A stretch of DNA of 64,000 nt from Bacilli bacterium (GTDB taxonomy: Bacteria > Bacillota_I > Bacilli_A > RF39 > UBA660). Numbering within the stretch: the first letter of the stretch is position 1; every line of letters begins with the position of its first letter. This document shows, in pieces, positions 1 through 64,000 of the stretch. The notes beneath the pieces were generated by a model. That model worked only from the letters and a program-made list of their open reading frames with translations. It made no database searches and was not told the DNA's origin. Where the stretch lies: NCBI GenBank assembly GCA_017438635.1, contig JAFRUZ010000011.1:74357-138356 (forward strand), written 5' to 3'. The translations under genes were made by a program, and so were the position numbers.

Positions 1-397
1 CTTCTCGTAAATCACCAAGATCTTTCATTAAAATAACATCATGCGTTTTATCTTGTTTTAAAGCCTCTTTATTAAGTGCTTTTAAAACTTCAATTTCACT
101 ATTTAAACTAATATCAGTGATTCTAATAACATCACTTATTTCACTAAGCATAGGAATTCTAATAGTCATAAGTTTAGCTTTAACTTTACCCTTTAAAGGT
201 TCAAGATGTTCTAGTCTTGATGAAGCAATAATAGGAAGACCCATTTCATCATATTTTAAAGCCATATCTAAAGAACCATTAAATCCTTTTATGACTCCTG
301 CAACATCAATACTATCCTTACCACAAAATGACTTTAATTCTTTTATATTATGCTCTAGTTTTTTTAAATCAATAATTAGTCTAGGATACTTTAACAT
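1..397 (-). CDS. PLP-dependent alanine-racemase-fold enzyme (amino-acid/ornithine racemase-like, COG3457), N-terminal part; runs off the window start
   Basis: The minus-strand translation from the ATG at 397 reads MLKYPRLIIDLKKLEHNIKELKSFCGKDSIDVAGVIKGFNG..., which resembles N-termini of the alanine racemase N-domain family. Its start overlaps the upstream stop (TAATG). The plus-strand ORF 117..482 on the opposite strand is judged spurious. Confidence 0.45.
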   Translation of the reverse strand, partial: MLKYPRLIIDLKKLEHNIKELKSFCGKDSIDVAGVIKGFNGSLDMALKYDEMGLPIIASSRLEHLEPLKGKVKAKLMTIRIPMLSEISDVIRITDISLNSEIEVLKALNKEALKQDKTHDVILMKDLGDLRE

Positions 398-2187
398 TAA
401 TTATCATCCTTTTTTACTTTATCTTTTATTTTTTCTTCTTTTTCTAAAACAGTATACGCTACTTTACCTACTAAAGTCTTAGGAAGTTCTCTTCTAAATT
501 CAAAGATTCTAGGCATTGAATACTTAGCAATATGCCTTTCGCAGTATTCTTTTATTTCTTCCTCTACTTCATCAGTAAGTTTTACTTCTTTTTTTAATAC
601 GATAAATGCTTTTGCTATTTCTCCACGATACTGATCAGGTACACCAATTACAGTAGAACTTGATACGTATTCATGTTTATTTATAACTGTTTCTATATAT
701 GAAGGATATATATTATAACCCGAAGATATAATTATTCTCTTTAAACGGGATTTGAAATAGACAAAACCATCATTGTCCATACAACCGATATCACCAGTAT
801 GAAGCCATACTTTACCATCATTATGTTTTTTTAGTGTTTCTGCAGTTTCTTCTGGTTCATTCAAATATCCTTGCATTACAGTAGGACCACATATACATAT
901 TTCACCATCTTCCATAGGCTTTACTTCTTTAGTAGTACCTATCTTAACTATCTTATATATATTGTCTGGAAAAGGAACACCAATAGAACCTGGTTTATGC
1001 ATTTCTGTTGGTGAAAGGCATGTTGCAGCAGTTGCTTCTGTAAGTCCATAACCAACTCTAATCTTGGCAGTTGAACCATATTTCTTAAACATATCATTAT
1101 ACTTTTTATAATTTTCTTCATCCATTGTATCTCCACCAGAAACAATACAATTAATCGAAGAAAAATCACCTGGTTTAATTCCTGAAGAATTATAAAGAGC
1201 TTCAAATAAAGTAGGAACACCTACAAAAAAGTTAGGTTTTGACTCTCTGATTAATTTAATTAATTTACTAGCCTTAAAAGTTGGAACCAAAAAGCATGTC
1301 ATACCTACACGAAGAGGTGCATGAATGCAAACTCCAAGTCCAAACCCATGAAATATAGGCATAATAGAAAGAACTGAATCCCCTTCTTTAGAAAGTTCAC
1401 ACATAAGATTAGCACCAACAGCAAGAACATTAAAGTTATAATTTGATAGCATTATACCTTTTGGAGTACCGCTAGTACCACCACTATAAAGAATAGCGGC
1501 TGTATCAGAACTACTTACTTCTGCACCATAATCTTCATAGTACAAATGACCTCTTTTAATAAATCTTTTATATGATATAACTTCCCTATTTTTAAATGCT
1601 TTTAAAAACACTTGTTTTATCTTTTTAATAGCTTTAGTCAAATCAGTCTTAAAAATGTTATACATAAGTTTTTTTAAACCTTTTAAGTCATCTCCAGCAG
1701 AAGATACTATTATTTTAGTAACGTGTGTATTGTTTATAACATTCATAATTTTTTTATAATCGACATCAATTGTCAAAATAGCTTTAGATTCCGTTTTATT
1801 CAAATAAAACTCAATTTCTTTCTCACTAGAAAGAGGATGAATCATATTAGCAATTGCACCCACCATATTAACAGCATAAAACATATATATAGCTGTCGGA
1901 GTATTAGGCATACAAATACTAACGATATCACCCTTTTTTATTCCTAAACCTTTTAATGCTTTCGCACATTCTATTATTTTATCAGCAAGTTCCCTATAAG
2001 TAATTTTATTATTGTAATACACAAGAGCAATGTTATCAGGATACTTAAATGCCGTTTGAACAATAACATCCACCATAGATCCCTTAGGATATTCTATATG
2101 TTCGGGAACATCTTTATAAAACTTATACCATGGATAACTATTATTACTTTTATTTAATTTCAATTTTTTCATTAGCATTACCTTCAA
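397..2187 (-). CDS. AMP-dependent synthetase/ligase (long-chain acyl-CoA synthetase, FadD-like)
   Basis: A 596-aa protein with the AMP-binding signature YSGGTSGTPKG and overall acyl-CoA ligase architecture. The true start is probably MKKLKL at 2172, where an RBS GAAGGT lies 7 nt upstream. Confidence 0.85.
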   Translation of the reverse strand: MKVMLMKKLKLNKSNNSYPWYKFYKDVPEHIEYPKGSMVDVIVQTAFKYPDNIALVYYNNKITYRELADKIIECAKALKGLGIKKGDIVSICMPNTPTAIYMFYAVNMVGAIANMIHPLSSEKEIEFYLNKTESKAILTIDVDYKKIMNVINNTHVTKIIVSSAGDDLKGLKKLMYNIFKTDLTKAIKKIKQVFLKAFKNREVISYKRFIKRGHLYYEDYGAEVSSSDTAAILYSGGTSGTPKGIMLSNYNFNVLAVGANLMCELSKEGDSVLSIMPIFHGFGLGVCIHAPLRVGMTCFLVPTFKASKLIKLIRESKPNFFVGVPTLFEALYNSSGIKPGDFSSINCIVSGGDTMDEENYKKYNDMFKKYGSTAKIRVGYGLTEATAATCLSPTEMHKPGSIGVPFPDNIYKIVKIGTTKEVKPMEDGEICICGPTVMQGYLNEPEETAETLKKHNDGKVWLHTGDIGCMDNDGFVYFKSRLKRIIISSGYNIYPSYIETVINKHEYVSSSTVIGVPDQYRGEIAKAFIVLKKEVKLTDEVEEEIKEYCERHIAKYSMPRIFEFRRELPKTLVGKVAYTVLEKEEKIKDKVKKDDN

Positions 2188-3013
2188 GTAATTTTGGATT
2201 GTTCATAATGTATTGGAATAATTGCATTGATTTAATCATATAGAAACCATCTGCAATTCCTTCATCAAGTGTCATACCAAAATCACAGAAATCTCTTATT
2301 TCCTTAGTACCGTCATCGTTAACTACTTCTTTTTTATAAATTTTACCCATAGTAGCTAATATACTATTTGTACCAAAATCAGTAATGTTATGATAAATAC
2401 CCCCAGTACATCCAATAGCACCAATATTAGAAAGAATTACTGAACTATAGTATAAAAGTTCATTAGCAAGATCACTAGGTAATAAATCATGTCTATCTAA
2501 AAGCATAAACATACCTACAACTGGTCTTCTTAAGATTTTAGGCATATGTCCTACAAAAGAAACTAATTTATCTCCACCAGTTTGAGAACTTGTTCTTGCC
2601 TTTTTAACATTACCTGATATTTTTTCACTAAGAGTAAATATATTATCATTTTCTTCAACTTTTAATATTTGCATAAGTTCTTCAGCAGTATCAGTAAATT
2701 CAGTCTTTGCAACAAAAGATAACACTACGTCATTTCTTTGATAGAATTTACCATTAATTATAAATATATTAAGTTGTGGTCTATTATAAATAACTTTTGC
2801 AATACCCGTTGAAAACAAATGAAATATAGTAATATGTCTATCTTTTTTCTTATTTAGTTTTTCCCTATACTTAAGAAGTTCAGTAACATCAATAGGATAA
2901 TCTATATATACTTCCCTATCTGCTCTTTTTTTCTTGATGTCACTCATAACATACATCATACCGTTTAAATTCTTTAATTTTTTCCCATCTCTACGATCTC
3001 CAAATTTTTTCAT
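2150..3013 (-). CDS. 2-oxoacid dehydrogenase E2-type acyltransferase catalytic-domain-like protein (CAT-fold)
   Basis: About 287 aa starting MKKFGDRRDGKK, with a C-terminal DEGIADGFY motif resembling the DHRxxDG catalytic motif of E2/CAT-fold acyltransferases. It is translationally coupled to the acyl-CoA synthetase. Confidence 0.4.
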   Translation of the reverse strand: MKKFGDRRDGKKLKNLNGMMYVMSDIKKKRADREVYIDYPIDVTELLKYREKLNKKKDRHITIFHLFSTGIAKVIYNRPQLNIFIINGKFYQRNDVVLSFVAKTEFTDTAEELMQILKVEENDNIFTLSEKISGNVKKARTSSQTGGDKLVSFVGHMPKILRRPVVGMFMLLDRHDLLPSDLANELLYYSSVILSNIGAIGCTGGIYHNITDFGTNSILATMGKIYKKEVVNDDGTKEIRDFCDFGMTLDEGIADGFYMIKSMQLFQYIMNNPKLLEGNANEKIEIK

Positions 3014-3150
3014 AAATAACCTACTTTCTAAAAAATAATACAAGTTAATTATACCATAAAAACATATAAAGTGAATATTATTTTATCATAACTAAAGTAC
3101 CTTTTATACTCTAAATGAATATAATAAACTGTAACTAAAAGGAGGATAAT

Positions 3151-4134
3151 ATGAAAAAAATACTTATTATTGTTACTAGCATAATAGTGTTAATCGTTAT
3201 TTCATTAATATATAGTTTTGATAGCAGTAACAATAATTCAAAACTAACAAAAGTTAAGGTAGCAGAAGTAACTCATAGTGTATTTTATGCACCTCAATAT
3301 GTTGCAATAGAAAAAGGATATTTTAAAGAAGAAGGATTGGATATAGAACTAACCTTAACAAGTGGTGCTGATAATGTTATGGCAGCAGTCTTATCAGGAG
3401 ACGCAAACATAGGATTATCTGGATCAGAAGCCACTATTTACGTATATAACAAAGGTGAAAAAGACTACATAAAAACATTTGCACAGTTAACTCAAAAAGA
3501 TGGCTCATTTTTAATATCTCGAAAACAAATTAATAATTTTACAATTGACGACTTAAAAAGAAAATATGTGATTGGAGGTCGTCTCGGAGGTATGCCTGAA
3601 ATGACTTTAGAGTATATCTTAAAACAAAACAATATTAACCCTAGTAAAGACCTAACTATTGATACAAGTATAGAATTTGCAGCAATGGCAGGAGCCTTTA
3701 TCGGAGGAACTGGAGATTTTGTAACTCTATTTGAACCACTTGCTACTCAAATAGTAAATGAAGGATATGGATATAAAGTAGCACAACTTGGAACACTTAC
3801 AGATAATGTTCCATATACAGCATATAACGCTAGAAAAAGTTATATAAGTAAAAATAAAGAAACAATAACAAAATTTACAAGAGCTATTCAAAAAGGATTA
3901 GATTTTGTAAACAAAAATGATAGCGATACAATAGCAAAAACAATAATGAATCAGTTTCCAGATACTTCGTATAATGATATAAAAAATGCTGTAGAAAGTT
4001 ATAAGAAGAACGATACTTGGCCAAAGACAACTACTTTTACTAAAAAGTCATTTGATCACTTACAAGACATTGTAATAGAAGCAGGTTTTTTAAAAAATAA
4101 AGTGAGTTACAATGATTTAATAAATGCAAAATAA
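3151..4134 (+). CDS. ABC transporter substrate-binding protein (NMT1/SsuA/TauA-like; sulfonate/nitrate/taurine family)
   Basis: N-terminal signal anchor and a periplasmic-binding-protein fold. A strong RBS AAGGAGG lies upstream, and it is followed by the ATPase and permease genes. Confidence 0.8.
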   Translation: MKKILIIVTSIIVLIVISLIYSFDSSNNNSKLTKVKVAEVTHSVFYAPQYVAIEKGYFKEEGLDIELTLTSGADNVMAAVLSGDANIGLSGSEATIYVYNKGEKDYIKTFAQLTQKDGSFLISRKQINNFTIDDLKRKYVIGGRLGGMPEMTLEYILKQNNINPSKDLTIDTSIEFAAMAGAFIGGTGDFVTLFEPLATQIVNEGYGYKVAQLGTLTDNVPYTAYNARKSYISKNKETITKFTRAIQKGLDFVNKNDSDTIAKTIMNQFPDTSYNDIKNAVESYKKNDTWPKTTTFTKKSFDHLQDIVIEAGFLKNKVSYNDLINAK

Positions 4135-4876
4135 TTTATTAAAAATAAAAAATCTAAACAAAATATATCACAGTATAGATAAAGAACTTTATGCTTTAAA
4201 AGACATAAGTTTTAACGTAAAAGAAAATGAATTTATATCAATCGTAGGACCATCTGGATGCGGAAAATCAACAATCTTATCAATCATATCTAATATGATA
4301 CCAAAGACAAGTGGAACAATAGAATTTAGTATTAAAAACCCAAGAATTGGTTATATGCTGCAAGAAGATGCATTATTTTCTTGGAGAACTGTTTTAGATA
4401 ATGCCTGTCTAGGATTAGAAATAAAAAAAGAACTAAATAAAAAAACAAAGAATAAAGTAATTAAACTATTAAAAAAATATGGACTAAATGATTTTATATA
4501 TAGTTATCCAAATAGTTTATCTGGAGGTTTAAAACAAAGAGTTGCATTAATTAGAACATTAGCGTTAAATCCCGATATACTTTTATTAGATGAACCCTTT
4601 TCTGCTTTAGATTATCAAACAAGACTTGCCCTATCTGATGATTTAAAAAATATAATAACAAATGAAAAGAAAACAACCATAATGGTAACTCACGATATAG
4701 CAGAAGCAATTAGTATGTCAGACAAAGTAATAATTTTAACTAAAAGACCTGGGACAATTAAAAAAGTAATAGAAATAAACTTAGATAAAAAAGGTAATCC
4801 CACTGAAAACAGAAAAGATAAATACTTTGCTAAATATTATGAAACGATTTGGAAAGAACTTGATCATCATGTATAG
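4124..4876 (+). CDS. ABC transporter ATP-binding protein (SsuB/TauB-like)
   Basis: Walker A GPSGCGKST, ABC signature LSGGLKQR and Walker B LLLDEPFSALD. It overlaps the SBP gene stop. Confidence 0.9.
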   Translation: MQNNLLKIKNLNKIYHSIDKELYALKDISFNVKENEFISIVGPSGCGKSTILSIISNMIPKTSGTIEFSIKNPRIGYMLQEDALFSWRTVLDNACLGLEIKKELNKKTKNKVIKLLKKYGLNDFIYSYPNSLSGGLKQRVALIRTLALNPDILLLDEPFSALDYQTRLALSDDLKNIITNEKKTTIMVTHDIAEAISMSDKVIILTKRPGTIKKVIEINLDKKGNPTENRKDKYFAKYYETIWKELDHHV

Positions 4877-5654
4877 TAAAGAACATAAAAAGTACTTAAA
4901 AAGAATAAAAAAGGAAAAAGTAATAGTTACCTTTTTTAGAATTTTCATAATAATATTTTTTATAACCATGTGGGAAGTATTAGCCAGAAATGAAATAATA
5001 AATCCTTTTTTAACATCATCACCAAAGAAAGTAATAGAAACAATTATAGAATTATATAAACAAAACAATCTATTTAAACACATATGGACTACTCTTTATG
5101 AAACTATAATAAGTTTTTCTATTGCAAGCATAATTGGAATTATAACTGCTAGTATACTATGGAGTAATAATACCATATCAAAAATACTAGATCCCTACTT
5201 AACAGTTTTAAACTCTCTTCCTAAAGTATCTTTAGGACCACTTATTATTATTTGGATAGGTGCAAATACTAATTCAATAGTCTTCATGACTCTTTTAATT
5301 ACAGTTTTTACAGCAATTATTAATACCTATACTGCTTTTATAAATACTGATAATAAAAAAATAATACTTTTAAAAACTTTTGGAGCTTCCAAAATACAAA
5401 TATTTACCAAATTAGTACTAAGAGGAAATACAAAAGCACTAGTTAATACACTAAAAATATGTATAAGTCTATCTTTAATTGGAGTCATTATGGGAGAACT
5501 ATTAGTATCAAAAAAAGGATTAGGATACCTAATTACATATGGATCCCAAGTATTTAATTTAAACCTAGTAATAACGTCAATATTTATATTAGGAATTATG
5601 TCTTACCTACTATATCTTATGATTGATTTGTTAGAAAAAAAGATAAATAAATAA
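4869..5654 (+). CDS. ABC transporter permease (SsuC/TauC-like)
   Basis: Multi-TM protein with a binding-protein-dependent transport motif region. The start is uncertain: ATG 4869 overlaps the upstream stop, and TTG 4827 and ATG 4839 are alternatives. Confidence 0.75.
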   Translation: MYSKEHKKYLKRIKKEKVIVTFFRIFIIIFFITMWEVLARNEIINPFLTSSPKKVIETIIELYKQNNLFKHIWTTLYETIISFSIASIIGIITASILWSNNTISKILDPYLTVLNSLPKVSLGPLIIIWIGANTNSIVFMTLLITVFTAIINTYTAFINTDNKKIILLKTFGASKIQIFTKLVLRGNTKALVNTLKICISLSLIGVIMGELLVSKKGLGYLITYGSQVFNLNLVITSIFILGIMSYLLYLMIDLLEKKINK

Positions 5655-5680
5655 CGAAGATATTCTTCGTTATTTTATTA
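5653..5680. terminator. Bidirectional intrinsic terminator hairpin (AACGAAGAtattCTTCGTT) flanked by T/A runs
   Basis: Perfect 8-bp inverted repeat immediately after the permease stop. Confidence 0.55.
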
Positions 5681-6114
5681 GCATGTACTCTTTTGAAATA
5701 ATTTTTGTAGTGCTTTTTCTGATATTACATCATAATTATTAGCATTTCTTATAATAATAGGATTTTTAATGAAATCATTTATGGTAGTTTCTTCTTATCT
5801 TCATCGAACCAAATAATCTGACAAAAATGGCTCCAGTTTAATTTGGCAGACACTGTCTGCCATTTTCTAAACACATTATAAAATTGACGCATATTTCTTA
5901 AGTTTCTTTGACTATAACCTTTTCCTATTTCAAAAGTTAACTTTGCTGAATACTTTTTTATTATCCCCTCGCCATAATGTTTACCTGCTGCATCAAGTAA
6001 TTTCCCAACATTGTAATAAACCTCTAATTCGTTTTTGTTTAAAAAATAATTCTTTACCTGTTTATTAATTTCATTATTTATTAACTCTTTTTTTATTTCG
6101 TTATAATAATTCAC
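5678..6114 (-). pseudogene. Truncated/frameshifted DUF1016 (YhcG-like PD-(D/E)XK nuclease) remnant
   Basis: The 111-aa ORF matches only the DUF1016 N-domain (…SQRNLRNMRQFY…WQTVSAKLNWSHF…). After its stop the homology continues in another frame (DFIKNPIIIRNANNYDVISEKALQ, resembling IKDPYVFEFLGL…SEKDLE) and then ends. The nuclease domain is missing. Confidence 0.5.
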
Positions 6115-6680
6115 AATTCTATCTCCTTTTTTAAATACGCAATATATATAAGTTGTTTATTACTAGATTTACAAGTAGTAAGAATAAGTTTTCTATTACT
6201 ACTATTATCCTTTATATTAATATCTCCATCTTTCTTTTCTTCATAATATTTCACTATTTCATATTTATATTTTTTATTGTCATAATAAATATAAATAATA
6301 TCTCCAATCGATAAATTTGATAAATTTCTAAAAAAAGATATATGTGAATTACCACTATGAGCTGCCAAAATAAAGGTACTATTCTTTTCATTTGGCAACA
6401 TAAATGGTTTAAGTATTGTTATATTTTCATTTATATTATTATGAATAGAAAAAGGATTAACAAATCCTTTTTTTAACTTTATTTTAGGAATTTCTAATAC
6501 TCCAATATAACTATAATCTGATAAATCATTATTTTTACTAATATTATTATTAACAAAAAACTTCTCTATCCTTTTATTACTAGCATTAAGTATTATATAA
6601 CTGCCTACTTTATCACAAGTAAGTAATACAATTCCAACAATTATAAATAATAAAAATACAATTCTAATGAAACTTTTCAT
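6111..6680 (-). CDS. Sortase (class B-like cysteine transpeptidase)
   Basis: N-terminal TM anchor, a His in AAHSGNSHISFF and the catalytic LILTTC motif. It overlaps the 3' end of the adhesin gene. Confidence 0.75.
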   Translation of the reverse strand: MKSFIRIVFLLFIIVGIVLLTCDKVGSYIILNASNKRIEKFFVNNNISKNNDLSDYSYIGVLEIPKIKLKKGFVNPFSIHNNINENITILKPFMLPNEKNSTFILAAHSGNSHISFFRNLSNLSIGDIIYIYYDNKKYKYEIVKYYEEKKDGDINIKDNSSNRKLILTTCKSSNKQLIYIAYLKKEIEL

Positions 6681-8712
6681 AAATAAAATAACTTGACCCA
6701 CTTAAAATAAATATACTAGCTATAACACCAATAATATTAAAAGCACTTGTCTTAGGAACACTAATAGTATATGGATCATTTTTAATAATTACTTCAACTG
6801 CTTCACCATCTTCATCTATCTCTATACAATGTTTTTCATCACTACTTTTATAACCCTCCAGAGACTTTGTCTCTACTATACAGTACTTTCCTGCAATTAT
6901 ATTATCAATACTGATTTCACCATTTTTATCAGTAGTTGCCTTAAACATCGGTTTATCAACACCTTTTAAATATATATCGAACTGTACACCTTCCAATAGT
7001 TCATTAGTTTTACTATCCTTCTTTATTATTTTTAAAGAACCCTCTTTTCTATAATTCTTCATATTTGCTTTAATTACTTTACCATTTTCTAGAACTTCAA
7101 AAAACATTTTATCAGTATTTAATCTATAATACTTAGGTGCCTCTTTTTCTAAAATATAATAATTACCAATATCTAAATTTGGTAAAACTATTTTCCCATT
7201 TTTATCTGTTTTACCACTATAGATTAATGTGTCATCTTCTTTATAAATTTCAATTAAAGTATTAGGAATTGATATATCTAATGGATAATCTGTCTTAGAA
7301 AACTCTAAAATTGATTTCTTTACATTTTTAATTTTCTTTTCATAAACCTTTTCCATTTTTATGTTAACAATCACATCATCACTAAACACGTATCCTTCAG
7401 AACCGCTTATCTGCCTAAGAAAATAAGATCCATATGGCAAAGATATACTAGCCTCTCCATTTTGATCAGTAGTAATTGTACTTACTACTTTACCTTTACT
7501 ATCAATTATTTCAAACGATGCATCTTCTTCAAAAACATATTTTTCATCTGCACCACCTTTAGTTTTTACTATTTTTAAAGTTCCCTTTATTACTTCATTT
7601 TTAACATTAATTATGATGTTGTCATTATTTCCATCTAAAGTAAATGAATAGTTTTCTTCATCAATCTTATAACCTGTTGGAGCTTTCGTCTCTTTTAATA
7701 TATAGTTTCCATAATCAAGACCTATTTTAGCTATACCATTAGAGTCTGTTTTTATTGTTTTTACAAGTTCACTATTAGTATTATAAATACTAAACTCTGC
7801 ATTTTTTAAAGTAGCATCTCCCAAAGGAATAGCAAGATTAGTGTCTAAATCTAATTTCTGAACTTTTAAAAAACCACCATTAACCTCCAAAGTGAAATAA
7901 AACTGTTGTTCTTGAGGTGCTCCCATTCTTATAATATCTTGAAAATCTGAACTAACTAATGCTCCAAAAACATCATTTGTTTTTGATTCAATCTTATAAC
8001 CAATTCGATATGGACTACTATACTCTGAATAAACTATTAATTTATTATTATTTTTAGTAAGTTCTACTCTATTAGAACTTTGAAACAAAGTATAATTATG
8101 AAAAACCTTATTTGTATCATTTAAAGTAATTGTCTCACCAGTTTTTACTGTTATATTTTTATTAGCAAAACTTGGAACTTTATAATAATTATTAACTAAT
8201 GTATTTAACTCTGTTACTTCACTAGCATACAAAGAAGCCAAAGGAGTTGCATTACGACTCTCTTTAAAAGTCCAAGTTAAATCAGGTCTCATTACTCTCC
8301 ATATCATTACTTGTGTTATACCATACCATTTTTTATTAGTATGGTCTACATAATCATCTTTATATCCATATCCATAATATGCAAGAAGTTGAACCTTTTT
8401 ATATTTTTCTTCAGTTAAATCAGTCTTGCTTATTATTTCGTCCTTATCAGTATAAATATTATGAGAACCAGATGAAGATCCCTCCAAAGGTGTCGCAGGA
8501 TCAATACAGTAATAAATCTTATCATCAGCAGTAGATTTTATCATCCAACTATTATAATCCATATATCCATTTGATTCTTCTGCAAAAACTGTAAAACCAG
8601 AATCAGGATGCCACACCTCATACAATTTGCCATTATAACTACTAGCATATACCCTATTTATTCCAATTATTAATGACAATAATGCCATTAAAAAATAACT
8701 AATTTTCCTCAT
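6664..8712 (-). CDS. Cell-wall-anchored adhesin with N-terminal thioester domain (TED/TQXA) and four CnaB/SpaA-type repeats
   Basis: RBS AAAGGAG before ATG 8712. Signal peptide MRKISYFLMALLSLIIGINRVYA. A YYCIDP cysteine motif plus ITQVMIW matches the thioester Cys…TQxxIW pattern. There are four ~90-aa repeats of the form G(E/K)I…Y.L.E…P.GY (prealbumin-like fold). The C-terminus has SVPKTS followed by a hydrophobic stretch and a K/F tail, consistent with a sortase sorting signal. Confidence 0.7.
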   Translation of the reverse strand: MRKISYFLMALLSLIIGINRVYASSYNGKLYEVWHPDSGFTVFAEESNGYMDYNSWMIKSTADDKIYYCIDPATPLEGSSSGSHNIYTDKDEIISKTDLTEEKYKKVQLLAYYGYGYKDDYVDHTNKKWYGITQVMIWRVMRPDLTWTFKESRNATPLASLYASEVTELNTLVNNYYKVPSFANKNITVKTGETITLNDTNKVFHNYTLFQSSNRVELTKNNNKLIVYSEYSSPYRIGYKIESKTNDVFGALVSSDFQDIIRMGAPQEQQFYFTLEVNGGFLKVQKLDLDTNLAIPLGDATLKNAEFSIYNTNSELVKTIKTDSNGIAKIGLDYGNYILKETKAPTGYKIDEENYSFTLDGNNDNIIINVKNEVIKGTLKIVKTKGGADEKYVFEEDASFEIIDSKGKVVSTITTDQNGEASISLPYGSYFLRQISGSEGYVFSDDVIVNIKMEKVYEKKIKNVKKSILEFSKTDYPLDISIPNTLIEIYKEDDTLIYSGKTDKNGKIVLPNLDIGNYYILEKEAPKYYRLNTDKMFFEVLENGKVIKANMKNYRKEGSLKIIKKDSKTNELLEGVQFDIYLKGVDKPMFKATTDKNGEISIDNIIAGKYCIVETKSLEGYKSSDEKHCIEIDEDGEAVEVIIKNDPYTISVPKTSAFNIIGVIASIFILSGSSYFIYEKFH

Positions 8713-8899
8713 TATTTCTCCTTTCGACAAAGACTATAACAAAAGAAAAAACGATTGTAAAATGGGCTTTTTTAACGTTTTAACTACATAAAAAAGAAGA
8801 AAAACAAAAAAAATATATACACTTTTTTACAATGTATATACTATTATTCAATTAAATTACTTATTTCATACTTTTTAATTTTTTTTAATATAATTTACT

Positions 8900-9613
8900 A
8901 TGATAAATTTTCTAAAAGGAATTATTGTTGGTATATTTAATATTATTCCTGGTCTATCAGGTAGTGCTATGTTAGTAGTTTTTAATCTATATGAAAAATG
9001 TTTAAAAGCGATTAGTGACTTATTTAAAAGTCCTAAACAATCATTTACTTTTTTATTTCCTATTGGAGCAGGAATAATAATTGGCACATATTCTTTTAGT
9101 AATATTATTTTTGTTTTGTTAAAAAGTTATCCCTTAGAAACATATATTATTTTTACTATACTTATTATTACAACTATTCCTAATCTATTTAAAGAAGGAA
9201 CAAAAAATGGATTTAAAAAAGATTATTTAATTCCTTTTATAATTACTTTTACTATCGGTATATTATTTATCTTTTTAGATATAAAAGATTTAAATTATAA
9301 CATTGATTACAGTTTTTTAGGATTATTAAAATACTTATTAATTGGAATAATTCTTTCATTCTCTACAGTAATACCAGGTATATCTACAACAGTTCTTTTA
9401 TCTATAATTAATTTATATGGAATATATATATACAGTATTTCTACTTTCAATATGTTTGTTCTAATTCCTATTTTTATTAGTTTTACTATTACTACTTTTC
9501 TTATATCTAAATTAATAAATTATTTATTAAACAAGTATTATGGCTATACATATTTTGCTATACTTGGTTTTTGCTTATCTACTTTTTTATGTTTTATAAA
9601 GGTGTTTATATGA
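8900..9613 (+). CDS. DUF368 family membrane protein (polyprenyl-phosphate transporter-like)
   Basis: N-terminal IPGLSGSAM motif typical of DUF368, and a polytopic membrane protein. Confidence 0.65.
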   Translation: MINFLKGIIVGIFNIIPGLSGSAMLVVFNLYEKCLKAISDLFKSPKQSFTFLFPIGAGIIIGTYSFSNIIFVLLKSYPLETYIIFTILIITTIPNLFKEGTKNGFKKDYLIPFIITFTIGILFIFLDIKDLNYNIDYSFLGLLKYLLIGIILSFSTVIPGISTTVLLSIINLYGIYIYSISTFNMFVLIPIFISFTITTFLISKLINYLLNKYYGYTYFAILGFCLSTFLCFIKVFI

Positions 9614-10350
9614 ATACTAATATAGCTTTTATACTTTCTACTATTGCAGGTTTTTCTACATTAATTGGATCATTTGTTATCTTCCTATCAAAAAAGAAAA
9701 GCCTAAACTTTTTAATCGGTGGTATTTCTTTTGCCTCTTCTGTTATGTTATTTTTATCTTTATTTGATTTATTTCCAGAAAGCATTCATTTTTTTTCATA
9801 TATTTATAAACCTTTTATAAGTATTATTCTATCTTTAATATTTTTATCACTAGGTATGTGTATATCTATAATTATAGATCAAGTATTTCCCAATACTTTT
9901 AATGAAAAATCACTATATAAACTTGGAATTATAACTGCCATTGGAATAATCATCCATAACATTCCTGAAGGTATTGCTACTTTTATTACAACAAGTAAAG
10001 ATATACATTTAGGTCTATCACTTACTATAGCTATAGCAATGCATAATATTCCTGAAGGAATAAGTATATCACTACCTATATACTATTACTCAAGAAGTTT
10101 TAAGAAAGCTTTTCTTTATACATTTATATGTGCAATATCAGAACCTTTCGGAGCCTTAATTGCTTATTTGTTTTTAAAGCCATCATATCAAATATTTGGA
10201 GTGATTTATGCCATTATATCTGGAATAATGATTCATATATCTATTTATGAACTATTACCTGAAATAAACAAATATAAAAGGTATAGAATAACTTATATAT
10301 TCTATACCTTAGGAATTATACTTGTTTTAATCAATTTTTTATTATTTTAA
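9610..10350 (+). CDS. zupT: ZIP-family zinc transporter ZupT
   Basis: Two HNIPEG(I/V) motifs and a multi-TM topology. The ATGA overlap suggests translational coupling to the DUF368 gene. Confidence 0.85.
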   Translation: MNTNIAFILSTIAGFSTLIGSFVIFLSKKKSLNFLIGGISFASSVMLFLSLFDLFPESIHFFSYIYKPFISIILSLIFLSLGMCISIIIDQVFPNTFNEKSLYKLGIITAIGIIIHNIPEGIATFITTSKDIHLGLSLTIAIAMHNIPEGISISLPIYYYSRSFKKAFLYTFICAISEPFGALIAYLFLKPSYQIFGVIYAIISGIMIHISIYELLPEINKYKRYRITYIFYTLGIILVLINFLLF

Positions 10351-11568
10351 ATCATTACTATACTTTCTCAATAAAGTAGAATAATCATAACCATTTACTT
10401 TATATTCTTTAAGTTTACTATTTGAATAACCTAGTATATAAATACTATCATCTTTTAAATAAATATGACTATAAAAATCGTTTTTATTACCTCTTATAAA
10501 ATCAGATTCTTTTTCATATAAATCTTTATCATATTTAACTATCACTGCATCACTACTCATAGCACCATATTTAGGTTCTCCAGTATAACCACAAACGATA
10601 ATATTATTATCATTATCTACTTCTATATCATTGAAATAATTTATATCACTACTTGTATATTTAACATTATCGACTTCTTTTAATTTAGAATTAAATTCTA
10701 CTATAGCAGCACTATAATTACTCAGTTCTTTTGGATTAACTACTTTTGTAGTAGCTACCACATAGTTATCACCTTTTTTAGCTATACCGTTAATACCACT
10801 TTTATCAGTATATCCAAATGAACCTGAACTAATTTTATTACCTTTTTTATCATATTTAATAATAATACCAGAATTAGCTTTACCAAGACCTGCTACTACA
10901 TAATAATCTTTTTCAATTATAAAATCATTAAAAGATCCACTATAAGGTCCACCATTGTTAACTCTTAATTTTTCTTTACCATCTTTATCATATTTTAAAA
11001 GTATTCCTCCGCCAGTAGTGTGATTACCAATATAACCATCACTATATACAGAAGTACCTACTACTACAATATCGTCACCATCTAGTTTTACTCTTTTAAA
11101 TTCTGTTTTTTCTAAAATACTTAAATTCTTTCTCCACAATAGTTTAAGATTTTCATCATATTTTGCAATTACTGCTTCAGACATTTTTTCTTCATGTTGT
11201 TTCTTAGTCATTTCCATCCTTCCAACAGCAATATATCCATCACTAGTTTTTACTACATCGTTATATCTTCCTGCAATACCTTTAAGAACTCCAACTTCCT
11301 TTACAATTTCTCCATTTTCTATTTCAAAGATTGTTGCCTTTTCATAACCTTCATCATATTTATTAAATTTGCTATATCTATAATCACTAGAACCTACTCC
11401 AATATAATTATTTTCATTTTCTAAAACAACACTATTAATTACTGTATAAAAAGTAGATTCCTTTCTATTAAGATATATTTTAACTCCAAAATAAATAAGT
11501 TCTCCTACCAAAACAAGAACCAATATAATTATTATAATTCTATAAATTAACTTTTGTTTATCTGTCAT
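10342..11568 (-). CDS. Membrane-anchored repeat protein (beta-propeller-like KYD(K/E)xG repeats), hypothetical
   Basis: Strong RBS AAGGAGGG before MTDKQ. It has one N-terminal TM helix and repeated …GY/IKYDK.G… blades. Confidence 0.5.
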   Translation of the reverse strand: MTDKQKLIYRIIIIILVLVLVGELIYFGVKIYLNRKESTFYTVINSVVLENENNYIGVGSSDYRYSKFNKYDEGYEKATIFEIENGEIVKEVGVLKGIAGRYNDVVKTSDGYIAVGRMEMTKKQHEEKMSEAVIAKYDENLKLLWRKNLSILEKTEFKRVKLDGDDIVVVGTSVYSDGYIGNHTTGGGILLKYDKDGKEKLRVNNGGPYSGSFNDFIIEKDYYVVAGLGKANSGIIIKYDKKGNKISSGSFGYTDKSGINGIAKKGDNYVVATTKVVNPKELSNYSAAIVEFNSKLKEVDNVKYTSSDINYFNDIEVDNDNNIIVCGYTGEPKYGAMSSDAVIVKYDKDLYEKESDFIRGNKNDFYSHIYLKDDSIYILGYSNSKLKEYKVNGYDYSTLLRKYSNDLK

Positions 11569-11648
11569 ATTACCCTCCTTAAAAAAAACAGTGTGACACA
11601 TATAATATGTTATCACACTATTCTTAAAGTTTCAATTCATATAAATAA

Positions 11649-12068
11649 TTATTTTTCTTCTTTTTTAGCAGTTTTCTTATCTTTACCTTCAAGTTTTTTA
11701 GTTATTTCTTTTGTTGCTTTTATAGCAGATTTTCTAAGATCTTCAATTGAAGATTCAACTACTGGAGTAGCTTTATCTTTAGCAAGTTTTGCAAGTTCTT
11801 CAGTTTTCTTTTTGATAGCTTCAGCTTTTTCTTTTGCAAGATCTAATGCTTTTTCTTTATCTAAATCTTTAAGTTCAGCACTTATTTCTCCGATTTTAGC
11901 TTCGATATCATTTTTAACTTCTCCGTAATCAACTTCTTTTAACTTTTTGCACATTTCATCGAATTTCTTAGATAAATCCTTTCTCATTTCTTCTCCAGTT
12001 TTAGGGGCTACTAAAAGTCCTATACCTAAACCCGCTAAAACTCCTGCTAATAAACTTCCTTTTTTCAT
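11649..12068 (-). CDS. YtxH-like general stress protein
   Basis: N-terminus MKKGSLLAGVLAGLGIGLLVAPKTGEEMRKDL followed by a K/E-rich helical segment. Confidence 0.6.
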   Translation of the reverse strand: MKKGSLLAGVLAGLGIGLLVAPKTGEEMRKDLSKKFDEMCKKLKEVDYGEVKNDIEAKIGEISAELKDLDKEKALDLAKEKAEAIKKKTEELAKLAKDKATPVVESSIEDLRKSAIKATKEITKKLEGKDKKTAKKEEK

Positions 12069-12079
12069 ATTATCCCTCC

Positions 12080-12346
12080 TTAATTATCTTTCTTAAATAC
12101 TTTATCTACTAATGAAAGTGTTTTTCCTACTACTGCTTCTCCAACACTAGATACAGCATCTGATACTGTATCAATTGCAGTAAACACCCCGTTAACACTT
12201 TTTAGCTTTTTTTCTACATCATCCAGTATTATATTCATCCTATCTGTAGTATTAATTAATTTTACGCAAACAATTATTAAAAATACCACTAATACTGAAG
12301 TAAGTGTAAGTAATACTGTTACTAAAACTTCATTTGCTCCTGTCAT
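12080..12346 (-). CDS. DUF948 (YtxG-like) membrane protein
   Basis: An 88-aa protein with one TM helix plus a helical segment, sitting in the position of ytxG next to ytxH. Confidence 0.55.
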   Translation of the reverse strand: MTGANEVLVTVLLTLTSVLVVFLIIVCVKLINTTDRMNIILDDVEKKLKSVNGVFTAIDTVSDAVSSVGEAVVGKTLSLVDKVFKKDN

Positions 12347-12361
12347 CTTTATTCCTCCTTA

Positions 12362-13330
12362 TTATTCCTTTGATTCATACATCATATCGATTAAATCATA
12401 TAGATTCTTTTCATCAGGTTCTTCTGTTTCTTCCTCTACATCTAAATCTTTAATATTTTTAACTTTCTTTATCTCTTTAGCAGTTTTAGGTTTTAATTGT
12501 TCTTTAGTTATTTCAAGATCTTTTGTAGAACCTAATTTATGTTCTTTTGTATTTTCTAAATCTATATTGATTTCATCAAGAGTATCTTCTTTAACATCTT
12601 CTACTTTTTTCTTTCCTTTAATGATTGGTGCAGAATTCTCTTTAGCACTATCTTTATAATCCACGTTATATTCAAGTCCTAAATCATCAAAATACTCTTC
12701 AGCATCTCCAAGAGTTATCTTAGATATTGCAGGTGATTCATCTTGTTTCATTTCATATAGAAGTCCTAAATCGTCATCTTCCTCTACATTCTTTTCTGTA
12801 GGTGTTACACCATATGCTTTTTGTCTAACAGCATCTACTGTTACAGTTTCTTTCTTTTCTTTTGCAAACATTTCATTGAAAGAAGAAAGTTCTTCATTTC
12901 TAGGTTGTTCCAAAACAGGACTAACTCCTACAAAGCCATATACTGGAGATATAATTGGAGATGGTTTAAACTTTTCTTTTTGTTTATCATCTTTATATCC
13001 AGAATATAAAGGCCTCTTAACATCTTCTTTAACTACTTCTTTTTTCGGAGTAATAGGAATATCATCTTCCATGATAAAATCGTCCTCATCAAAAATCATT
13101 GGTGTCACACGATGTTCTCTTTTTGGAAGAATTGGTTTTTTCTCCTCTACTACCTCTTCTTTTGGAAGTTCAATTCTTTTAGGTATCGTTTTTTCAATAT
13201 CAATTTTCTTAACAACATCATCTTTAAACGTATCAACAATTGGTTTTTCCTTTACTTCACCAATTACTTCTGTTTCTTCAATTTCATCTTCTTCGAAAAT
13301 TGAATTTTTAATCTTATCCCACAATTTCAT
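12362..13330 (-). CDS. Acidic K/E/D-rich low-complexity protein, hypothetical
   Basis: Long ORF co-directional with the ytxG/ytxH-like genes. The ORFs on the opposite strand look spurious. Confidence 0.45.
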   Translation of the reverse strand: MKLWDKIKNSIFEEDEIEETEVIGEVKEKPIVDTFKDDVVKKIDIEKTIPKRIELPKEEVVEEKKPILPKREHRVTPMIFDEDDFIMEDDIPITPKKEVVKEDVKRPLYSGYKDDKQKEKFKPSPIISPVYGFVGVSPVLEQPRNEELSSFNEMFAKEKKETVTVDAVRQKAYGVTPTEKNVEEDDDLGLLYEMKQDESPAISKITLGDAEEYFDDLGLEYNVDYKDSAKENSAPIIKGKKKVEDVKEDTLDEINIDLENTKEHKLGSTKDLEITKEQLKPKTAKEIKKVKNIKDLDVEEETEEPDEKNLYDLIDMMYESKE

Positions 13331-13342
13331 ATTATCACCTCT

Positions 13343-14056
13343 TTAGTCTGAAGACTCCATTTTGATAGTATCTTCATCGATATTGGATTCTTGTTCTTTA
13401 TACTCCCCATATTCTTCTACATATTTTAAGAAATTATCTGTTTTATTCTTAGGGCCAAGAAGTTCAAATAATTCAGAGTCATATACTAATGCATTAGAAC
13501 CTATCATACTGTCTATTATTTTATAATTGTAAGTTATACTTTTTAAAACTAACAAACTATTTGCAATAGCTTTCTTTACATTATTAGTAACTACCTCTAT
13601 TTTAGCATAATTATACATTACTTCAACTAAATAACCACCCTTAGAATCACTAACTGTTACATAACCCTCTAAATCATTATAATTTATATTTTTAGAATAC
13701 TTATAGTCATCAGTAGCAATATTATACTTATTTTGTTTTTTGTTATAAAAACTTATTAAATCTACATATAGATAATACTTATCACCATATGAGTATAAAA
13801 TATCGTTACCCTTCAAATCACCAATCACTGTCATATGATTAGGTATATATAGTTTATATCCTTCCATATATGTATTATCCTTATACGTATTATCCTTTAA
13901 GACGTTATCTATAATGCCATTATAATCTAAATCGCTTATGCTAGTGCATCCAGTAAGAGCAAAAAGAATAACTGCGAATAATAAAATTTTTTTCAAACAA
14001 TTCACCTCTTTTATTATATCAGATGATATCTTATTTTTCATCTTTTTTGACTGCAC
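13343..14056 (-). CDS. Lipoprotein, hypothetical
   Basis: Signal peptide with the lipobox LTGC (…FAVILFALTGCTSIS). Confidence 0.5.
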   Translation of the reverse strand: MQSKKMKNKISSDIIKEVNCLKKILLFAVILFALTGCTSISDLDYNGIIDNVLKDNTYKDNTYMEGYKLYIPNHMTVIGDLKGNDILYSYGDKYYLYVDLISFYNKKQNKYNIATDDYKYSKNINYNDLEGYVTVSDSKGGYLVEVMYNYAKIEVVTNNVKKAIANSLLVLKSITYNYKIIDSMIGSNALVYDSELFELLGPKNKTDNFLKYVEEYGEYKEQESNIDEDTIKMESSD

Positions 14057-14675
14057 TTAACATATAAATTTTGCATCCTTTTTTAGAAAACTTTTCTTCA
14101 TATTCAGTCATAATATTATTATAATCTTCTTTTTTATGTAAGTCTAGTGATAAATCAGTTATTTTATAACCATAATTAGAAAGAGAGACGATAGAATACT
14201 CAAATAAATTACTATTGTCAGTCTTCATAACAATCTTTTTATCACCTAAAAATATTATATCATACTTTTCCAAAAATCTAAAGTTTGTTAGTCTTCTTTT
14301 CTCATGTCTAGCTTTTGGCCATGGATCAGAGAAATTTAAATATAATGTATCTATCTCTTTATCAAATAAATCTTCTATTTTTAAAGCATCATAATTCATC
14401 AAATAAAGATTATTTAAAAAAGGCTTATTAGAAAGATCTTTTATTCCATAAGCAAGAACAGTATCTATTCTTTCTATACCTATAAAATTAATATTTGGAT
14501 TTTGTCTAGCTATTTCATATATAAAGTTACACTTACCTGTTCCAATCTCTAAATGTATTGGATTATTATTTTTAAACAAATCCTTCCATTTGCCTTTGTA
14601 AACAAGAGGATTATCTATTACATAACTACTATTATCAAGTATTTCTTTCTTGTTTTTAATATTCCTAACGCGCAT
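14031..14675 (-). CDS. trmB: tRNA (guanine46-N7)-methyltransferase
   Basis: HLEIGTGKCNF SAM-binding motif and DPWPKARHEKRRL motif. Confidence 0.85.
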   Translation of the reverse strand: MRVRNIKNKKEILDNSSYVIDNPLVYKGKWKDLFKNNNPIHLEIGTGKCNFIYEIARQNPNINFIGIERIDTVLAYGIKDLSNKPFLNNLYLMNYDALKIEDLFDKEIDTLYLNFSDPWPKARHEKRRLTNFRFLEKYDIIFLGDKKIVMKTDNSNLFEYSIVSLSNYGYKITDLSLDLHKKEDYNNIMTEYEEKFSKKGCKIYMLSAVKKDEK

Positions 14676-14761
14676 TTAACTCACCATTTATTATTATACA
14701 ATAGCCTAGTCAAAAAATAAATAATAGGCATACAATAAAAATAGAAAAAGGAGGAATACTA

Positions 14762-14956
14762 ATGCCTAATACACCACTTTTTAACTTTCAAAATCCTTAT
14801 GAAAACAATTTAACTCTTAATGCTTATTTAGAGATTCAAAACAAATTAAAAGAATTAGAAAAAAACATAAAGAGTTTAGAGTACCGTCTAAATGAGTTAG
14901 AACAAAATAAAAGCAATCAAGCATTTGAATATCAAACTAGTATGAATATGATGTGA
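14762..14956 (+). CDS. Small coiled-coil protein, hypothetical
   Basis: Strong RBS AAAGGAGG 8 nt upstream. It is tightly coupled to murE. Confidence 0.4.
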   Translation: MPNTPLFNFQNPYENNLTLNAYLEIQNKLKELEKNIKSLEYRLNELEQNKSNQAFEYQTSMNMM

Positions 14957-14957
14957 A

Positions 14958-16328
14958 ATGAATATAAAAAACAACTCTAAATATGTAAAGAAGAATGATA
15001 TTTTTATCTGTACTCATGACAGTTTGGAAGATAGACATAAATATATAAAAGATATAAAACAAGCCAGTGCAATTATTGTAGATAAAGATATAAATATTAA
15101 AAAAAATATACCTATAATAAAAGTTAATAATACTAATGACACTATGTTTCAAATATATAATGAGTATTATCAAAAACCATTAGAAAGCCTAAATATTATT
15201 GGTATTACAGGAACAGATGGAAAAACTACAACTGCCTACATAATAAATGAAATTATGAACTTAATAGATACTTCTGCCTATTTAGGAACATTAGGTTTTA
15301 TATATAAAAATAACAAAATAGATACTCCAAATACTACTGTAGAAATAAGTAAACTTTTAGAGTATGCATATGCTTTAAAAAAAGAAAACATAAAAAACTT
15401 AGTAATGGAAATATCAAGCGAAGGATTACTTCATAATAGATGTAATAATATAAACCTAAAAAGAGCTATTATAACTAATATAACAGGAGATCATTTAAAT
15501 GTTCATAAAACATTTGAAAATTATCTAAACTCAAAATTAAAAATAATAGATCTTTTACAAGAAAAAGTACTAATTACTAATATTGATGATATCTCTTATG
15601 AATATATCAAAAATAAAAGTAAACAAAAAAGAATAAAAGTAATAACCTATGGTCTTCATAAAAAAGCAGATTATCAAATAAGATATTATAGATTAACTAA
15701 TCAAAAAACACATTTTACATTAAAACATAAAAATAAAGAATATAGTATAGAAAGTCCTCTACTTGGTAAATTTAATATCTATAATCTAACTGCAGCGATT
15801 ATAACTATTAATTCACTAGGAATAGATACAGAAAAAATAATAGAATTAATAAAAAAAATAAAACCTATTCCAGGAAGAATGAATACTTTTATAACAAATA
15901 AAGGCTCAAATATTATACTAGATTATGCACATACTATAAACGCTACCAAAAGTGTACTTGAGTTTGCTAATCAAACAAAAAAAGGAAAAATTATCACTGT
16001 TGTAGGATGTGCTGGCGGAAGAGAAAAAGAAAAAAGAAAAGAAATTGGAAAACTTGTAACAGAACTATCAGATAAAGTAATATTTACTATGGATGACCCA
16101 AGATATGAAAAAGTAAAAGATATAGTTAATGATATGTTAAAAGAAGTAAATGTAGATAATTACTTCTATATAAAAAATAGAAAAAGTGCTATAAAAGAAG
16201 CTATAACACTTGCTAATAAAAATGATACAATTCTAATACTAGGAAAAGGTACAGATAATTATATGGCTATTAAAAACAAATATAAAAAATATAACGATTT
16301 AAACACAATAAAAAAATATACAAAATAA
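14958..16328 (+). CDS. murE: Mur ligase family, UDP-N-acetylmuramoyl-tripeptide synthetase (MurE-like)
   Basis: P-loop GITGTDGKTTT and an ITNITGDHLN (DHLD) motif. The length of about 456 aa fits the family. Confidence 0.75.
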   Translation: MNIKNNSKYVKKNDIFICTHDSLEDRHKYIKDIKQASAIIVDKDINIKKNIPIIKVNNTNDTMFQIYNEYYQKPLESLNIIGITGTDGKTTTAYIINEIMNLIDTSAYLGTLGFIYKNNKIDTPNTTVEISKLLEYAYALKKENIKNLVMEISSEGLLHNRCNNINLKRAIITNITGDHLNVHKTFENYLNSKLKIIDLLQEKVLITNIDDISYEYIKNKSKQKRIKVITYGLHKKADYQIRYYRLTNQKTHFTLKHKNKEYSIESPLLGKFNIYNLTAAIITINSLGIDTEKIIELIKKIKPIPGRMNTFITNKGSNIILDYAHTINATKSVLEFANQTKKGKIITVVGCAGGREKEKRKEIGKLVTELSDKVIFTMDDPRYEKVKDIVNDMLKEVNVDNYFYIKNRKSAIKEAITLANKNDTILILGKGTDNYMAIKNKYKKYNDLNTIKKYTK

Positions 16329-16338
16329 TGTATATTTT

Positions 16339-16854
16339 TTATATATCTAACTCTTCCAAAAAGTTTTCACCTTTTTGAACTTCATGTCTTATTAAATCTC
16401 TATAATCTTGTTGTCTTAATACTTCATAAACTACTATTGCAACACAATTAGATAAATTAAGACTTCTTAAATCTTCAGTCATAGGTATTCTCATACAATG
16501 ATCTAAATTATCTTTTAATATTTTCTTATCTATTCCACTCGATTCTTTTCCAAATATTAAATAGATGTTTTCCTCTTTATTACTATAATCAAAATCAGAA
16601 TGAGGTTTCTTACCATATCTAGTAAAGAAATAATAAGTACCCGGATTCTTACTTTTAAAATCTTCATAGTTTTCATAAACTTCATAATCTAACTTATCTA
16701 TATAATTAGCACCACTTCTTTTTATACTCTTTTCATCCAGAGAAAAACCAAGTGGTTTAATAAGATGTAACTTAGAGCCAGTTCCTACACAAGTTCTCAT
16801 AATATTTCCTGTATTCTGAGGAATTTCAGGTTCAAATAAAACAACATTAATCAT
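16339..16854 (-). CDS. trmL: tRNA (cytidine/uridine-2'-O)-methyltransferase, SpoU/TrmL family
   Basis: MINVVLFEPEIPQNTGNIMRTC… matches the SpoU-class TrmL/CspR family. Confidence 0.8.
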   Translation of the reverse strand: MINVVLFEPEIPQNTGNIMRTCVGTGSKLHLIKPLGFSLDEKSIKRSGANYIDKLDYEVYENYEDFKSKNPGTYYFFTRYGKKPHSDFDYSNKEENIYLIFGKESSGIDKKILKDNLDHCMRIPMTEDLRSLNLSNCVAIVVYEVLRQQDYRDLIRHEVQKGENFLEELDI

Positions 16855-17375
16855 AGTTCATAGCCTTCTAAAAAAGTATCTACATCATCTATAGTAAGTT
16901 TAGTTTTTCCATTTGAACTTAGTACATCTACTATTTTAGAATCATTAAATATTAAAAGTGTTGGATACTCATATACTTTTTTTACTAGAGTATCACTTTT
17001 ATATTTATCATAAACTCTATTTAAAAGATTATTCTCATCACTATTATAGCCTAAATTAAGATACATAATATCTTCTGATAAATTATGTTCTTTTATATAA
17101 TTTACAAATTTCTTTTCAAAGTTTCTACAAATAGATTCATCTGTAGTACACATATACATAATAACCATATCTCTTTCAGCAAGTACAGTATTTAAGTTGT
17201 TATACTCTACTTCTCTTAAAGTAGACGTAATAATTGGAGTATTGATTTTAGATCTATTATATTGTCCTAGCCAAGAGAACAAATAAACAAAGAACAACAC
17301 AGTTAGTATAACTATAACTCCAAGTAAAAAATAGTTTTTAGTAGGTATTTCCTTTTTCGAATCTTTATTACTCAT
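16851..17375 (-). CDS. Membrane-anchored protein (possible thioredoxin-like fold), hypothetical
   Basis: N-terminal TM helix. It overlaps trmL by 4 nt. Confidence 0.45.
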   Translation of the reverse strand: MSNKDSKKEIPTKNYFLLGVIVILTVLFFVYLFSWLGQYNRSKINTPIITSTLREVEYNNLNTVLAERDMVIMYMCTTDESICRNFEKKFVNYIKEHNLSEDIMYLNLGYNSDENNLLNRVYDKYKSDTLVKKVYEYPTLLIFNDSKIVDVLSSNGKTKLTIDDVDTFLEGYEL

Positions 17376-17404
17376 AATACCACCTCATTTTAATTATATT
17401 CTAT

Positions 17405-17447
17405 CATATGTAAAATAAAAAGGAAATAGTTATTTAACTATTCCTTT
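17405..17447 (-). terminator. Intrinsic terminator of thrS (AGGAATAGTTAAATAACTATTTCCT followed by a U-run)
   Basis: Long hairpin overlapping the thrS stop codon, followed by TTTTTATTTT on the minus strand. Confidence 0.6.
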
Positions 17448-19199
17448 TGTCTCTGCTTCTTTTTTTACCTTTTTAATAAACTTATCTAAATCAATCGTAG
17501 TAGTTTCTTCTTCACCATGTAATCTGAAACTTACAGTTCTAGCATCAACTTCTTTTTGACCAAGTATTAGATTATATGGATATTTTTTTATTTGAGCTTC
17601 TCTCATTTTATAACTAAGCTTTTCATCTCTATCATCTAATACTACTCTTAAACCTTTTTCCTTTAAAAGTTCTACTACTTCTTTAGCATAATCTAAATGA
17701 TAGTTATTATTTACAGGTATTACATTAATACCAATTGGTGCAAGCCAAAGTGGTAAATTACCTTTTGTTTCTTCAAGTAAGAAAGCTATAAATCTATCAA
17801 GTGAACCAAGAATAGCTCTGTGAATAACAATTGGTGTCTTTTTACTTCCGTCTTGATCTATATATGTTAAATCAAATCTTTTAGGTAACAAGAAATCAAG
17901 TTGAATTGTAGGAATTGCTACTTCATTACCTACTGCAGGTTTAATAAGTATATCAAGTTTTGGTCCATAAAACGCTGCTTCTCCAACACCTTCTTCATAT
18001 GGAATACCGATATCATCAAGTACTTTTCTTAATGATGATTCAGCTGTATCCCACATATCATCATCTTGATAATACTTTACTTTATCTTCAGGATCTCTTA
18101 AAGATAATCTAAACTTATGCTTAGTTATATCAATATCAAAATCTTTATATACATCAATTGTTAAATCTAATACACCCTTGAATTCTTCTCCTATTTGTTC
18201 TGGTGTAACAAATATATGTGAATCATTTTGAGTAAAGCATCTAGGACGTTCAATACCTTTTACTGCTCCTGCTGCTTCATATCTAAAATCATTAGCTACT
18301 TCTGCTATTTTTAATGGTAAATCTCTATAAGAATGAAGTTTGTTACCATAGATTACCATATGATGAGGACAATTCATTGGACGAAGTACATATTCTTCAT
18401 CATCTAACTTCATTGACGGAAACATATCATCTTTATAATGATCCCAGTGTCCACTTGTTTTGTATAACTCAACATTCCCTAAATCTGGGGTATGAACATG
18501 TAAATAACCATTAGCCACTTCCTTTTCAGTTATATAGTTTTGAATTATTCTCCAAAGAGTATATCCATTTGGAAGCCATAGTGGTAACCCTTTACCTACT
18601 AAATCATCTGTCATGAATATTTCAAGGTCTTTACCAATCTTTCTATGATCTCTTTCTTTAGCTTCTTCAAGTTCTTTTAAATGTGCTTCTAAATCTTCAG
18701 GATTTTCAAAACAAATACCATATATTCTTTGAAGCATTTTGTTTTTAGAATCACCTTTCCAATAAGCACCACTTGTTTTTAAAAGTTTAAAATGTTTCAA
18801 AGCCCGAGTAGATTCAACATGAGGTCCACGACAAAGATCTGTAAAATCTCCTTGTGTATACATAGAAATAACAGTATCATCTTCATCCATTCTTGATATT
18901 AAATCAACTTTATATGGGTCGTCTTTAAAACGATCAAGCGCTTCTTTTTTAGATATTTCTTCTCTAACTATTCTTTTATTATCTTTAGCACATTTTTTCA
19001 TTTCTCTTTCTATTTTTTCTAGGGCATCTTCAGAAATAACTTCATCTCCAAGATCTATATCATAATAGAATCCTTCTTCAATAACTGGTCCTACCCAAAA
19101 CTTAGCATTTGGATATAAATGTTTCACTGCTTGTGCAAGAAGATGTGCACAACTGTGGTTTAAAGTGTTTAAACTTTCATTCTCTTTAATATTAATCAT
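17430..19199 (-). CDS. thrS: Threonine--tRNA ligase (lacks the N-terminal TGS domain)
   Basis: 589 aa. It begins at the N2/editing domain (…[11 protein letters not shown]…), followed by the class II catalytic core and a C-terminal anticodon-binding domain. Confidence 0.95.
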
Positions 19200-19203
19200 A
19201 TTA

Positions 19204-19674
19204 TCATTCCTTTCTAAAATCTTTTTTTCTTATTTTCCCATTTGAATGTTTTTCAGTACCTTCTCTTTTATGTAACTCTTTTATTATTATTTTTTTTGTC
19301 TTATCATCTTTTGCTTTTTTACAAATTTTAATAAGCTCAGTAAGTTCATGATTACTATAATCTGTTATATCTTCAATTTCTATATTGGGTTTTTCATCAA
19401 AAGTAATCATCATAGTAGAAGGATTTTCTAAATATGAATCACTAGTTTTAATATATGGTTTTTTGTATCCTAAAACTTTACCTTCGATATCCTTAACTAA
19501 TATTATTTGACCAGTTGAAATGTTCTCAGTAGTTATTTCATTAATAGGAACAACTCCTAAATCTAATACATCACATATTTGTTCATGAGTTATTTTTTTA
19601 AGTACTTCTCCTTCAAAATTATAATAAATACTTAAAAATTTACTTAAACTTATCACATAATCCTGAACATTCAT
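19204..19674 (-). CDS. Hypothetical 156-aa protein encoded between the T-box leader and thrS
   Basis: RBS AAAGGAGGG before MNVQDYV. It lies 4 nt upstream of the thrS ATG and immediately downstream of the T-box terminator. Confidence 0.5.
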
Positions 19675-19695
19675 GAATAACCCTCCTTTCATCAA

Positions 19696-19895
19696 AAGAA
19701 AAACGCCCCCTTACAAGGAGCGTTGTGCGCGGTACCATCCTACCTTTTACTTAATTTTTATAACGGAAACTCCGGCTTCTATTTATAGAAACACTCAAAG
19801 GTAGTAATAAATAATATGTTTACTAAGTTTCACCAACCCATAGTTCTCTACAAAAACACATTTATTTATCGTGTCCTTTTCTTCGCTTTTCATAT
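19696..19895 (-). promoter_or_regulatory. T-box riboswitch leader (threonine-type) controlling the ORF+thrS operon
   Basis: Minus-strand reading shows an AGAGA box and the T-box sequence AGGATGGTACCGCGC (plus-strand coordinates 19726-19740). The terminator is AACGCTCCttgtaagGGGGCGTT followed by UUUUUCUUUUG. An ACUACC (Thr codon) lies in the candidate specifier region near 19795-19805. Confidence 0.75.
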
Positions 19896-19896
19896 T

Positions 19897-19926
19897 TATT
19901 TTATGATTATTTTTATTAATTGTCAA
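19897..19926 (-). promoter_or_regulatory. Sigma-A-type promoter for the T-box leader (TTGACA, 17-bp spacer, TAAAAT)
   Basis: The -35 box TTGACA lies inside the 3' end of the upstream pncC-like gene. The spacing to -10 is canonical. Confidence 0.45.
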
Positions 19927-20401
19927 CATCTAATACTTCTAAAAGTTTTGTAGAAATATAATCTACTATTAGTTTTTTATTTAATTCTCTTGTTTTTTCA
20001 GTAGCATTTAAACTGTATTCATAAAATCTATCATTAGATTTATCATAAATACTAAAGAATACTTCTCCTACTACTCCAACAGGATTATTTGGGTCTTGTT
20101 TATTTATTTGACCTGTTACACCAACTCCATAATCAGAAGAAGTAAAACTTGATATAGCTTTAGCCATCTCTTTAGCAGTTTCAATACTATAAACAGTATA
20201 CTTATCTATAACATCAGAACTAACTCCCATTTTAATCTTATATTCATTTGAATAAGTAACTGCTCCGAAATGAAATATTTCACTAGAATTAGGAATACAA
20301 GTAATATCAGAAGCAAGTAATCCTCCCGTACATGATTCCATCGTAGAAATTGTTTTATTTTTTTCTAATAGTTTATTAACTATAATTTCAAAATTATTCA
20401 T
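19916..20401 (-). CDS. pncC: CinA-C-terminal-domain protein / NMN amidohydrolase (PncC-like)
   Basis: TMESCTGGLLA motif of the CinA_C family. Confidence 0.75.
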   Translation of the reverse strand: MNNFEIIVNKLLEKNKTISTMESCTGGLLASDITCIPNSSEIFHFGAVTYSNEYKIKMGVSSDVIDKYTVYSIETAKEMAKAISSFTSSDYGVGVTGQINKQDPNNPVGVVGEVFFSIYDKSNDRFYEYSLNATEKTRELNKKLIVDYISTKLLEVLDVDN

Positions 20402-20445
20402 TCTATCACTACCCTTTATAAAATTATAACATATTTTATTAAAAA

Positions 20446-21162
20446 TTACTTTAAACTCTTAAACACTTTTTCTATATCGTCATCAATAACAAGATCTGCC
20501 ATCTTATCATAGTTAGTAGTCATTTTATTAATTATAACTAAGTTTTTACCTCTGAAATAACTAATAAATCCAGAAGCAGGATATACAGTAAGAGAAGTAC
20601 CTGCAACAATTAAAAGATCACAGCTACTTATATATTTAACTGTATTACTTATAACATCACTATCTAAGGATTCTTCATATAAAACTACTTCAGGTTTAAT
20701 AATTCCGCCACATGTACATCTTGGTACACCATTACTATTAAAGACAATATCTTCATCGTAAAACTTATTACAATCCATACATCTATTTCTATAAATACTT
20801 CCATGAAGTTCAAGAACATTTTTACTCTTAGCTTTTTGATGTAATCCATCAATGTTTTGAGTTATTATTGCCTTTAATTTGCCCTTTTTTTCAAGTTCTG
20901 TTAAGTATAAATGACAACTATTAGGTAATTTATCTAAACAGTTCATTTTATCTTTATAAAATCTGTAAAACTCTTCTGTATTATTCATAAAGAAATGATG
21001 TGAAAGTATCTCTTCCGGAGGATAATCATATTGCATATTATAAAGTCCATCTTTGCTACGGAAATCTTTTATACCACTTGCAGTGCTAACTCCTGCTCCT
21101 CCGAAAAATACTATGTTATCTGAATCATCAATTAATTTTTGTAATTCTTTTATTTTATCCAT
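20446..21162 (-). CDS. cobB: NAD-dependent protein deacylase (Sir2/CobB sirtuin)
   Basis: FFGGAGVSTASGIKDFRS…GLY Rossmann/sirtuin motif and a zinc ribbon with C…C…C.C. Confidence 0.85.
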   Translation of the reverse strand: MDKIKELQKLIDDSDNIVFFGGAGVSTASGIKDFRSKDGLYNMQYDYPPEEILSHHFFMNNTEEFYRFYKDKMNCLDKLPNSCHLYLTELEKKGKLKAIITQNIDGLHQKAKSKNVLELHGSIYRNRCMDCNKFYDEDIVFNSNGVPRCTCGGIIKPEVVLYEESLDSDVISNTVKYISSCDLLIVAGTSLTVYPASGFISYFRGKNLVIINKMTTNYDKMADLVIDDDIEKVFKSLK

Positions 21163-21171
21163 ATACCCTCC

Positions 21172-22248
21172 TTAATTAATAAATTCATCTATATAATTAT
21201 ACATTTCTTCTAAATCATTTTCGTTGAAACTATGACCAGCACCTTTGATTATTTTTAAATGTCCTCCGTATTTATCTATAAATGAAACTACATCTTGAAG
21301 AGATGCTACTTCATCATTATCTCCATGTATTATTAATAATTTATCAGTATCAATAGTAATATCCATATCAAATATATCAGTATTTTTTAATTCCTCAATA
21401 AAGTCTTTTTCTATTGGTACTCCAAAAACTATTTGTTTATGATTATCGATTGCTTGTTTATTAAACTTATATAAACTTTCATACATTTTTAATGCTGGGC
21501 TTCTAAGTATTATTTTACTATATCTATCTGGATTTTTAATTGCAGATATAAGTGCCAAATAACCACCGAAACTCATTCCTAAAATAATCTTTTCTACATT
21601 TGCTTGTTTTTTATCTATAAAACTATTTACTCTTTCTATAAGATCAAAACATTTTTTTAGTGATAAATTCTCAGAATTTGAATTATGCCCAGGAAGATCA
21701 AAAGCTATATAACCAGTATCTGTTCCTTTGCATTTTTCTTTTACACAAGTATTGGTAGAACCATACATATCACTACTATATCCATGTAACATTATAAATA
21801 CTCTTTTACAGTTTTCAGGTATGTAATAATCATAGAAATATCCGTTTTCATATAAGTATTCTATTGCAGCTTCAAATGTATCTATAGTATCTTCATAATA
21901 AAAGTACTCTTTTGCTTCTTTAATATTTACCCATTTAGCTTCAAGAAGTTCATTAGGATCAATAACTAAATCATCTGATATAGTTTTTCCTATAAAGAAT
22001 ACTACATCTTTCATAACTCCAGCTTTTGGACTATAAGTTATTACTTTTCTAAAACCATTATCTATTTCTACATCGATATTTGTCTCTTCTTTTATTTCTC
22101 TTATAGCAGTTTCTTCTTCTGTTTCACCTTCTTCTACGTGCCCTTTAGGAAAATGCCAACAATCATCGTGTTGTCTTATTATTAAAAACTTAATCCCATC
22201 ATTTTCCTTTTTTATTACTACCGCTCCACAAGACTTTTCTTTTTTCAT
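21172..22248 (-). CDS. NUDIX hydrolase fused to an alpha/beta-hydrolase (esterase) domain
   Basis: N-terminal Nudix box GHVEEGETEEETAIREIKEETNI. The C-terminal half has GMSFGGYLAL (GxSxG nucleophile elbow) and a …HGDND… region. Confidence 0.7.
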   Translation of the reverse strand: MKKEKSCGAVVIKKENDGIKFLIIRQHDDCWHFPKGHVEEGETEEETAIREIKEETNIDVEIDNGFRKVITYSPKAGVMKDVVFFIGKTISDDLVIDPNELLEAKWVNIKEAKEYFYYEDTIDTFEAAIEYLYENGYFYDYYIPENCKRVFIMLHGYSSDMYGSTNTCVKEKCKGTDTGYIAFDLPGHNSNSENLSLKKCFDLIERVNSFIDKKQANVEKIILGMSFGGYLALISAIKNPDRYSKIILRSPALKMYESLYKFNKQAIDNHKQIVFGVPIEKDFIEELKNTDIFDMDITIDTDKLLIIHGDNDEVASLQDVVSFIDKYGGHLKIIKGAGHSFNENDLEEMYNYIDEFIN

Positions 22249-22287
22249 AAACATCACCAAATATATTTTAACATAAAAAGAAAGTAA

Positions 22288-22899
22288 TTAAATACTTTCT
22301 TTATTCTTTTTTATGTATGATTCTAATTCTTCTTTCCAACTACTAGAAAGTTCTTCATCTTCATACATCATACGACAAGCACAACCTACGGCATCAAATA
22401 ATTTGGAAGTTCCTTTTCTATCTTTTACGTAGTTTGAAATGTTACTCTCTCTTATACCTATACTACTTCCTTCAGCATAAGAATCAATTCCTGCTCCTAT
22501 ATAAATGAATTCCCAATCTTTATGCTTTTTAATGAGATTTCTTATTTGTTTTTTGTTAAACTCTTTGGAAGCATTTTCTAATCCATCTGTCGTAATAACA
22601 AACATAACCTTTTTAGGCTTGCAACTATCAATATAATTAATTGTTTTACCTATAGCATCAAGAAGTGCAGTACAACCTCTTACATAGTATTCATCTTTAG
22701 TAATTTTCTTAACTTTTTTAATATCTACTCTATCATGTAACATTTCATATTGATCATCAAATAATACTGTAGTTACTTTAGCGTTTTTATCTTTTTGTTT
22801 GCTTAAATAACTATTATAACCTCCAATAGTATCAGATTCCAAACCTCCCATAGAACCACTTCTATCAAGTAAAAATACAATATCCATTTCTTTTTTCAT
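22288..22899 (-). CDS. von Willebrand factor A (vWA) domain protein
   Basis: MIDAS motif DRSGSM. This is the first gene of the vWA-NUDIX-Sir2-PncC minus-strand cluster. Confidence 0.65.
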   Translation of the reverse strand: MKKEMDIVFLLDRSGSMGGLESDTIGGYNSYLSKQKDKNAKVTTVLFDDQYEMLHDRVDIKKVKKITKDEYYVRGCTALLDAIGKTINYIDSCKPKKVMFVITTDGLENASKEFNKKQIRNLIKKHKDWEFIYIGAGIDSYAEGSSIGIRESNISNYVKDRKGTSKLFDAVGCACRMMYEDEELSSSWKEELESYIKKNKESI

Positions 22900-22972
22900 A
22901 AAATATCTCTCCTTTCTGCTATAATAGTACTATAAACAAAACCTTAATTGGTCACTTGAAAGGAGACAATTT

Positions 22973-23476
22973 ATGAATAAAAAATTAAGACAATATATAA
23001 AAGAAAACTTAGAAAAAACAAGAGAAAAAAGAGCCTTCTTAGGAAGTGCTAACAAAATGGTTTTTGAAGAAGTAGATTATTGTAGAGCCTGTGAATCTTC
23101 ACTAAGTATTAATAATTATATAAATGATAATAAGAATGAAAATAAGTTTCAAACACTTCTATTTAAATATATAGATGAGAGAGAATTAAAAGATAGTGAT
23201 GTTTATAATAAAGTACACTTAGATAGAAGATTATTCTCAAAAATAAGAAATGATATAGATTATCATCCAAGTAAAGAAACAGTTATCTTACTTGGAATAT
23301 CACTAGAGTTAAGTGAAGAAGAAATTGAAAGTCTTTTAGAAAGTGCATCTTATTCTTTACCTAAAAATAATTACTATGATTTAATTATTAGATTTTGTTT
23401 TAAAGAAGGAATATATGATTTAAAGACAATAAATGATTTCTTAGATGAATATAATCAAAAAATGTTTAGTTATTAA
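22973..23476 (+). CDS. Hypothetical protein
   Basis: 167-aa ORF divergent from the vWA gene. No recognisable motif. Confidence 0.35.
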   Translation: MNKKLRQYIKENLEKTREKRAFLGSANKMVFEEVDYCRACESSLSINNYINDNKNENKFQTLLFKYIDERELKDSDVYNKVHLDRRLFSKIRNDIDYHPSKETVILLGISLELSEEEIESLLESASYSLPKNNYYDLIIRFCFKEGIYDLKTINDFLDEYNQKMFSY

Positions 23477-23485
23477 CTAAACATT

Positions 23486-24964
23486 TTATTTTATTACTTC
23501 AAGTAATTTTTCATATATTTTAACCATTGCATATGTATCAAGTTCACAGTATTTTAGCATATTCTCTCTTAAAGTTTCTTGTTCTTCTTCACTAAGTTCT
23601 GCTAAAGACAAATAAGCATTACTTGCTTCATCACCTTTATGTACTTGATCTAAATTATGATAATCTAAACTAGGATCATCTGGAAATAGTGCTGGTAAAA
23701 CACTTTTTATTGAAGCACTACCACCCATTTCTTTTACATAATAATCTTGATTTTTAAATGGTGGAAGTAAATCTTTTATATTGTCCACTATATTTAATAA
23801 ATGATCTCTAAATTCAGGAAATAGTGCTGCCATTTCTTTTAATCTAGATATTTCAAAAGATTGGTTATACACAAGAACACAAGAGTCCTTAGGAATATCT
23901 TCACATAACCTTTTACATAATCCATACATAGGATTACCTTCATAATCATCACTTAAATACTCTTTGTGAAAGAGTTCTCCATTCTTCTCTAAATAATAAT
24001 GCAAACTATATTGAAAACATATTTGCTGATATGGTTTTGTCCCTTCTATTGTAGGAATTGGGACTTGATATGACTCAAAATCTAAAAAGTATAATGGATA
24101 TGTAAATGTATTAAGTAATGCTTCTATATTATCTTTATTTATTTTAGGTTCTAGATTATAAAGTTCATAATTCATTTGCGTATCAGCTTTTGGATTTAAG
24201 CCTCCGGCTCCTAAAATGTCCGAATAAGAAGTTTTACCATTATAATACATGCTAAGCTTTTTATCAAAACGAGTATTCCATCCTATATCAAAAACATTTG
24301 GAGAAGGAAGGTTTCTGGTGCAATATTTAAAAAATGGACAATCATATGGATCAAAGCATTGCCTACCTATATCATCATCTGGTTCTTCAGTTTGCTCCAT
24401 ATATTTATTAATATCTTCGATATTAGATTTTACTTCATCTAATTTAGCTATAGCATCACTAGTTATATCATTTTTAATAAATAATTCATCTAAATCAAGA
24501 TTACCATTTAAAACATAATCTTTATTTAGTATAACAACATAACATTTAGTTACATTAAATCCCAAACTAGTAAGTACATAATACTGATAAGATGCATCAT
24601 TTATATATATATCTTTTAAATGAGTAGAACTTTTTACCTCGTATATTTCAAAAGTATCTCCTTCTTTTTTTAATATATCAACGCTACAAAAATTATTATT
24701 ATAATTAAAAGATGCTTCAGTAATAATTACATTCTCATTCTCTAGTGCTTTTTCAGTATCTTTTATCATCTCATTTAAATCTTCATTAAAAGCAATATTT
24801 ATATCTTCACCAAAAAGTTTACGAGCAACTTCATGTACATCATTACCGTTATCAAATACTGCTTGATTATCTATTTCTTCCTGTTCTTCAGGTTTATACT
24901 TATAAAGCCATAACATTTTTTTACATTGAATTCCGTTACAATACTTAGATTTTGATAAATTCAT
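23486..24964 (-). CDS. DUF2779-like protein with predicted PD-(D/E)XK/Cas4-like nuclease elements
   Basis: N-terminus MNLSKSKYCNGIQCKKMLWLYKYKPEE is typical of DUF2779. Cys clusters at CFDPYDCPFFKYC. Confidence 0.45.
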   Translation of the reverse strand: MNLSKSKYCNGIQCKKMLWLYKYKPEEQEEIDNQAVFDNGNDVHEVARKLFGEDINIAFNEDLNEMIKDTEKALENENVIITEASFNYNNNFCSVDILKKEGDTFEIYEVKSSTHLKDIYINDASYQYYVLTSLGFNVTKCYVVILNKDYVLNGNLDLDELFIKNDITSDAIAKLDEVKSNIEDINKYMEQTEEPDDDIGRQCFDPYDCPFFKYCTRNLPSPNVFDIGWNTRFDKKLSMYYNGKTSYSDILGAGGLNPKADTQMNYELYNLEPKINKDNIEALLNTFTYPLYFLDFESYQVPIPTIEGTKPYQQICFQYSLHYYLEKNGELFHKEYLSDDYEGNPMYGLCKRLCEDIPKDSCVLVYNQSFEISRLKEMAALFPEFRDHLLNIVDNIKDLLPPFKNQDYYVKEMGGSASIKSVLPALFPDDPSLDYHNLDQVHKGDEASNAYLSLAELSEEEQETLRENMLKYCELDTYAMVKIYEKLLEVIK

Positions 24965-25009
24965 ACTATCACCTAAGAATATTATAACACAAAAAAAGAT
25001 ACTAAAAAT

Positions 25010-25297
25010 CTATTCTTCAGTATCTTCAGTATCTTCTTTATTATCATCATTACTATTATTTTGTAATTTAACTATTGTTTCTTGTATTTTTGTTTCTTCT
25101 ACATTATCTACTTGATACCAACCACATTCTACCATTTTATCATAAGTATCTGCTTGCATAGACATAATGTTATCTAAGCACTCTTTTAAATGCTCTCTAA
25201 CATCACTATTAGAACTTTCAAGTGTTCCATGTACATAAACTTCTACAGTGCTTTTAAGAACTAATAAATAGTTATCCATTAATAATTGATCATTCAT
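25010..25297 (-). CDS. Spore-coat-F-like (Coat_F domain) small protein
   Basis: …DQLLMDNYLLVLKSTVEVYVHGTLES…ECGWYQV resembles the CotF/YhcQ Coat_F domain. Confidence 0.45.
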   Translation of the reverse strand: MNDQLLMDNYLLVLKSTVEVYVHGTLESSNSDVREHLKECLDNIMSMQADTYDKMVECGWYQVDNVEETKIQETIVKLQNNSNDDNKEDTEDTEE

Positions 25298-25481
25298 TTA
25301 CCTTAGCCTCCAATAAACTAACTAATCCTTCTTTTATAGAAGTATGATTTTCAATGTTTTCTTCTATAAATGAAACTAGTTCTTCATCTTCCAAATTCTT
25401 AGATGTATCTTCTAAAACAGATATTATTGTAGATTCATGTCCTATGGCATCTTCTACATAAGATAATTCTTTTTGTGTCAT
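25290..25481 (-). CDS. Small hypothetical protein co-operonic with the Coat_F-like gene
   Basis: RBS GGGAGG before MTQKEL. It overlaps the downstream gene. Confidence 0.4.
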   Translation of the reverse strand: MTQKELSYVEDAIGHESTIISVLEDTSKNLEDEELVSFIEENIENHTSIKEGLVSLLEAKVNE

Positions 25482-25547
25482 ATTTTTCCTCCCAGTATTA
25501 ATATGAACAAAAACAAAAGAAATAAACATAAAAAAATAACCTAATGG

Positions 25548-26669
25548 TTATTTTCTAACTCTTTGTCTTCCAGTTTCTAATAAATCTTTAGTAAGACTAA
25601 TCTCTTCATTCTTATTATATTTTTGAGTCATGATATCATATAAAACTTTATTTTGAACTTCAGAAACTAATATTTGAAGTCCTCTTGCACCTACTCCCAT
25701 ATCGTAAGCATCATTAGCTAGTTTACGTACAAGTCCACTATCATACTTCACATTTTCATAATCAAATCTTTTAAAAGTTCTTACAAGATTATTAAGTGGA
25801 CTTATTTCAGAATGTAATAGTATGTTTTCATAATCTTCTATATCATACTTCTTAGTATTAGCAATCACTTTTATCTTTTTAAAGAAATCAGGACTCATAT
25901 TAGTATTAATACATTCTTTAATAGTAATATTTTCATTTGAAGTATCACTATCACAAAATCCCGGAGTTTTTACTAATCCTCTATCATTAACACCTTTTTT
26001 CTTCAAATTTGAAAAATCACCACTTAATACAAAAGTTAATTTACTAGTATCAAAAGGAACTTCTACTGGAGGATTATCACCTTGATTTATTGAAAATTGA
26101 CATATCTCACCACTCATAAGAGCAACTATTGCCTCTTGAATATATTTTCTAGCATCTATAGAGCCATAATCAGAATTATTTGCAATTTTATCAATCTCAT
26201 CAATAACTACAATACCTCTTTCAGCAAATTCTAACTGACCATCTGCTTTTAGTAATAAATCATAAAGAATTTCATTAGTAGAAAAATCATTTTCAAAAAA
26301 CTTAGATATATTAGTAATAGTAACAGGTATAGCAAGTTTAGAGGCTATATCATTTATAATTGCAGACTTACCAGTTCCAGTGGGGCCTTCCAACAGAATT
26401 GAAATTTTTCTAGATTCTAAATCAATTAAATCTAAAGTTTCTTGTTCACTAATTTCATTAAGTAAAAGTTGATTGTATAAAATATTAGAAATTAAAGTTC
26501 TAATAGCCTCATCTTGTCCTACTATTCTATTACTAACATAGTTCATAAGGTCATCAAGATCAAAATTATCTTCAAGCATCTCTTCTTCTACTTCCTCTGA
26601 TTCTTCTTTTTTATTTCTACGTAAAATAGATATAACTTTTTGTCTTATATTAAGCTGTTTTATATTCAT
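25548..26669 (-). CDS. AAA+ ATPase (ClpX/HslU-like chaperone ATPase without zinc finger)
   Basis: Walker A LLEGPTGTGKS and Walker B VVIDEIDKI. Confidence 0.55.
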   Translation of the reverse strand: MNIKQLNIRQKVISILRRNKKEESEEVEEEMLEDNFDLDDLMNYVSNRIVGQDEAIRTLISNILYNQLLLNEISEQETLDLIDLESRKISILLEGPTGTGKSAIINDIASKLAIPVTITNISKFFENDFSTNEILYDLLLKADGQLEFAERGIVVIDEIDKIANNSDYGSIDARKYIQEAIVALMSGEICQFSINQGDNPPVEVPFDTSKLTFVLSGDFSNLKKKGVNDRGLVKTPGFCDSDTSNENITIKECINTNMSPDFFKKIKVIANTKKYDIEDYENILLHSEISPLNNLVRTFKRFDYENVKYDSGLVRKLANDAYDMGVGARGLQILVSEVQNKVLYDIMTQKYNKNEEISLTKDLLETGRQRVRK

Positions 26670-26745
26670 CTTAACACCCCACTTAATTTAATTATTTTAT
26701 TTGCTTATTTAAATTTAGTCAAGAATAAATCCCGAATTTTTAACT

Positions 26746-27567
26746 TTATTTGTAGTTATCTAAAAATGATTCATATTTTCCATCTTTTTTAGTACCTAAA
26801 ATACAATTTAGATTAATATTATCATAAGCTTTAAAAATACGTTCATCCATTTTTTTATCTGTTTTTCTTAATTCTTTAATCAGTTTTTTTACTTCTTCTC
26901 TTTTGCTTTCTTTTATACTTAAATTATATTCTTCAGTAAACTTACAAGCACAGTTTAAGAAAGAAATATTATTATATTTAGACCAAGATATTATATCTTC
27001 TTCTTTTATTAAGTATAAAGGTCTAACAAGTTCAAGACCTGGGAAATTATCACTGTGAAGTTTTGGCATCATAGTCTTAATTTCAGAGCCATATAAAAGA
27101 GATAATAAACTTGTTTCAATAACATCATCAAAATGATGTCCAAGGGCTATTTTATTACAACCTAGTTCTTTTGCTTTGCTATATAAATAACCTCTTCTCA
27201 TCCTGGCACATAAGTAACAAGGACTCTTTCCTCCAACTTTATCTACTACTTCAAAAATATCACTTTCAAAAATCTCAATTGGAAGATTAAGTATCTTTGC
27301 ATTCTCTTTTATTCTATTTAAATTCTTTTCCGTATAACCAGGATTCATAACAACATAATGAGCAGTAAAAGGTATCTTACTGTGTCTTGCAAGTTCTTGT
27401 ATACACTTTGCTAATAAAAATGAATCTTTTCCTCCACTTATACAGACCATAATACTATCATTTTCTTCTATTAAATAGTACTCTTTTATCGCTTTAACAA
27501 ATTTACTCCATATTTCTTTCCTAAATCTTTTAATTATGCTTCTTTCAATTTCTTGATATCTTTCCAT
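26746..27567 (-). CDS. ttcA: PP-loop ATPase, tRNA 2-thiocytidine synthetase TtcA-like
   Basis: SGGKDS PP-loop motif and paired Cys motifs (CYLC, CAC). The start was refined to MERYQ. Confidence 0.7.
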   Translation of the reverse strand: MERYQEIERSIIKRFRKEIWSKFVKAIKEYYLIEENDSIMVCISGGKDSFLLAKCIQELARHSKIPFTAHYVVMNPGYTEKNLNRIKENAKILNLPIEIFESDIFEVVDKVGGKSPCYLCARMRRGYLYSKAKELGCNKIALGHHFDDVIETSLLSLLYGSEIKTMMPKLHSDNFPGLELVRPLYLIKEEDIISWSKYNNISFLNCACKFTEEYNLSIKESKREEVKKLIKELRKTDKKMDERIFKAYDNINLNCILGTKKDGKYESFLDNYK

Positions 27568-27631
27568 ATAACCACCACTACAGTTATTAATTATAGCATA
27601 AAAAAAGTAGACTTTCATCTACTTTATAAAA

Positions 27632-28270
27632 CTATGCTGATTCTTTTCCACAACTAGGACAGAATTTTGAATCACTTTTCATTTCTGCTCCACATTGTGA
27701 ACAGAATTTTTTATTAGAATTAGAATTAGTTTTTAATATTTCTTGCGCTTTTTTAAACACAACATCATTCATTGGGTTACTATTTCCAACATATTCTGCT
27801 TTACCAAATCCTAAAACAGGATAGAAAACAACTGGTAAAAGAATAAGTCCTACTGCAAATGAATCACTTTTACCAAAAGCTCTTGCAGTACTAACACCTA
27901 GTATAATCATAAAGTATACTGATATAACAAGAGAAATATAAGAACCTATATGTGGTATTTCTCCAAGCATACCTCCAAGAAATACAATTAATACCCACCA
28001 AGGAGATATTCCAACCATTTTACATTGTACAACTTGATTATAAAATGGAATTATAGCAGCCCATCCAGGTTGTTTTCCTTTTTTGAACATCATTATTTGG
28101 GCTATTAGTATTAAAATTGCACATATTACAACTATTATAGCAAAAACAATGAAGAAACCCACTACAAAATTAATAACGCCTTGAGGTATCTCACTACCAT
28201 TTACTGTACCATTAGAACCAAAGCTTTCCAAAAAACCATTAATATCAAAATTTTCCATATTATATTCCAT
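27632..28270 (-). CDS. Membrane protein with C-terminal zinc-ribbon (DUF5684-like)
   Basis: Several TM helices. The C-terminus has CSQCGAEMKSDSKFCPSCG. Confidence 0.5.
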   Translation of the reverse strand: MEYNMENFDINGFLESFGSNGTVNGSEIPQGVINFVVGFFIVFAIIVVICAILILIAQIMMFKKGKQPGWAAIIPFYNQVVQCKMVGISPWWVLIVFLGGMLGEIPHIGSYISLVISVYFMIILGVSTARAFGKSDSFAVGLILLPVVFYPVLGFGKAEYVGNSNPMNDVVFKKAQEILKTNSNSNKKFCSQCGAEMKSDSKFCPSCGKESA

Positions 28271-28325
28271 ACTATTACTCCTTTCGAATATATTATAAAT
28301 CTTTTTTATTTAAAATCAAATATTT

Positions 28326-29390
28326 TTAATAATGAGGTCTTGCCCTTTCAATAGTAACATTATGACTACCATAGTTATACTCATCATTTAATCCGCCTAC
28401 TCTATTTTGAGTTTTGCAAGTAAATGGGTTTAGACATATATTATGACCACCTGATGTTTCTACACCAGTTGTAACTAAACCAATTAGTTTCGGAGCTACT
28501 AAGATAAACATTAATAATCCAACAACTCCTACTACAATAGCAACTGCAAGTGCTTTATTATCTTCCACTTCAGCTTCTCCTACTACTCTAATATGAGTAT
28601 TCTTTGTAGTCCATTTTAACATCTTGATTCTTAACCACCAACCATATATACCAAATGTAATTAATGTTAAGAATAGCCATAGTAAGTATTTTCCAAATAG
28701 ATTTAAAGCCCCACCTGTAAAGGCAATTCTCTTTTTATTAATAATTGTATGTTTGCTTAACCATTTAAGTCTAAAACATGTAGTAAATGTAAATAAAAGT
28801 CCTAAACTAATAGAGTTTAATATCAAACATAAAATATTTAACCCAATTAGATGAGAAGTTTTTCCATCAAAGAAACTTTCTCCTTTTATTAATTGTTCAT
28901 CTTCAAAATGAAGATTAGATACTAACCATCTTTGTTTTCTTACTGGTATAAAAAATGCATAAATACCAAATGTTATAATTGTAAGGAAAAACCATTTAAA
29001 ATAGTTAACAAATAGATCTCCACCCTTACCTTCGAATTTCAATCTTTTTCCATTATAAACAGTATGATTATATTCATATGCATATAACATACACTGAGCC
29101 CACGGTCTTCCTATAGAAAATGTAACTACTGTTATAAGACCTGCCAGAATACGCCAGCCAATAAGTTCAAGTAAACCACCATCAAAATAAGAATCAGTTC
29201 TAACTTGTTTTTCAGGTAGCACTACTTCTTGAAATTGTGGAGCTACTTCTTCATAAACTGGAGCAGCAGCTTCAGGTTGAACAGGTACAGCAGCCTCAGG
29301 ATTACTTACTACTTCTGGTTGTACTCCGTCATTAGGTACTACATTACCATCAGTAGTAGGGTTCATATTATTATTAGGTACTTCATTCAT
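28326..29390 (-). CDS. DUF898 (YjgN-like) membrane protein with internal duplication
   Basis: Two copies of the …ITFGIY(A/G)(F/W)… TM-pair module. The N-terminal region is Pro/Val-rich. Confidence 0.6.
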   Translation of the reverse strand: MNEVPNNNMNPTTDGNVVPNDGVQPEVVSNPEAAVPVQPEAAAPVYEEVAPQFQEVVLPEKQVRTDSYFDGGLLELIGWRILAGLITVVTFSIGRPWAQCMLYAYEYNHTVYNGKRLKFEGKGGDLFVNYFKWFFLTIITFGIYAFFIPVRKQRWLVSNLHFEDEQLIKGESFFDGKTSHLIGLNILCLILNSISLGLLFTFTTCFRLKWLSKHTIINKKRIAFTGGALNLFGKYLLWLFLTLITFGIYGWWLRIKMLKWTTKNTHIRVVGEAEVEDNKALAVAIVVGVVGLLMFILVAPKLIGLVTTGVETSGGHNICLNPFTCKTQNRVGGLNDEYNYGSHNVTIERARPHY

Positions 29391-29481
29391 AAAAAAACAC
29401 TTCCTTATTATATATTAATAATATCATATAAGTAATAATTTACAACATTTTTTTCACAATAAAAACAAAGAAAAGTGTAAA

Positions 29482-29751
29482 CTAAATTACTCTTTTCTTA
29501 ACATGTTTCATATTTTTAAACTCAGATATAGTCATTATTAAATTTTTTTGAGCAGCACAAGCACAACAAGTAATACTATTACATATCCAAAATGAATTAT
29601 TAGAAAAATCAACAACAAAAGGAAACTTACTGTTTTCTATCTCACCAGAAGTTAAAAAATGTTCCTCTAAATCATAGTTTTCATGAATATAATTATAAAA
29701 CTCTACTCTTAAAGAAGAATTGCTTTCTCCTATAATAAATTGTTTTCTCAT
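29482..29751 (-). CDS. Small Cys-rich hypothetical protein, the first ORF downstream of the SAM-I riboswitch
   Basis: 89 aa with a CNSITCCACAAQ cluster. The ATG lies about 30 nt after the riboswitch terminator. Confidence 0.4.
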   Translation of the reverse strand: MRKQFIIGESNSSLRVEFYNYIHENYDLEEHFLTSGEIENSKFPFVVDFSNNSFWICNSITCCACAAQKNLIMTISEFKNMKHVKKRVI

Positions 29752-29784
29752 CTTATCCTCCTTTCTGAATCTTATAAAAGAAGA

Positions 29785-29905
29785 ATAAAAAATACCTAGA
29801 TAACCTAGGTATTGTTATCTTATAGCTCTAGCATTACCACCTAACTTAATAGGTTGGTGTGATTTCATAGGGCTAGTCCCTCCATCACTCTTTATAAGAT
29901 TCAAA
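29785..29905 (-). promoter_or_regulatory. SAM-I (S-box) riboswitch with intrinsic terminator
   Basis: Minus strand: P1 TCTTATA…TATAAGA. Core AAGAGTGATGGAGGGACTAGCCCTATGAAATCAC…CAACC matches the S-box consensus. The 3' element GGTGGTAATGC is present. The terminator is ACCTAGgttatCTAGGT followed by a U-run (plus-strand 29790-29812). An upstream TGTTATAAT extended -10 sits at plus-strand 29908-29918. Confidence 0.7.
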
Positions 29906-29921
29906 TATATTATAACATATT

Positions 29922-31511
29922 TTATTCTAAAATCAAGTTTTCAATATTTATATCTGCTTTAGTAATAGTTTTAAGTACTCTCTTTTGTTTTTTATCTTTA
30001 ACGTTAGAAGCATGTCTAACTACAGTCTTTTCATAAATATTTCTAACAAATCTAGCATTACCAAAGTTCTTCATATTGCGATATTTATCAATTATTTCAC
30101 GTAAGTATTCTATAGCATCATCTTTTACTTCAAAACCTGCTTTCTTAGTCATACCTAAGAAAATCTCTATTAATTCATCAGTAGTATAATCATCAAAATG
30201 AAGAGTATATCCAATTCTAGAAGTAATACCAGAATTCGAATCAAGAAAAGCTTGCATTTCTTTAGTATATCCTGCAAAAATCACCACTAGTTTGTCTCTA
30301 TAATTTTCCATGGCTTGAATTAGTGTAGCAATTGCTTCTCCATTATAAGAATTGTCCCCACGATCTGCTAAAGCATAGGCTTCATCGATAAATAGAACTC
30401 CATTCATCGCTTTTTCTATTACAGACATAGTCTTTGGTGCAGTTTGTCCTACATACTCTGCTACTAAGTCTTTTACAGAAACTTCTACTAACTTATTTTC
30501 TTTAACATATTTCAAGTCATAAAGTATTTCAGATATCATACGAGCAATAGTAGTTTTACCTGTACCAGGATTACCTAAAAATACCATATGTAAATTAATA
30601 TCTTTTATTTTTAAGTCTTTATCTTTTTCTTTTAATGAGATAACATCAACAAGTTCATGTAATACTTTCTTAACTTTTTCAAGGCCTACTAATTCATTAA
30701 GATCTGCAAATACTTCATCAATAGTCTTTTCTTTTTCTATTACTGGAAGTTCTTTATTAAATGAAATATATTTAATTAAATCATTTTTATATTCTACATA
30801 ATCTATATCTTTACTATATGTAGCAGTAATATAATCAAGTATTTTAACTTTGAATTCATCATCTGCAGAAACCTTGTCAAGAACTTCGTTGTATATATCT
30901 TGAACATCAGGATTAACACCAGTTATATAAAAATCAAAATAATTATTTTTTACAGATTCATTTCCTAAAAAGAAATTATTAAGTTCTTCATTAGTACCTG
31001 ATATAACAGTAATACACTTACTATCTTTATCTAAGAATTCTGTTAAATCATGAATAAACTTTTTAAATGTTTTTACTTCCTCAAGATTAATACCATTTAA
31101 ATTATTAATTAGAACAAGTCCACTATCAAAATTAACATTATCCATTTTATATAAAGATATTTCTTTAGTACCTTTATCTATATAATTATAAAAAGATCCT
31201 GCAGTACTAAGTATATCGGTTATTTCTTCTACTAAAGGTTTATTATTAGACTCAAGAATTATTCTAAAAGGAATATAATTCTTTTCAGTACCTTCATTAA
31301 ACACTTTCATATACTCTACTATTCTTTTGATTAATTCTCTTGATTTATCATCAACATTTAACTCGTTTATTCTATCAAAAAGAGATGCCATATCTTCATC
31401 ATTTGGCATTTCTTCTACTTCTATTTTAGGAATATTCTCAGTATCAAAAAAGTCTTTGTATATATCTTTCAAATAGTCTTTATTCATAAGCATTCCTTTT
31501 TTATTGTTCAA
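29922..31511 (-). CDS. AAA+ ATPase, SpoVK/CbbX-like, with long N-terminal extension
   Basis: Walker A GNPGTGKTT, Walker B VLFIDEAYAL and an arginine-finger region. It overlaps the telA-like gene by 11 nt. Confidence 0.7.
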   Translation of the reverse strand: MNNKKGMLMNKDYLKDIYKDFFDTENIPKIEVEEMPNDEDMASLFDRINELNVDDKSRELIKRIVEYMKVFNEGTEKNYIPFRIILESNNKPLVEEITDILSTAGSFYNYIDKGTKEISLYKMDNVNFDSGLVLINNLNGINLEEVKTFKKFIHDLTEFLDKDSKCITVISGTNEELNNFFLGNESVKNNYFDFYITGVNPDVQDIYNEVLDKVSADDEFKVKILDYITATYSKDIDYVEYKNDLIKYISFNKELPVIEKEKTIDEVFADLNELVGLEKVKKVLHELVDVISLKEKDKDLKIKDINLHMVFLGNPGTGKTTIARMISEILYDLKYVKENKLVEVSVKDLVAEYVGQTAPKTMSVIEKAMNGVLFIDEAYALADRGDNSYNGEAIATLIQAMENYRDKLVVIFAGYTKEMQAFLDSNSGITSRIGYTLHFDDYTTDELIEIFLGMTKKAGFEVKDDAIEYLREIIDKYRNMKNFGNARFVRNIYEKTVVRHASNVKDKKQKRVLKTITKADINIENLILE

Positions 31512-32652
31512 CTTTTATTTCTAACATTTTTGCCTTTAATTCTTTTTCTAGATCTGCTAAAGTCTTTTCAGCTTCAGCACGTTTTGCTCTTCCTTCTTCA
31601 TGAATTTTAATTACTGAATCTAAAGTTTCTATTAAGTTTTGGTTTGTCTTTTGAAGTGTTTCAACATCAACAATAGCTCTTTCGCTTTCTTTAGCAATTT
31701 CAATAGATCCTTGTTTTAGAGTTTGACTATTCTTTTCTAACATTTCATTAGTAAGTTTAGAAACTTCTTGTTGAGTTTTTAAAGCTTTCTTAGCGTTACT
31801 AATTCCAAGAGCAAGTACCATTTGATTCTTCCATAATGGAATAGTATTTGTAATAGAACTTTGAATCTTTTCAACAAGTTCTGCTTCATTGTTTTGTAAT
31901 AATCTAATTTGTGGTGCCATTTGAATTGAAATTAATCTAGTAGTTTTTAAATCATATATTTTCTTTTCAAATCTATTGATTAATGCTTCCATATCATGTA
32001 CTTTTTGAGCGTCTAATTGTTCACCACTTTTTTCAGCAGCAGCCATAAGTTTAGGAAGTTCTACATTTCTTAATTCATCAAGTTTTCTTTCACCAGCAAT
32101 GATGTATAAAGATATTTCTTTAAAGTATTCAAGATTCTTTTCATACATAGTATCAAAAATAGTAATATCTTTTAACATTTGAAGTTTATCTTTTTCAAGT
32201 CCAGTTTCAATAGTATCAATATTCTTTTCAATTTTACTATATTTAGCTACTATAAAATCAAATTCCTTTTTAGCACTAGTAAATAACTTGCTAATAATAT
32301 TTTGTTTACTTACTCCGCTTACATCTTTATCAAAGGATTTAATTTGACTAACTAATTCTGCAAGTAAATCTCCTACTTCACCAGTATTCTTAGTTTTAAC
32401 ATCTTCAAGTATACTATCTGAAAATTTAGATATTTTTTCTTGAGCTGCTACACCATATTGTAGTATTTGTGCAGAGTCAGTTATATCAATTTTTTTATTG
32501 AATTCATCAATTGCTTTTTGTTCTGCTTTAGATAGTTCATCATAGTTAAGAGATTTTTCAATTTGTTTTTCAGTTACTTCTTTTTCAGTAACTAATCCTT
32601 CTAGTGATTTTTCATCAACTTTCTTTTCTACTTTTAATTCTAAATTACTCAT
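31501..32652 (-). CDS. telA: TelA (toxic anion resistance / YaaN-like) family protein
   Basis: 383-aa all-helical protein whose N-terminal region matches the TelA family pattern. Confidence 0.65.
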   Translation of the reverse strand: MSNLELKVEKKVDEKSLEGLVTEKEVTEKQIEKSLNYDELSKAEQKAIDEFNKKIDITDSAQILQYGVAAQEKISKFSDSILEDVKTKNTGEVGDLLAELVSQIKSFDKDVSGVSKQNIISKLFTSAKKEFDFIVAKYSKIEKNIDTIETGLEKDKLQMLKDITIFDTMYEKNLEYFKEISLYIIAGERKLDELRNVELPKLMAAAEKSGEQLDAQKVHDMEALINRFEKKIYDLKTTRLISIQMAPQIRLLQNNEAELVEKIQSSITNTIPLWKNQMVLALGISNAKKALKTQQEVSKLTNEMLEKNSQTLKQGSIEIAKESERAIVDVETLQKTNQNLIETLDSVIKIHEEGRAKRAEAEKTLADLEKELKAKMLEIKVEQ

Positions 32653-32654
32653 AT

Positions 32655-33869
32655 TTAATCCTCCTTTAAGTAATCAATTAATTTATTATAAGTATTCATC
32701 TTTAAACTAGTAACTGTACTAGTAATTGATTTAGGTATTCCAAGCCCTATGCTTGATACATCGTAATTACCACCTGTAACACCTGTTCTAAATCCATATC
32801 TTTCCCATGCTATTTGACTTATTTCAGGATCATTAAGCGCCTTGTATACTTTAGCACCATTTTCAGTAAATACCATGAAACAATGTGAATTCCAAATAGT
32901 AGGCGCTGGATAAAGAATTCTAACATCTTCTTTTACTCTAGCAAATGCATCAGGAGATGAATTAGCAAAATCTATCATACTCTTTTCATAATCTACAATC
33001 ATAGGTTCTCCGCCCATACCTGTTTTTAAGTATCTTTCAAATAGATCTGCTGGAGTATTATTCATATAACCTGACTTAATATAAAAATCTTTTAACTTAG
33101 GTAAATTAGCTTTAACATTTGCAGTGTTTACTTGTCCTTCACTAAGTACTGATAAAAGAAGTCCATAATATGTAGCCCCAGGTGATGATGATACAGGATC
33201 TGTTGAAGCTATATTAATATTTCCATATAAACCTTTAAGCCCTATATCTTTCCATTTCTTACCTTCAAGAATATAATCAATTAATTTATTCATGTTAGTA
33301 ATGTAATAAACATTATTACTTTTTTTAGTTACTATTTTTTCATTTATTAAAGCTTCTACAACTTCATCCCAACTATAAATAACTATTGGAGTATTTAAAG
33401 TAAGTCCTCCATCAAGTACTGTATATCTATCTGCTTCTCCTGCTTCTTTATTTGGAGATAGTTTATAGTAATCATAGAATCTTTGATCTGAAGTAAACAA
33501 AGCATCATATTTACTTACTCCAGGAGAGTTAATTGAAAAACTCTTTCCACTTTCCATTTCTGATACTATACTTTGATTACCAAGTCCAACGCTTTCTCTA
33601 ATAAGTGGTTTAGTAATAGTCTTACCATTACTCCAAGTATCAAATACAACGTTCAATTTGTATTTTTTTCTAAGTATTTTCTTAACATCAGCATCATTTA
33701 AGAAATCTTCTTTTCCTCCACCAGTTGCAACATATACTGTAGTTAATTTCCCTACAAATGGTTTATTACCATCAGAATCTGTAAAATACTTAATGAAGAT
33801 CATGGCCCCAACAAGAATTACAAATATTAGAATTCCTGTTATTACATTTCTAGTCTTCATTATTATCAC
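32655..33869 (-). CDS. Membrane-anchored periplasmic-binding-protein-like domain protein, hypothetical
   Basis: N-terminal TM helix and a PBP-fold-like extracellular region. It is paralogous in character to the N-terminal half of the downstream vWA lipoprotein. Confidence 0.4.
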   Translation of the reverse strand: MIIMKTRNVITGILIFVILVGAMIFIKYFTDSDGNKPFVGKLTTVYVATGGGKEDFLNDADVKKILRKKYKLNVVFDTWSNGKTITKPLIRESVGLGNQSIVSEMESGKSFSINSPGVSKYDALFTSDQRFYDYYKLSPNKEAGEADRYTVLDGGLTLNTPIVIYSWDEVVEALINEKIVTKKSNNVYYITNMNKLIDYILEGKKWKDIGLKGLYGNINIASTDPVSSSPGATYYGLLLSVLSEGQVNTANVKANLPKLKDFYIKSGYMNNTPADLFERYLKTGMGGEPMIVDYEKSMIDFANSSPDAFARVKEDVRILYPAPTIWNSHCFMVFTENGAKVYKALNDPEISQIAWERYGFRTGVTGGNYDVSSIGLGIPKSITSTVTSLKMNTYNKLIDYLKED

Positions 33870-34482
33870 TACCTTTCATAATAAGATTATCATCTACTAT
33901 ACCATCAGCTTTAAGCATAATGTTATATACTTTCATATCTGCATCTGCATCAATAATATCTTTTTCATATAAATCAGATAATATTGTCCCAAATGCACGA
34001 TTAGTATCAGCAATCATCTTATCTGCTTTTTTCATAAAATCTTGTCCTTCGGAAGAACCAAGTTTTTGATTTTCTACTTCATCGTACTTCTTAACTATTT
34101 TAATAAGTACTGGTAAATAGTATTCAAAGAAGTTACCTAAACTGTCTTCTTTTTTAGGATTTTCTTCTACAGTAGCAATAATCTTATTTACAGTATCATG
34201 TATCTCCTTTAAATTCTTTTTGGTTTCCTCTGACTCTACTTTAGATATCAGATTTAGTATTTCTTTATTTTCTTTCCTTGCTTTATTTATTTTTAAATAA
34301 AGACTTCTATTAGTATCCTTTAGTATCTCTTTTGTTTTAACTCCTGATAAAACTAATTCAGAAGCTCCAAATGCTGCTGCTCCAATGGCAAGAGCAGGCC
34401 CAAGTGTTATTGATAAACCTAAGTAAGGTATTGCAAAAAATGTACTTCCTACAATTGCAGAAACAATCTCTTTATTCTTCAT
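33850..34482 (-). CDS. XpaC-like (5-bromo-4-chloroindolyl phosphate hydrolysis protein family) membrane protein
   Basis: Two N-terminal TM helices plus a helical C-terminal part, in the classic telA/xpaC adjacency. Confidence 0.5.
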   Translation of the reverse strand: MKNKEIVSAIVGSTFFAIPYLGLSITLGPALAIGAAAFGASELVLSGVKTKEILKDTNRSLYLKINKARKENKEILNLISKVESEETKKNLKEIHDTVNKIIATVEENPKKEDSLGNFFEYYLPVLIKIVKKYDEVENQKLGSSEGQDFMKKADKMIADTNRAFGTILSDLYEKDIIDADADMKVYNIMLKADGIVDDNLIMKGSDNNED

Positions 34483-36089
34483 TAGTTATAACTCCTTACT
34501 TCTCTAAATGCTGCGAGAAGTCCATCTTTACCATTAAACACTTTTGCATTAGTAAGATCCGCTATTTTTTCAAGTTGACGTTCATTTGCATCTCCAAAAG
34601 TAATACTATAAATAGGAATTGTAGATTTATGATCTTTATAATAATCTTTTAAATCATAGTAAGAACCACTATTTGATTCTCCATCAGTCATAAGTATAAC
34701 TGTTTTAGTGTAGTCATCACTATCATCTTTTCTTAATATTTTTAAAGCCTCAATTGAAGGATCATATATATTAGTACCTCCAAGTGCTTCAAGTGAATCA
34801 ACATATTTTATTACAGAATCTGTATCGTTACCATATTTAGTGTCAAATACTTTCTTAACATCACTGTTAAAAGTAATTACTGTTATTTTATCTTTATCAG
34901 AAAACTGTAAATTATCTTTACTAGCAGTTTCATAATCAAGTATATAGTTCATTGCCTCTTTTAATTCAGCAAGACCACTACCATACATACTTCCAGAAAT
35001 ATCTAAGCAGAATACTACGTGTGTAGGTTTTCTTAGTGCTTCGATATATAGATTAATTGCAGCAGTGATAACCTTTTTACTTGGATATTTCATATCTTTT
35101 ATATATTTAGTAGTATCTATACCCCAATCAGGATTAAATATCTTTTTATCGGCATCTTTATTTGTACCACCATACCAAGAACGATATCCATATTTTTCCA
35201 TTTGATTAATAGCTTCATCACTTCTTAAATATTTTTGTAATTCAAGAAACTTTTCTCTGTTTTTAGTATCTGTAGCATCGTTATTTATATAAGCAAATGG
35301 CATATCATTAATTGCTACTCCATCAACAGGATATATCAAATATAGAGGTTCTTTCTTTTCTTTAACTAATTTTTGATTAAGTTCAATCAAAGAACTTTCA
35401 TAGTTAATCATTGCATCATATTTACCATTTATAAACATATCAGTAAGATATTCTTCATCACCACTGACACGTTCTACTCCTTTAAAGAATGATTTTAAAT
35501 CACTTTTCAATGACTCACTCTTTAACATATCAGTAGTAAGTACTTCGGGATTACCTGCAAGACTGTTTAAGAAACTTAAATAACTTGTAGCCCCTGTATT
35601 AGTCTTAGTAACTGATGCCATAACATATTTAAGTTTACCGGATTTAATACTTTCAAGTAAATCTTTGTTATAAACTTTAGAATTAACAAATCCTAATTCT
35701 TTTGCTTTACTCTTCTTAATACCCATAACAACAGGATCTATAACTATAGACTTACTATCAGTTGTTAATGAAGTATTATTAAGTTGATATAACCAAATTG
35801 AATTTGATATCCAAACAGCATCATATTTCTTACTGTTTGAATTAAGAATATCAACAATTTCTAAATCACCATAATGTTCTATTTCAACTTTAATGTTATT
35901 CTTTTTACCATACTTAATTAAGTGTTCATCCATCTTTTTAGTAGATGTAGAAGAAATTATACGAAAGACATTATCATCATTATCTACAAGATCAATTCCC
36001 CCACTACTACAACTAGATAAAAGCATACCGTAAAGAACAAATAAAATAAGTACAAAAAGCACAGGATGTTTAGTAACAAATTTACCCAT
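34482..36089 (-). CDS. Lipoprotein with N-terminal PBP-like domain and C-terminal vWA domain
   Basis: RBS GAGGTGA before MGKFV. Lipobox LLSSCSSG and MIDAS motif DISGSM. Confidence 0.6.
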   Translation of the reverse strand: MGKFVTKHPVLFVLILFVLYGMLLSSCSSGGIDLVDNDDNVFRIISSTSTKKMDEHLIKYGKKNNIKVEIEHYGDLEIVDILNSNSKKYDAVWISNSIWLYQLNNTSLTTDSKSIVIDPVVMGIKKSKAKELGFVNSKVYNKDLLESIKSGKLKYVMASVTKTNTGATSYLSFLNSLAGNPEVLTTDMLKSESLKSDLKSFFKGVERVSGDEEYLTDMFINGKYDAMINYESSLIELNQKLVKEKKEPLYLIYPVDGVAINDMPFAYINNDATDTKNREKFLELQKYLRSDEAINQMEKYGYRSWYGGTNKDADKKIFNPDWGIDTTKYIKDMKYPSKKVITAAINLYIEALRKPTHVVFCLDISGSMYGSGLAELKEAMNYILDYETASKDNLQFSDKDKITVITFNSDVKKVFDTKYGNDTDSVIKYVDSLEALGGTNIYDPSIEALKILRKDDSDDYTKTVILMTDGESNSGSYYDLKDYYKDHKSTIPIYSITFGDANERQLEKIADLTNAKVFNGKDGLLAAFREVRSYN

Positions 36090-36180
36090 ATCATTCACCT
36101 CTATCACTATTAAATATATCATAATTACGTAAAATAAAAAAGAGAAAAATCAATTTTTCTCTTTTTAAAAATCAGAATAA

Positions 36181-36873
36181 TTAACTGTTGAAATCCGCAA
36201 GATCTACATAAGCAACAGATGAAAGTTTTGCATCTTCATCTAAACTATCATAAATAGTAAGAACATCAATAGAATATACACTTTCTGCAGTTACTGTTTT
36301 AGCAAGAGCAAGAAAAGCATAATTTGTTCCTGAAACTACTTGTTTACCTAAATAAACAATTGGAGTATATTCTACTCCGACTATTGAAGTAGCTTTAGTA
36401 AATGCCTCATTAACATCATCACTTAAAGTAGTAGCCTTAATATTACTATTAACTGACCATGCACCTGATAATTGTTCAGTATTAACTTCTATATCTTTAC
36501 TTACATATTTTGTATAGTCAAAATCTTTAACACTTGAAACAGAAGCATTTCCTTTTAAATCATTATATACTACTACCATTTTTAAACTTGTAACTGGCTT
36601 TTCAGTAACAGTTGTTCCTTTACATAAAAACATATAGTTAGTACCAGATACTACTTGTTTACCCAAAAGAGCAACAGGTTCAAAAGTCATACCATCATAT
36701 GATTCAGTAGCTTTATTAAGCGCTTTAGAAGCATCTTCTGGTATATTAACTGCTTTTATATCATTATTAGCAGTCCAACCTCCCACTATTTCAGATTCAC
36801 TAGAACTAGATTTTTTGCCACAACCAACTAAACAAATGCATAGTATTAAAGCAAATATAAATATTTTTTTCAT
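36181..36873 (-). CDS. Lipoprotein with internally duplicated ~95-aa domain, hypothetical
   Basis: RBS GGAGG before MKKIF and lipobox LVGCG. Two repeats contain …LGKQVVSGTNY(M/A)FL…T. Confidence 0.5.
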   Translation of the reverse strand: MKKIFIFALILCICLVGCGKKSSSSESEIVGGWTANNDIKAVNIPEDASKALNKATESYDGMTFEPVALLGKQVVSGTNYMFLCKGTTVTEKPVTSLKMVVVYNDLKGNASVSSVKDFDYTKYVSKDIEVNTEQLSGAWSVNSNIKATTLSDDVNEAFTKATSIVGVEYTPIVYLGKQVVSGTNYAFLALAKTVTAESVYSIDVLTIYDSLDEDAKLSSVAYVDLADFNS

Positions 36874-36971
36874 AACATTACCTCCAATTAATATTATACA
36901 ACATTTATAATTATTTTCAATTATGTTTTTTATATTTTTAACTGATTTAAAAAATATAAAAAACAAAAAAG

Positions 36972-36996
36972 ATGCTTATTCTAAAATAAGCATCCC
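36972..36996 (-). terminator. Intrinsic terminator hairpin GATGCTTATtttagaATAAGCATC downstream of the TasA-like gene
   Basis: Perfect 9-bp stem followed by a T-run on the minus strand. Confidence 0.5.
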
Positions 36997-37034
36997 GATA
37001 TTTATATTATTTTAACAATAATCAATACATTTAA

Positions 37035-37724
37035 TTATACAGCTGATGAATATAGTAATGTCACATCACCAAATGATACATCAAACCCACCATCAGCTTG
37101 TGCTGATCCAGTTTCATAAGCAATTCTAACTTCTACTGTTTCAGAAGCATCTTTATTTAAGTCATGTGCTGTAGCATTAGCAAAAGCACTTCTTAATGTA
37201 GTTCCAGTAAATGCTTCACTTCCTACTGTAACTGTTAAAGTAATTCCAGTACAAGCAGTATTAACTAAACTTTGAGTAGTACCACTTTTAGCAGTACATA
37301 TTTTTGTAGAAGACTCTCCAGATACATTAGAGAATGTTATACTCTTTAAATATGCTTTCAATTCACCAGCATTCTTAGTAAAGAAACTATAAGTAACTTC
37401 TTGTCCTGGTGCTGTAAATACTGCATGTAAATTTTTAATTACTGCATCTCCATTATCATTATCAATTACTGCATTTGAAGCTGTAAATCCAGTAACTCCA
37501 GTAGGATTTAATGTTGGTGTTATATCGTCATCAACAACACTACTTGAGCTTGATGAAAAGTCAACATTAAACACACTATCATCAACTACTACTTCTGCAG
37601 ATGATTTAATTGTAAGTGTGTTTGAAAAAGCTGCGAAACCTAGTGATAATCCAACTACTCCCAATAAAAGTCCTACAATTGCCATAATTCTTGCTTTCTT
37701 ATCTTTTTGATTTTCCATTTGCAT
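37035..37724 (-). CDS. TasA/CalY/camelysin-like secreted protein with SipW-cognate-type signal peptide
   Basis: N-terminus KKARIMAIVGLLLGVVGLSLGFAAFSNT resembles the SipW-cognate class signal (…G…G..AAFS(D/N)T). The mature region is Ala/Thr/Ser/Gly-rich, with codon composition GC-richer than the surrounding genes. Confidence 0.4.
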   Translation of the reverse strand: MQMENQKDKKARIMAIVGLLLGVVGLSLGFAAFSNTLTIKSSAEVVVDDSVFNVDFSSSSSSVVDDDITPTLNPTGVTGFTASNAVIDNDNGDAVIKNLHAVFTAPGQEVTYSFFTKNAGELKAYLKSITFSNVSGESSTKICTAKSGTTQSLVNTACTGITLTVTVGSEAFTGTTLRSAFANATAHDLNKDASETVEVRIAYETGSAQADGGFDVSFGDVTLLYSSAV

Positions 37725-37837
37725 ATATATTCCTCCTTTATTATCTATATATAATTTTAAAGCATAAATAATATTTTTTCAATTCTATTTAACAAAATAT
37801 ATAAAATTTTACACAAAAAAAGTAAATTATAAACAAT

Positions 37838-38590
37838 TTACTCTTCATCAAACATTAAATGTTGTATTCTATACGGATCATTAAGATACATCTTATATGA
37901 TTGATATATATCAGTATCTTCATATTTAATTTCTTTAAAATTATCATTTAAATCAAGTATTTGTGCATCTCTATAACTGATAATAATTGGAGAATGAGAT
38001 GCAATAATAAACTGTGATCCTTTCTTAACAAGATCATCTATTAAACAAAGTAAATTCATTTGTTTCTGAGGAGATAATGCTGCTTCTGGTTCATCTAAAA
38101 TATATAAACCTTTATCAGAAAACCTATTCTCTACTAGTTTTATAAAAGATTCTCCATGAGAACATTCATGTAAATTACCGCCATAAGAATCATATAATGT
38201 ACCAAAAGAATCAGGATCTTCACTTATTTTTTGTATTTCTGATATAACGTTATAAAAACTTTCTGCTCTAAGAAAGAACTTTGTCTTAGGCATACCATAT
38301 CTAGGAATAAATAAGTATTCAGATAAAATAGAATGTGTTGGAATTGTTGAAAAATTAAAATTTTGAGTGCCACCTTCAGCATTTAATCCTAAATAAACTG
38401 CAATAGCTTCAATAAATGTAGATTTACCTATACCATTTTCTCCTACAAAAAAAGTTACAGGTTTAGTAAGTTCAATTTCAGTAAAGTTTTTAACTACTTT
38501 TATATCAAAAGGATATATATCAAAAGAAGGAACCTTTCCTCTTTCAAGTTTTATCTCTTGAACAAATAATTTTTCATTATCAAAGGCCAT
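37838..38590 (-). CDS. Stand-alone ABC-type AAA ATPase (COG3910-like)
   Basis: Walker A GENGIGKST, D-loop/Walker B ILDEPEAALSP and H-loop IIASHSP. There is no TM or substrate domain. Confidence 0.6.
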   Translation of the reverse strand: MAFDNEKLFVQEIKLERGKVPSFDIYPFDIKVVKNFTEIELTKPVTFFVGENGIGKSTFIEAIAVYLGLNAEGGTQNFNFSTIPTHSILSEYLFIPRYGMPKTKFFLRAESFYNVISEIQKISEDPDSFGTLYDSYGGNLHECSHGESFIKLVENRFSDKGLYILDEPEAALSPQKQMNLLCLIDDLVKKGSQFIIASHSPIIISYRDAQILDLNDNFKEIKYEDTDIYQSYKMYLNDPYRIQHLMFDEE

Positions 38591-38609
38591 AATAAACCTC
38601 CTTTATTAG

Positions 38610-38876
38610 TTAATTATTAAATCTATTATATTTTTCCCATAATTTTCTAAATAGTTTTAAAGATAATGTAGATAAACCAAAACCTATTACAGGTACTAAT
38701 GAACTAAAATATATATTATTGTATTTAGATACAATATAGGAATATGTAACAACTACAATATAAGTTAAAACACATATTAAAAATCTTCTAAAAAGACTTG
38801 TTTCCCATTTTTTATCTAGTTCTACTCTCCTATTTCTCTTTTCAATTTCTTTAATTCTTTTTTCTAAATCTTTCAT
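38610..38876 (-). CDS. Small membrane protein, hypothetical
   Basis: RBS GGAGGTG before MKDLEK. A coiled N-terminus is followed by 2 TM helices. It lies 3 nt after the yggS-like stop. Confidence 0.4.
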   Translation of the reverse strand: MKDLEKRIKEIEKRNRRVELDKKWETSLFRRFLICVLTYIVVVTYSYIVSKYNNIYFSSLVPVIGFGLSTLSLKLFRKLWEKYNRFNN

Positions 38877-38918
38877 AAATACACCTCCGAAATAATTTAT
38901 ATTATTATAACACAATTA

Positions 38919-39551
38919 TTATTTATATACTCTTTCTCCAAATATTTTAGTACCTATTCTAATAATATCAGTACCTTCTTCTATAGCTATTTTATAATCA
39001 CTACTCATACCCATAGATAATAGTGATAAATTGTATTTAGATTTTAATGATTTCATCTCTCTAAATGAAGAACGAATATCATCTATATTATCAGTATGAG
39101 GTGCTATAGCCATTAATCCACAAAGATTAATGTTTGATAAACCTAAGCAAAAAGAAATAAGTTCATCTAAAGAAGATATACTACATCCTGTCTTATTAAT
39201 ATCATTAGCTATATTTACTTCTATTAATATAGATACAGTTTTATTATTTTTAATAGCTTCTTTATTTATTTCTTTAGCTAGTTTAATAGAATCAACTGAT
39301 TCAATTAAATATATGTTTCTTTTAACAATATCTCTAACTTTATTAGTTTGTAAATGTCCTATCATATGCCATTTAATATCACTAGGTAAACAGTCCATTT
39401 TTTTAACTAATTCTTGTACATAATTTTCTCCAAAATCTCTAATACCTAAATCATATGCTTTAAGTATTTCTTCATTACTTTTAGTTTTAGATACTGCTAC
39501 TAAAGTAACAGATCCTATCTCTTCCCTTAATTCATCTATAGCTTCTTTCAC
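38919..39551 (-). CDS. yggS: YggS/PLPHP family pyridoxal-phosphate homeostasis protein
   Basis: GTG start with RBS AGGAG. Motifs VAVSKTKS, GENYVQE and HMIGHLQTNK are present. Confidence 0.8.
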   Translation of the reverse strand: MKEAIDELREEIGSVTLVAVSKTKSNEEILKAYDLGIRDFGENYVQELVKKMDCLPSDIKWHMIGHLQTNKVRDIVKRNIYLIESVDSIKLAKEINKEAIKNNKTVSILIEVNIANDINKTGCSISSLDELISFCLGLSNINLCGLMAIAPHTDNIDDIRSSFREMKSLKSKYNLSLLSMGMSSDYKIAIEEGTDIIRIGTKIFGERVYK

Positions 39552-39562
39552 GTTACCAACTC

Positions 39563-39634
39563 CTAATAATATTATAACATAAAATAAAAATTGGAAATAA
39601 TTACCAATTTTTACCAGTTTTTAATTTATTTATT
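39563..39634 (-). repeat. Junction module copy A (~70 bp; promoter TGTTATAAT + palindrome TTGGAAATAATTACCAA + TTTTTACCAGTTTTTAATTTA)
   Basis: One of four ~90% identical copies. It is located between the SWIM gene stop and the yggS start. Confidence 0.8.
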
Positions 39635-40654
39635 ATCTAAAAAATATTTTACTTGTTTAGTTAATTTTTCATCTTCAGAATCTTCTAGTATTTGCCAATT
39701 ATATCTATCATTAACATCTAATATAGGTACTAGTTCTATATCACCATAATTATTAATTATTTCGAAGTTTTGCTCTACTACACCTAAGCATAGTAAATAA
39801 TCAAAGTTTGTAACGCGTTCTAATAAACTCTTATCGGGATTCTTATACATGATTTTATAAAAGCGATTGAACTCATTATTTCTAATTGCTAATATAACGG
39901 CATACATATGCTTACAGTAAAATTCACAAGGACATGAACAGTACACTTGCATTCTTTTTTCTTCATCTTTATATTTTATAATTGTTAGATACTTTTCAGT
40001 ACCTTCAACTATTGCAAAATATCTATCATCAATTTTTTCTAAAAATTTAACTCTAGATTCTTGATAATACTTCTCTCCTCTTTTACAAATTTGATATTCA
40101 AATAATTCATTTATATCATCATTAAATAAATCAAAATCAAATTCTTGTTTATATTCATATCTTTCAGTTGTCTTTGTTAATCCTGCTAATAATTCAAATA
40201 AAAAATCTTCATATTTTTTAGGCATATTTCTAAATATAAATACTAACAAATCAAAATAATTAGATAATGTACCAGGAAGATATCGTCTAAAAGAAAGATT
40301 AATAGTTTCACATTCTTTTGTAGGAATATTAGCATTTAATTTTACTATATAATCATTTTTTAATATTTCACCATGATAATTATAATTAATATCATTATCT
40401 AAAAAATCTTTTTTAATCATTTCAATGACAGAAGCAGATATGTATTCACATGAAATATATTTTTTAATATTTCGATCAGTTATTTCATCAAGATTAAACC
40501 AGCTTAATCTATAACTATCATTTTTAGATATTTCATTTATGCAAATATATATATTATAATTTTCATAGTTTATTAAACTAAGTTCTAAAAAAATAGGATA
40601 CTTTTTATAATACTTTTTAATCAGTTTAATTTTTTCATCATTACTAAAGTTAGA
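39626..40654 (-). CDS. SWIM zinc-finger domain protein
   Basis: RBS AGGTGA before MSNFS. The C-terminal motif CSCPCEFYCKHMYAV is a SWIM-type CxCxnCxH. Confidence 0.55.
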   Translation of the reverse strand, partial: SNFSNDEKIKLIKKYYKKYPIFLELSLINYENYNIYICINEISKNDSYRLSWFNLDEITDRNIKKYISCEYISASVIEMIKKDFLDNDINYNYHGEILKNDYIVKLNANIPTKECETINLSFRRYLPGTLSNYFDLLVFIFRNMPKKYEDFLFELLAGLTKTTERYEYKQEFDFDLFNDDINELFEYQICKRGEKYYQESRVKFLEKIDDRYFAIVEGTEKYLTIIKYKDEEKRMQVYCSCPCEFYCKHMYAVILAIRNNEFNRFYKIMYKNPDKSLLERVTNFDYLLCLGVVEQNFEIINNYGDIELVPILDVNDRYNWQILEDSEDEKLTKQVKYFLDNK

Positions 40655-40666
40655 CATAATATCACC

Positions 40667-40736
40667 TATAAATATTATAACATAAAACAAAAACTGGAAA
40701 TAATTACCAAGTTTTACCAGTTTTTAATTTAACTAT
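40667..40736 (-). repeat. Junction module copy B
   Basis: Same ~70-bp module. It overlaps the last 11 codons (…KLKTGKTW*) of the metallophosphoesterase gene. Confidence 0.8.
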
Positions 40737-41450
40737 TTCTACTAAATATACTCCTTTAACAAGTGTATTGTTTTTTAGCTTAGATTCATAACTATCATGA
40801 ATATGTCCATGAATATTAATAGGTACTTGGTTATCATATAAATACTTTGTTATACCTTTTAATCCATCATGTACTAAATCCTTATAATCAAAAATAAATG
40901 GTTTATCATGTGATAACAATATATCACATGATTCCATATTATTCATAAAATCAATACTCTCTTCATGAGTAAAAGATGGAAAATCATCATTTTTATATCT
41001 AAAACAACCCTGTATTCCTCCAATTTTAATATTATTAAACTCAATTACTTTTCCATTTAAATCTTCAATATCATATTCTTTTAATAAAGTATATCTATCG
41101 TGATTACCAAGTAAAGCAACTATTTTTTCTTTTGGTACAGTTTCTAATATAAATTTGTAATCATAATCATGAATATCACCAAGTACACAACACAAATCAT
41201 ATTTAGCATCTTTTACTTTCTTTTGAAGATCTTTATTAAGTGCTAAACTACCATGAGTATCAGCAATTATTAATAATGTAATATCACCATTAAAATCTCT
41301 AGCTTTTAGATCACTATTTAAGGTTGATTCATAATCCAAGTTTTCTTTTTTTTGCTTTTTCAAAAAACTAAAAATACCCACACAAATCACTATCCTTATA
41401 AATATTATAACATAAAATAAAAATTGGAAATAATTACCAATTTTTACCAT
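40704..41450 (-). CDS. Calcineurin-like metallophosphoesterase (possibly membrane-anchored)
   Basis: Motifs ADTHG, GDIHD, GNHD and GHIHD. The N-terminal hydrophobic segment is encoded within repeat copy C, so the exact start is uncertain. Confidence 0.6.
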   Translation of the reverse strand: MVKIGNYFQFLFYVIIFIRIVICVGIFSFLKKQKKENLDYESTLNSDLKARDFNGDITLLIIADTHGSLALNKDLQKKVKDAKYDLCCVLGDIHDYDYKFILETVPKEKIVALLGNHDRYTLLKEYDIEDLNGKVIEFNNIKIGGIQGCFRYKNDDFPSFTHEESIDFMNNMESCDILLSHDKPFIFDYKDLVHDGLKGITKYLYDNQVPINIHGHIHDSYESKLKNNTLVKGVYLVEIVKLKTGKTW

Positions 41451-41466
41451 TTTTTAATTTATTTAT
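41397..41466 (-). repeat. Junction module copy C
   Basis: It overlaps the DUF1810 gene 3' end (…KLKNGKNW*) and the 5' end of the metallophosphoesterase ORF. Confidence 0.8.
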
Positions 41467-41874
41467 TGTAAGATTATCAAATTCTCCATCATAAAACTTA
41501 TCAATTACTTTTTTAAATATTTCTATAGAAGGATCAGCATAATGAAATAATGTCATACATGATCTTACTTTTATAGAATCTGTATATCCAAATATATTAA
41601 CTATATTATTATTTAATTCATATAAAGCTTCAGATATAGAAATTAGATGTTCTCTTAATATTTCATTATTTAAATATGCTTTAGCTTCTGCAATATCTTT
41701 AATTCCATAAAACTCTGACATTGCACTATGACCTAAAGTATCAAGTTGAGGAAATATATACCAAATCCAATGAGATATTTTTCTGCCATTTTTTATTTCT
41801 CTTAATGCTCTATCATAATCATCATCTTGTGCTTTAATAAATCTTTTTAAATTATAATAATCAGAATTAATCAT
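41434..41874 (-). CDS. DUF1810 family protein
   Basis: RBS GGTGAT before MINSDYYNLKRFIKAQ. Motifs SHWIWYIFPQL and VRSCMTLF match DUF1810. Confidence 0.6.
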   Translation of the reverse strand: MINSDYYNLKRFIKAQDDDYDRALREIKNGRKISHWIWYIFPQLDTLGHSAMSEFYGIKDIAEAKAYLNNEILREHLISISEALYELNNNIVNIFGYTDSIKVRSCMTLFHYADPSIEIFKKVIDKFYDGEFDNLTINKLKNGKNW

Positions 41875-41885
41875 ATATATCACCA

Positions 41886-41955
41886 GTTAAATTATAACAC
41901 AAAACAAAAACTGGAAATAATTGCCAATTTTTTCCCAGTTTTTAATTTATCAATT
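41886..41955 (-). repeat. Junction module copy D
   Basis: Same module at the NERD-gene stop / DUF1810 start junction. Confidence 0.75.
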
Positions 41956-42846
41956 GGAAATATTTTTACTTGTATATTTACATTTAGGATAATTTGAACA
42001 ACCTATAAACTTTCCATATTTACTAGTTCTTTCAACTAATTTTCCGCCACATTTAGGACATTTATTAGGATCTTTATCATCTCCTACTAAAGTATTTTTA
42101 TAATAATCGTAATAATCAGTATCATCTTTTACATTAACGTTTAGAAATGTTTTTGCCCAATCTTCAGTAGCTTTTTTACTACCCCATAAAGTTTTATCAG
42201 ATAGTTTTAAATCATTTTGTATTCTTCTTACCAATGCATCCGCTCTAACAATCTTATCTTTTATATCCTTAGGTGCATACTTAGTATTAATAATAGTTTC
42301 TTCGTTTGTAGCACATACTAACACTTTATGAATATTAGTAAAATTGCCTTCATTTATAAGTCTTCTTACATAATTAAGTAATTTGTTTGAACTTAATCTA
42401 GTATTCCAAAGTTTTTTATATACTTCTCTTTGAGCTTCTACTTGTCTTAAAGGAGAATACATTCCTTTTCTAATCTTTTTACCATTAAAGTTATATTCTC
42501 TTAAGAAATCTCCTTTATCATTAATAATAATATTTCCATAAAGATTTTTACATTCAATAAAATAACAACAATACCTAGTTACTACTACATAATCTATTTG
42601 AGCAGTTAAGTTTTCATATTTTAAATTAATATCATGTAATACATACATACCTATATTAGCTTTAGATAATTGATATTTTATTTCTCTTTCTCCTAAGATA
42701 CCTTTCTTAACTACATATAATTCTTCTTTTATTTTTTCATTATTAGGATATTCTTTTAATAATTTTTCTAATGCATCGCGCTTTTTATTAAGACTGGACG
42801 TTTCTTTTAAAAATACTGTATCTTTAAAAGTATCAAACAACACATA
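41950..42846 (-). CDS. NERD-domain protein with C-terminal topoisomerase-type C4 zinc ribbon
   Basis: Promoter TGTTACAAT and RBS GGGGAG before MYVLFD. A NERD core (…YVVVTRYCCYFIECKN…) is present, and the C-terminus has CPKCGGKL…CSNYPKC. Confidence 0.6.
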   Translation of the reverse strand, partial: YVLFDTFKDTVFLKETSSLNKKRDALEKLLKEYPNNEKIKEELYVVKKGILGEREIKYQLSKANIGMYVLHDINLKYENLTAQIDYVVVTRYCCYFIECKNLYGNIIINDKGDFLREYNFNGKKIRKGMYSPLRQVEAQREVYKKLWNTRLSSNKLLNYVRRLINEGNFTNIHKVLVCATNEETIINTKYAPKDIKDKIVRADALVRRIQNDLKLSDKTLWGSKKATEDWAKTFLNVNVKDDTDYYDYYKNTLVGDDKDPNKCPKCGGKLVERTSKYGKFIGCSNYPKCKYTSKNISN

Positions 42847-43030
42847 CATCTCCCCAATTCTATTACATATCCATTGTAACATATTTATAAAATATTTGTA
42901 GATATTTAGTAAAGTTTGCGCAAAAAAACTATTATATTGCTCTCTTCAGGGGGCATCCATATGGAGTATTTATCTACTATTGCTTATTTTTACAAATGCT
43001 TATATATCAAGGGTTTTAGCTAAATCAAAA

Positions 43031-43082
43031 AATTAGCCTTTCGACTAATTTTCTAACTTTTGCCACCTAAATGCCACCTAAA
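43031..43082. repeat. Hairpin AATTAGcctttcgaCTAATT followed by a perfect tandem 11-mer TGCCACCTAAA x2
   Basis: Seen directly in the 270-bp intergenic region upstream of the NERD gene. Confidence 0.5.
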
Positions 43083-43153
43083 ATTAACATCTATGCAAAT
43101 AACATTTAAGACTAAAGTATTACAATACTTATAGTCATTATTTTATAAAATTC

Positions 43154-43918
43154 TTATTCAGATATAAATTTAAAACCTTTGGGAGCAACTAATGTATTGT
43201 CATTTCCATATCCAGAAATATAAAGTGTCGCTATTTGCTCTTTTCCAAGTAATTTCTTTTTATAAATATTCCATATATCTATATTTGTTTCCCAATCATC
43301 ATGAATTGTTGAGCCCACTCTCTCAAAAGATATTTCTTTACCATCTTCTGTTAATAACATACTTAAATAATCATATTCAGCCCCAATAGAAATAAGTTCT
43401 ATAGGGTTATGTTCTGTTAACCCAAAATCATCTTTTGATGTATCAGATAATGGTTTTTTTATTTCAAATGTGTCTGGATATTCTTTAATTTGATATTCAT
43501 ATTCTTCAATAAAGTTTTCTGTACCTTTTTCAAATAATCCCATATTCCAAGTTAGATCATTTGTTTTTTCATCCTTTATCATTATACATTTAGCCTGATA
43601 AATCAAAAATGCTAGTTTTTTTCTAGTATCATCATCTAAATTTTTCGTTATAGAATATCTTCTTAACAATCTATAAATATCTCGATACTTATCAGTCATA
43701 ATCATTATATCAGGTCTAGCTTCATCAATAACATCTGTTATAAAGTCATATGTTTGTAACATTTCAGCAAATGTAAACTGATGATTAGTAATATCCGAAT
43801 ACACTGATAGCATATTGGCATAGCATTTACAATCATTATCAGTTAATTCATCTTGCAAATTATTAACTTCCCTAAAGTTTTTCATTAAATCAAAAAAATC
43901 TTTATTTAGAACTTTCAT
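43154..43918 (-). CDS. Hypothetical protein
   Basis: RBS AGGTGA before MKVLNK. No recognisable domain. Confidence 0.4.
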   Translation of the reverse strand: MKVLNKDFFDLMKNFREVNNLQDELTDNDCKCYANMLSVYSDITNHQFTFAEMLQTYDFITDVIDEARPDIMIMTDKYRDIYRLLRRYSITKNLDDDTRKKLAFLIYQAKCIMIKDEKTNDLTWNMGLFEKGTENFIEEYEYQIKEYPDTFEIKKPLSDTSKDDFGLTEHNPIELISIGAEYDYLSMLLTEDGKEISFERVGSTIHDDWETNIDIWNIYKKKLLGKEQIATLYISGYGNDNTLVAPKGFKFISE

Positions 43919-44095
43919 ATCATCACCTACATTCACATTATACCATATATTTTCATAATTAAAGTGTTAATAACACTATTTTTATGCGCTTATTCATCTA
44001 ATTTGTCTATAGTATTAACAATATCATCTAGTTTGTTTCTATTATAGATGGCTTGGAAAATAGCAAAACCGATGATTAATTTCATCGGCTTACAT

Positions 44096-44470
44096 TCAAT
44101 CTAAATAAACAAAAGACTGAGGAACATAATTTATTCCAATATCACTAAGTTTTTTAGGCTTTTCATATACCTTGATGTGTCCTAATTTGTATGCAATTGC
44201 ATTTTTTTTATTCTTATAGTATTTAGAATAAAAATCTTTTGTAGTACCAGAATATTCTTTTGTTTGCTCCCATATTTTTTCAGGAGAATCCTCAAGTATT
44301 TCCTCAACATCTACCTCAGCTACTACTTTCATGATTGGCGATGTCGAATAAATAATCATTTTATCTATATTTCCCCTTTTAGCTTTTATTTTCCTATATT
44401 CATATTTTTTATTTCCAGAAAGAATTTCATCAACATATTCAGGATTAATCGGCATTAAAATCTTACACAT
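44096..44470 (-). CDS. ASCH (PUA-like) domain protein
   Basis: Small beta-barrel protein: MCKILMPINPEYVDEILSGNKKYEYRK…. An intrinsic terminator (CCGATGattaatttCATCGG + T-run) lies downstream at 44062-44092. Confidence 0.55.
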   Translation of the reverse strand: MCKILMPINPEYVDEILSGNKKYEYRKIKAKRGNIDKMIIYSTSPIMKVVAEVDVEEILEDSPEKIWEQTKEYSGTTKDFYSKYYKNKKNAIAYKLGHIKVYEKPKKLSDIGINYVPQSFVYLD

Positions 44471-44510
44471 TTTATCTACCTCCTATTATATGAATATTAT
44501 ATCACAATAT

Positions 44511-46004
44511 TTATATATTTTTATCTATTAAATAAATTTCTTTCTTCATTTTACACTTATCAAGTATTAATAATAGTTGTTCTTTATTTATATGTTGTAT
44601 AGTTTGAATTGGGCCTTTAACAATTCCTTTGTTTTTAAGAAATTTAAAATCCACATAATTATCAAAAGAATAATATAACTTAAATAGTATTACCAACTTG
44701 TCATTCTTAAATTTTTCTCTAAGTTCATTTTCGTCATATGCAGTTCTTTTTCTCACTAAATTAAACATATCATCAAAATCATCAAATCTGTTAAATACCG
44801 CATCAACAATGCCTAAAGATGTAATAGCTTTCTTTTTTCCAGATGAATAAAACAATAAGATAGAACCTTTTTGTATTTGCTTTATTTTTGAATTACATAA
44901 ATATGCTTTTTTTAATGAATTAGAGGCAGTGTTTTTTCCTTGAAAATCCTCTATACTTAATTGAGATTGTTTTTCGGATTCTTGAAATAATAAATGATGA
45001 TATTTATCACGAATAGGAACAAGAAATATCCTATTATCATCTATTGCAAAAAAAGGATAATAATTTTCTTTAATTTTCATACTTTTTACTAAAACATTTT
45101 CTAATTCGATTTTACCATCAGATCTTAAAGTTCTTTTTTTTGTGTACTTTTTAAAGCCATAACCTTCAAGCATTTCAATTAAAAACTCTTGCTTATCAAA
45201 TACTGTAACATATACTTCATCAACATTTTCTATTATTGCTTTATTAACAATGATTTTAATAAAGGTTTCCCCAATCCTTTTGCCTGTATCTGTAACTTTT
45301 AAAGTTGATATTTTCAATCTTTTAGCCGGTTTAAATGGTTTTAAAAAATCTTTATAGTCTTCATCTTTTTCTTCTACTTTAAGCATCAGAAATGAAGTTA
45401 TATTTCCATCAAGCTCTGTCACATAAGCTTGAGCCTCTTTTAATTGTTTCTTCTTAAACCACTTTTCAAATCCATCATAATCATATTTTAATGAATCAAA
45501 GAAACTATCATTTATATCTAATTCATGCAAATACTTATAATCTATAAAAACAGGTTTTCTAATTTCTTCAGAAACTTTTTCTTGGAATTTTTCAAGTGCT
45601 TGATCAATAGATAAAACTCTATTATGAAGCCCAACTTTTTTAGCTTTTTTAACTAATTCTTTATCATTAGTAATTAAATACTGAGCACAGTTTCTATATA
45701 TCGAAAACAATAACTCATTATCAATTACATCATTACTGCTGTTACATCCTACCAATTTATTAAATTGATCATTTACCTTTGGTGGCGATTTTATTTCTTT
45801 ATATACCGAAATTTTTGAAGAAAAAATATTTCTCTTCTCTTTATCTTGAATTTTCAATATTTCTTCTTTAGTTTTTGGATGTATTACAATTTTATATTGA
45901 TCGGAATCAAAAAGTCTCTTTGTTAATGTTGCAACTTTATTCTCTGTTACTACATAATCTTCTAAATATATAAACATATTAGTATCTAATAATATTTTTT
46001 CCAT
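44511..46004 (-). CDS. Three-domain fusion: N-terminal PIN nuclease, central GNAT-like acetyltransferase-like region, C-terminal PUA/EVE/ASCH-like domain
   Basis: PIN: LLDTNMFIY…ITNDKEL. Middle: …VYVTVFDKQEFLIEMLEGYGFKK. C-terminal: …ILLFYSSGKKKAITSLGIVDAVF…. Confidence 0.45.
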   Translation of the reverse strand: MEKILLDTNMFIYLEDYVVTENKVATLTKRLFDSDQYKIVIHPKTKEEILKIQDKEKRNIFSSKISVYKEIKSPPKVNDQFNKLVGCNSSNDVIDNELLFSIYRNCAQYLITNDKELVKKAKKVGLHNRVLSIDQALEKFQEKVSEEIRKPVFIDYKYLHELDINDSFFDSLKYDYDGFEKWFKKKQLKEAQAYVTELDGNITSFLMLKVEEKDEDYKDFLKPFKPAKRLKISTLKVTDTGKRIGETFIKIIVNKAIIENVDEVYVTVFDKQEFLIEMLEGYGFKKYTKKRTLRSDGKIELENVLVKSMKIKENYYPFFAIDDNRIFLVPIRDKYHHLLFQESEKQSQLSIEDFQGKNTASNSLKKAYLCNSKIKQIQKGSILLFYSSGKKKAITSLGIVDAVFNRFDDFDDMFNLVRKRTAYDENELREKFKNDKLVILFKLYYSFDNYVDFKFLKNKGIVKGPIQTIQHINKEQLLLILDKCKMKKEIYLIDKNI

Positions 46005-46033
46005 GCCATAAACCTCCCAATTGCTAATATATA

Positions 46034-46945
46034 TTATATTATGTTTAAATATCGATCCAACATTTCATTTTCAGCTTTTGTTATTAACTTAACAAAATCC
46101 GTATAATCTCCTGTTGTATGTGCTTTATCAAGTGCTTCATAGTACTTTATTCTATTTTCTTTTTTTATTATTACTGGAACATATCCACTTTTTATTAAAT
46201 CCATATTCATCATTAATCTGCATAGTCTTCCATTACCATCTAAAAATGGATGAATTTTAACAAGTTCACCATGTAATAATGCTGCTCTTATTATTGGATG
46301 ATATCCATCCCAATCTTCATAATTAATAATTAATTTTTCCATTAACTCTGGAACTTTAATATATTCTGGTGGTCTATGCTTAGCACCACTAATAATTACA
46401 TTATGGTTTCTATATTTTCCAGCATTGTCATCATCTATACCTTTTAAAATTAATTGGTGTAAACCCTTAATATTCCATTCCGATATTTCGCTTTGATCCT
46501 TTACTAATTCTTCTAGGTATTCAATAGCATTTTCATGGTTAACTGCTTCTAAATGTTCTTTAACAGATTTACCTCCAATTGTAATACCTTCTAATACTAC
46601 TTTTGTTTCTTTTAATGTCAAAGTATTACCTTCTATACCATTACTGTTATATGTCCATTCCAAATTAATTGCATCTTGTAATGTTTTAACTGCTTCTTTT
46701 GATAATGGTCTTTCACTATTGAGTTTTGCTAATTTTTCATCTACTTCTTTAAAATAATCTTCTGGAAGATCAATTTTAAATTCAATTTCATCTTTTATTC
46801 TTTTATCAACTGGTTTTGTAGCATCATCTGGAATATTCCAAATTGTTCCAATTTTTTCTGCTCCTTCAATTCTTCCATCTTGAATAAGTCTTCTTATTCT
46901 TCTTTCAGAAATATTCCATTTTTCACTAGCTTCTTTGATTAGCAT
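46034..46945 (-). CDS. Fic/Doc family protein with N-terminal HTH
   Basis: Promoter TATAAT and RBS GAGAGGTGA before MLIKEASEKWNISERRIRRL (HTH). Fic motif HPFLDGNGRLCR. Confidence 0.8.
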   Translation of the reverse strand: MLIKEASEKWNISERRIRRLIQDGRIEGAEKIGTIWNIPDDATKPVDKRIKDEIEFKIDLPEDYFKEVDEKLAKLNSERPLSKEAVKTLQDAINLEWTYNSNGIEGNTLTLKETKVVLEGITIGGKSVKEHLEAVNHENAIEYLEELVKDQSEISEWNIKGLHQLILKGIDDDNAGKYRNHNVIISGAKHRPPEYIKVPELMEKLIINYEDWDGYHPIIRAALLHGELVKIHPFLDGNGRLCRLMMNMDLIKSGYVPVIIKKENRIKYYEALDKAHTTGDYTDFVKLITKAENEMLDRYLNII

Positions 46946-47107
46946 AATAATCACCTCTCTGTATAGATTATACCACCAACGGAACAATATGTCAATATAT
47001 TTTGTTCCGAACGCGGTATATTATTATTTTATTCATTTTTTTAACATATTATAAAAACATGTTAAAGTTTTTAAATATTTTTAACATGTTCTGTAATCTA
47101 TTATAAT

Positions 47108-47923
47108 TTATAAGCTATTATATTTCTTTATAAAATCATCATGAATTTTTATCAAGTAATCATCCAAATATTCTAATGCATTATTACAAATATCCTCAGG
47201 TATACCATAATATGCAGAAGCTATGCTCCCTGTAATAGCTGCAATTGTATCACTATCTCCACCAAGTGCTATTGCGTTTCTAATAGCATCTTCAAAATCA
47301 TTTGATTCTAAAAACGCTGCTAATGATTGTTTAACTGTTTCTACGCAATTAATATGAAAGTATTGTGGTTTCATAGTATCAATTTTCAAATCATCTATTT
47401 TAAAATAATTAGTTTCTATATATTCTTTTATTTCCTCTTTGCTTTTTCCATTAAGCGCCATGTGAATTGCAACTGCAACTGTTTCTGATCCATTTATGCT
47501 ATCAGGATGATTATGTGAAACATTTGTAACAATAGCTGAGAGTTTTTTTATTTCATCAATATTTTTTGCCACCACACTTACTGCTCCAATTCTCATAGCG
47601 GATCCATTCCCAAAACTACCATATGGTTTGTGATTTTCTGATATTATCCATCTATAAAAGCTTGGCCCATAACCACAGTTTGGATATTTTCTTCCTACTT
47701 CTGTCATTGACTTTATCACTTTTTCTTCAATATCACTATAATCATTCTTAGCTTCAAGGAATGCTTTTGCCACCGCTAGTGTCATTACTGAATCATCAGT
47801 ATATCTGCAGTATTTATAAAAAAATTCAAATTCTTTTCCATATTTATTATTTACCAGTTCAAATCTTGAACCAGATATATCCCCAATAATAGCTCCTAAT
47901 ATGACATCTTTTTTTAACTGCAT
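47108..47923 (-). CDS. ADP-ribosylglycohydrolase (ARH/DraG family)
   Basis: RBS GGAGGG before MQLKKDV. Motifs GAIIGDISGSRFE and GGDSDTIAAITGSIASAYYG. Confidence 0.75.
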   Translation of the reverse strand: MQLKKDVILGAIIGDISGSRFELVNNKYGKEFEFFYKYCRYTDDSVMTLAVAKAFLEAKNDYSDIEEKVIKSMTEVGRKYPNCGYGPSFYRWIISENHKPYGSFGNGSAMRIGAVSVVAKNIDEIKKLSAIVTNVSHNHPDSINGSETVAVAIHMALNGKSKEEIKEYIETNYFKIDDLKIDTMKPQYFHINCVETVKQSLAAFLESNDFEDAIRNAIALGGDSDTIAAITGSIASAYYGIPEDICNNALEYLDDYLIKIHDDFIKKYNSL

Positions 47924-48077
47924 ATTACCCTCCAATTTCTTACTTATTTTATTTACAGCTAACAATACTTATATATCATTATAACATATTTTAAAAATTC
48001 CTATATTAAGTGATAATGCAATTTTTTTTACACCTAAAAAGCATATATAGATTTTTAGCCACATATGCTTTCCAAGA

Positions 48078-48572
48078 CTAATTTTTATAATGATCTATAA
48101 TTTCAATAGCTTCTTCAACCCATTGTTCAAGATTATTTTTAATGTCATTATACGGATCTGAAGGATTAGGATTGTAGCACTTTACTACATCCGCTAATAC
48201 TTTGCCATCATTATTTATGATAATTGAATCAAATGGGTTTTTTCCTTTTGCACATTTTCCTGTATTTGGGTCTTTTAAATTATGAATATATATTCCTAAT
48301 AATCCTCTTTTTTCTTTCCATGCTTTTTTTATTTCGTATTTTACCCATTTTCTATTTGCGGTTTCTTCTCCAATCATAACAATAACACAGCTACGATAAT
48401 TCATGTTATCATCAATCCATCTTCTTATGCTATCGTCACCTTTTCTTTTTACTTCCTCCCAATCATTATCTGAAACCGGTTTATTATCTTCTAATGCTCC
48501 TATATTTCTAATTTGAGATACTCTCATTACATCATTTTTAAAATGAAAACTATAAAAGACTTGTCTTTTCAT
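48078..48572 (-). CDS. TIR-like domain protein (DUF1863, ThsB-like)
   Basis: RBS AAGGAGG before MKRQVFYSFHFKNDV. The middle region is …IGEETANRKWVKYEIKKA…GIYIHNLKDPNTGKCAKGKNPFD. It closely parallels the Thoeris ThsB pattern (…VFFSFHY…NRRWVRYEI…GIHI…KGPNPFD) as I recall it. Confidence 0.6.
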   Translation of the reverse strand: MKRQVFYSFHFKNDVMRVSQIRNIGALEDNKPVSDNDWEEVKRKGDDSIRRWIDDNMNYRSCVIVMIGEETANRKWVKYEIKKAWKEKRGLLGIYIHNLKDPNTGKCAKGKNPFDSIIINNDGKVLADVVKCYNPNPSDPYNDIKNNLEQWVEEAIEIIDHYKN

Positions 48573-48582
48573 ATATACCTCC

Positions 48583-49035
48583 TTATACAAATCTTACAAA
48601 AATACTAATTAAAATTAATAATGAATAATATGCATATATTGAAAATGAAAGAAATGAAGATAATATCATAGCTAACATTTCAAATCTTAGTTTTGTGTTT
48701 CTTGGATTCATATCATAGATTTCAATCTCATCGACAATACCTTTATTTAACTTTTCTAAAAAGATATTATATTTATCAATATATATTTTTTCAATTCCTA
48801 AATAACACGCATCAATAATGGCTCCAACTAGTGTAATAGCTATGGTAACCCACCAATAATTGGACATTTTCTCAAGTGCAATCAAAATCATTATAATAAT
48901 GGTGTATATAAGACAAATTGACGACTTTATATTGATACTATGATTACTCATTCTTAAAATATTATTTTGAAGTATTTGCATATAGCTAACAATAGAATTT
49001 TCATTTTTCAATTTCAATATACTCTTATTTATCAA
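48583..49035 (-). CDS. Small 3-TM membrane protein co-operonic with the TIR gene (possible SLATT-type effector)
   Basis: TTG start with RBS GGAGG. TM segments are at about aa 40-57, 64-84 and 120-148. It lies 10 nt upstream of the TIR gene. Confidence 0.45.
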   Translation of the reverse strand: MINKSILKLKNENSIVSYMQILQNNILRMSNHSINIKSSICLIYTIIIMILIALEKMSNYWWVTIAITLVGAIIDACYLGIEKIYIDKYNIFLEKLNKGIVDEIEIYDMNPRNTKLRFEMLAMILSSFLSFSIYAYYSLLILISIFVRFV

Positions 49036-49172
49036 AAATTATTACCTCCTTCCCTTATAAATATTTAATTATATATGTTAACACTATTTTTTATTTTTGC
49101 AAGATTAAAATGCTAAAATGTCATATTTTGGTGATTTTCGGTATTTTTAAATATTCATAAAAAAAAGAGATG

Positions 49173-49853
49173 CTAATCTAGCATTCCTAATTCTTTCATT
49201 TTTTCTTCTCTCAATTTAGATAGAGTTTTATCTCCACCTACTTTTTTCATAAAAGCATATATTTGTATAGCTTTCCATCCAGTTAATTCACATCCGAATT
49301 GATTAAAAGACATTATTTGATCTTTATATCTAATATTTCTACTATCTTCTATAGTAGCTATTTCTTCTGGATGATTAATTAAATATACTTCATCGCCTAT
49401 ATTAATAATACCTTGTTCTATTAACCAATCCATTTTAGGTAATTGAGTAGATTTTCTTTTAGTGGTAGCTTCATCTTCATCTTCCATTTCTTTAGCAGTT
49501 GGTTCTACTAAAACTAAATTATCTTCTAACCCATTAATCTTAGCTATGCAATGTAGCAAATCATATGCATCTTCAGCAGACATTTCAAAAAACTCTCTTT
49601 TCCTTTCTTTACCATCTATATTATCTTTAGCACGTAAAGAAGGATTTAATTTATCTATAATATCATGTACTGTTTTATCTTCTAAACGATGATTAACTTT
49701 ATAATAAGCATATAATCTAAAAGCAAATGGAACTGCTGACTTATCATTTAATTGTTTTAATCTACTATATACATCATCAGCATATCCTATTTTAATATAA
49801 TCCGGAAATGACGGATTTTTTAATATGTAAATATATCCTACTGTATCATTCAT
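49173..49853 (-). CDS. T5orf172 (GIY-YIG-like, MUG113) domain protein with DUF4357-like C-terminus
   Basis: GYIYILKNPSFPDYIKIGYADDVYSRLKQLN motif. It sits immediately downstream of hsdS. Confidence 0.6.
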   Translation of the reverse strand: MNDTVGYIYILKNPSFPDYIKIGYADDVYSRLKQLNDKSAVPFAFRLYAYYKVNHRLEDKTVHDIIDKLNPSLRAKDNIDGKERKREFFEMSAEDAYDLLHCIAKINGLEDNLVLVEPTAKEMEDEDEATTKRKSTQLPKMDWLIEQGIINIGDEVYLINHPEEIATIEDSRNIRYKDQIMSFNQFGCELTGWKAIQIYAFMKKVGGDKTLSKLREEKMKELGMLD

Positions 49854-49857
49854 AATC

Positions 49858-51213
49858 TCAACTCCTATTCATTACTAACCTATCAATATCATTACATAGT
49901 GGTAATAGTTCTTCAATTATATTAATAATTCTTTTTTGTTCTTCTAATGGCGGAATATTAATTTCAAAATTTTCTAAATTCCCAAGTTTTATATAAGGAA
50001 TTGCAGAGCCAAACATTTTATTTTTATTATAATCATTCCAAAATGCGCAAAAGTAATAATATATATATTTTAAAACAATTATATCATCACCATACTTTGG
50101 TGATGCAACATATGTTCTTTGATATGCTTCAAATTTATCCTCACAATAAATAGTTAATCCAACATTAGCACCATTACCTGGTAATATTAAATTTTTACCT
50201 TCAAAAGAATATGTAGGTGCTTTAATTGGAATACTAGCACAAGTATAGAAATCATACAAACCATCTTCAGTTCCATAATTTGCATCTTTTTTTCCAGTAG
50301 TTATGTTCAAGATATCTTTAGATTTAACCCTTAACCAATTTTTTGGTATTTCGTCATAGATAATGTCACTATTGATATCAACTTTTTTATCAACAGGTAT
50401 ATTTGTACCAAGTTTTCCATTCATTAAGTAAACTAGTATTGATGTCTTTATTTTATTAGTAAAATTACTCTTTAATTCATTCAATTCACATTCTATTGGA
50501 TGTATTTCATCTAATTTGCTAAATAATAACTCAACTTTATTGACAATTCTTTTTTGTTCCTCAATCGGAGGAATAGGAATATAAAAATTTCTTAAATAAT
50601 TAAGCGATACAAATTGTTGAACTCCTCCAGAACTTTCTTTTTTCATTTTTACTTGAGAATAAACTAAATAGTAATATAAATACTCATTGTCCAATATATC
50701 TTTATTAGAATTTTTAAATAATGCAACATTTTTAATACAAAAGTCTGGTTCATCCATAATAACAACTGGATTTCCAATACTACCAATCATTGCAAACAAG
50801 ATATCACCAATATCAACTTTTGATCTATTGTTTATTATATCTGCATCATCATTAGAAATATATTTAACATTTTCTTTGTCCAATGTCCCATCAATATTTA
50901 AATTTTTACTAGTAATAAGTGGGACCCCTTGCTTGTGATATTTTGGACTATCATGTGTCCCATCTCTAACATCAATAACATAGTATAATTTACTCCAATA
51001 CCATGTATTAGGTATACAATATGGATAATCTTTTTCTGATGGTAATGTAACCTTTTTATCGAGTTTAACAATCTTTTTTTCTATTAGTTCTGAATGTTTT
51101 TCTTCGAAAATGTTTTTCATTTCCTCAATACTTTTATCAGTGTTTTTGGTTTTACTAAGTTGTCCTGAAAAAGCATAGTTTAAAATAGATATTTTTAATT
51201 CATCAATCATCAT
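49858..51213 (-). CDS. hsdS: Type I restriction-modification specificity subunit HsdS (two target recognition domains)
   Basis: Conserved repeats LEEQKRIVNKVELLFSKLDEI and LEEQKRIINIIEELL flank two variable TRDs. A 4-nt overlap joins it to hsdM. Confidence 0.85.
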   Translation of the reverse strand: MMIDELKISILNYAFSGQLSKTKNTDKSIEEMKNIFEEKHSELIEKKIVKLDKKVTLPSEKDYPYCIPNTWYWSKLYYVIDVRDGTHDSPKYHKQGVPLITSKNLNIDGTLDKENVKYISNDDADIINNRSKVDIGDILFAMIGSIGNPVVIMDEPDFCIKNVALFKNSNKDILDNEYLYYYLVYSQVKMKKESSGGVQQFVSLNYLRNFYIPIPPIEEQKRIVNKVELLFSKLDEIHPIECELNELKSNFTNKIKTSILVYLMNGKLGTNIPVDKKVDINSDIIYDEIPKNWLRVKSKDILNITTGKKDANYGTEDGLYDFYTCASIPIKAPTYSFEGKNLILPGNGANVGLTIYCEDKFEAYQRTYVASPKYGDDIIVLKYIYYYFCAFWNDYNKNKMFGSAIPYIKLGNLENFEINIPPLEEQKRIINIIEELLPLCNDIDRLVMNRS

Positions 51214-52697
51214 TCTATCTCACCAATTAAATTAATTATTTCTTTTAATTTTTTATCTAATTCTTTTTCAAGTTCTTCCCTTTTTGAAACAAAATTATCC
51301 ATAGTTTCTTTTGGTGATAGTATTACCTCTTCTTTTGTTGGATATTCACATTGATCTAAATTGTAATTTAAACCTTCTATGTCTTCAATAGTATATTTTT
51401 TTGATTTCCATGTATCTGTTAAAGATTCAGCACTCTTTTCATCCTTAATTTCAACTCTATTGTTCCACCACTCAATGACTTTATTAAAATGTTTTAGTTC
51501 AACTGGTTTTGTTTTACTAAAGGCTTTATATCCACTTGGTAAATCCATTCTATAATACCAGATTTCTTTGGTTGGACCAGTTTTATCAAAGAACAGAAGA
51601 TTTGTTGCAATTGATGTATATGGAGCAAAAATTGAACCTGGCAATCTTATGATTGTATGTAAATTACAGTCTTCTAATAATTTTTTCTTTATTGCAATTT
51701 TTGTGTTATCTAAACCAAATAAGAAACCATCTGGAAGAACAATTCCTACTCTTCCGTTTTGCTTTAATCTATATAATATTTCAACCATAAATAAATCTGC
51801 TGTTTCCGAATTTCTCAATTCAGATGGAAAATTTTGTTGAATTGATTTCTTTTCTGTTCCACCATATGGAGGATTCATAAGAATAACATCAAAACAATCT
51901 TTGTCTTCATAATCACGAACATTAATTTCTAATGAATTACCTCTGACAATTTGTGGTTCATTTATATCATGTAATAACATGTTTGTTGTACACAATAAGT
52001 ATGGAAGCGATTTTTTTTCAACACCATAAAATGATTTTTGTAACACTTCATTGCTTGATGTGTTACTTACTTCTTCTTTCATGTGATTCAAAGCAGAAAC
52101 CAAAAATCCACCAGTTCCACAAGCAAAATCAGCGATAGATTCTCCAACTTTTGGATTGACCATTTTTACAACAAAATCGGTAACAGCTCTTGGAGTATAG
52201 AACTCTCCAGATTTTCCTGCAGATTGTAAATCTTTTAATATTGTTTCGTATATTTCATTAAACGCATGTCTAACTTTAAAATCAGTTAAATCAATTTCGT
52301 TCAATACATTTACTACTTGTCTGATTAATACACCGTCTTTCATGTAGTTATTTAAATCCGTAAATACTTCCTTAACTAGTTTTCCTCTAACATCAGTATT
52401 TTCATCAACTTCTAAATCTTTTAATGTAGCAAATAATTGGATAATGAATGTTGTCATTTCATCACCAGTTATTGCTTTACCATCTTTATTATCTGGAGCC
52501 CAATTTCTCCATCTATATTCTTCTGGAATTATAGATTTATAATTATCTTTTAATATTTCCCATTCTGACTCTTTTGCGTCGTATAACTTCAAAAATAACA
52601 TCCAGACAATTTGTTCTATTCTTTGTGCATCACCATTAACACCTGCATCTTGTCTCATTATATCTTGAAGTCTTTTTATCATTGTTCCTATATTCAT
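51210..52697 (-). CDS. hsdM: Type I R-M N6-adenine DNA methyltransferase HsdM
   Basis: NPPYGG catalytic motif, an FxGxG-like SAM site (DFACGTGGFL) and an HsdM N-domain. Confidence 0.9.
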   Translation of the reverse strand: MNIGTMIKRLQDIMRQDAGVNGDAQRIEQIVWMLFLKLYDAKESEWEILKDNYKSIIPEEYRWRNWAPDNKDGKAITGDEMTTFIIQLFATLKDLEVDENTDVRGKLVKEVFTDLNNYMKDGVLIRQVVNVLNEIDLTDFKVRHAFNEIYETILKDLQSAGKSGEFYTPRAVTDFVVKMVNPKVGESIADFACGTGGFLVSALNHMKEEVSNTSSNEVLQKSFYGVEKKSLPYLLCTTNMLLHDINEPQIVRGNSLEINVRDYEDKDCFDVILMNPPYGGTEKKSIQQNFPSELRNSETADLFMVEILYRLKQNGRVGIVLPDGFLFGLDNTKIAIKKKLLEDCNLHTIIRLPGSIFAPYTSIATNLLFFDKTGPTKEIWYYRMDLPSGYKAFSKTKPVELKHFNKVIEWWNNRVEIKDEKSAESLTDTWKSKKYTIEDIEGLNYNLDQCEYPTKEEVILSPKETMDNFVSKREELEKELDKKLKEIINLIGEIE

Positions 52698-52708
52698 TAT
52701 TAACCTCC

Positions 52709-55030
52709 CTAACTATATAAAGCATTTTTTATATTAGAAATAACATTAAGATATTTATCTTTACCTCCAAATAAATTTACTATAGGAACTAATCCTCCAA
52801 ATTTATTAAAGTTTTTAACTTCTAATATTCTTATATTTTCTAATTCAATTACATCATGATTTTTATAAGTATTTAATAATTCATCAATAACACTCTTTTG
52901 GGAATCATTATATTCATTTATAAAATCACTATTTTTTACTTTTTCAATTCTTTCATCTTTAGATACTACTTCTTCTCCATAAGCCATATTAGATAGAATA
53001 TCAAAAATATCTATATTATTATTTGCTTTATCATATAAAGCATCTATCATTACACCTTCATTAAATAGACTATTTAGGAAATCTTTTTTAGAATCTGCTC
53101 TATACCATTCTTGTTCAAAATCTTCATATTTTTCATATACTCTTTTTAAATTTTTACCAGAATACTCAACTATAGATTCTGTAATTAATTTACCATCAGC
53201 ATCATAATACTTAACAGTTTCATTTAATATAGATACAGGTACATCTTTTATATAAATCTTTTTAGATTGTCCATCCTCTACATCTCCACTAATTGGTTTT
53301 GGTACTGGAGGATCAACTAGCACACCATAACCTTCACCAGAAATTGATTTATCTCCATTACCTCCATCAACATCAATAACAACTTCAGCTGGCCCATTGA
53401 AGTTAGGATCAGCAAATTTATCTGAATTACTTCTAAAATCCATTATTGTGAAGTAATTTTTGTTTTTGTTAGGTAATAATCTTGTACCTCTACCTATTAT
53501 TTGTTTAAATTCAGTCATGCTTTGTATTTCTTCATCTAAAACAATTAATTTTACTGTCTTTGTATCCACACCAGTAGATAATAATTTAGATGTTGTTGCT
53601 ATAACTGGATAAGCAGTATTGGCATCAATAAAATCATCTAATTTTGCTTTACCAACTACATCATTACTAGTAATTCTAACAATATAATTTGGATTGGCTT
53701 GCATCATATCTTTATTTTCATCTGCAAGGGCATTTCTCATTCTTAAAGCATGTTCAGTATCAACACAGAATACTATAGTTCTAGCCATTCTATCTGTTGA
53801 TTTCATATATTCTGTAATTCTTTTCGCAACTACTTTAGTTCTTTCATCAATTACAATAGTTCTATCAAAATCATGTAAAGTATATTCTTTATCTTCTACT
53901 TCATAACCATCTTCGTCTAATTTACCTCTTTCAGGTCTATAACCTTCAAGATCTTTATCTAAACTAACTTTAACAACTTTATAAGGTGCTAAGAATCCAT
54001 CTTCAATACCTTGTTTTAATGAATAAGTATAAATAGGCTTACCAAAATATGTAATATTAGATACATCTACAGTCTCTTTTGGTGTAGCAGTCATACCTAT
54101 TTGTGTAGCTCCGCTAAAATATGTTAATATTTCATGCCAGTTAGAATCATCTTTAGCACTACTTCTATGACACTCATCAACAATAATTAAATCGAAAAAA
54201 TCTGGCTTAAATTGTTTATAAATTTCTTCTTCATTACTTCTTAATTGATGATATAACGACATATAAATTTCATATGAAGAATCCATATTTCTATGTTCAA
54301 CTTTAGTCATAACCTTTTGGAAAGGTTTAAAATCATTTTGCATAGTTTGATCAATTAATACATTTCTATCTGCTAAATATAATATTTTTTTCATTTTTCC
54401 AGATTTATGTAATCTATGAATTATTTGGAAAGCAGTAAATGTTTTACCCGTACCAGTAGCCATAACTAATAATATTCTCTTTTGACCTTTAGATATGGCC
54501 TCGATAGTTTTGTTAATTGCAATTCTTTGATAATATCTTGGAGTTTTATTAATATCCATAAAATAATATGGTTCTGTAATTAATTCTTCTTGTTCTGGAG
54601 TAATTTCTTTTTCTATTAAATATCTTTCCCATAATTGTTTAGGAGTAGGAAATTCATTTAAAGCAATAGTTCTTTCTTCTCCAGTAATCATATCATGCTC
54701 ATAAAACTCATCACCATTAGATGAGTAAGCAAAAGGAATATCTAAATCTGCAGCATAATCCATACCTTGTTGAATGCCATGAGATGCTAAAACCTTATTG
54801 TCTTTTGCTTCAACAATAGCTATAGGAATATTAGCCTTATATGATAAAAGATAATCAACTTTTTTACCTTTACCTCTTTGAGCAATATTTTCCCTAACAT
54901 TTATTTTACCAGCAGTATAATAATACTCACATCTAATTTGATTTTTAATATCCCACTCAGATTCTTGTAATGCAGGTGTAATAAATTTTAACTTTATATC
55001 TTCTTCAGTTAAGTCTTTTTTATTAATCAT
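52709..55030 (-). CDS. hsdR: Type I R-M restriction endonuclease/helicase HsdR
   Basis: N-terminal PD-(D/E)XK (…IVEAKD…), helicase motif I MATGTGKT and motif II DECHRS. Promoter TGTTATAAT and RBS GGAGTGG lie before MINKKDL. Confidence 0.85.
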   Translation of the reverse strand: MINKKDLTEEDIKLKFITPALQESEWDIKNQIRCEYYYTAGKINVRENIAQRGKGKKVDYLLSYKANIPIAIVEAKDNKVLASHGIQQGMDYAADLDIPFAYSSNGDEFYEHDMITGEERTIALNEFPTPKQLWERYLIEKEITPEQEELITEPYYFMDINKTPRYYQRIAINKTIEAISKGQKRILLVMATGTGKTFTAFQIIHRLHKSGKMKKILYLADRNVLIDQTMQNDFKPFQKVMTKVEHRNMDSSYEIYMSLYHQLRSNEEEIYKQFKPDFFDLIIVDECHRSSAKDDSNWHEILTYFSGATQIGMTATPKETVDVSNITYFGKPIYTYSLKQGIEDGFLAPYKVVKVSLDKDLEGYRPERGKLDEDGYEVEDKEYTLHDFDRTIVIDERTKVVAKRITEYMKSTDRMARTIVFCVDTEHALRMRNALADENKDMMQANPNYIVRITSNDVVGKAKLDDFIDANTAYPVIATTSKLLSTGVDTKTVKLIVLDEEIQSMTEFKQIIGRGTRLLPNKNKNYFTIMDFRSNSDKFADPNFNGPAEVVIDVDGGNGDKSISGEGYGVLVDPPVPKPISGDVEDGQSKKIYIKDVPVSILNETVKYYDADGKLITESIVEYSGKNLKRVYEKYEDFEQEWYRADSKKDFLNSLFNEGVMIDALYDKANNNIDIFDILSNMAYGEEVVSKDERIEKVKNSDFINEYNDSQKSVIDELLNTYKNHDVIELENIRILEVKNFNKFGGLVPIVNLFGGKDKYLNVISNIKNALYS

Positions 55031-55333
55031 AAAACCACTCCAAACCTCATTATCTCTCATTTAACATTATAACATAAATTATGACTATTTTTAATTGTTA
55101 TACGACTTTTTTTGAAATGATTTTGAAATTTTCTATCTTTATGTTACCTTAAATGTGCACTTAGATGAACTGGTGTGAACGCTCTCTCCAAATTGAAGAA
55201 ATTGCTGGAATCTAAATGGTGTCTAAAATAATTAAAAAGCCTTATAAAATAAGGCATTAAAAGGTGTCATTGTGGTATCAGGGGGAAGAGACCAATATTT
55301 ATATGTAAAATCTTTACACAAAAAAAGAAGAAA

Positions 55334-55825
55334 TTAATTTTCTCCTTTTTCATATAAATCATCATCTTCTATTTCTTCCTCTTCTTCATCTAATTGATAT
55401 GGTTCATATCCTTCTTTTTCCATTAATTCTTTTTCCCATGGCATCAAATAATCATCAAGAGTCTTATCCTTTGGTGGTTTTGATTTACCATCTCCTAATA
55501 GATAATTAATTGTATTTAAAGCATTATTTACTTTAATTTTTCTTTCTACTCTTCTTTTTAGTTTTTCAAGTTTTTTTCTTTCTTTTTCTTTCTTAATTCT
55601 TTGTTTTTCTTCTGCAATTCTTTTTTGTTCTTCTCTTTCCAATCTTAATTGTTTTTCTTTAGCGGATTCTAATTTATTTATTTCTACTTCTCCATCTACT
55701 TCTTTATAAACAGTTTCTCCAGTTTTATTATCAATAATTGACATCTCAGTACTAACTAAATCTTCACCACTATTTAAAAGTTCTTCTATTTCTTTTCTTG
55801 CTTTCAATTTTTCTTTATAGTTCAT
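55334..55825 (-). CDS. Coiled-coil K/E-rich hypothetical protein
   Basis: RBS GGTGA before MNYKEK. An intrinsic terminator (AAGCCTTATaaaaTAAGGC) lies downstream at about 55238-55262. Confidence 0.4.
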   Translation of the reverse strand: MNYKEKLKARKEIEELLNSGEDLVSTEMSIIDNKTGETVYKEVDGEVEINKLESAKEKQLRLEREEQKRIAEEKQRIKKEKERKKLEKLKRRVERKIKVNNALNTINYLLGDGKSKPPKDKTLDDYLMPWEKELMEKEGYEPYQLDEEEEEIEDDDLYEKGEN

Positions 55826-55883
55826 AATAATCACCATACTAATTATAACATAAAAAAAGAGATCTTTTTAATCTCTTATACTA

Positions 55884-56333
55884 TTACATATTCTTTACTT
55901 CTTTAAAAAACTTATATAAAAATATACCAGAACCTACAAAAAGAAAACTTCCAAAACAGAACAAAATTATAGAATCTTTTGTTGACCCAATATCAAATTT
56001 ATTATAATCTTTAGGATTATAACTAATTACTTGCTTCTGTCCTATAACAGATTCATCAGCATAAGTAAACGGTAATCCTTTTGCCCTAACTTTTTGACCA
56101 TTATAATCAAATTCATATATTGGTGTATATATATTCGTATCACTATTATATGTTATATCTACTATAGTAGCTGTTGTCTCTACATAAGTTATTGAGCGAA
56201 TTAAAGAAATGCTATTACATGAAACTAAAAAAAATCCTATTAAACATGCAATTATTGAAGATATGATTTTGGGAGTAAATAACGCAAATCCAACACCCTT
56301 AGCTACACCATTCATTGTTTCTTCATTTTCCAT
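55884..56333 (-). CDS. DUF3592-like membrane protein
   Basis: Topology is TM, then a beta-rich extracellular segment, then TM. Confidence 0.4.
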   Translation of the reverse strand: MENEETMNGVAKGVGFALFTPKIISSIIACLIGFFLVSCNSISLIRSITYVETTATIVDITYNSDTNIYTPIYEFDYNGQKVRAKGLPFTYADESVIGQKQVISYNPKDYNKFDIGSTKDSIILFCFGSFLFVGSGIFLYKFFKEVKNM

Positions 56334-56387
56334 ATTACCACTTCCTTTATTAATATTATCTTTGTTTAATTATAACACAAAAAAAAA

Positions 56388-57122
56388 CTATTGTTTAATA
56401 GTTCTTCTCTTCTTTTTTCTTATTTCAAATACATCTATATCATGCATCATAAATCTTATATTATCTATTTCTTTATCTGTATGATAATGTCCACAATACC
56501 ATAGTTTATAATCAGTATTTTCTTCTATTTCATCTAAAAATCTTTCTGTACTTTTATCAACTTTAGAATCATCTATACCACCCATAAACATTTCATATGG
56601 CATATATTTATATGGACATGTATGCGAAAGTATTACATCTACTTTATTATCATGTTCTTTTAATACTTCTCTTACTTTATTTTTTATTTCTTCACTTGGT
56701 TGTTCCGAAGGATACCAATTATAACCCATTTGTAATCTATAAGGTTTATCTACAGAATAAGCTCCACCAATTACTAAAGTACTTAAGCCTTCAAAATCAT
56801 ATATTTCTCCATCTTTAGCAAATAATATATTAGGAAACTCTTCTTCATAATATACTGTTCCATTATGAAACTCTTTTGTTATATATGTATCTATATTTTC
56901 AGGTCTTTCTTCGTGATTACCATGTATACAAAATAAAGTAATTGGAAGTTCTTTTAATTTATTTTTTAATATATAATCTCTTATATCTAAAAAATAATTT
57001 ATACATGCATCTCCAAGAACTATCATAATATCATCTATATCTGTATCATTTTCATAACAATATTCAAATACTCTTTCAAAATTAGCATGCTTATCTCCAG
57101 TAATATAAATCATATTTATCAC
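56388..57122 (-). CDS. Calcineurin-like metallophosphoesterase (Ser/Thr phosphatase family)
   Basis: Motifs GDKHAN, LGDACINY, GNHEER and GHYH. Confidence 0.7.
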   Translation of the reverse strand: MINMIYITGDKHANFERVFEYCYENDTDIDDIMIVLGDACINYFLDIRDYILKNKLKELPITLFCIHGNHEERPENIDTYITKEFHNGTVYYEEEFPNILFAKDGEIYDFEGLSTLVIGGAYSVDKPYRLQMGYNWYPSEQPSEEIKNKVREVLKEHDNKVDVILSHTCPYKYMPYEMFMGGIDDSKVDKSTERFLDEIEENTDYKLWYCGHYHTDKEIDNIRFMMHDIDVFEIRKKKRRTIKQ

Positions 57123-57277
57123 CTTTTGTGATATTATATAACATATTTTTTTTATTTACAAACAAAAACACACTAACTAAAGTGTGTTAATTCTTATTTA
57201 AACATTATTTAAAAATAGTTACAATACTAAAAATATTATCTAATCTGTTTCACTTCTATTCTTAATAAAATAAATAT

Positions 57278-58498
57278 CTATTTAATTTTTGTAAGTTTTA
57301 TTTGAGTATATATCACTAATGATATACATTGTTCATTTGTTATCGTAAATTCTGTAGTATCTCCGGACTCATTTAATTTGATATTTTTTATAGTTGTTGC
57401 TGTGTCCCACCCATCTTCTTTGTGGAGTTTTATTGTTTCAACAAAGAAATGTGCATTTTTTGTTATTGCTTCAACCTTATATTTTCCCGCTGGAATATAA
57501 TATCTTATATACTCTTCGCCATCAAAATTATCCTTTTTTCCATATTTTCCAAGAGTTCCATCTTTTAAAACAATACTATTATTATCAGAGGTTTTGTTAC
57601 TACTTTGTACTTCCTTTCTAGTTACTTCTTTCATTTGACTACCAGATCCAATATATTTTTTACCACCAAGATTAAGATATACTACATCAAAATCATTATT
57701 TTGTTTTTTAAATTCAATAGTAAACTTTTGTTCACCTTCAACCCCTAATGCATTTTTAGCTTGTACTTTGCCAACAATTTGATAAATATTATATCTTCTT
57801 GCATATTCATACTCAGTCCAACTGAAATCCGCAGTTGAAGGATATTTTAAATAGCTTTTAATTTTATCTTCAGCTTTTACTCCTAAAGTTGTTCGAGCAG
57901 AGGAACTAAATAAAAAATTATTTACATTCAATGGTTCGAAGCCATCTAAATATATTTTATCTAAAAATCTATTTCCTATTGTAATACTACTTATATCATC
58001 ATTATCTAAAGCATATAACACAAATTGTTGCCCATGATATACAAAAGTATATCGAGGACCACTATTCCAATCATCGACTTGCTTTAATTGTTTAATTTCT
58101 GAAATATTCATTTTTATTTGTTCACATGCCTTAGAAAAATTGTACTTAAGCTTTTCTCCCGATAGTTCTTCCAAATTGCTACTAATATTATCATTTGATT
58201 TTATAGTATCATTTTTTTCCTCTATCTGCTTATCAGGATCATACTCATTTTCATCAACATCAACAAAAACAACAAGAAGAATCAGAAGCGCAAAACAAAA
58301 AGCAAAAAAACCACCTATAACAAATAACACAATAGCCCAGACAGGTAATCTTTTATTTTTTGCTTTCTTTTCGACACTTGTTGTATTGTAATTATTCATT
58401 GTATTATGTTCATAAATTAATTGTTTACCACAACCAGAACAAAACTTATTATTTGGATCATCATTTTTCGTCCCACAATGTTCACAATAATTAATCAT
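57278..58498 (-). CDS. Zinc-ribbon / single-TM protein with large extracellular region, hypothetical
   Basis: N-terminus CEHCGTKNDDPNNKFCSGCG, followed by a TM helix LPVWAIVLFVIGGFFAFCFALLILLVVFV. Confidence 0.45.
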   Translation of the reverse strand: MINYCEHCGTKNDDPNNKFCSGCGKQLIYEHNTMNNYNTTSVEKKAKNKRLPVWAIVLFVIGGFFAFCFALLILLVVFVDVDENEYDPDKQIEEKNDTIKSNDNISSNLEELSGEKLKYNFSKACEQIKMNISEIKQLKQVDDWNSGPRYTFVYHGQQFVLYALDNDDISSITIGNRFLDKIYLDGFEPLNVNNFLFSSSARTTLGVKAEDKIKSYLKYPSTADFSWTEYEYARRYNIYQIVGKVQAKNALGVEGEQKFTIEFKKQNNDFDVVYLNLGGKKYIGSGSQMKEVTRKEVQSSNKTSDNNSIVLKDGTLGKYGKKDNFDGEEYIRYYIPAGKYKVEAITKNAHFFVETIKLHKEDGWDTATTIKNIKLNESGDTTEFTITNEQCISLVIYTQIKLTKIK

Positions 58499-58679
58499 AT
58501 TTCACACTCCCATACCTTTAATTTCAAGTTCATTATATCAGATTACTTGTTTAAAATCTATAACCAATTATTCTAGATATACTATTATTTTACTACATCA
58601 ATCAATTTCTCATATAATTAATTTGCTATCAAATACTATCTGTTTTTTTATATTAATATGTATAAACCTTTTTTATTTA

Positions 58680-60125
58680 TTATTTGTTTCTATCCAATAC
58701 TGGTTTAAGCATTATACAAACTGTTGCTTCAATTATATTTCCAGTTTTAATCTCATTAGGATTTACTTTATTATTAAAAACTCTTTTTTTGTGAACATAT
58801 AATTCTATATCACCAATTTCAGTTTCTAATAATAGTTTATATAATTTAATTGACCTTTTATCAAAATATAACTTAAAACTAATTTCTTCAACATTTTTTA
58901 TTCTACCAGTCAAATATGATACAACTCTAGCATTATAATAACCAGATATAGGTAATGATTGTCTAATTTGTCCAAGGGAATAGTCTTCATAAACTAATTC
59001 ATCATCTCGACTTCTGATATATGTTTTTTCAACACCATCTATAACATTCATTTCATAGGCTAATGCTGATATATAACATTCAATTTTAGTATCATTTATG
59101 TTCATATCTCTCCAATTATGTGAAAACAACAATTGTGCTTCAAACACGTGATTACTTGGAGTATCAACACAAATATATCCATAATCTACAGTCCTCCAAT
59201 CAGAATTTATTATACTTTTTGTATTAGATTTTAAAGAAGACATTAAATAATAGCCAGGAAAATCACCATTCAATGTACCTACAGTATTTAAATCATAAAA
59301 ATCAAATATAGAATAATCATAAATAGTAAACATGCCATACTTCTTTCTTATTTTTTCATTAAAAAGTATATATTCTATAAATTCTTTTACTTGCTTTTTG
59401 TTATTAATATCAAAATTCGAACCAAGAGCCTTATAATAATTGGGTTTTATATGATTAGTTTCATCCCTATAGAAGTTTAATTTTTTTGATAAACCTGCAT
59501 ATGATGCTAACTCTTCTTTTTTTATTTTTACTTCCCTAACTTTATTTACTTTTTCAATCTCAAAGTGATAAGTAAACTTGTTGTTATCATATTTAAAAAC
59601 TATTTTATAATCCATATCTTTGTTATCTGGATCATCTGATTTATCTTCATTCTCATCTATTGCTCTATGTGCACTAATTATTAGCTCATCATTTATTACT
59701 TTCATGTTTTTATATTCATCTAATACACGTGATCGACCATATCCACCAACAAAAACCATTTTATTATACTTACCCCTAAATCTTAAACTATCAATACTAT
59801 TATTTTTTAGATCTATTACCTTTATATTGGCTCCATCAGTATTTGTTTCGCCACCTTTATTACATAAAAATAAATGGTCATGATAGACTTCAACAAAATC
59901 ATAGCTTTTAGCAAAATATATTGCCTTCTTTGGCTTCGATTTCAATTGCCCAACTATATATGTATAATGTAAAGTTTGTTGGGGATAATAACCATAAAAT
60001 ACATATTCTTCATTTTCACACAATTTTGTAATTTTTGATTCAGGATTACTCTTTTCCTTTTCAAAATTTATTGGAACTTTTTCAAAAGCATCCAATAAAT
60101 ATAATTCTTTCTTAAACAATCCCAT
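58680..60125 (-). CDS. Hypothetical protein
   Basis: RBS GGAGG before MGLFKK. No recognisable domain. Confidence 0.4.
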   Translation of the reverse strand: MGLFKKELYLLDAFEKVPINFEKEKSNPESKITKLCENEEYVFYGYYPQQTLHYTYIVGQLKSKPKKAIYFAKSYDFVEVYHDHLFLCNKGGETNTDGANIKVIDLKNNSIDSLRFRGKYNKMVFVGGYGRSRVLDEYKNMKVINDELIISAHRAIDENEDKSDDPDNKDMDYKIVFKYDNNKFTYHFEIEKVNKVREVKIKKEELASYAGLSKKLNFYRDETNHIKPNYYKALGSNFDINNKKQVKEFIEYILFNEKIRKKYGMFTIYDYSIFDFYDLNTVGTLNGDFPGYYLMSSLKSNTKSIINSDWRTVDYGYICVDTPSNHVFEAQLLFSHNWRDMNINDTKIECYISALAYEMNVIDGVEKTYIRSRDDELVYEDYSLGQIRQSLPISGYYNARVVSYLTGRIKNVEEISFKLYFDKRSIKLYKLLLETEIGDIELYVHKKRVFNNKVNPNEIKTGNIIEATVCIMLKPVLDRNK

Positions 60126-60159
60126 GATAATACCTCCACTCAAATTATATCACACTTTT

Positions 60160-60192
60160 ATTTACAAACAAAAAGTGAGGCCTATAGCCTCT
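60160..60192 (-). terminator. GC-rich hairpin terminator (GAGGCtataGGCCTC + U-run), REP-like element copy 1
   Basis: Homologous to the hairpin at 61338-61353. It lies downstream of the PHP gene. Confidence 0.55.
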
Positions 60193-60258
60193 TCAGGGTA
60201 ATTACTTATTTTTCTTATACTTTCGATGATTCAAAGAAACAATCTCATTCATAACAAA

Positions 60259-61101
60259 TTATTTAAGTAACTCAAGAAAAGTTACTTCCTTTTCATCTAT
60301 TTTTCTATTTATAATCTTGCCAATACTCCTATCACTATTATCACCATATTTATAGTGAGTATCACTGCCACATGATATATATAAATTATTATTTTTACAA
60401 AACTTAATTAATTCTTTTTCATCTTCTAACGTTTGTCTATTATTAATAGCCTCAACTACTCTTAAATTATATTTATTCTTTAGTTCTAAAATAATTTTTT
60501 CTATTTGCCCTAAACTCATATTATAACAAAGTGGATGAGCCAAAGAAGCAATTCCTCCCGAATCCTTTCCGAGTTTAAAGAAATCTTCAAGGCTTAGTCT
60601 ATATCTTTTAGTTTCCTTTATATCCTTAGTATATTTATAATAAGCTTCCCTAGGATCATTTGCCAACTTACATTCGACTAATAAATTATTTAGTCTTACT
60701 TTATCAAAATAATTATTGCTTCTTATAAATTTCCTTTTGATATTTTTATCTATTGTAATATTAAATAATTTCTCACATAATTCTATTTCTTTATTAAAAT
60801 GATATATTTCATATTTTCTATTTTTCTTATAATACTCTTTTAATAGTTTTGAATTTAAATCAAAATTATAAAGTAATATATGAAAAGAAATTTCTTTATT
60901 ATATTCTACTTCTACTTCCATACCCCTAATTATTTTTAATCCAAAATCTTTATTACTATTTTCTTTATGAAAGCGAAAAGTATTATGATCAGTTATTGAA
61001 ATATATCCAATATCATTTTCTTTGCACAAATTTATTATTTCGGCTGGTGTTTTACCACCATCAGAATACGAAGTATGTATATGAAAATCTACATTCACCA
61101 T
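60259..61101 (-). CDS. PHP-domain phosphoesterase (histidinol-phosphatase/CpsB-like)
   Basis: N-terminus VDFHIHTSYSDG…ISITDHN. Probable GTG start with RBS GAGGTGA. Confidence 0.7.
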   Translation of the reverse strand: MVNVDFHIHTSYSDGGKTPAEIINLCKENDIGYISITDHNTFRFHKENSNKDFGLKIIRGMEVEVEYNKEISFHILLYNFDLNSKLLKEYYKKNRKYEIYHFNKEIELCEKLFNITIDKNIKRKFIRSNNYFDKVRLNNLLVECKLANDPREAYYKYTKDIKETKRYRLSLEDFFKLGKDSGGIASLAHPLCYNMSLGQIEKIILELKNKYNLRVVEAINNRQTLEDEKELIKFCKNNNLYISCGSDTHYKYGDNSDRSIGKIINRKIDEKEVTFLELLK

Positions 61102-61324
61102 TATCACCTCATTGCTCTTACTAATCTTTTAATATTTACAATACTATTTAAATAAATATGTAATTATATCTCATCTACCCTTATATTATAACATGAATAA
61201 AAACAATTGTTATATTATAACAAAACAATTATGCAGCTTTTGCTGAATATTCAATGAGTCTACTCTCTTCAAGAAACCGAACAAAAAGATTATAGTGCAC
61301 TCAAACCCTTGGTATGATTGGTTT

Positions 61325-61355
61325 AGACAAAAAAAGTGAGGCCTTTCGGCCTCTT
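61325..61355 (-). terminator. GC-rich hairpin terminator (GAGGCCgaaaGGCCTC + U-run) downstream of recG, REP-like element copy 2
   Basis: Followed by TTTTTTTGTC on the minus strand. A second AT-rich hairpin ACAAGGTtttatttACCTTGT lies at 61405-61425. Confidence 0.55.
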
Positions 61356-61482
61356 CAGGGGGTTTTGGTTGAATACCACTTTTTACCTTAATTCGTAAAA
61401 AGCAGACAAGGTTTTATTTACCTTGTAATTTCATAATAATATATTTATTTTTTTTTGTCAATATTTTTTTATTTTGTTCTTT

Positions 61483-63489
61483 TTATGCATCTTTTATATT
61501 ACTAATTATTTGTAATTTTAGTTTTATATCTTCTTCACTTGTACTTTGTAAAAACTTTAAACTATCTTTTTTAGCTTGTAAAAGTATTTTATAATCTTCT
61601 TTTATATCTGCTATTTTAAAAGTCATATCTCCACTTTGTTTTGTACCAAATAAATCTCCATGACCTCTTAGTTTAAAATCTTCTTCACTTATTTCAAACC
61701 CATTATTTGTCTGCGTCATTACTTTTAATCTTTTTGCATCTATATCACTTATTAATATACATTTAGACTCTAAATCACTTCTTCCTACTCTACCTCTTAA
61801 CTGATGAAGTGTAGAAAGCCCAAACCTATTAGCATCAAATATTACTATCATTGTTGTATTAGGTACATCTACTCCTACTTCTATTACTGTTGTACTAATA
61901 AGTATTTGTATTTTATTTTCTTGGAAACTATTCATTATTTTATCTTTATCTTTACCAGATAATTTACCATGAACTACTCCAATATTATATTTATGTCCAA
62001 ATGCTGATTCCATCTTATCTTTTAATTCATTAACTGTTGTTAAATCTAATGTTTCTGATTCTTCAATAAGTGGTGCTATTACATATATTTGATGTCCATC
62101 TTCTAACTCTTTATACATCATTTCAGATACTTCTTTTGTATCTTTATGACCTTTTAAATATGTTTTAATAGGTTTTCTTCCTTTAGGTAAAGACTCTATT
62201 ATTGATATATCCATATCACCATATATTGTAAGTGCATATGTTCTAGGTATAGGTGTAGCACTCATATAAAGTACATCAGGCATTAACCCTTTATCTTTTA
62301 AACTTGTCCTTTGTAATACTCCAAATCTATGCTGTTCATCTGTAATTACAAGTCCTAATTTATCATACTCTACATCATCTTGTATTAATGCATGAGTACC
62401 TATTACTATATCTACTTCATGATTCTTTATTTTTTTATGTATTTCATCTTTATCTTTTTTACTTAAAGATCCTATTAATAACTCTACTTTACAATCTGTA
62501 TCTTTTAATAAGTTCTTAACTGTTTCAAAATGTTGATTAGCAAGTATTTCAGTAGGAACCATTAAAGCTCCTTGATAACCACTTAAATAATTTACATATA
62601 AAGCCATTACTGAGATTACAGTTTTACCAGACCCTACATCTCCTTGTAATAACCTATTCATCCTTTTCGGTGATTTTAAATCTTCTATTATTTCTTCTAA
62701 AACTTTGTTTTGATCATCTGTTAATTTAAATGGTAAACTTTTTATTAATTTGTTTAAGTCTTCTTTTTTATATTTTCTTTCTATACCATTCTTTATATTT
62801 TGATTCTTTATTTTTAAATAATTTATCTTTGTCATATATAGAAATAATTCTTCATATTTTAATCTTATTGTAGCTTGTTTTAATTTATCATATGTCGAAG
62901 GATTATGTACTATATTTAAACTTGTTTTTTTGTTTAAAAAATCATACTTTTCTATTATAGTTTTAGGTATATAATCTGTTATATCATTTCCATATTGCAT
63001 TAGCGCATTATTTACAAAAACTGCAACATTCTTTGAAGAAAGACCTGCAGTACCATGATATACACTCTCTATCTTAGTACCTTTAGGAAGTAATCCCATT
63101 CTTATTTCTGAAGCAAGTAATATGTTTTTACTTTTTTCATATTTACCTATTACTGTAATACTAGTACCTACAGTGAGTTGACTCTTTAAAAATGCTCTAT
63201 TAAATATAGAAACTCCTACTATTTTTCCTTCAGATGTCACTACTCTAATATTCATTTTATTTAGATTACCTTTTAATCTTATTAATATTGGAGCACTATC
63301 TACTTTTCCATCTATTATTACTCTTTCAAACTCTTCTGCTTTTAATAAATCACTTCTTACTATCTTTTCATATCTAAAAGGATAATGTGATACTAAATCT
63401 TCAACGTTTTCTATTCCTAGTTTACCAAGTAACATTTTTGACTTTGGTCCAACACCTTTTACTTTATCTAAAGTTATCAAAACCACCAC
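61483..63489 (-). CDS. recG: ATP-dependent DNA helicase RecG
   Basis: Wedge/OB N-domain, helicase motif I QGDVGSGKT, motif II DEQHRFG and the family's TRG-motif region. Confidence 0.9.
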   Translation of the reverse strand: MVVLITLDKVKGVGPKSKMLLGKLGIENVEDLVSHYPFRYEKIVRSDLLKAEEFERVIIDGKVDSAPILIRLKGNLNKMNIRVVTSEGKIVGVSIFNRAFLKSQLTVGTSITVIGKYEKSKNILLASEIRMGLLPKGTKIESVYHGTAGLSSKNVAVFVNNALMQYGNDITDYIPKTIIEKYDFLNKKTSLNIVHNPSTYDKLKQATIRLKYEELFLYMTKINYLKIKNQNIKNGIERKYKKEDLNKLIKSLPFKLTDDQNKVLEEIIEDLKSPKRMNRLLQGDVGSGKTVISVMALYVNYLSGYQGALMVPTEILANQHFETVKNLLKDTDCKVELLIGSLSKKDKDEIHKKIKNHEVDIVIGTHALIQDDVEYDKLGLVITDEQHRFGVLQRTSLKDKGLMPDVLYMSATPIPRTYALTIYGDMDISIIESLPKGRKPIKTYLKGHKDTKEVSEMMYKELEDGHQIYVIAPLIEESETLDLTTVNELKDKMESAFGHKYNIGVVHGKLSGKDKDKIMNSFQENKIQILISTTVIEVGVDVPNTTMIVIFDANRFGLSTLHQLRGRVGRSDLESKCILISDIDAKRLKVMTQTNNGFEISEEDFKLRGHGDLFGTKQSGDMTFKIADIKEDYKILLQAKKDSLKFLQSTSEEDIKLKLQIISNIKDA

Positions 63490-63592
63490 GTCCTTTTTCT
63501 TACAAATTATACCATATTTTTACCTATTTTTCAAAGGTTATTTTTACTTTTTTTACATATGTAAAAAAATGTGTTTTTTTGCTTAAAATTGC

Positions 63593-63621
63593 TTGACAAA
63601 CTACCTCTTTACAATTATTAT
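63593..63621 (+). promoter_or_regulatory. Sigma-A-type promoter TTGACA-17bp-TATTAT
   Basis: Perfect -35 hexamer with canonical spacing. It is read on the plus strand, away from recG. Confidence 0.45.
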
Positions 63622-63627
63622 ATATAT

Positions 63628-63740
63628 TACCAATTCGGTTTAGGCGAATTGGATGCTAGTATCACACTAGCCAACCCCTTTTTATTCTTTTTATTGAAGG
63701 CGTCCTCAGGGGGTACGCCTTCTTTTATTTTATTTTTTTT
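63628..63740 (+). ncRNA. Candidate small structured RNA or cis-regulatory leader (3 hairpins, ends in an intrinsic terminator)
   Basis: Hairpins CCAATTCGgtttaggCGAATTGG and GCTAGTatcacaCTAGC. The terminator is GAAGGCGTcctcagggggtACGCCTTC followed by T15-rich sequence. The next plus-strand ORF starts at 63792. Confidence 0.4.
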
Positions 63741-63791
63741 ATTTAAATTGCATTATTTTATGATATACTTATATAGAATAGAGATGATATT

Positions 63792-64000
63792 ATGAATAAA
63801 AAAATAAATGACTTTTTATTTTTTATAGCAGTATTTATTTTATATATTATATACACTGCTGTTATTATTTTATTCCTAAATAAAATAGGTATAGATATTA
63901 ATAAATTTGATGAACATACTAAAAACTTATATTTAATTATTATTGATGGTAGTTTAATGGTAATTACTTATCTACTATATAAAAAAGAAAACAATAATGA
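63792..64000 (+). CDS. Small membrane protein, 5' part (runs off the window end)
   Basis: ATG 63792, then MNKKINDFLFFIAVFILYIIYTAVIILFLNKIG… (two TM segments). There is no stop before the window end. Confidence 0.3.
   Translation, partial: MNKKINDFLFFIAVFILYIIYTAVIILFLNKIGIDINKFDEHTKNLYLIIIDGSLMVITYLLYKKENNN

Follow-up and report, generated by a model that had tools for sequence, protein, structure and literature searches.

A stretch of DNA of 64,000 nucleotides from a Bacilli bacterium (the whole stretch is called the window here) carries an apparent SAM riboswitch directly in front of a small Cys-rich open reading frame (ORF) and a run of genes outside classical methionine and cysteine metabolism. 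Few riboswitches are as well studied as SAM-I, whose regulon is considered well mapped. The locus raises the question of whether the element is a true SAM-I riboswitch, which of the genes behind it are regulated, and what the product of the small ORF has to do with SAM.

The aptamer

We searched the window with cmscan, and the SAM family (SAM-I, Rfam RF00162) was the sole above-gathering match in the whole of it. The match lies at 29900..29817 on the minus strand and scored 67.9 bits against a cut-off of 44.4 (E 1.1e-13). Model positions 1-108 were covered by the alignment, with 17 P4 positions deleted. Based on cmscan and covariation, the aptamer is P4-less and has a length of 84 nt (29817..29900, minus strand). 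P1 is formed by 29900-29893 with 29824-29817, P2 has the G.A/A.G signature of a K-turn, P3 is also present, and a pseudoknot joins CUAG of L2 (29876-29873) to CUAG at 29831-29828. The core GGAGGGACTAGCCCTATGAAA was found as well. A linker of 3 nt stands where P4 is expected, and the distance from the pseudoknot strand to P1 was 3 nt in 30/30 leaders. A sequence-only reading of this DNA had described a well-formed S-box at 29785-29905 on the minus strand, with a P1 helix and the core. The significant RF00162 match agrees with this, and the interval comprises the aptamer and the terminator behind it; the description as well-formed is right for P1, P2, P3 and the pseudoknot but not for P4, which is entirely missing.

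We analyzed the pairing in 30 distinct homologous aptamers and found that 98.5% of the cells were paired, compared with 30-46% in slid controls. Compensatory changes occurred in 8 pairs over these aptamers, pseudoknot included (P1, two pairs; P2, three; P2b, one; P3, one). The pseudoknot CUAG (aptamer 25-28) : CUAG (70-73) was 100% paired across homologues, and its CUGG:CCAG form at locus L054 represents a compensatory change. The K-turn nucleotides G19, A20, G35, and A36 were invariant or nearly so. The Rfam gathering score was passed by 19 of the 20 homologous loci tested. The related classes SAM-I/IV (RF01725) and SAM-IV (RF00634) were not favoured, with RF00162 alone retained in the clan competition of cmscan. 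The second pseudoknot and extra 3' hairpin of these two classes are also absent here, the sequence 3' of P1 being occupied by the terminator. Together, homology search and covariation confirm the predicted element as a genuine SAM-I riboswitch, a three-helix plus pseudoknot variant without P4. We infer the ligand response to SAM from family membership. Loss of P4 in SAM-I aptamers is reported to lower affinity while function is kept (PMC12714719).

Promoter, terminator and antiterminator

A sigma-70-type promoter with an extended -10 (TTGATT-16-TGtTATAAT, 10/12 matches, TG present) is located at 29909..29936 on the minus strand, and transcription from it would begin no more than a few nt away from the first base of P1. 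A TGnTATAAT or TATAAT box was found 7-10 nt 5' of the aptamer in nearly all homologous leaders. Behind the aptamer, as the sequence-only reading had also noted, is an intrinsic terminator followed by a T-run (AATACCTAGGTTATCTAGGTATT; minus strand, stem 29813..29791, T-run to 29785). The antiterminator, a pairing read from the sequence, would form on the same strand between AGATAAC (29820-29814), made up of the last nucleotides of the P1 3' strand and AAC, and GTTATCT (29804-29798), which belongs to the 3' half of the terminator.

The terminator stems vary among loci while their complementarity is kept, as in ACCTAGG/CTAGGT, GACTTAAG/CTTAAGTC, TACTTAGAG/CTCTAAGTA, and ACCCAGAG/CTCTGGGT. Despite this covariation, GTTATC is constant across loci. 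Promoter, covarying terminator, and antiterminator complementarity recur in about 30 distinct leaders. These observations support a putative expression platform of the terminator type that is OFF when SAM is bound and in which terminator and P1 3' strand compete.

The region around the Shine-Dalgarno sequence

The Shine-Dalgarno (SD) sequence GAAAGGAGG (29757..29765, minus strand) is located 5 nt 5' of the ATG at 29751. Adjacent to it is an 11-nt element, TTTTATAAGAT (29769..29779, minus strand), which is the complement of leader nt 1-11, ATCTTATAAAG. The former repeats the P1 3' strand, and the latter consists of the P1 5' strand plus J1/2. Among 29 distinct leaders, 11 contiguous pairs could be formed between these two segments in 17, 9 in 4, and 5-6 in 8. 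Pairing between the 5' end and the SD-proximal element reached 91.3%, compared with 47-60% in slid controls, and two pairs showed a compensatory change; these are the only two compensatory events behind this pairing.

Folding predicted that the SD is paired with the U-run/CUUCUUU tract in the read-through RNA and that the 11-nt element lies in the loop of this SD-sequestering hairpin. The probability of an unpaired SD was 0.00 in the MFE ensemble of the window leader. Equilibrium folding of the full leader, with or without the aptamer enforced, gave mixed SD accessibility and is of qualitative use only. The 11-nt element suggests a second control layer at the leader, which we consider likely from the conservation of the complementarity.

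The small protein family

The ORF directly after the riboswitch (29482..29751, minus strand, ATG at 29751) has the length and Cys content that the sequence-only reading had given it: it encodes 89 aa, contains WICNSITCCACAAQ, and has four Cys within 9 residues. It is a member of a family of small alpha/beta proteins of about 75-100 aa. AF2 predicted a compact alpha/beta domain for the product with a pLDDT of 84.3, and a deeper alignment raised this to 88.3 (pTM 0.78). In the model, the motif W-I-C-N-S-I-T-C-C-A-C-A-A-Q runs from the end of strand 53-56 to the start of helix 60-68.

We searched for relatives of the family in known collections. Pfam, NCBIfam, PHROGs, and PADLOC gave no match, nor did the profiles of the sulfur carriers TusA and ThiS/MoaD or a fold search of the model against the PDB and BFVD. 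A profile search of the PDB returned only a chance lectin repeat. No relative was found in GTDB species genomes with a peptide-pattern scan for the close family. A degenerate DNA pattern for WICNSITCCACA matched one MAG (L009, 'uncultured Firmicutes') and gave no match in JGI metagenomes. We read the product as a small cytosolic protein from a family not described earlier. Co-operonic ORFs of 103, 78, and 135 aa were considered as paralogues but found no support, with hhalign probabilities of 13.5%, 0.2%, and 1%, respectively.

In the riboswitch-linked clade, marked by S-x-T-C-C-A, the residues S, T, C, C, and A show no variation, the Cys before them is nearly invariant, and the fourth Cys varies. 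In a distant clade, T/S/A stand in place of C-C, and in many members of the family Cys gives way to T/S/A/V/L. No riboswitch accompanies the distant Cys-free clade, which has ADP-ribosylglycohydrolase genes alongside. The small protein may have a thiol or metal site, as in the metal or sulfur carrier that the sequence-only reading had suggested. It had also been proposed that the product could be a precursor peptide; a RiPP precursor finds no support, given the predicted compact domain, in which the Cys residues lie on and just before a helix, and the lack of a recurrent adjacent maturase.

Extent of the regulated unit

The genes downstream are those named in the sequence-only reading: profile matches identified a DUF898/DUF6693 membrane protein (28326..29390), a membrane protein with DUF5684 and a zinc ribbon (27632..28270), and a TtcA-like PP-loop ATPase (26746..27618), all on the minus strand. 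The ATPase scored 198.6 bits against TtcA, below the 272-bit cut-off, and can be called TtcA-like only. The order small ORF-DUF898-zinc ribbon-TtcA-like was found only in the close relatives L001, L003, L065, and L068. Elsewhere the same leader and small ORF precede NERD, metK, PrgI/VirB4, or unrelated genes. Between the small ORF and DUF898 of L065 there are a terminator hairpin and a TTGACA box. In the window, neither a terminator nor a stable structure was found in this spacer, and a promoter-like TTGTAA-16-TATTAT is located 5' of DUF898 (29418..29445, minus strand). Some read-through from the small ORF into DUF898 is possible in the window. Because the synteny is limited to close relatives and L065 has the terminator, the predicted regulated unit is the small ORF, with the DUF898, zinc-ribbon, and TtcA-like genes as bystanders. 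The proposal that riboswitch control extends over these genes to ttcA is not borne out by this comparison.

Leader association and genomic contexts

Homologous loci were gathered by protein similarity alone, and the association with the leader was therefore not built into the collection. The same P4-less leader was present at 34 of the 35 JGI metagenome loci of the S-x-T-C-C-A clade with at least 150 nt upstream, a count inflated by common ancestry, most of the loci being from a small number of gut and rumen assemblies. The exception, L058, keeps the 3' half of the terminator and the SD-proximal element. All clade loci from ENA/Logan have the leader. The distance from the aptamer to the ATG was 33-87 nt across many unrelated contexts. 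Median identity was 89% for the aptamer, 65% for the coding sequence, and 48% for the protein, and aptamers were 88-98% identical across hosts whose proteins were 40-60% identical.

The most widespread member, P0083, is listed in 134 collection blocks. Flanked by DUF3846 and PrgI/VirB4, it lies inside a region for conjugative transfer and has its own leader and terminator. In the conjugative element, the same leader also has a 103-aa ORF as its first gene. Further copies adjoin GmrSD, Macro, and NERD genes, which are defence-like or mobile surroundings, and members of the distant clade are fused or adjacent to ADP-ribosylglycohydrolase, beside an integrase. The many copies in such settings could indicate a role other than one with MetK. 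Scans of IMG/VR with the protein family, P0010, and the aptamer pattern gave no match, nor did INPHARED phages and PLSDB plasmids, nor PADLOC on the cassette proteins and their neighbours. We found no report in the literature of a SAM riboswitch on a conjugative element. From the conservation and contexts of these loci, the riboswitch and the small protein are evidently a cassette moving through gut and rumen bacteria and mobile elements.

Linkage to metK

The gene metK was located immediately 3' of the small ORF in 11/54 loci (9 distinct), with stop and start codons that abut or overlap. Clustering of the neighbours identified metK as the only enzyme recurrent beside the small ORF. In the window itself metK is absent. 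The sequence-only reading had stated that no canonical SAM-regulon member accompanies the riboswitch; this is correct locally, since the window has no classical Met/Cys gene, but does not extend to the family. Three loci (L055, L056, and L066) are on the chromosome; rubrerythrin, L11, and L1 are encoded upstream and QueH downstream, and the arrangement rplKA-cassette-metK-queH exemplifies a housekeeping locus. At 4 loci, a second small family (75-79 aa, ICG ending) is found in the same operon, and in L077 it has its own copy of the leader.

Adjacent MetK forms of 337-347 aa have the Pfam N, M, and C domains. We rejected the small protein as a MetK fragment or missing domain: hhalign of the family against MetK gave a probability of 0.2%, and a 339-aa MetK aligns end-to-end with the Ureaplasma MAT 6rjs. 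We know of no bacterial MetK subunit, and a literature search for a small protein upstream of metK found no relevant report. Adjacency in only about 20% of loci speaks against a role tied to MetK, as does the absence of metK from the window. With both a recurrent SAM riboswitch and adjacency to metK, the small ORF qualifies as a putative SAM-regulon member.

Proposed mechanism and alternative explanations

Our main reading, to which we give a probability of roughly 55%, is that the P4-less SAM-I riboswitch is a transcriptional OFF switch for the 89-aa ORF and that the product is a SAM-regulon helper of MetK or SAM supply. The riboswitch would be at the extreme 5' end of a short mRNA with one target gene. 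With SAM bound, P1 would hold the AGAT of its 3' strand, the terminator at 29813-29791 would form, and RNA polymerase would halt at the T-run. When SAM is low, AGATAAC would pair with GTTATCT of the terminator, resulting in read-through and synthesis of the protein. In the read-through RNA, the freed leader nt 1-11 may pair with their perfect complement at 29779-29769, adjoining the SD; without this capture of the 5' end, the U-run/CU tract would sequester the SD. Such capture would fix the leader in the ON state, free the SD, and/or shield the 5' end. The small protein would join the SAM regulon as a new member, made when SAM runs short, and would partner or modulate SAM synthetase, with stand-alone copies (the one in the window included) and copies on conjugative elements acting on host MetK in trans. 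The clade stands nearly always behind the leader and about one-fifth of the loci directly before metK, which makes an accessory role in MetK function or SAM supply the most likely one for the protein. A stronger version, which we put forward only tentatively, is that the 85-90-aa protein is a dedicated regulatory subunit of SAM synthetase, packaged with a minimal SAM sensor as a cassette that passes between chromosomes and conjugative elements and whose leader carries a second lock.

A role in sulfur amino-acid chemistry separate from MetK appears rather unlikely. The protein would be thiol- or metal-based (Zn or Fe-S), with the vicinal Cys pair at the helix N-terminus as active site, and would for example bind homocysteine or methionine or give redox protection. 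The invariant S, T, C, C, and A with the nearly invariant Cys before them, the position of the motif at the start of predicted helix 60-68, and induction at low SAM, which suits a helper of the Met/Cys pathway, are in line with it. Homocysteine S-methyltransferases, an analogy only, activate homocysteine at Zn(Cys)3 sites in which two of the Cys are vicinal. The many members in which Cys is replaced argue against such a site, as do the lack of resemblance to known metal or redox families and the fact that, metK aside, no Met/Cys enzyme recurs nearby. Sulfur chemistry is also involved if the whole gene run of the window is one unit and its first product a precursor peptide or a sulfur carrier for tRNA thiolation. 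All five genes there are co-oriented with short gaps and no predicted terminator after the small ORF, and four Cys in 9 residues are found 2 kb upstream of a PP-loop sulfurtransferase-like gene. We regard this as very unlikely given the restricted synteny with other neighbours elsewhere, the terminator and TTGACA box of L065, the predicted folded domain, and the lack of a recurrent maturase or of a TusA/ThiS-like or other Pfam match.

The mobility of the cassette bears on two further explanations. The protein could be a SAM-gated tool of mobile elements that manipulates host restriction, BREX, or methylation, or that answers SAM depletion in conflict, the copy in the window being domesticated or a passenger. 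P0083 in its conjugative transfer region, the copies beside GmrSD, Macro, and NERD genes, and the distant clade with ADP-ribosylglycohydrolase next to an integrase would fit, and the aptamers are more alike than the proteins, as a transferable cassette predicts. We consider this improbable, however, with no match in PADLOC, IMG/VR, INPHARED phages, or PLSDB plasmids, several loci that are plainly housekeeping, and, to our knowledge, no anti-defence activity of the small family. The high aptamer identity relative to coding sequence and protein, the near-strict co-occurrence of leader and ORF, and the loss from all copies of P4, which normally supports affinity, would also be expected if the protein bound its own leader in place of P4, tuned SAM affinity, and autoregulated. 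This seems highly improbable: the same leader precedes other first ORFs (the 103-aa ORF in the conjugative element and the 75-79-aa family), the protein sequence is not notably basic and has no RNA-binding signature, and the RNA conservation may merely reflect a minimal fold with little slack.

Comparison with known systems

The predicted element shares with the classical S-box leaders of metK and met genes in Bacillus and Clostridium the core of P1, P2 K-turn, P3, and L2:J3/4 pseudoknot. It also shares the terminator/antiterminator/anti-antiterminator logic, OFF at high SAM, and in 11 loci metK ends the operon. In contrast to these leaders, P4 is missing (84 nt versus about 108 or more), the regulated unit opens with a small ORF that is often its sole gene, an additional complement of the 5' strand is located by the SD, and the cassette is also found within a conjugative element. 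Natural SAM-I aptamers with no P4 or a short one are reported mainly from Actinomycetota (PMC12714719). They share with the present aptamer the deletion of P4 and a preserved SAM-binding core; here the host is a Firmicute of 26% G+C, the platform is a terminator rather than an SD within P1, and a single gene family is served.

In SAM-IV and SAM-I/IV the peripheral helices are different ones, and an additional pseudoknot lies 3' of P1. These members of Rfam clan CL00012 have in common with the present leader a SAM-I-like core with an altered periphery, whereas here nothing substitutes for P4. In E. coli, the lysC riboswitch acts at two levels, translation and decay. Likewise, a single aptamer may act here on read-through and, in addition, on ribosome access or the stability of the mRNA; the proposed device differs in that a repeat of the P1 3' strand, placed downstream, would capture the free 5' strand, of which we found no description for SAM-I in the literature. 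The mammalian MAT2B is a regulatory beta subunit of methionine adenosyltransferase with an SDR fold of roughly 330 aa. The likeness is in the proposed role only, as a non-catalytic modulator of SAM synthetase, with no similarity in sequence or fold.

Significance

The results warn that gene order in a single genome can mislead the assignment of riboswitch regulons. The set of variants around this natural minimal 84-nt P4-less aptamer is large and of use for biophysics, and the leader suggests an expression platform of two levels. The unannotated family is linked to SAM-I more tightly than most known members of the regulon, and it offers bacterial SAM homeostasis a concrete candidate for a player not yet recognised. 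If the proposed role is true, any genome with the cassette would sense a falling SAM pool and adjust the host MetK.

A SAM-I riboswitch lacking P4

We scanned all 64 kb of the window with cmscan (Rfam 15). The sole match above threshold was RF00162 (SAM-I) on the minus strand at 29900..29817 (67.9 bits, E 1.1e-13; gathering score 44.4 bits). The SAM-I riboswitch proposed in the sequence-only reading was thus recovered as a real match, but its P4 is missing. Because 17 P4 model positions are absent, the aptamer is just 84 nt long.

We aligned 30 distinct homologous leaders and counted pairs for P1, P2a, P2b, P3, and the L2:J3/4 pseudoknot. Standard pairs were found in 98.5% of cells, compared with 30-46% when the 3' partners were slid. 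Eight pairs across the aptamer structure showed compensatory changes; one of the eight is in the pseudoknot, with CUAG:CUAG replaced by CUGG:CCAG in the homologous locus L054. The tandem G.A/A.G of the K-turn was invariant or almost so. Just 3 nt lie between the pseudoknot strand and the P1 3' strand, indicating that P4 is truly absent. Natural P4-less SAM-I aptamers have been described, chiefly in Actinomycetota, and reported to be functional at lower affinity (PMC12714719), so the loss of P4 is a known variant. It is unusual for a terminator-type Firmicute leader.

Probable transcriptional switch and a putative second control layer

The signals flanking the aptamer lie on the minus strand where the sequence-only reading had placed them: a promoter (TTGATT-16-TATAAT with an upstream TG, 29936..29909), a terminator (AATACCTAGGTTATCTAGGTATT plus T-run, 29813..29785), a Shine-Dalgarno sequence (SD) GAAAGGAGG (29765..29757), and the ATG of the 89-aa ORF (29751). 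With the -10 box ending 8 nt upstream of P1, transcription probably begins at the aptamer or right beside it. The last bases of the P1 3' strand and the AAC after them read AGATAAC (29820-29814), which is complementary to GTTATCT (29804-29798) within the terminator. Terminator stems vary among loci with their two halves still complementary, and GTTATC is conserved. Judged from sequence, this is the classical anti-antiterminator/antiterminator/terminator layout. By analogy with the SAM-I family, P1 would form at high SAM and cause termination, while low SAM would permit read-through. We consider it highly probable (about 0.9) that the leader is a SAM-responsive transcriptional OFF switch with the small ORF as its dedicated target.

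A further element, TTTTATAAGAT (29779-29769, minus strand), is located between the T-run and the SD and is perfectly complementary to leader nt 1-11, which comprise the P1 5' strand and the AAG of J1/2. Among 29 distinct leaders, the contiguous pairs between this element and the 5' end numbered 11 in 17 leaders, 9 in 4, and 5-6 in 8. Pairing was found in 91.3% of cells versus 47-60% in slid controls, with two compensatory events: T2C with A-to-G (loci L054 and L061) and A8T with T-to-A (L043, L049, and L052). The element was absent from L009 and L070. In the predicted fold it occupies the loop of a hairpin whose stem pairs the U-run/CU-rich tract with the SD; equilibrium folds of the leader were mixed. 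A second layer of control is plausible, in which the free 5' strand of read-through RNA would capture the element. Capture would block later P1 formation, separate the strands of the anti-SD stem, and leave the 5' end buried, and transcripts that passed the terminator with SAM bound would have the SD still closed.

A small-protein family coupled to the riboswitch

The 89-aa product had no match in Pfam, NCBIfam, PHROG, or PADLOC. Just nine clusters for it emerged when 5.8 billion proteins were searched by word index; with a profile run against 1.84 billion representatives, the family grew to 57 clusters of ~75-100 aa. A protein-based scan of JGI metagenomes uncovered 48 family loci. The aptamer was present in 34 of the 35 JGI loci with at least 150 nt 5' of the ORF, and the leaders of 19 out of 20 loci tested passed the Rfam cut-off. 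The aptamer lies 33-87 nt upstream of the ATG, or ~290-320 nt where another small ORF intervenes. In L058, the sole aptamer-less locus of the 35, the aptamer and the terminator 5' half are lost (L058:150-250); what is kept behind a TTGACA box is the SD, the SD-proximal element, and GGTATCTTAAGTCTTTTTTT, the terminator 3' half. The locus is a natural deletion derivative, and these remnants behind the TTGACA box imply constitutive expression.

AlphaFold2 gave a confident compact model (pLDDT 84.3 with 10 sequences; pLDDT 88.3 and pTM 0.78 with 47) of beta-alpha-beta-alpha-beta-beta-alpha-beta-alpha topology. This predicted compactness argues against a RiPP precursor; the sequence-only reading had suggested a precursor peptide as one possible role. 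The family had no structure match in PDB or BFVD and no profile similarity to MetK. In the model, the motif WICNSITCCACAAQ covers the end of strand 53-56 and the start of helix 60-68. The riboswitch-linked clade shows no variation in its S, T, C, C, and A, and the preceding Cys is nearly invariant there; across the wider family these sites hold T, S, A, V, or L. The riboswitch-linked clade may have a thiol or metal site that is specific to it.

Neighboring genes and recurrence of metK

The genes downstream in the window encode a DUF898/DUF6693 membrane protein, a DUF5684 plus zinc-ribbon protein, and a PP-loop ATPase, TtcA-like with a score under the TtcA cut-off, matching the earlier description. 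This gene order is common to the close relatives L001, L003, and L006, and clustering of neighbors showed that the DUF898, zinc-ribbon, and TtcA-like genes trail the cassette (leader plus family member) in the closest relatives only. In L004, where the homologue is 50% identical and the 84-nt riboswitch is the same, the next gene is NERD/HRDC, and L005 and L009 have yet other cassette neighbors. No terminator was predicted in the window's spacer between the small ORF and DUF898, and some read-through into DUF898 may occur there. In L065 this spacer holds a terminator hairpin and a TTGACA box; read-through is not a conserved feature.

On its upstream side (window 29922-33869), the cassette is flanked by genes for TelA (toxic anion resistance), a SpoVK/CbbX-like AAA+ ATPase, and an unannotated 404-aa protein, and on its downstream side (25548-26669) by a ClpX-like AAA+ ATPase, a CoatF-like pair, and a DUF2779/Cas4-like protein. 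Relatives carry Halogen_Hydrol (XpaC-like) and vWA/SBP genes further upstream. All ORFs of at least 200 aa in the inspected ~23.5-33.9 kb are on the minus strand, and GC skew is strongly negative (-0.17 to -0.32) at 24-29% G+C (window 1-64000).

The sequence-only reading had noted the absence of a canonical SAM gene, which holds for this window but does not extend to the family. With all neighboring ORFs clustered, metK was the only recurrent partner, directly downstream in 11 out of 54 loci (9 distinct), and the family-member stop and metK start codons abut or overlap. The enzymes encoded by four of these metK genes are 337-347 aa long and contain all three MetK domains; one of the four aligns end to end with Ureaplasma MAT. 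The remaining cassette metK genes encode much reduced proteins of ~260 aa (L055:2766-3548, L056:2767-3549, L066:980-1762, L072:2764-3543, and L074:194-973) that keep HPDK, GDxG, DGK, and GGGxxGKD and may be a minimal SAM synthetase. They are ~120 aa under normal length, with just the N-terminal Pfam domain recognized, and constitute the operon's metK at housekeeping sites (rplK-rplA upstream, queH downstream). L055, L056, and L066 are ordinary chromosomal sites, ordered rubrerythrin, L11, L1, cassette plus metK, and QueH.

A second small family of 75-79 aa, with several Cys, a C-terminal I/L-C-G (ICG), and no annotation, was identified at L054:1540-1773, L010:39-272, L057:155-388, L066:472-696, and L077:8568-8807. 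Four metK operons have it after the leader and ahead of the family member. The L077 gene is on its own and is preceded by a separate copy of this P4-less leader, so that this single contig holds two leader copies 3.5 kb apart.

Mobile contexts and distant relatives

The most widespread family protein, P0083, is listed in 134 collection blocks; the 24 contigs that we read were all from gut metagenomes. DUF3846 and PrgI/VirB4 flank its operon, which is part of a conjugative transfer region and has the order leader, 103-aa ORF, family member, and terminator (85-aa member, L019:2529-3290, also L020-L028; pig, human, and other gut metagenomes). The 103-aa ORF had no family match, and hhalign against the family gave a weak, in-register alignment (probability 13.5%).

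A distant clade (GNVTTSAAA) has neither Cys nor riboswitch. At L016:240-1477, L017:147-1384, and L018:1599-2836, its members come directly after a gene for ADP-ribosylglycohydrolase, with a phage-type integrase nearby; in the protein P0080 the member is fused to the ADP-ribosylglycohydrolase domain. A short DUF898 gene is nearby in L018. In L011-L013, of the riboswitch-linked clade, the member follows a Macro-domain gene. In another family protein, P0039 (115 aa), the N-terminal half of the family domain has given way to what we take, from its sequence, to be an XRE-like helix-turn-helix segment, fused to the C-terminal beta-hairpin and helix of that domain.

Possible role of the family

Predicted induction at low SAM, frames that abut or overlap with metK in many loci, and a second small family in the same operons lead us to suggest, tentatively and at somewhat under even odds, that the protein's partner or target is MetK or SAM supply. 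It could instead serve sulfur metabolism independently of MetK, as a thiol or metal protein to which the possible site in the riboswitch-linked clade would belong. Other rivals are a mobile-element tool manipulating SAM-dependent host processes and a cofactor of the protein's own P4-less aptamer. On both of these bears a comparison of the window (aptamer 29817-29900) with 29 other loci, in which the aptamer is far better conserved than the gene behind it: median pairwise identity is 89% for the aptamer but 65% at the level of the CDS and 48% at that of the protein.

Neither this class of riboswitch and its logic nor the loss of P4 is new. A literature search returned no description of the family, its coupling to the leader, its metK or conjugative placement, or the 5'-strand-capturing element. 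What appears to be new is the protein family and its near-obligate coupling to a minimal leader, its occurrence both within metK operons and on a conjugative element, and the 5'-strand-capturing element. As a whole, the small-protein family is a companion of metK, the most canonical S-box gene.

Follow-up and report, generated by a model that had tools for sequence, protein, structure and literature searches.

On our best reading, an uncultured gut bacterium carries, before three extra accessory genes, copies of a promoter region of about 65 bases that normally stands once, before the housekeeping gene yggS. Within the window, by which we mean the whole 64-kb stretch of DNA analysed, four direct copies of this module (about 65–73 nt, all on the minus strand) lie one at each junction of the minus-strand gene order NERD, DUF1810, metallophosphoesterase, SWIM and yggS, and the window holds them at these four junctions only. 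NERD has its own promoter and no module upstream, so the four genes preceded by a copy (DUF1810, metallophosphoesterase, SWIM and yggS) are not the four followed by one (NERD, DUF1810, metallophosphoesterase and SWIM). The preliminary description had reported four repeat copies at same-strand boundaries between unrelated genes, and alignment together with a profile search (E values of the four copies from 1e-13 to 2e-17) bears this out, the flanking genes belonging to five different Pfam families. It put identity at about 90%; copies A, B and C are 90–95% identical over 73 nt, and copy D reaches 74% ungapped and 86% against copy A-type sequence when one gap is allowed over 65 nt; ungapped identities to the reference copy range from 74 to 95%. 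Three features mark the D-type variant: half-site 1 has one additional G, the arm reads CCAG, and TTTTTGTTTTG precedes the -10. A 16-nt core occurs exactly four times with zero mismatch, and 14 matches are found when up to three mismatches are allowed, against 4.8 expected by chance. The array is also the AT-richest 2 kb within the window.

Table 1 Features of the module array and its flanks (window coordinates)
Feature	Position	Strand	Remarks
yggS	38919..39551	-	PLP-binding, Ala_racemase_N fold; conserved anchor gene, of which the module is the putative promoter region
Module copy A	39562-39634	-	Between SWIM and yggS; orthologous to the single yggS-upstream copy of L089, L174 and L177
SWIM zinc-finger protein gene, 343 aa	39626..40657	-	Pfam
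Module copy B	40665-40737	-	Between metallophosphoesterase and SWIM; 5' part is the metallophosphoesterase tail KLKTGKTW*
Calcineurin-like metallophosphoesterase (Metallophos) gene	40704..41381	-	Pfam
Module copy C	about 41395-41468	-	Between DUF1810 and metallophosphoesterase; 5' part is the last codons of DUF1810, KLKNGKNW*
DUF1810 gene, 146 aa	41434..41874	-	Pfam; closest database homologue outside the species 66% identical
Module copy D	about 41882-41957	-	Between NERD and DUF1810; profile search nhmmer E 1.8e-17
NERD + topoisomerase-type Zn-ribbon (Zn_ribbon_Top1) gene	41950..42882	-	Pfam; own promoter
CCCCCTGAAGAGAGCAA motif upstream of NERD promoter	42937..42953	-	Exact homology breakpoint, window vs strain L001; second, terminator-like repeat family
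Extended -10 TGTTATAAT	39571-39579 (A), 40674-40682 (B), 41404-41412 (C), 41891-41899 (D)	-	
17-bp imperfect palindrome TTGGTAATTATTTCCAA (copy A sequence)	39591-39607 (A), 40694-40710 (B), 41424-41440 (C), 41911-41927 (D)	-	

The single-copy state is seen in relatives whose YggS is 84–87% identical (L089, L174/175 and L177), each of which carries exactly one copy, directly upstream of yggS. The gene on the other side of this copy is DUF1810 in L089, an ADP-ribosylglycohydrolase in L174 and a relic of DUF1810 in L177, where the last 14 codons remain; the tail of DUF1810 (..LENW*) forms the 5' end of the module in both L089 and L177. No copy was found in more distant relatives (the nearest GTDB species and also L090; YggS at most 81% identical). 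The closer L088, a 95% relative, has two copies, in the order NERD, module, metallophosphoesterase, module, yggS, and the window corresponds to L088 with exactly two extra periods of one gene plus one module, of 487 and 1103 nt. Sister lineages thus carry different genes between copies, as comparison of L088, L089, L174 and L177 makes clear, and the gene content between modules varies between lineages. In the species as sampled the array is fixed: all nine contigs that encode an identical YggS (9/9) carry the same one, and they give no sign of ongoing shuffling. A 51-nt core of the module shows only 1–3 mismatches (94–98% conserved; binomial P 0.003–0.04) when lineages are compared that differ by about 15% in the nucleotide sequence of yggS, and the 19 nt from the -10 to the start codon differ at 26–37% of positions.

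Further copies, for which the preliminary description had suggested a search of this and related genomes, do exist as single or double copies at yggS in relatives, but none is dispersed: an unfiltered search (nhmmer --max, 9-copy profile) of the window and about 0.3 Mb of related loci recovered only those of the array and those linked to yggS. An exact-pattern scan gave no match in species-representative genomes or in viral contigs, and BLAST of the array against plasmids and phages gave none either. A scan of JGI metagenomes with a loose pattern returned 80 matches, all of them chance matches to a 21-nt core without extension.

The copies share ancestry and did not converge, a conclusion supported by identity that spans non-consensus positions and by the relic of the DUF1810 stop-codon region. 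In the window copies this DUF1810-end stretch carries a 1-nt indel and places a KLK(T/N)GK(T/N)W tail on unrelated proteins; the shared tails that had been noted earlier are thus chimeric gene ends, the metallophosphoesterase and DUF1810 reading frames both terminating inside the repeat. Mosaic variants are also present, such as L088-2, which combines the core of W-C with the 3' flank of W-A. The native end of SWIM, GATAATAAATAG in L186, overlaps the 5' sequence of the module, AATAAATAAATT, which constitutes a microhomology.

Every copy shares TGTTATAAT and TTGG(T/C)AATTATTTCCA(A/G), and the extended -10 and the palindrome of the preliminary description are both present in all four. Read from the sequence, the sigma-70 extended -10 layout (TGnTATAAT, RBS and start codon) is found in 4/4 window copies and in 5/5 copies from relatives, with the RBS and start codon about 10–25 nt downstream of TGTTATAAT and hence a very short leader. 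The same arrangement of TGTTATAAT, RBS and start occurs at many other window genes, nearly every nearby gene having its own TGTTATAAT promoter, and the -10 part of the module can therefore be regarded as the generic promoter of this genome. Distinctive to the module are the roughly 45 nt upstream of the -10, in which two 10-bp-phased direct repeats, AAAAACTGGT and AAAAATTGGT (AAAAAYTGGT), precede an imperfect palindrome whose centre lies some 35 nt ahead of the inferred transcription start. Palindrome and phased half-sites are the best-conserved positions of the module.

From these motifs, which are sequence evidence only, we infer promoter and operator function. The conserved segment of about 45 nt is most likely the binding site of a regulator or an UP-like element, and the conservation of the 51-nt core, which far exceeds that of yggS, keeps a shared operator plausible. 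Within the 64-kb window we found no candidate regulator gene and, beyond the array, no operator-like palindrome sites above chance, so a regulon cannot be demonstrated. The TGGTAAT-T-ATTTCCA of the module resembles the layout of the Fur-family (Fur/Zur/PerR) 7-1-7 box TnnTAAT-N-ATTAnnA, a likeness we take as a lead only; the window contains no Fur-family gene, and a 7-1-7 site is missing at its ZIP transporter gene (9571-10350) too. Among possible regulator types, MocR/PdxR-like and CIRCE-like geometries were also considered.

The module can also fold into an A/U-rich stem of 9–12 bp with a 9–21-nt loop (-5.7 to -11.9 kcal/mol), which contains only 2–3 G-C pairs. The compensatory variation between copies that had been claimed for this hairpin is not supported. 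Two half-sites, AAAAATTGG and AAAAACTGG, already stand upstream, and the 3' arm, CCAA or CCAG, simply matches the one or the other. Across eight distinct copies no pair of the inner helix is changed on both sides, and the outer helix has a single covarying pair, no better than shuffles; hairpin covariation was accordingly rejected. A search of the region against Rfam returned nothing at E<=1. A weak terminator role of the module for the upstream gene is possible.

The array adjoins a defence island with type I R-M, ThsB-TIR, SoFic and PDC-M11, and each lineage examined has a different set of defence genes between the recG side and yggS (type I R-M, MmeI-like, GmrSD, DRT-type RT, AIPR, ThsB and PDC-M11). 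The accessory genes of the array are probably defence genes as well. The metallophosphoesterase, which to judge from comparison with L088 probably starts at the GTG at 41372, matches the PADLOC defence candidate PDC-S10 weakly, over the full length. Homologues of the SWIM protein (50–72% identity) occur elsewhere in relatives, adjoining T4SS/relaxase and type I R-M or HTH-Rce1 genes, and there they have no module. Between the NERD gene of the window and that of L088, common sequence is limited to the 3' part of about 200 nt and module D. Presence of the module at the strain breakpoint upstream of NERD (L001 vs the window) was considered and rejected, this breakpoint lying at a different motif, CCCCCTGAAGAGAGC.

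We consider it probable, though by no means certain, that the module is a constrained yggS promoter/operator propagated by ordinary recombination, a putative mobile promoter situated where a defence-island hotspot borders on yggS. We tentatively propose the following course of events. The ancestor would have had one module, with DUF1810 on one side and yggS on the other, where a highly variable defence island ends towards yggS, and in the lineage of the window and L088 this module would have been copied together with the stop-codon region of DUF1810. Each added accessory gene (NERD, metallophosphoesterase, SWIM and DUF1810) would then have been trailed by a copy, the next gene gaining a copy of the promoter. 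Gain and loss of gene-plus-module units may have come about by tandem duplication and replacement, by unequal or homologous exchange between the 60–70-bp repeats, and by joints at microhomology; a dedicated site-specific recombinase would be unnecessary. Some events at least were not plain repeat–repeat recombination, since the NERD-to-metallophosphoesterase junction of L088 is D-type right up to the start codon, whereas a simple D x C crossover would leave the 3' flank of copy C. Of the earlier proposal that a cassette array was assembled by recombination at the repeat, shared ancestry and lineage-variable content stand, and the analogy with integron attC sites or MITEs does not.

A more specialised machinery would be a site-specific cassette system, integron- or pdif-like, in which a 9-9-9 dyad (AAAAATTGG-N9-CCAATTTTT) is the core site and a recombinase encoded elsewhere inserts and excises single-gene cassettes beside yggS. 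Such a system would explain why a near-identical repeat stands at every same-strand single-gene junction and why sister lineages differ by whole periods of gene and repeat. The dyad geometry is typical of recombinase core sites, and the 5' end of copies A–C has stops in every frame (in D one frame is open for about 20 codons). However, a fixed crossover point would make left- and right-half variants co-segregate with the flanking genes, and they do not: in the window the metallophosphoesterase has a C-type copy before it and a B-type copy after it, in L088 a D-type copy before it and an A/C-type copy after it. Each supposed cassette has its own promoter, lineages that lack the array hold the module as a single conserved yggS promoter, and the array is unchanged within the species. 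Pfam scans of essentially all ORFs of at least 120 aa in the 64-kb window revealed no recombinase, intI-type included, and the annotation of the relatives' 20-kb loci lists none either, although CALIN arrays lack an integrase by definition and the absence of one is therefore not decisive by itself. A scan of 38900-43000 for the attC cores R'' (RYYYAAC) and R' (GTTRRRY) gave sporadic hits only, at non-equivalent positions across the copies, as the preliminary description had also found, and the predicted folds (a stem of 9–12 bp only) contain no long imperfect hairpin of attC type and have no Rfam match. The integron/attC reading was rejected on these four counts of recombinase, cores, fold and own promoters, and we hold a site-specific system of any of these kinds to be distinctly improbable. 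A dif/Xer reading of TTATGTTATAA was likewise rejected because, for all that the XerD arm matches at 9/11 positions, the partner arm and the ATAA-N6-TTAT inner symmetry are missing; this stretch is the -10 box. It is quite unlikely, too, that the module is the recombination site of an undescribed Gram-positive form of cassette stacking, recombinase-independent or served by an unlinked recombinase, which captures single-gene defence cassettes beside yggS, each arriving with a copy of a strong regulated promoter or receiving one at once; if true, this would amount to an 'integron without an integrase', with the promoter as att site.

Other explanations dispense with cassettes altogether. The module might be transcriptional punctuation, its all-frame stops, A/U-rich bidirectional terminator hairpin and promoter being conserved to insulate genes with no regulator involved. 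An A-run and a T-run do flank the hairpin, like those of genuine terminators of the clade, three-frame stops are present in A–C, and almost every neighbouring gene has its own TGTTATAAT promoter. A consensus terminator scan of the region nevertheless finds none, and the folding energy and few G-C pairs of the hairpin compare with -10 to -16 kcal/mol for real terminators of these genomes. Its U-tract is mostly taken up by pairing with the A-run, the pairing has no support from covariation, and the conservation of the 51-nt core exceeds what a terminator needs. We regard punctuation as unlikely, with the qualification that A/U-rich terminators exist in the clade, so that partial termination by the module is possible. 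Four insertions of a MITE, Correia-like or REP-like non-autonomous element with an outward promoter are very improbable. Size (about 65–75 nt), internal inverted repeat and promoter content resemble those of promoter-bearing MITEs, but alignment with the flanks reveals neither terminal inverted repeats nor target-site duplications at the module ends, the copies share one orientation in a single 2.4-kb array and always sit at a gene junction, and the 5' end is a relic of coding sequence; the MITE/REP reading was rejected on the missing ends and on the lack of dispersed copies in the profile search of the window and about 0.3 Mb of related loci, and the viral, plasmid, phage and species-representative collections gave no match. 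Convergence of independent promoters on a common operator, as a four-gene regulon with no shared ancestry or recombination, would suit the strong conservation of palindrome and half-sites, but the identity covers the whole 60–70 nt, spacers and DUF1810-derived coding relic included, the four genes do not co-occur in relatives, and the window has no other operator-like sites; we find this scarcely credible.

Propagation of a yggS promoter has a counterpart in the putative mobile promoters (PMPs), defined as stretches of at least 50 nt, 80% identical or more, in promoter regions of one genome, where neither the CDSs downstream nor those upstream are homologous to one another (Matus-Garcia, Nijveen & van Passel 2012, PMC3488235), for which recombination-mediated duplication has been proposed as one route of spread (PMC3488235). 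The module falls within this definition both in length and identity (copies A–C over 73 nt, D over 65 nt with its gap) and in its non-homologous downstream and upstream CDSs. It differs from PMPs in that the copies are tandem in a single array at the edge of a defence island, that the source promoter (yggS) and the single-copy state can be identified in relatives, and that a remnant of the 3' end of the upstream gene has been copied along and now supplies the C-termini of unrelated proteins.

Near-identical repeats also characterise the sedentary chromosomal integron arrays of Vibrio, where they are known as VCRs. Like integron arrays and CALIN (Cury et al. 2016, PMC4889954), the array consists of same-strand, mostly single-gene units between similar dyad repeats of about 60–130 nt, and its cassette content differs among related genomes. 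Complete integrons were lacking in Firmicutes in a survey (PMC4889954), and the host of the array belongs to a Gram-positive Bacilli lineage. The array differs from integrons in having no integrase, attI, R''/R' cores or extended folded attC, and its units appear to carry their own promoters, with TGTTATAAT and an RBS on every one, whereas integron cassettes are generally promoterless and depend on a common promoter, Pc. In the pdif (Xer) modules of Acinetobacter plasmids, short dyad-symmetric sites delimit discrete groups of genes that are shuffled from one replicon to another. The genes of the array are similarly bounded by short dyad-symmetric sites, but these lack the 11-6-11 XerC/XerD architecture. 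Defence-island integration hotspots are flanked by core genes and are usually described as taking up whole systems; here, in contrast, the last genes before yggS are stitched together by copies of what appears to be yggS's own promoter.

The locus is a natural example, on a small scale, of a promoter being reused and of genes being stacked like cassettes with no integron. For annotation it is a caution that an attC-like appearance (repeat, gene, repeat) can arise without integron machinery. Copying of such a unit can also give unrelated proteins new C-termini. The promoter of a core gene would here have been reused for newly stacked accessory genes at a defence-island hotspot, with the ancestral single copy still visible in sister lineages. 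If the conserved 45-nt segment binds a regulator, unrelated accessory genes would have been wired to yggS control in single steps.

The four-copy array is a real, non-random feature, lying where genes are nearly all on the minus strand and forming the AT-richest 2 kb of the window (G+C ~26%). A repeat search returned the module as a single family of four direct copies, with ungapped identities of 74–95% to the reference copy. Its 16-nt core occurs exactly four times, with 14 matches at up to three mismatches against 4.8 by chance. Pfam confirmed the gene identities of the preliminary description (NERD, DUF1810, metallophosphoesterase, SWIM and yggS). On the coding strand the module consensus, TAAATTAAAAAYTGGTAAAAATTGGTAATTATTTCCARTTTTTRTTTTRTGTTATAAT, is followed by a ribosome-binding site (RBS) and start codon, and two ORFs end inside it, the metallophosphoesterase with KLKTGKTW and DUF1810 with KLKNGKNW before the stop. 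NERD has a module copy 3′ of the gene and none 5′, where it has its own TGTTACAAT promoter instead. An unfiltered nine-copy profile found no further copies over the 64-kb window and ~0.3 Mb of related loci, a metagenome DNA scan with the module pattern gave chance matches only, and the module has no Rfam match.

Coordinates of the array and island features, and arrangement of yggS loci in related contigs (L-numbers)
Feature or locus	Position	Strand	YggS identity	Basis or content
Module copy A (SWIM/yggS)	39562-39634	-		repeat search
Module copy B (metallophosphoesterase/SWIM)	40665-40737	-		repeat search
Module copy C (DUF1810/metallophosphoesterase)	41395-41467	-		repeat search
Module copy D (NERD/DUF1810)	41882-41954	-		repeat search
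Ala_racemase_N/YggS gene	38919-39551	-		Pfam
SWIM gene	39626-40657	-		Pfam
Metallophos gene	40704-41381	-		Pfam
DUF1810 gene	41434-41874	-		Pfam
NERD + Zn_ribbon_Top1 gene	41950-42882	-		Pfam
Defence island	43154-55060	-		hsdR, hsdM, hsdS of type I R-M
CCCCCTGAAGAG(A)GC, window	42937-42953; 61346-61361	-
CCCCCTGAAGAG(A)GC, L090	5314; 9326; 9401
CCCCCTGAAGAG(A)GC, L089	128; ~205
CCCCCTGAAGAG(A)GC, L093	9871
L088			95%	type I R-M .. AIPR, NERD, module, metallophosphoesterase, module, yggS
L089			87%	.. MmeI-like, GmrSD, ADP-ribosylglycohydrolase, DUF1810, module, yggS; NERD downstream of yggS
L174/L175			85%	ADP-ribosylglycohydrolase, module, yggS, NERD
L177			84%	last 14 codons only of DUF1810, module, yggS
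L173, L176			85-86%	other genes (CYTH on L173) reach yggS RBS; module absent
Contig of protein P0123			85-86%	CYTH, 37 nt, yggS; gap too short for module (gene table only, DNA not seen)
L090-L092			81%	NUDIX adjoins yggS; module absent

The 3′ third of the module comprises a T-rich run, then TGTTATAAT, then ~10–25 nt to the RBS and start. About 20 other window genes share this layout, none of them with the module's upstream 45 nt, and by sequence the 3′ third is the genome's generic promoter layout. The extended −10 TGTTATAAT precedes nearly every window gene (e.g., at 56377, 55850, 55074, 47986, 38912, 24989 and 20431); genome-wide, such promoters lie only ~10–25 nt from the RBS and lack a recognisable −35, indicating that very short leaders and −35-independent promoters are the norm in this organism. 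Directly downstream of one of them, at 29917, and upstream of the next minus-strand genes lies a SAM riboswitch (RF00162, 67.9 bits; 29817–29900, minus strand).

The distinctive upstream part carries two direct half-sites in 10-bp phasing, AAAAACTGGT and AAAAATTGGT, and an inverted half-site completes a 17-bp palindrome, TTGGTAATTATTTCCAA, whose centre lies ~35 nt ahead of the inferred transcription start. It may resemble operators of the Fur family or of other regulators. These bases can also fold as a 9–12-bp A/U-rich hairpin of low stability, at −5.7 to −11.9 kcal/mol compared with −10 to −16 in clear terminators from this clade; a terminator scan of the array region gave no match. The preliminary description, otherwise largely right, had seen compensatory variation in this hairpin, which proves to reflect register: depending on its sequence, CCAA or CCAG, the 3′ arm matches a different one of the two pre-existing 5′ half-sites. 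The inner helix has no double-sided change in eight distinct copies, and the outer helix has a single covarying pair, which does not exceed what shuffles give.

Among relatives, the informative loci are those of YggS homologues at 84–95% identity; in the nearest species-representative genomes, Bacilli MAGs from ruminant gut whose YggS identity does not exceed 79%, the module is absent. As judged from its conservation, the module is the putative yggS promoter region of this clade, under constraint. Between lineages whose yggS is ~15% different in nucleotides, its 51-nt core has 1–3 differences (P 0.003–0.04), and 26–37% of positions differ in the 19 nt from the −10 to the start codon. The copies are also related by descent. 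The 5′ end of the module in L089 and L177 coincides with the end of DUF1810 (..LENW and stop). The same stretch recurs in the copies of the window and L088, where a 1-nt indel makes the stop fall at the second TGGTAA in place of the first; this produces the KLK(T/N)GK(T/N)W tail now also found on the unrelated metallophosphoesterase.

Just downstream of the yggS terminator, L090 (10658–10689; also L091 and L092) holds a partial inverted look-alike of the module left half, reading AAAAATTGGTAAATTTTGGTAATTATT on the opposite strand. With blastn-short E 0.004 and nhmmer E 0.67 the match is of borderline significance; it may represent a remnant or else an independent site bound by the same factor. 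The downstream side of yggS is variable as well: the window (37838–38876, minus strand) and L088 encode an 88-aa membrane-like protein and a 250-aa AAA_15/AAA_21 ATPase, which NERD replaces in L089 (10658–11410; NERD comparison at 11303–11397), L174 and L176. The NERD gene there ends with an ordinary terminator. In L004, a metagenome contig from this species, a ~50-nt replacement or insertion (3311–3363, against window 39156–39172) breaks yggS into ORFs of 146 aa and 64 aa; the sequence is otherwise 99–100% identical. Natural disruption of yggS or an artefact of assembly could account for this.

The four-copy array is the same on all nine contigs that encode the identical YggS, and strain L001 differs from the window only upstream of the NERD promoter. 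Sister lineages differ by whole 'gene + module' periods, the window having two more than L088, DUF1810 (487 nt) and SWIM (1103 nt). Three features are read as recombination signatures: mosaic module variants, such as the second L088 copy, which joins the core of copy C to the 3′ flank of copy A; NERD genes that share only their last ~200 nt and the module between window and L088; and the native SWIM end in L186 (GATAATAAATAG), whose overlap with the module 5′ end constitutes microhomology. The NERD proteins (310 aa in the window, 253 aa in L088) have in common only the C-terminal Zn-ribbon segment (94% nucleotide identity; window 41872–42079, L088 9070–9276), their N-terminal parts being unrelated.

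The cassette array envisaged earlier holds for the outcome, as content varies between lineages, but is not supported for the mechanism, the array being neither an integron nor a MITE. [quoted passage not shown] A MITE fails on terminal inverted repeats and target-site duplications (TIR/TSD), which the copies lack, and on dispersal, with no scattered copies in the 64-kb window or ~0.3 Mb of related loci. It is conceivable that the genome encodes a dedicated recombinase outside the window. Module variants do not assort in the way expected of a crossover fixed within the palindrome. The L088 NERD-to-metallophosphoesterase junction differs from the simple D/C hybrid expected of one homologous crossover. 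Ordinary recombination suffices to explain the array.

The genes upstream of the array form a defence island whose content differs in every lineage examined. In the window it comprises type I R-M, T5orf172, a ThsB-like TIR protein without obvious ThsA, ADP-ribosylglycohydrolase, a SoFic/PDC-S04-like Fic protein, PDC-M11 (an EVE-domain and ASCH pair) and one unknown 260-aa protein; the same site in relatives holds entirely different systems (MmeI-like, GmrSD, AIPR, and a DRT-type reverse transcriptase with SLFN helicase). The array's metallophosphoesterase and SWIM gave weak PADLOC candidate matches to PDC-S10 and PDC-S62. SWIM homologues in relatives, without the module, adjoin T4SS/relaxase and type I R-M genes or an HTH-Rce1 pair. 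In L188 (1–18270), another Bacilli MAG, a 69% identical homologue lies between a type IV secretion/relaxase/coupling-protein set and type I R-M, a setting which implies that the family travels as conjugative-element cargo. At the island's far, recG-side edge, a second, unrelated calcineurin-like metallophosphoesterase gene (56388–57122, minus strand) appears conserved in L089 (283–1002), and the hotspot may have its left core flank there.

A second short repeat family, CCCCCTGAAGAG(A)GC, continues in complete copies with a G+C-rich hairpin and T-run and hence looks terminator-like, e.g., CCCCCTGAAGAGGCCGAAAGGCCTCACTTTTTTT after recG. Its two window copies bracket the ~18-kb island, so that the motif may mark island recombination boundaries; window/L001 homology breaks exactly at the 42953 copy.

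The best-supported account from these comparisons is that a constrained yggS promoter, probably carrying a putative operator or UP-like upstream element, would have been propagated to accessory-gene junctions. The DUF1810 stop-region relic would have been copied along with it, and the accessory genes in question are stacked on the side of the defence-island hotspot nearest yggS. Possible routes are tandem duplication and then replacement of genes, exchange between the 60–70-bp repeats, and microhomology joints. By the operational definition published for putative mobile promoters (PMC3488235), the array qualifies as such a family; it would be a case of promoter propagation, a known kind of event, here at a defence hotspot.

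Follow-up and report, generated by a model that had tools for sequence, protein, structure and literature searches.

Two adjacent genes in the 64,000-nucleotide stretch of Bacilli DNA analyzed here (the window) very probably form a ThsF-ThsB (type V) Thoeris system, judging from sequence profiles and gene context, with the genes in the order thsF then thsB. Systems of this kind are already known: they were predicted in PADLOC and validated in December 2025, and the window operon is a divergent further case. A preliminary description of the locus had called the pair experimentally uncharacterized. This needs correcting, as homologous type V systems have been verified in Bacillus subtilis and had been catalogued earlier as PDC-M50.

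The two-gene operon and its defense island

The locus contains the following features:

48583-49035, minus strand: thsF, first gene of the pair, TTG start; predicted 150-aa effector with three transmembrane (TM) helices, PADLOC PDC-M50A
48078-48572, minus strand: thsB, second gene of the pair, ATG start; 164-aa TIR-domain protein, predicted sensor and signal synthase
49045-49049, minus strand: Shine-Dalgarno sequence GGAGG of thsF, 9 nt 5' of the TTG, read directly from the sequence
48578-48582, minus strand: Shine-Dalgarno sequence GGAGG of thsB, abutting the thsF stop, read directly from the sequence
47108-47923 or 47108-47965 (two alternative starts), minus strand: ADP-ribosylglycohydrolase (ARH) gene, co-oriented with thsB

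Both open reading frames proposed at the outset are present, on the minus strand and with the 10-nt gap described. The stop codon of thsF is a TAA at 48583-48585, and the Shine-Dalgarno sequence of thsB follows directly after it, which implies co-transcription and tight translational linkage. In six metagenome copies of the locus, independent gene callers give identical 150-aa and 164-aa products. Predictions of promoters and terminators carry little information at 26% GC, with 31 promoter-like sites against 25 expected. The TIR gene is the only one in the window, and thsF likewise occurs once. The gene table covering 10 kb on either side of an identical locus (L002) lists no SIR2, SLOG/STALD, or Macro gene, and none of these domains occurs among the window neighbor proteins scanned with Pfam and PADLOC. 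The original observation that no ThsA-like gene lies within about 10 kb is therefore upheld.

The surroundings are those of a defense island. Confirmed neighbors are hsdRMS (type I R-M), T5orf172, ARH, HTH-Fic, and NERD with a zinc ribbon; PADLOC labels the T5orf172 gene PDC-S57 and the HTH-Fic gene PDC-S04 / SoFic-like, and recognizes a PDC-M11A/B pair. These neighbors had been named correctly in the preliminary description. Its PIN fusion corresponds to PDC-M11A, for which Pfam gives a weak EVE match and does not confirm a PIN domain. The ARH, Fic, T5orf172, type I R-M, and PDC-M11 genes are best read as independent occupants of the same island.

The TIR protein, the ThsF family, and type V Thoeris

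The 164-aa protein had been proposed to be a ThsB-type TIR, and profile searches agree. It matches Pfam PF08937 (ThsB_TIR) at 1.5e-27 and, among PADLOC models, ThsB at 1.9e-75 and PDC-M50B at about 9e-67. All the motifs singled out initially (VFYSFHF, NRKWVKYEI, GIYIH, and KGKNPFD) are found in it. Matches to proteins of known structure include PDB 8wcf_A (3.4e-55) and B. cereus ThsB (6lhy/9b7d; 4.2e-19); a literature search on 8WCF found nothing relevant. Residue E80 sits in a KYEI motif and, in the alignment, takes the position of the glutamate in the RYEI motif of B. cereus ThsB, which we take to be the catalytic residue E85. The window protein thus has a glutamate of the catalytic type in place, and E80 is kept in 120 of 121 close homologues.

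Close homologues of this TIR (70-81% identity) are abundant across phyla. Those that are 71-81% identical occur in two settings, either with a ThsF-family gene or within canonical type I Thoeris. The TIR with 71% identity belongs to a type I operon with the arrangement ThsB-ThsA(SIR2_2+STALD)-ThsB. On this evidence, effectors are swapped around a conserved TIR sensor, with TIRs more than 70% identical predicted to serve a soluble NADase in one operon and a membrane effector in another.

The partner of the TIR had been described as a protein with three TM helices, a reading backed by hydropathy and by structure prediction. Kyte-Doolittle analysis places three hydrophobic segments at about residues 36-56, 61-81, and 127-149, and the AlphaFold2 monomer model (mean pLDDT 95.7) contains helices at 13-53, 62-98, 119-127, and 131-149. 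The protein matches PADLOC PDC-M50A (PDLC04686) at 8.6e-12 and no Pfam family. We found no ThsF structure: searching PDB sequences with a profile produced no meaningful match, and a Foldseek search of the BFVD viral structures returned nothing at E < 1.

A word-index homologue search with the window protein recovered only three relatives. HMMER, run exhaustively over 1.84 billion cluster representatives, raised the number to 329 (E<=1e-3), almost all of them between 140 and 155 aa in length. An alignment of 95 members describes a coherent family with the consensus LQxxIxRMAxNSxxCKTW-(TM1)-(TM2)-LDAYYLxLERxFRxxYNxFVxKL-...-(TM3). Its sole invariant residue is E82, and Q23, I26, R28, S33, K37, D75, Y78, L79, S130, and Y137 are near-invariant. 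The window protein keeps every one of these residues and belongs to a divergent subclade that shares only 20-30% identity with the bulk of the family. Scanning the 95 members against Pfam revealed no consistent family, with weak matches to 8xMP in four, DUF2270 in one, and SLATT_6 in one; the literature on 8xMP offered nothing relevant.

A recent preprint defines Thoeris types V to XI (Yirmiya et al., bioRxiv Dec 2025, doi 10.64898/2025.12.03.692087). In type V, ThsB is paired with ThsF, which crosses the membrane with three helices and bears the authors' label "DUF2270," and the systems of B. thuringiensis DAR 81934 and Bacillus sp. 1NLA3E were verified in B. subtilis (doi 10.64898/2025.12.03.692087). 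Protein P0273 matches the verified ThsB of B. thuringiensis DAR 81934, as given in Table S1, at 100% identity. The gene directly 3' of it (L097, 3773-4198), which encodes 141 aa and has no Pfam match on record, is therefore the verified ThsF. In a separate search of plasmids, tblastn with the B. thuringiensis ThsB retrieved nothing but paralogous TIRs set in different surroundings (SIR2, Macro, or no small ORF).

Several comparisons connect the verified ThsF with the window protein. Aligned to the profile of the window protein's family by hhalign, it scores 99.7% (E 7.2e-26) over 128 columns, with both motifs in common. A family HMM from which the window sequence was left out assigns 97.7 bits to the B. 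thuringiensis protein and 124 bits to the window protein. The two share an identical layout of three hydrophobic segments. Direct BLASTP finds little similarity between them (27% identity across 83 aa, E 0.001), so membership of the window protein in the ThsF family rests on profiles, where the support is strong. PDLC04686, the PDC-M50A model matched by the window protein, also matches the verified ThsF at 1.8e-48, and hence, as far as profiles tell, PDC-M50 and type V Thoeris are one entity.

The published domain label deserves a comment. HMMER detects PF10028 (DUF2270) neither in the window protein nor in the verified ThsF, and it is absent from 94 of the 95 family members. "DUF2270" appears to be a remote-homology label from a more sensitive method, and it does not discriminate membership. 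In the portion of Table S1 available to us, the TIR domains most similar to the window ThsB carry the label "DUF2270 - Type V" (53-58% identity), and type XI TIRs placed in the same published cluster are 41-43% identical to it. None of the genomes retrieved for this analysis is named in the portions of the preprint tables available to us.

We then turned to one genome per GTDB species, scanning with an alignment of a 16-sequence subset of the ThsF family and the motif LDAYYLxLE[RK]. This yielded 231 relatives, and the best 80 loci were examined; they come from many bacterial phyla and some archaea. A TIR gene lies directly adjacent to thsF in 76 of these best 80, with the TIR clade varying. 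In 66 the neighbor is recognized by a narrow TIR HMM and is nearly always co-oriented, the TIR gene being upstream of thsF in 55 loci and downstream in 7. Ten further loci have a neighbor from another TIR clade or a TIR fusion, confirmed with Pfam (TIR-TPR, Roc-COR-TIR, TIR-BNR, and short TIR_2). The remaining four comprise two in which the contig ends just upstream, one with an upstream transposase, and one apparent orphan. IMG/VR contributed five clear ThsF loci, all with a TIR gene alongside.

The pair also recurs in unrelated surroundings, next to MTase, HNH, and AIPR genes at one locus (L001, where the pair is 61% identical to that of the window) and next to ToxN at another (L008). The preliminary description had allowed that the membrane protein might be a housekeeping protein found without TIR partners. 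Adjacency to a TIR gene in 76 of 80 loci defeats this reading. Its main proposal, that a small three-TM protein stands in the place of ThsA, fares better, for this protein is the only partner conserved with the TIR.

Predicted mechanism and competing explanations

From the published work on type V and the general biology of Thoeris, the window operon would be an anti-phage defense system. ThsB is expected to sense phage infection and to make from NAD+ an isomer of cyclic ADP-ribose, with 1''-3' gcADPR (3'cADPR) as the likeliest product. That molecule is favored because close relatives of the TIR lie in type I operons and because of the published type V data; on balance we consider it the probable signal of the window ThsB, and thus probably the same signal as in type I Thoeris. 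Both verified type V TIRs made 3'cADPR, and the TIR alone produces a diffusible signal whose toxicity depends on the effector (doi 10.64898/2025.12.03.692087). Cells with the B. thuringiensis system were poisoned by exogenous 3'cADPR (doi 10.64898/2025.12.03.692087).

ThsF is predicted to have its N terminus inside the cell because of the positive-inside rule, which would put its amphipathic N-terminal helix, and also the one that follows TM2, in the cytoplasm. In this topology, conserved polar residues gather at the cytoplasmic membrane interface: Q23, R28, S33, and K37 before TM1, and D75, Y78, and E82 at the end of TM2. We regard these residues as the likely ligand site in the model. The published ThsF model is an AlphaFold 3 (AF3) heptamer ring with positively charged pockets between protomers (doi 10.64898/2025.12.03.692087), and the predicted interface position of the conserved R28 and K37 is consistent with such pockets. 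Binding of the signal at this interface would cause a ring-shaped ThsF homo-oligomer to assemble or open, breaching the membrane. Growth arrest or cell death would follow before phage progeny are released, that is, abortive infection. The best reading of the pair thus retains the core of the preliminary description, a minimal TIR-signalling abortive-infection module with a membrane effector, and discards its SLATT and ARH associations along with its view of the pair as uncharacterized.

The alternative that survives best keeps a ThsF-type Thoeris system but replaces the signal with something other than 3'cADPR (2'cADPR, cADPR, His-ADPR, or another product) or requires a second infection cue. 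The divergence of the window ThsF subclade from most of the family speaks for this. Furthermore, added 3'cADPR was not toxic for the 1NLA3E type V system and so did not trigger it, and type XI TIRs, which are paired with HIT-hydrolase effectors and fall in the same published cluster, yielded no known signal (doi 10.64898/2025.12.03.692087). On the other side stand the production of 3'cADPR by both verified type V TIRs and the fact that the nearest TIRs not associated with ThsF, at 71% identity, occur in type I operons, where the effector responds specifically to 3'cADPR. We therefore think a different signal or an added cue unlikely, if well worth bearing in mind.

The ARH gene raises the question of a three-gene module in which ARH degrades the TIR signal, either for reset or against autoimmunity. 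ARH lies on the same strand as thsB and follows it after 113 nt (TTG ORF) or 154 nt (the start chosen by gene callers), with no terminator-like site detected between the two. ARH-family enzymes cleave 1''-O-glycosidic ADP-ribose bonds, the type of bond present in gcADPR. None of the 94 independent loci (the 80 genome loci, L001, L008-L014, and L099-L104), however, contains an ARH homologue, and such homologues were found only in identical copies of the window island; the available portions of the preprint tables contain no ARH-type effector or accessory either. On co-occurrence (0 of 94 independent loci), ARH is thus rejected as a system component, and the link between ARH and the TIR pair suggested in the preliminary description is not supported. 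We consider the three-gene module very improbable. Equally doubtful is a combined scenario in which the divergent ThsF subclade of AT-rich gut Bacilli answers to a product other than 3'cADPR and ARH, locally recruited, cleaves the 1''-O-glycosidic bond of that signal. If true, ARH would be a host-encoded "off switch" for Thoeris; no conserved feature supports this.

A non-signalling pair, with the TIR as an NAD+-depleting effector and the membrane protein as its sensor or anchor, has a precedent in certain bacterial TIRs that work as NADase effectors. This arrangement is hard to reconcile with a ThsF family whose TIR partners vary freely among many unrelated clades and fusions, with near-identical TIRs that serve SIR2-SLOG effectors, and with a verified homologue whose TIR alone makes a diffusible signal and causes toxicity only with the effector. 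It therefore seems highly unlikely. Least credible is the SLATT/DUF4231 resemblance raised in the preliminary description, by which the membrane protein would be a SLATT-type effector as in type VII (ThsH) responding to canonical cADPR: it is a small helical membrane protein adjoining a TIR gene, and one of the 95 family members has a marginal SLATT_6 match (E 0.0077), but neither SLATT nor DUF4231 models match the window protein at E<=10, the other 94 members have none to SLATT models, and the family profile matches the verified ThsF at E 7e-26.

Comparison with known systems

A type V reading of the window pair has practical value for annotation. Because ThsF falls in no Pfam family, standard annotation pipelines label it "hypothetical," which leaves the TIR looking like an orphan ThsB. 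The analysis ties together the PDC-M50 candidate, type V Thoeris, and a family of at least 329 clusters found almost always beside a TIR gene. The locus also illustrates the swapping of Thoeris effectors, and it is one more candidate for work on signal binding and membrane damage by ThsF.

The verified type V systems of B. thuringiensis DAR 81934 and 1NLA3E resemble the window locus most closely. They share a two-gene operon of a TIR and a three-TM protein of about 140-150 aa, effectors that are homologous at the profile level, and a defense-island context. The window differs in its gene order, thsF-thsB, whereas the verified system and most genome loci (55 versus 7) have thsB-thsF. Its 164-aa ThsB belongs to another clade than the 252-aa ThsB of B. 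thuringiensis, and its effector, which shares 27% identity with B. thuringiensis ThsF across 83 aa, falls in a divergent subclade. The host also differs, being an AT-rich (26% GC) uncultured Bacilli MAG. The PDC-M50 models of PADLOC-DB v2.0.0 are both matched by adjacent window genes (PDC-M50A at 8.6e-12 and PDC-M50B at about 9e-67); unlike type V, PDC-M50 is a bioinformatic candidate label without a described function, and our search for literature on it found nothing relevant.

Type I Thoeris has the TIR sensor clade in common with the window, at 71% identity to a ThsB of the ThsB-ThsA-ThsB operon. The effectors set the two apart: in the window it is a small membrane protein rather than a soluble NADase, with no SIR2 or SLOG within 10 kb on either side. 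Types II (TM-Macro ThsC) and VII (SLATT ThsH) resemble the predicted window system in combining TIR signalling with a membrane-disrupting effector. The window effector, however, has neither a Macro nor a SLATT domain, and the signals of these types, His-ADPR in type II and canonical cADPR in type VII, differ from the one expected at the window.

Neighbours and boundary of the island

Several genes around the thsF–thsB pair match PADLOC candidate (PDC) models. These and other neighbours, all on the minus strand, are listed in order of descending coordinate.

Genes neighbouring the thsF–thsB pair (window positions)
49173-49853, minus strand: T5orf172/MUG113 protein with a RAMA-like C-terminus, directly after hsdS (Pfam and PADLOC scans)
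47108-47965, minus strand: ADP-ribosylglycohydrolase, ARH (PF03747, 2.3e-37)
46034-46987, minus strand: HTH-Fic protein, following ARH (PADLOC PDC-S04/SoFic-like, ~1e-35)
44096-46004, minus strand: PDC-M11A/B candidate pair, consisting of a protein of 497 aa and an ASCH protein of 124 aa (PADLOC)
43154-43936, minus strand: 260-aa protein between PDC-M11B and NERD, with no Pfam family

The T5orf172/MUG113 protein matches the single-gene candidate PDC-S57 (5.7e-72). Among the loci compared, ARH is confined to this island, and none accompanies ThsF–ThsB elsewhere. Both members of the PDC-M11 pair match their PADLOC models very strongly (1.7e-141 for PDC-M11A and 3e-43 for PDC-M11B), marking them as a putative defence pair within the island. 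The 497-aa protein had been described from the sequence as a PIN fusion, a label that Pfam does not bear out, since the scan returns a weak EVE-like region and nothing else. In PADLOC, the adjoining 260-aa protein matches JetB alone, and at marginal significance (E 0.0024).

At the end of the island, we compared the region of the NERD/zinc-ribbon gene (window 41950-42882) with L004, one metagenomic copy of the island. In this copy, a tyrosine integrase and HTH genes stand in place of the NERD/zinc-ribbon gene (L004:10164-13541), so the island boundary differs between strains. Such a variable boundary suggests a mobile or integrative element.

Other partners of ThsF and viral contigs

Some ThsF genes are partnered by large TIR fusions (TIR/SEFIR-TPR, Roc-COR-TIR and TIR-BNR) and not by a short ThsB. 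These arrangements occur in genomes at L033:4422-6827, L059:4351-6546, L046:187-2208 and L052:4561-6237, and they suggest that alternative sensor modules feed the same small effector.

ThsF–ThsB pairs are also carried by predicted viral or prophage contigs from IMG/VR (L100:2977-4493 and L101/L102:2139-3435). In L100, two TIR genes come after thsF: one resembles BcThsB, and the other matches, at 9.1e-92, a TIR HMM built from the window TIR protein together with close homologues. On L101 and L102, a long ThsB of the B. thuringiensis type is followed by ThsF, with serine recombinases on the flanks.

Relatives of the two proteins

Among solved structures, the nearest to the window TIR is PDB 8wcf_A, a 160-aa protein entered as 'Molecular chaperone Tir' whose structure is apparently unpublished. 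It aligns over the full length at E 3.4e-55, whereas B. cereus ThsB is much more distant (4.2e-19).

ThsF is labelled 'DUF2270 (PF10028)' by Yirmiya et al. (bioRxiv 2025, doi 10.64898/2025.12.03.692087). HMMER detected PF10028 neither in the verified B. thuringiensis ThsF (L097:3773-4195) nor in 94 of the 95 aligned family members. The same verified protein weakly matches PF24838 ('8xMP, octameric membrane protein') over nearly its full length (E 0.012), as do four of the 95 members, again almost end to end (best 1.2e-4). Judged from these profile matches, the ThsF family may be remotely related to this ring-forming membrane family.
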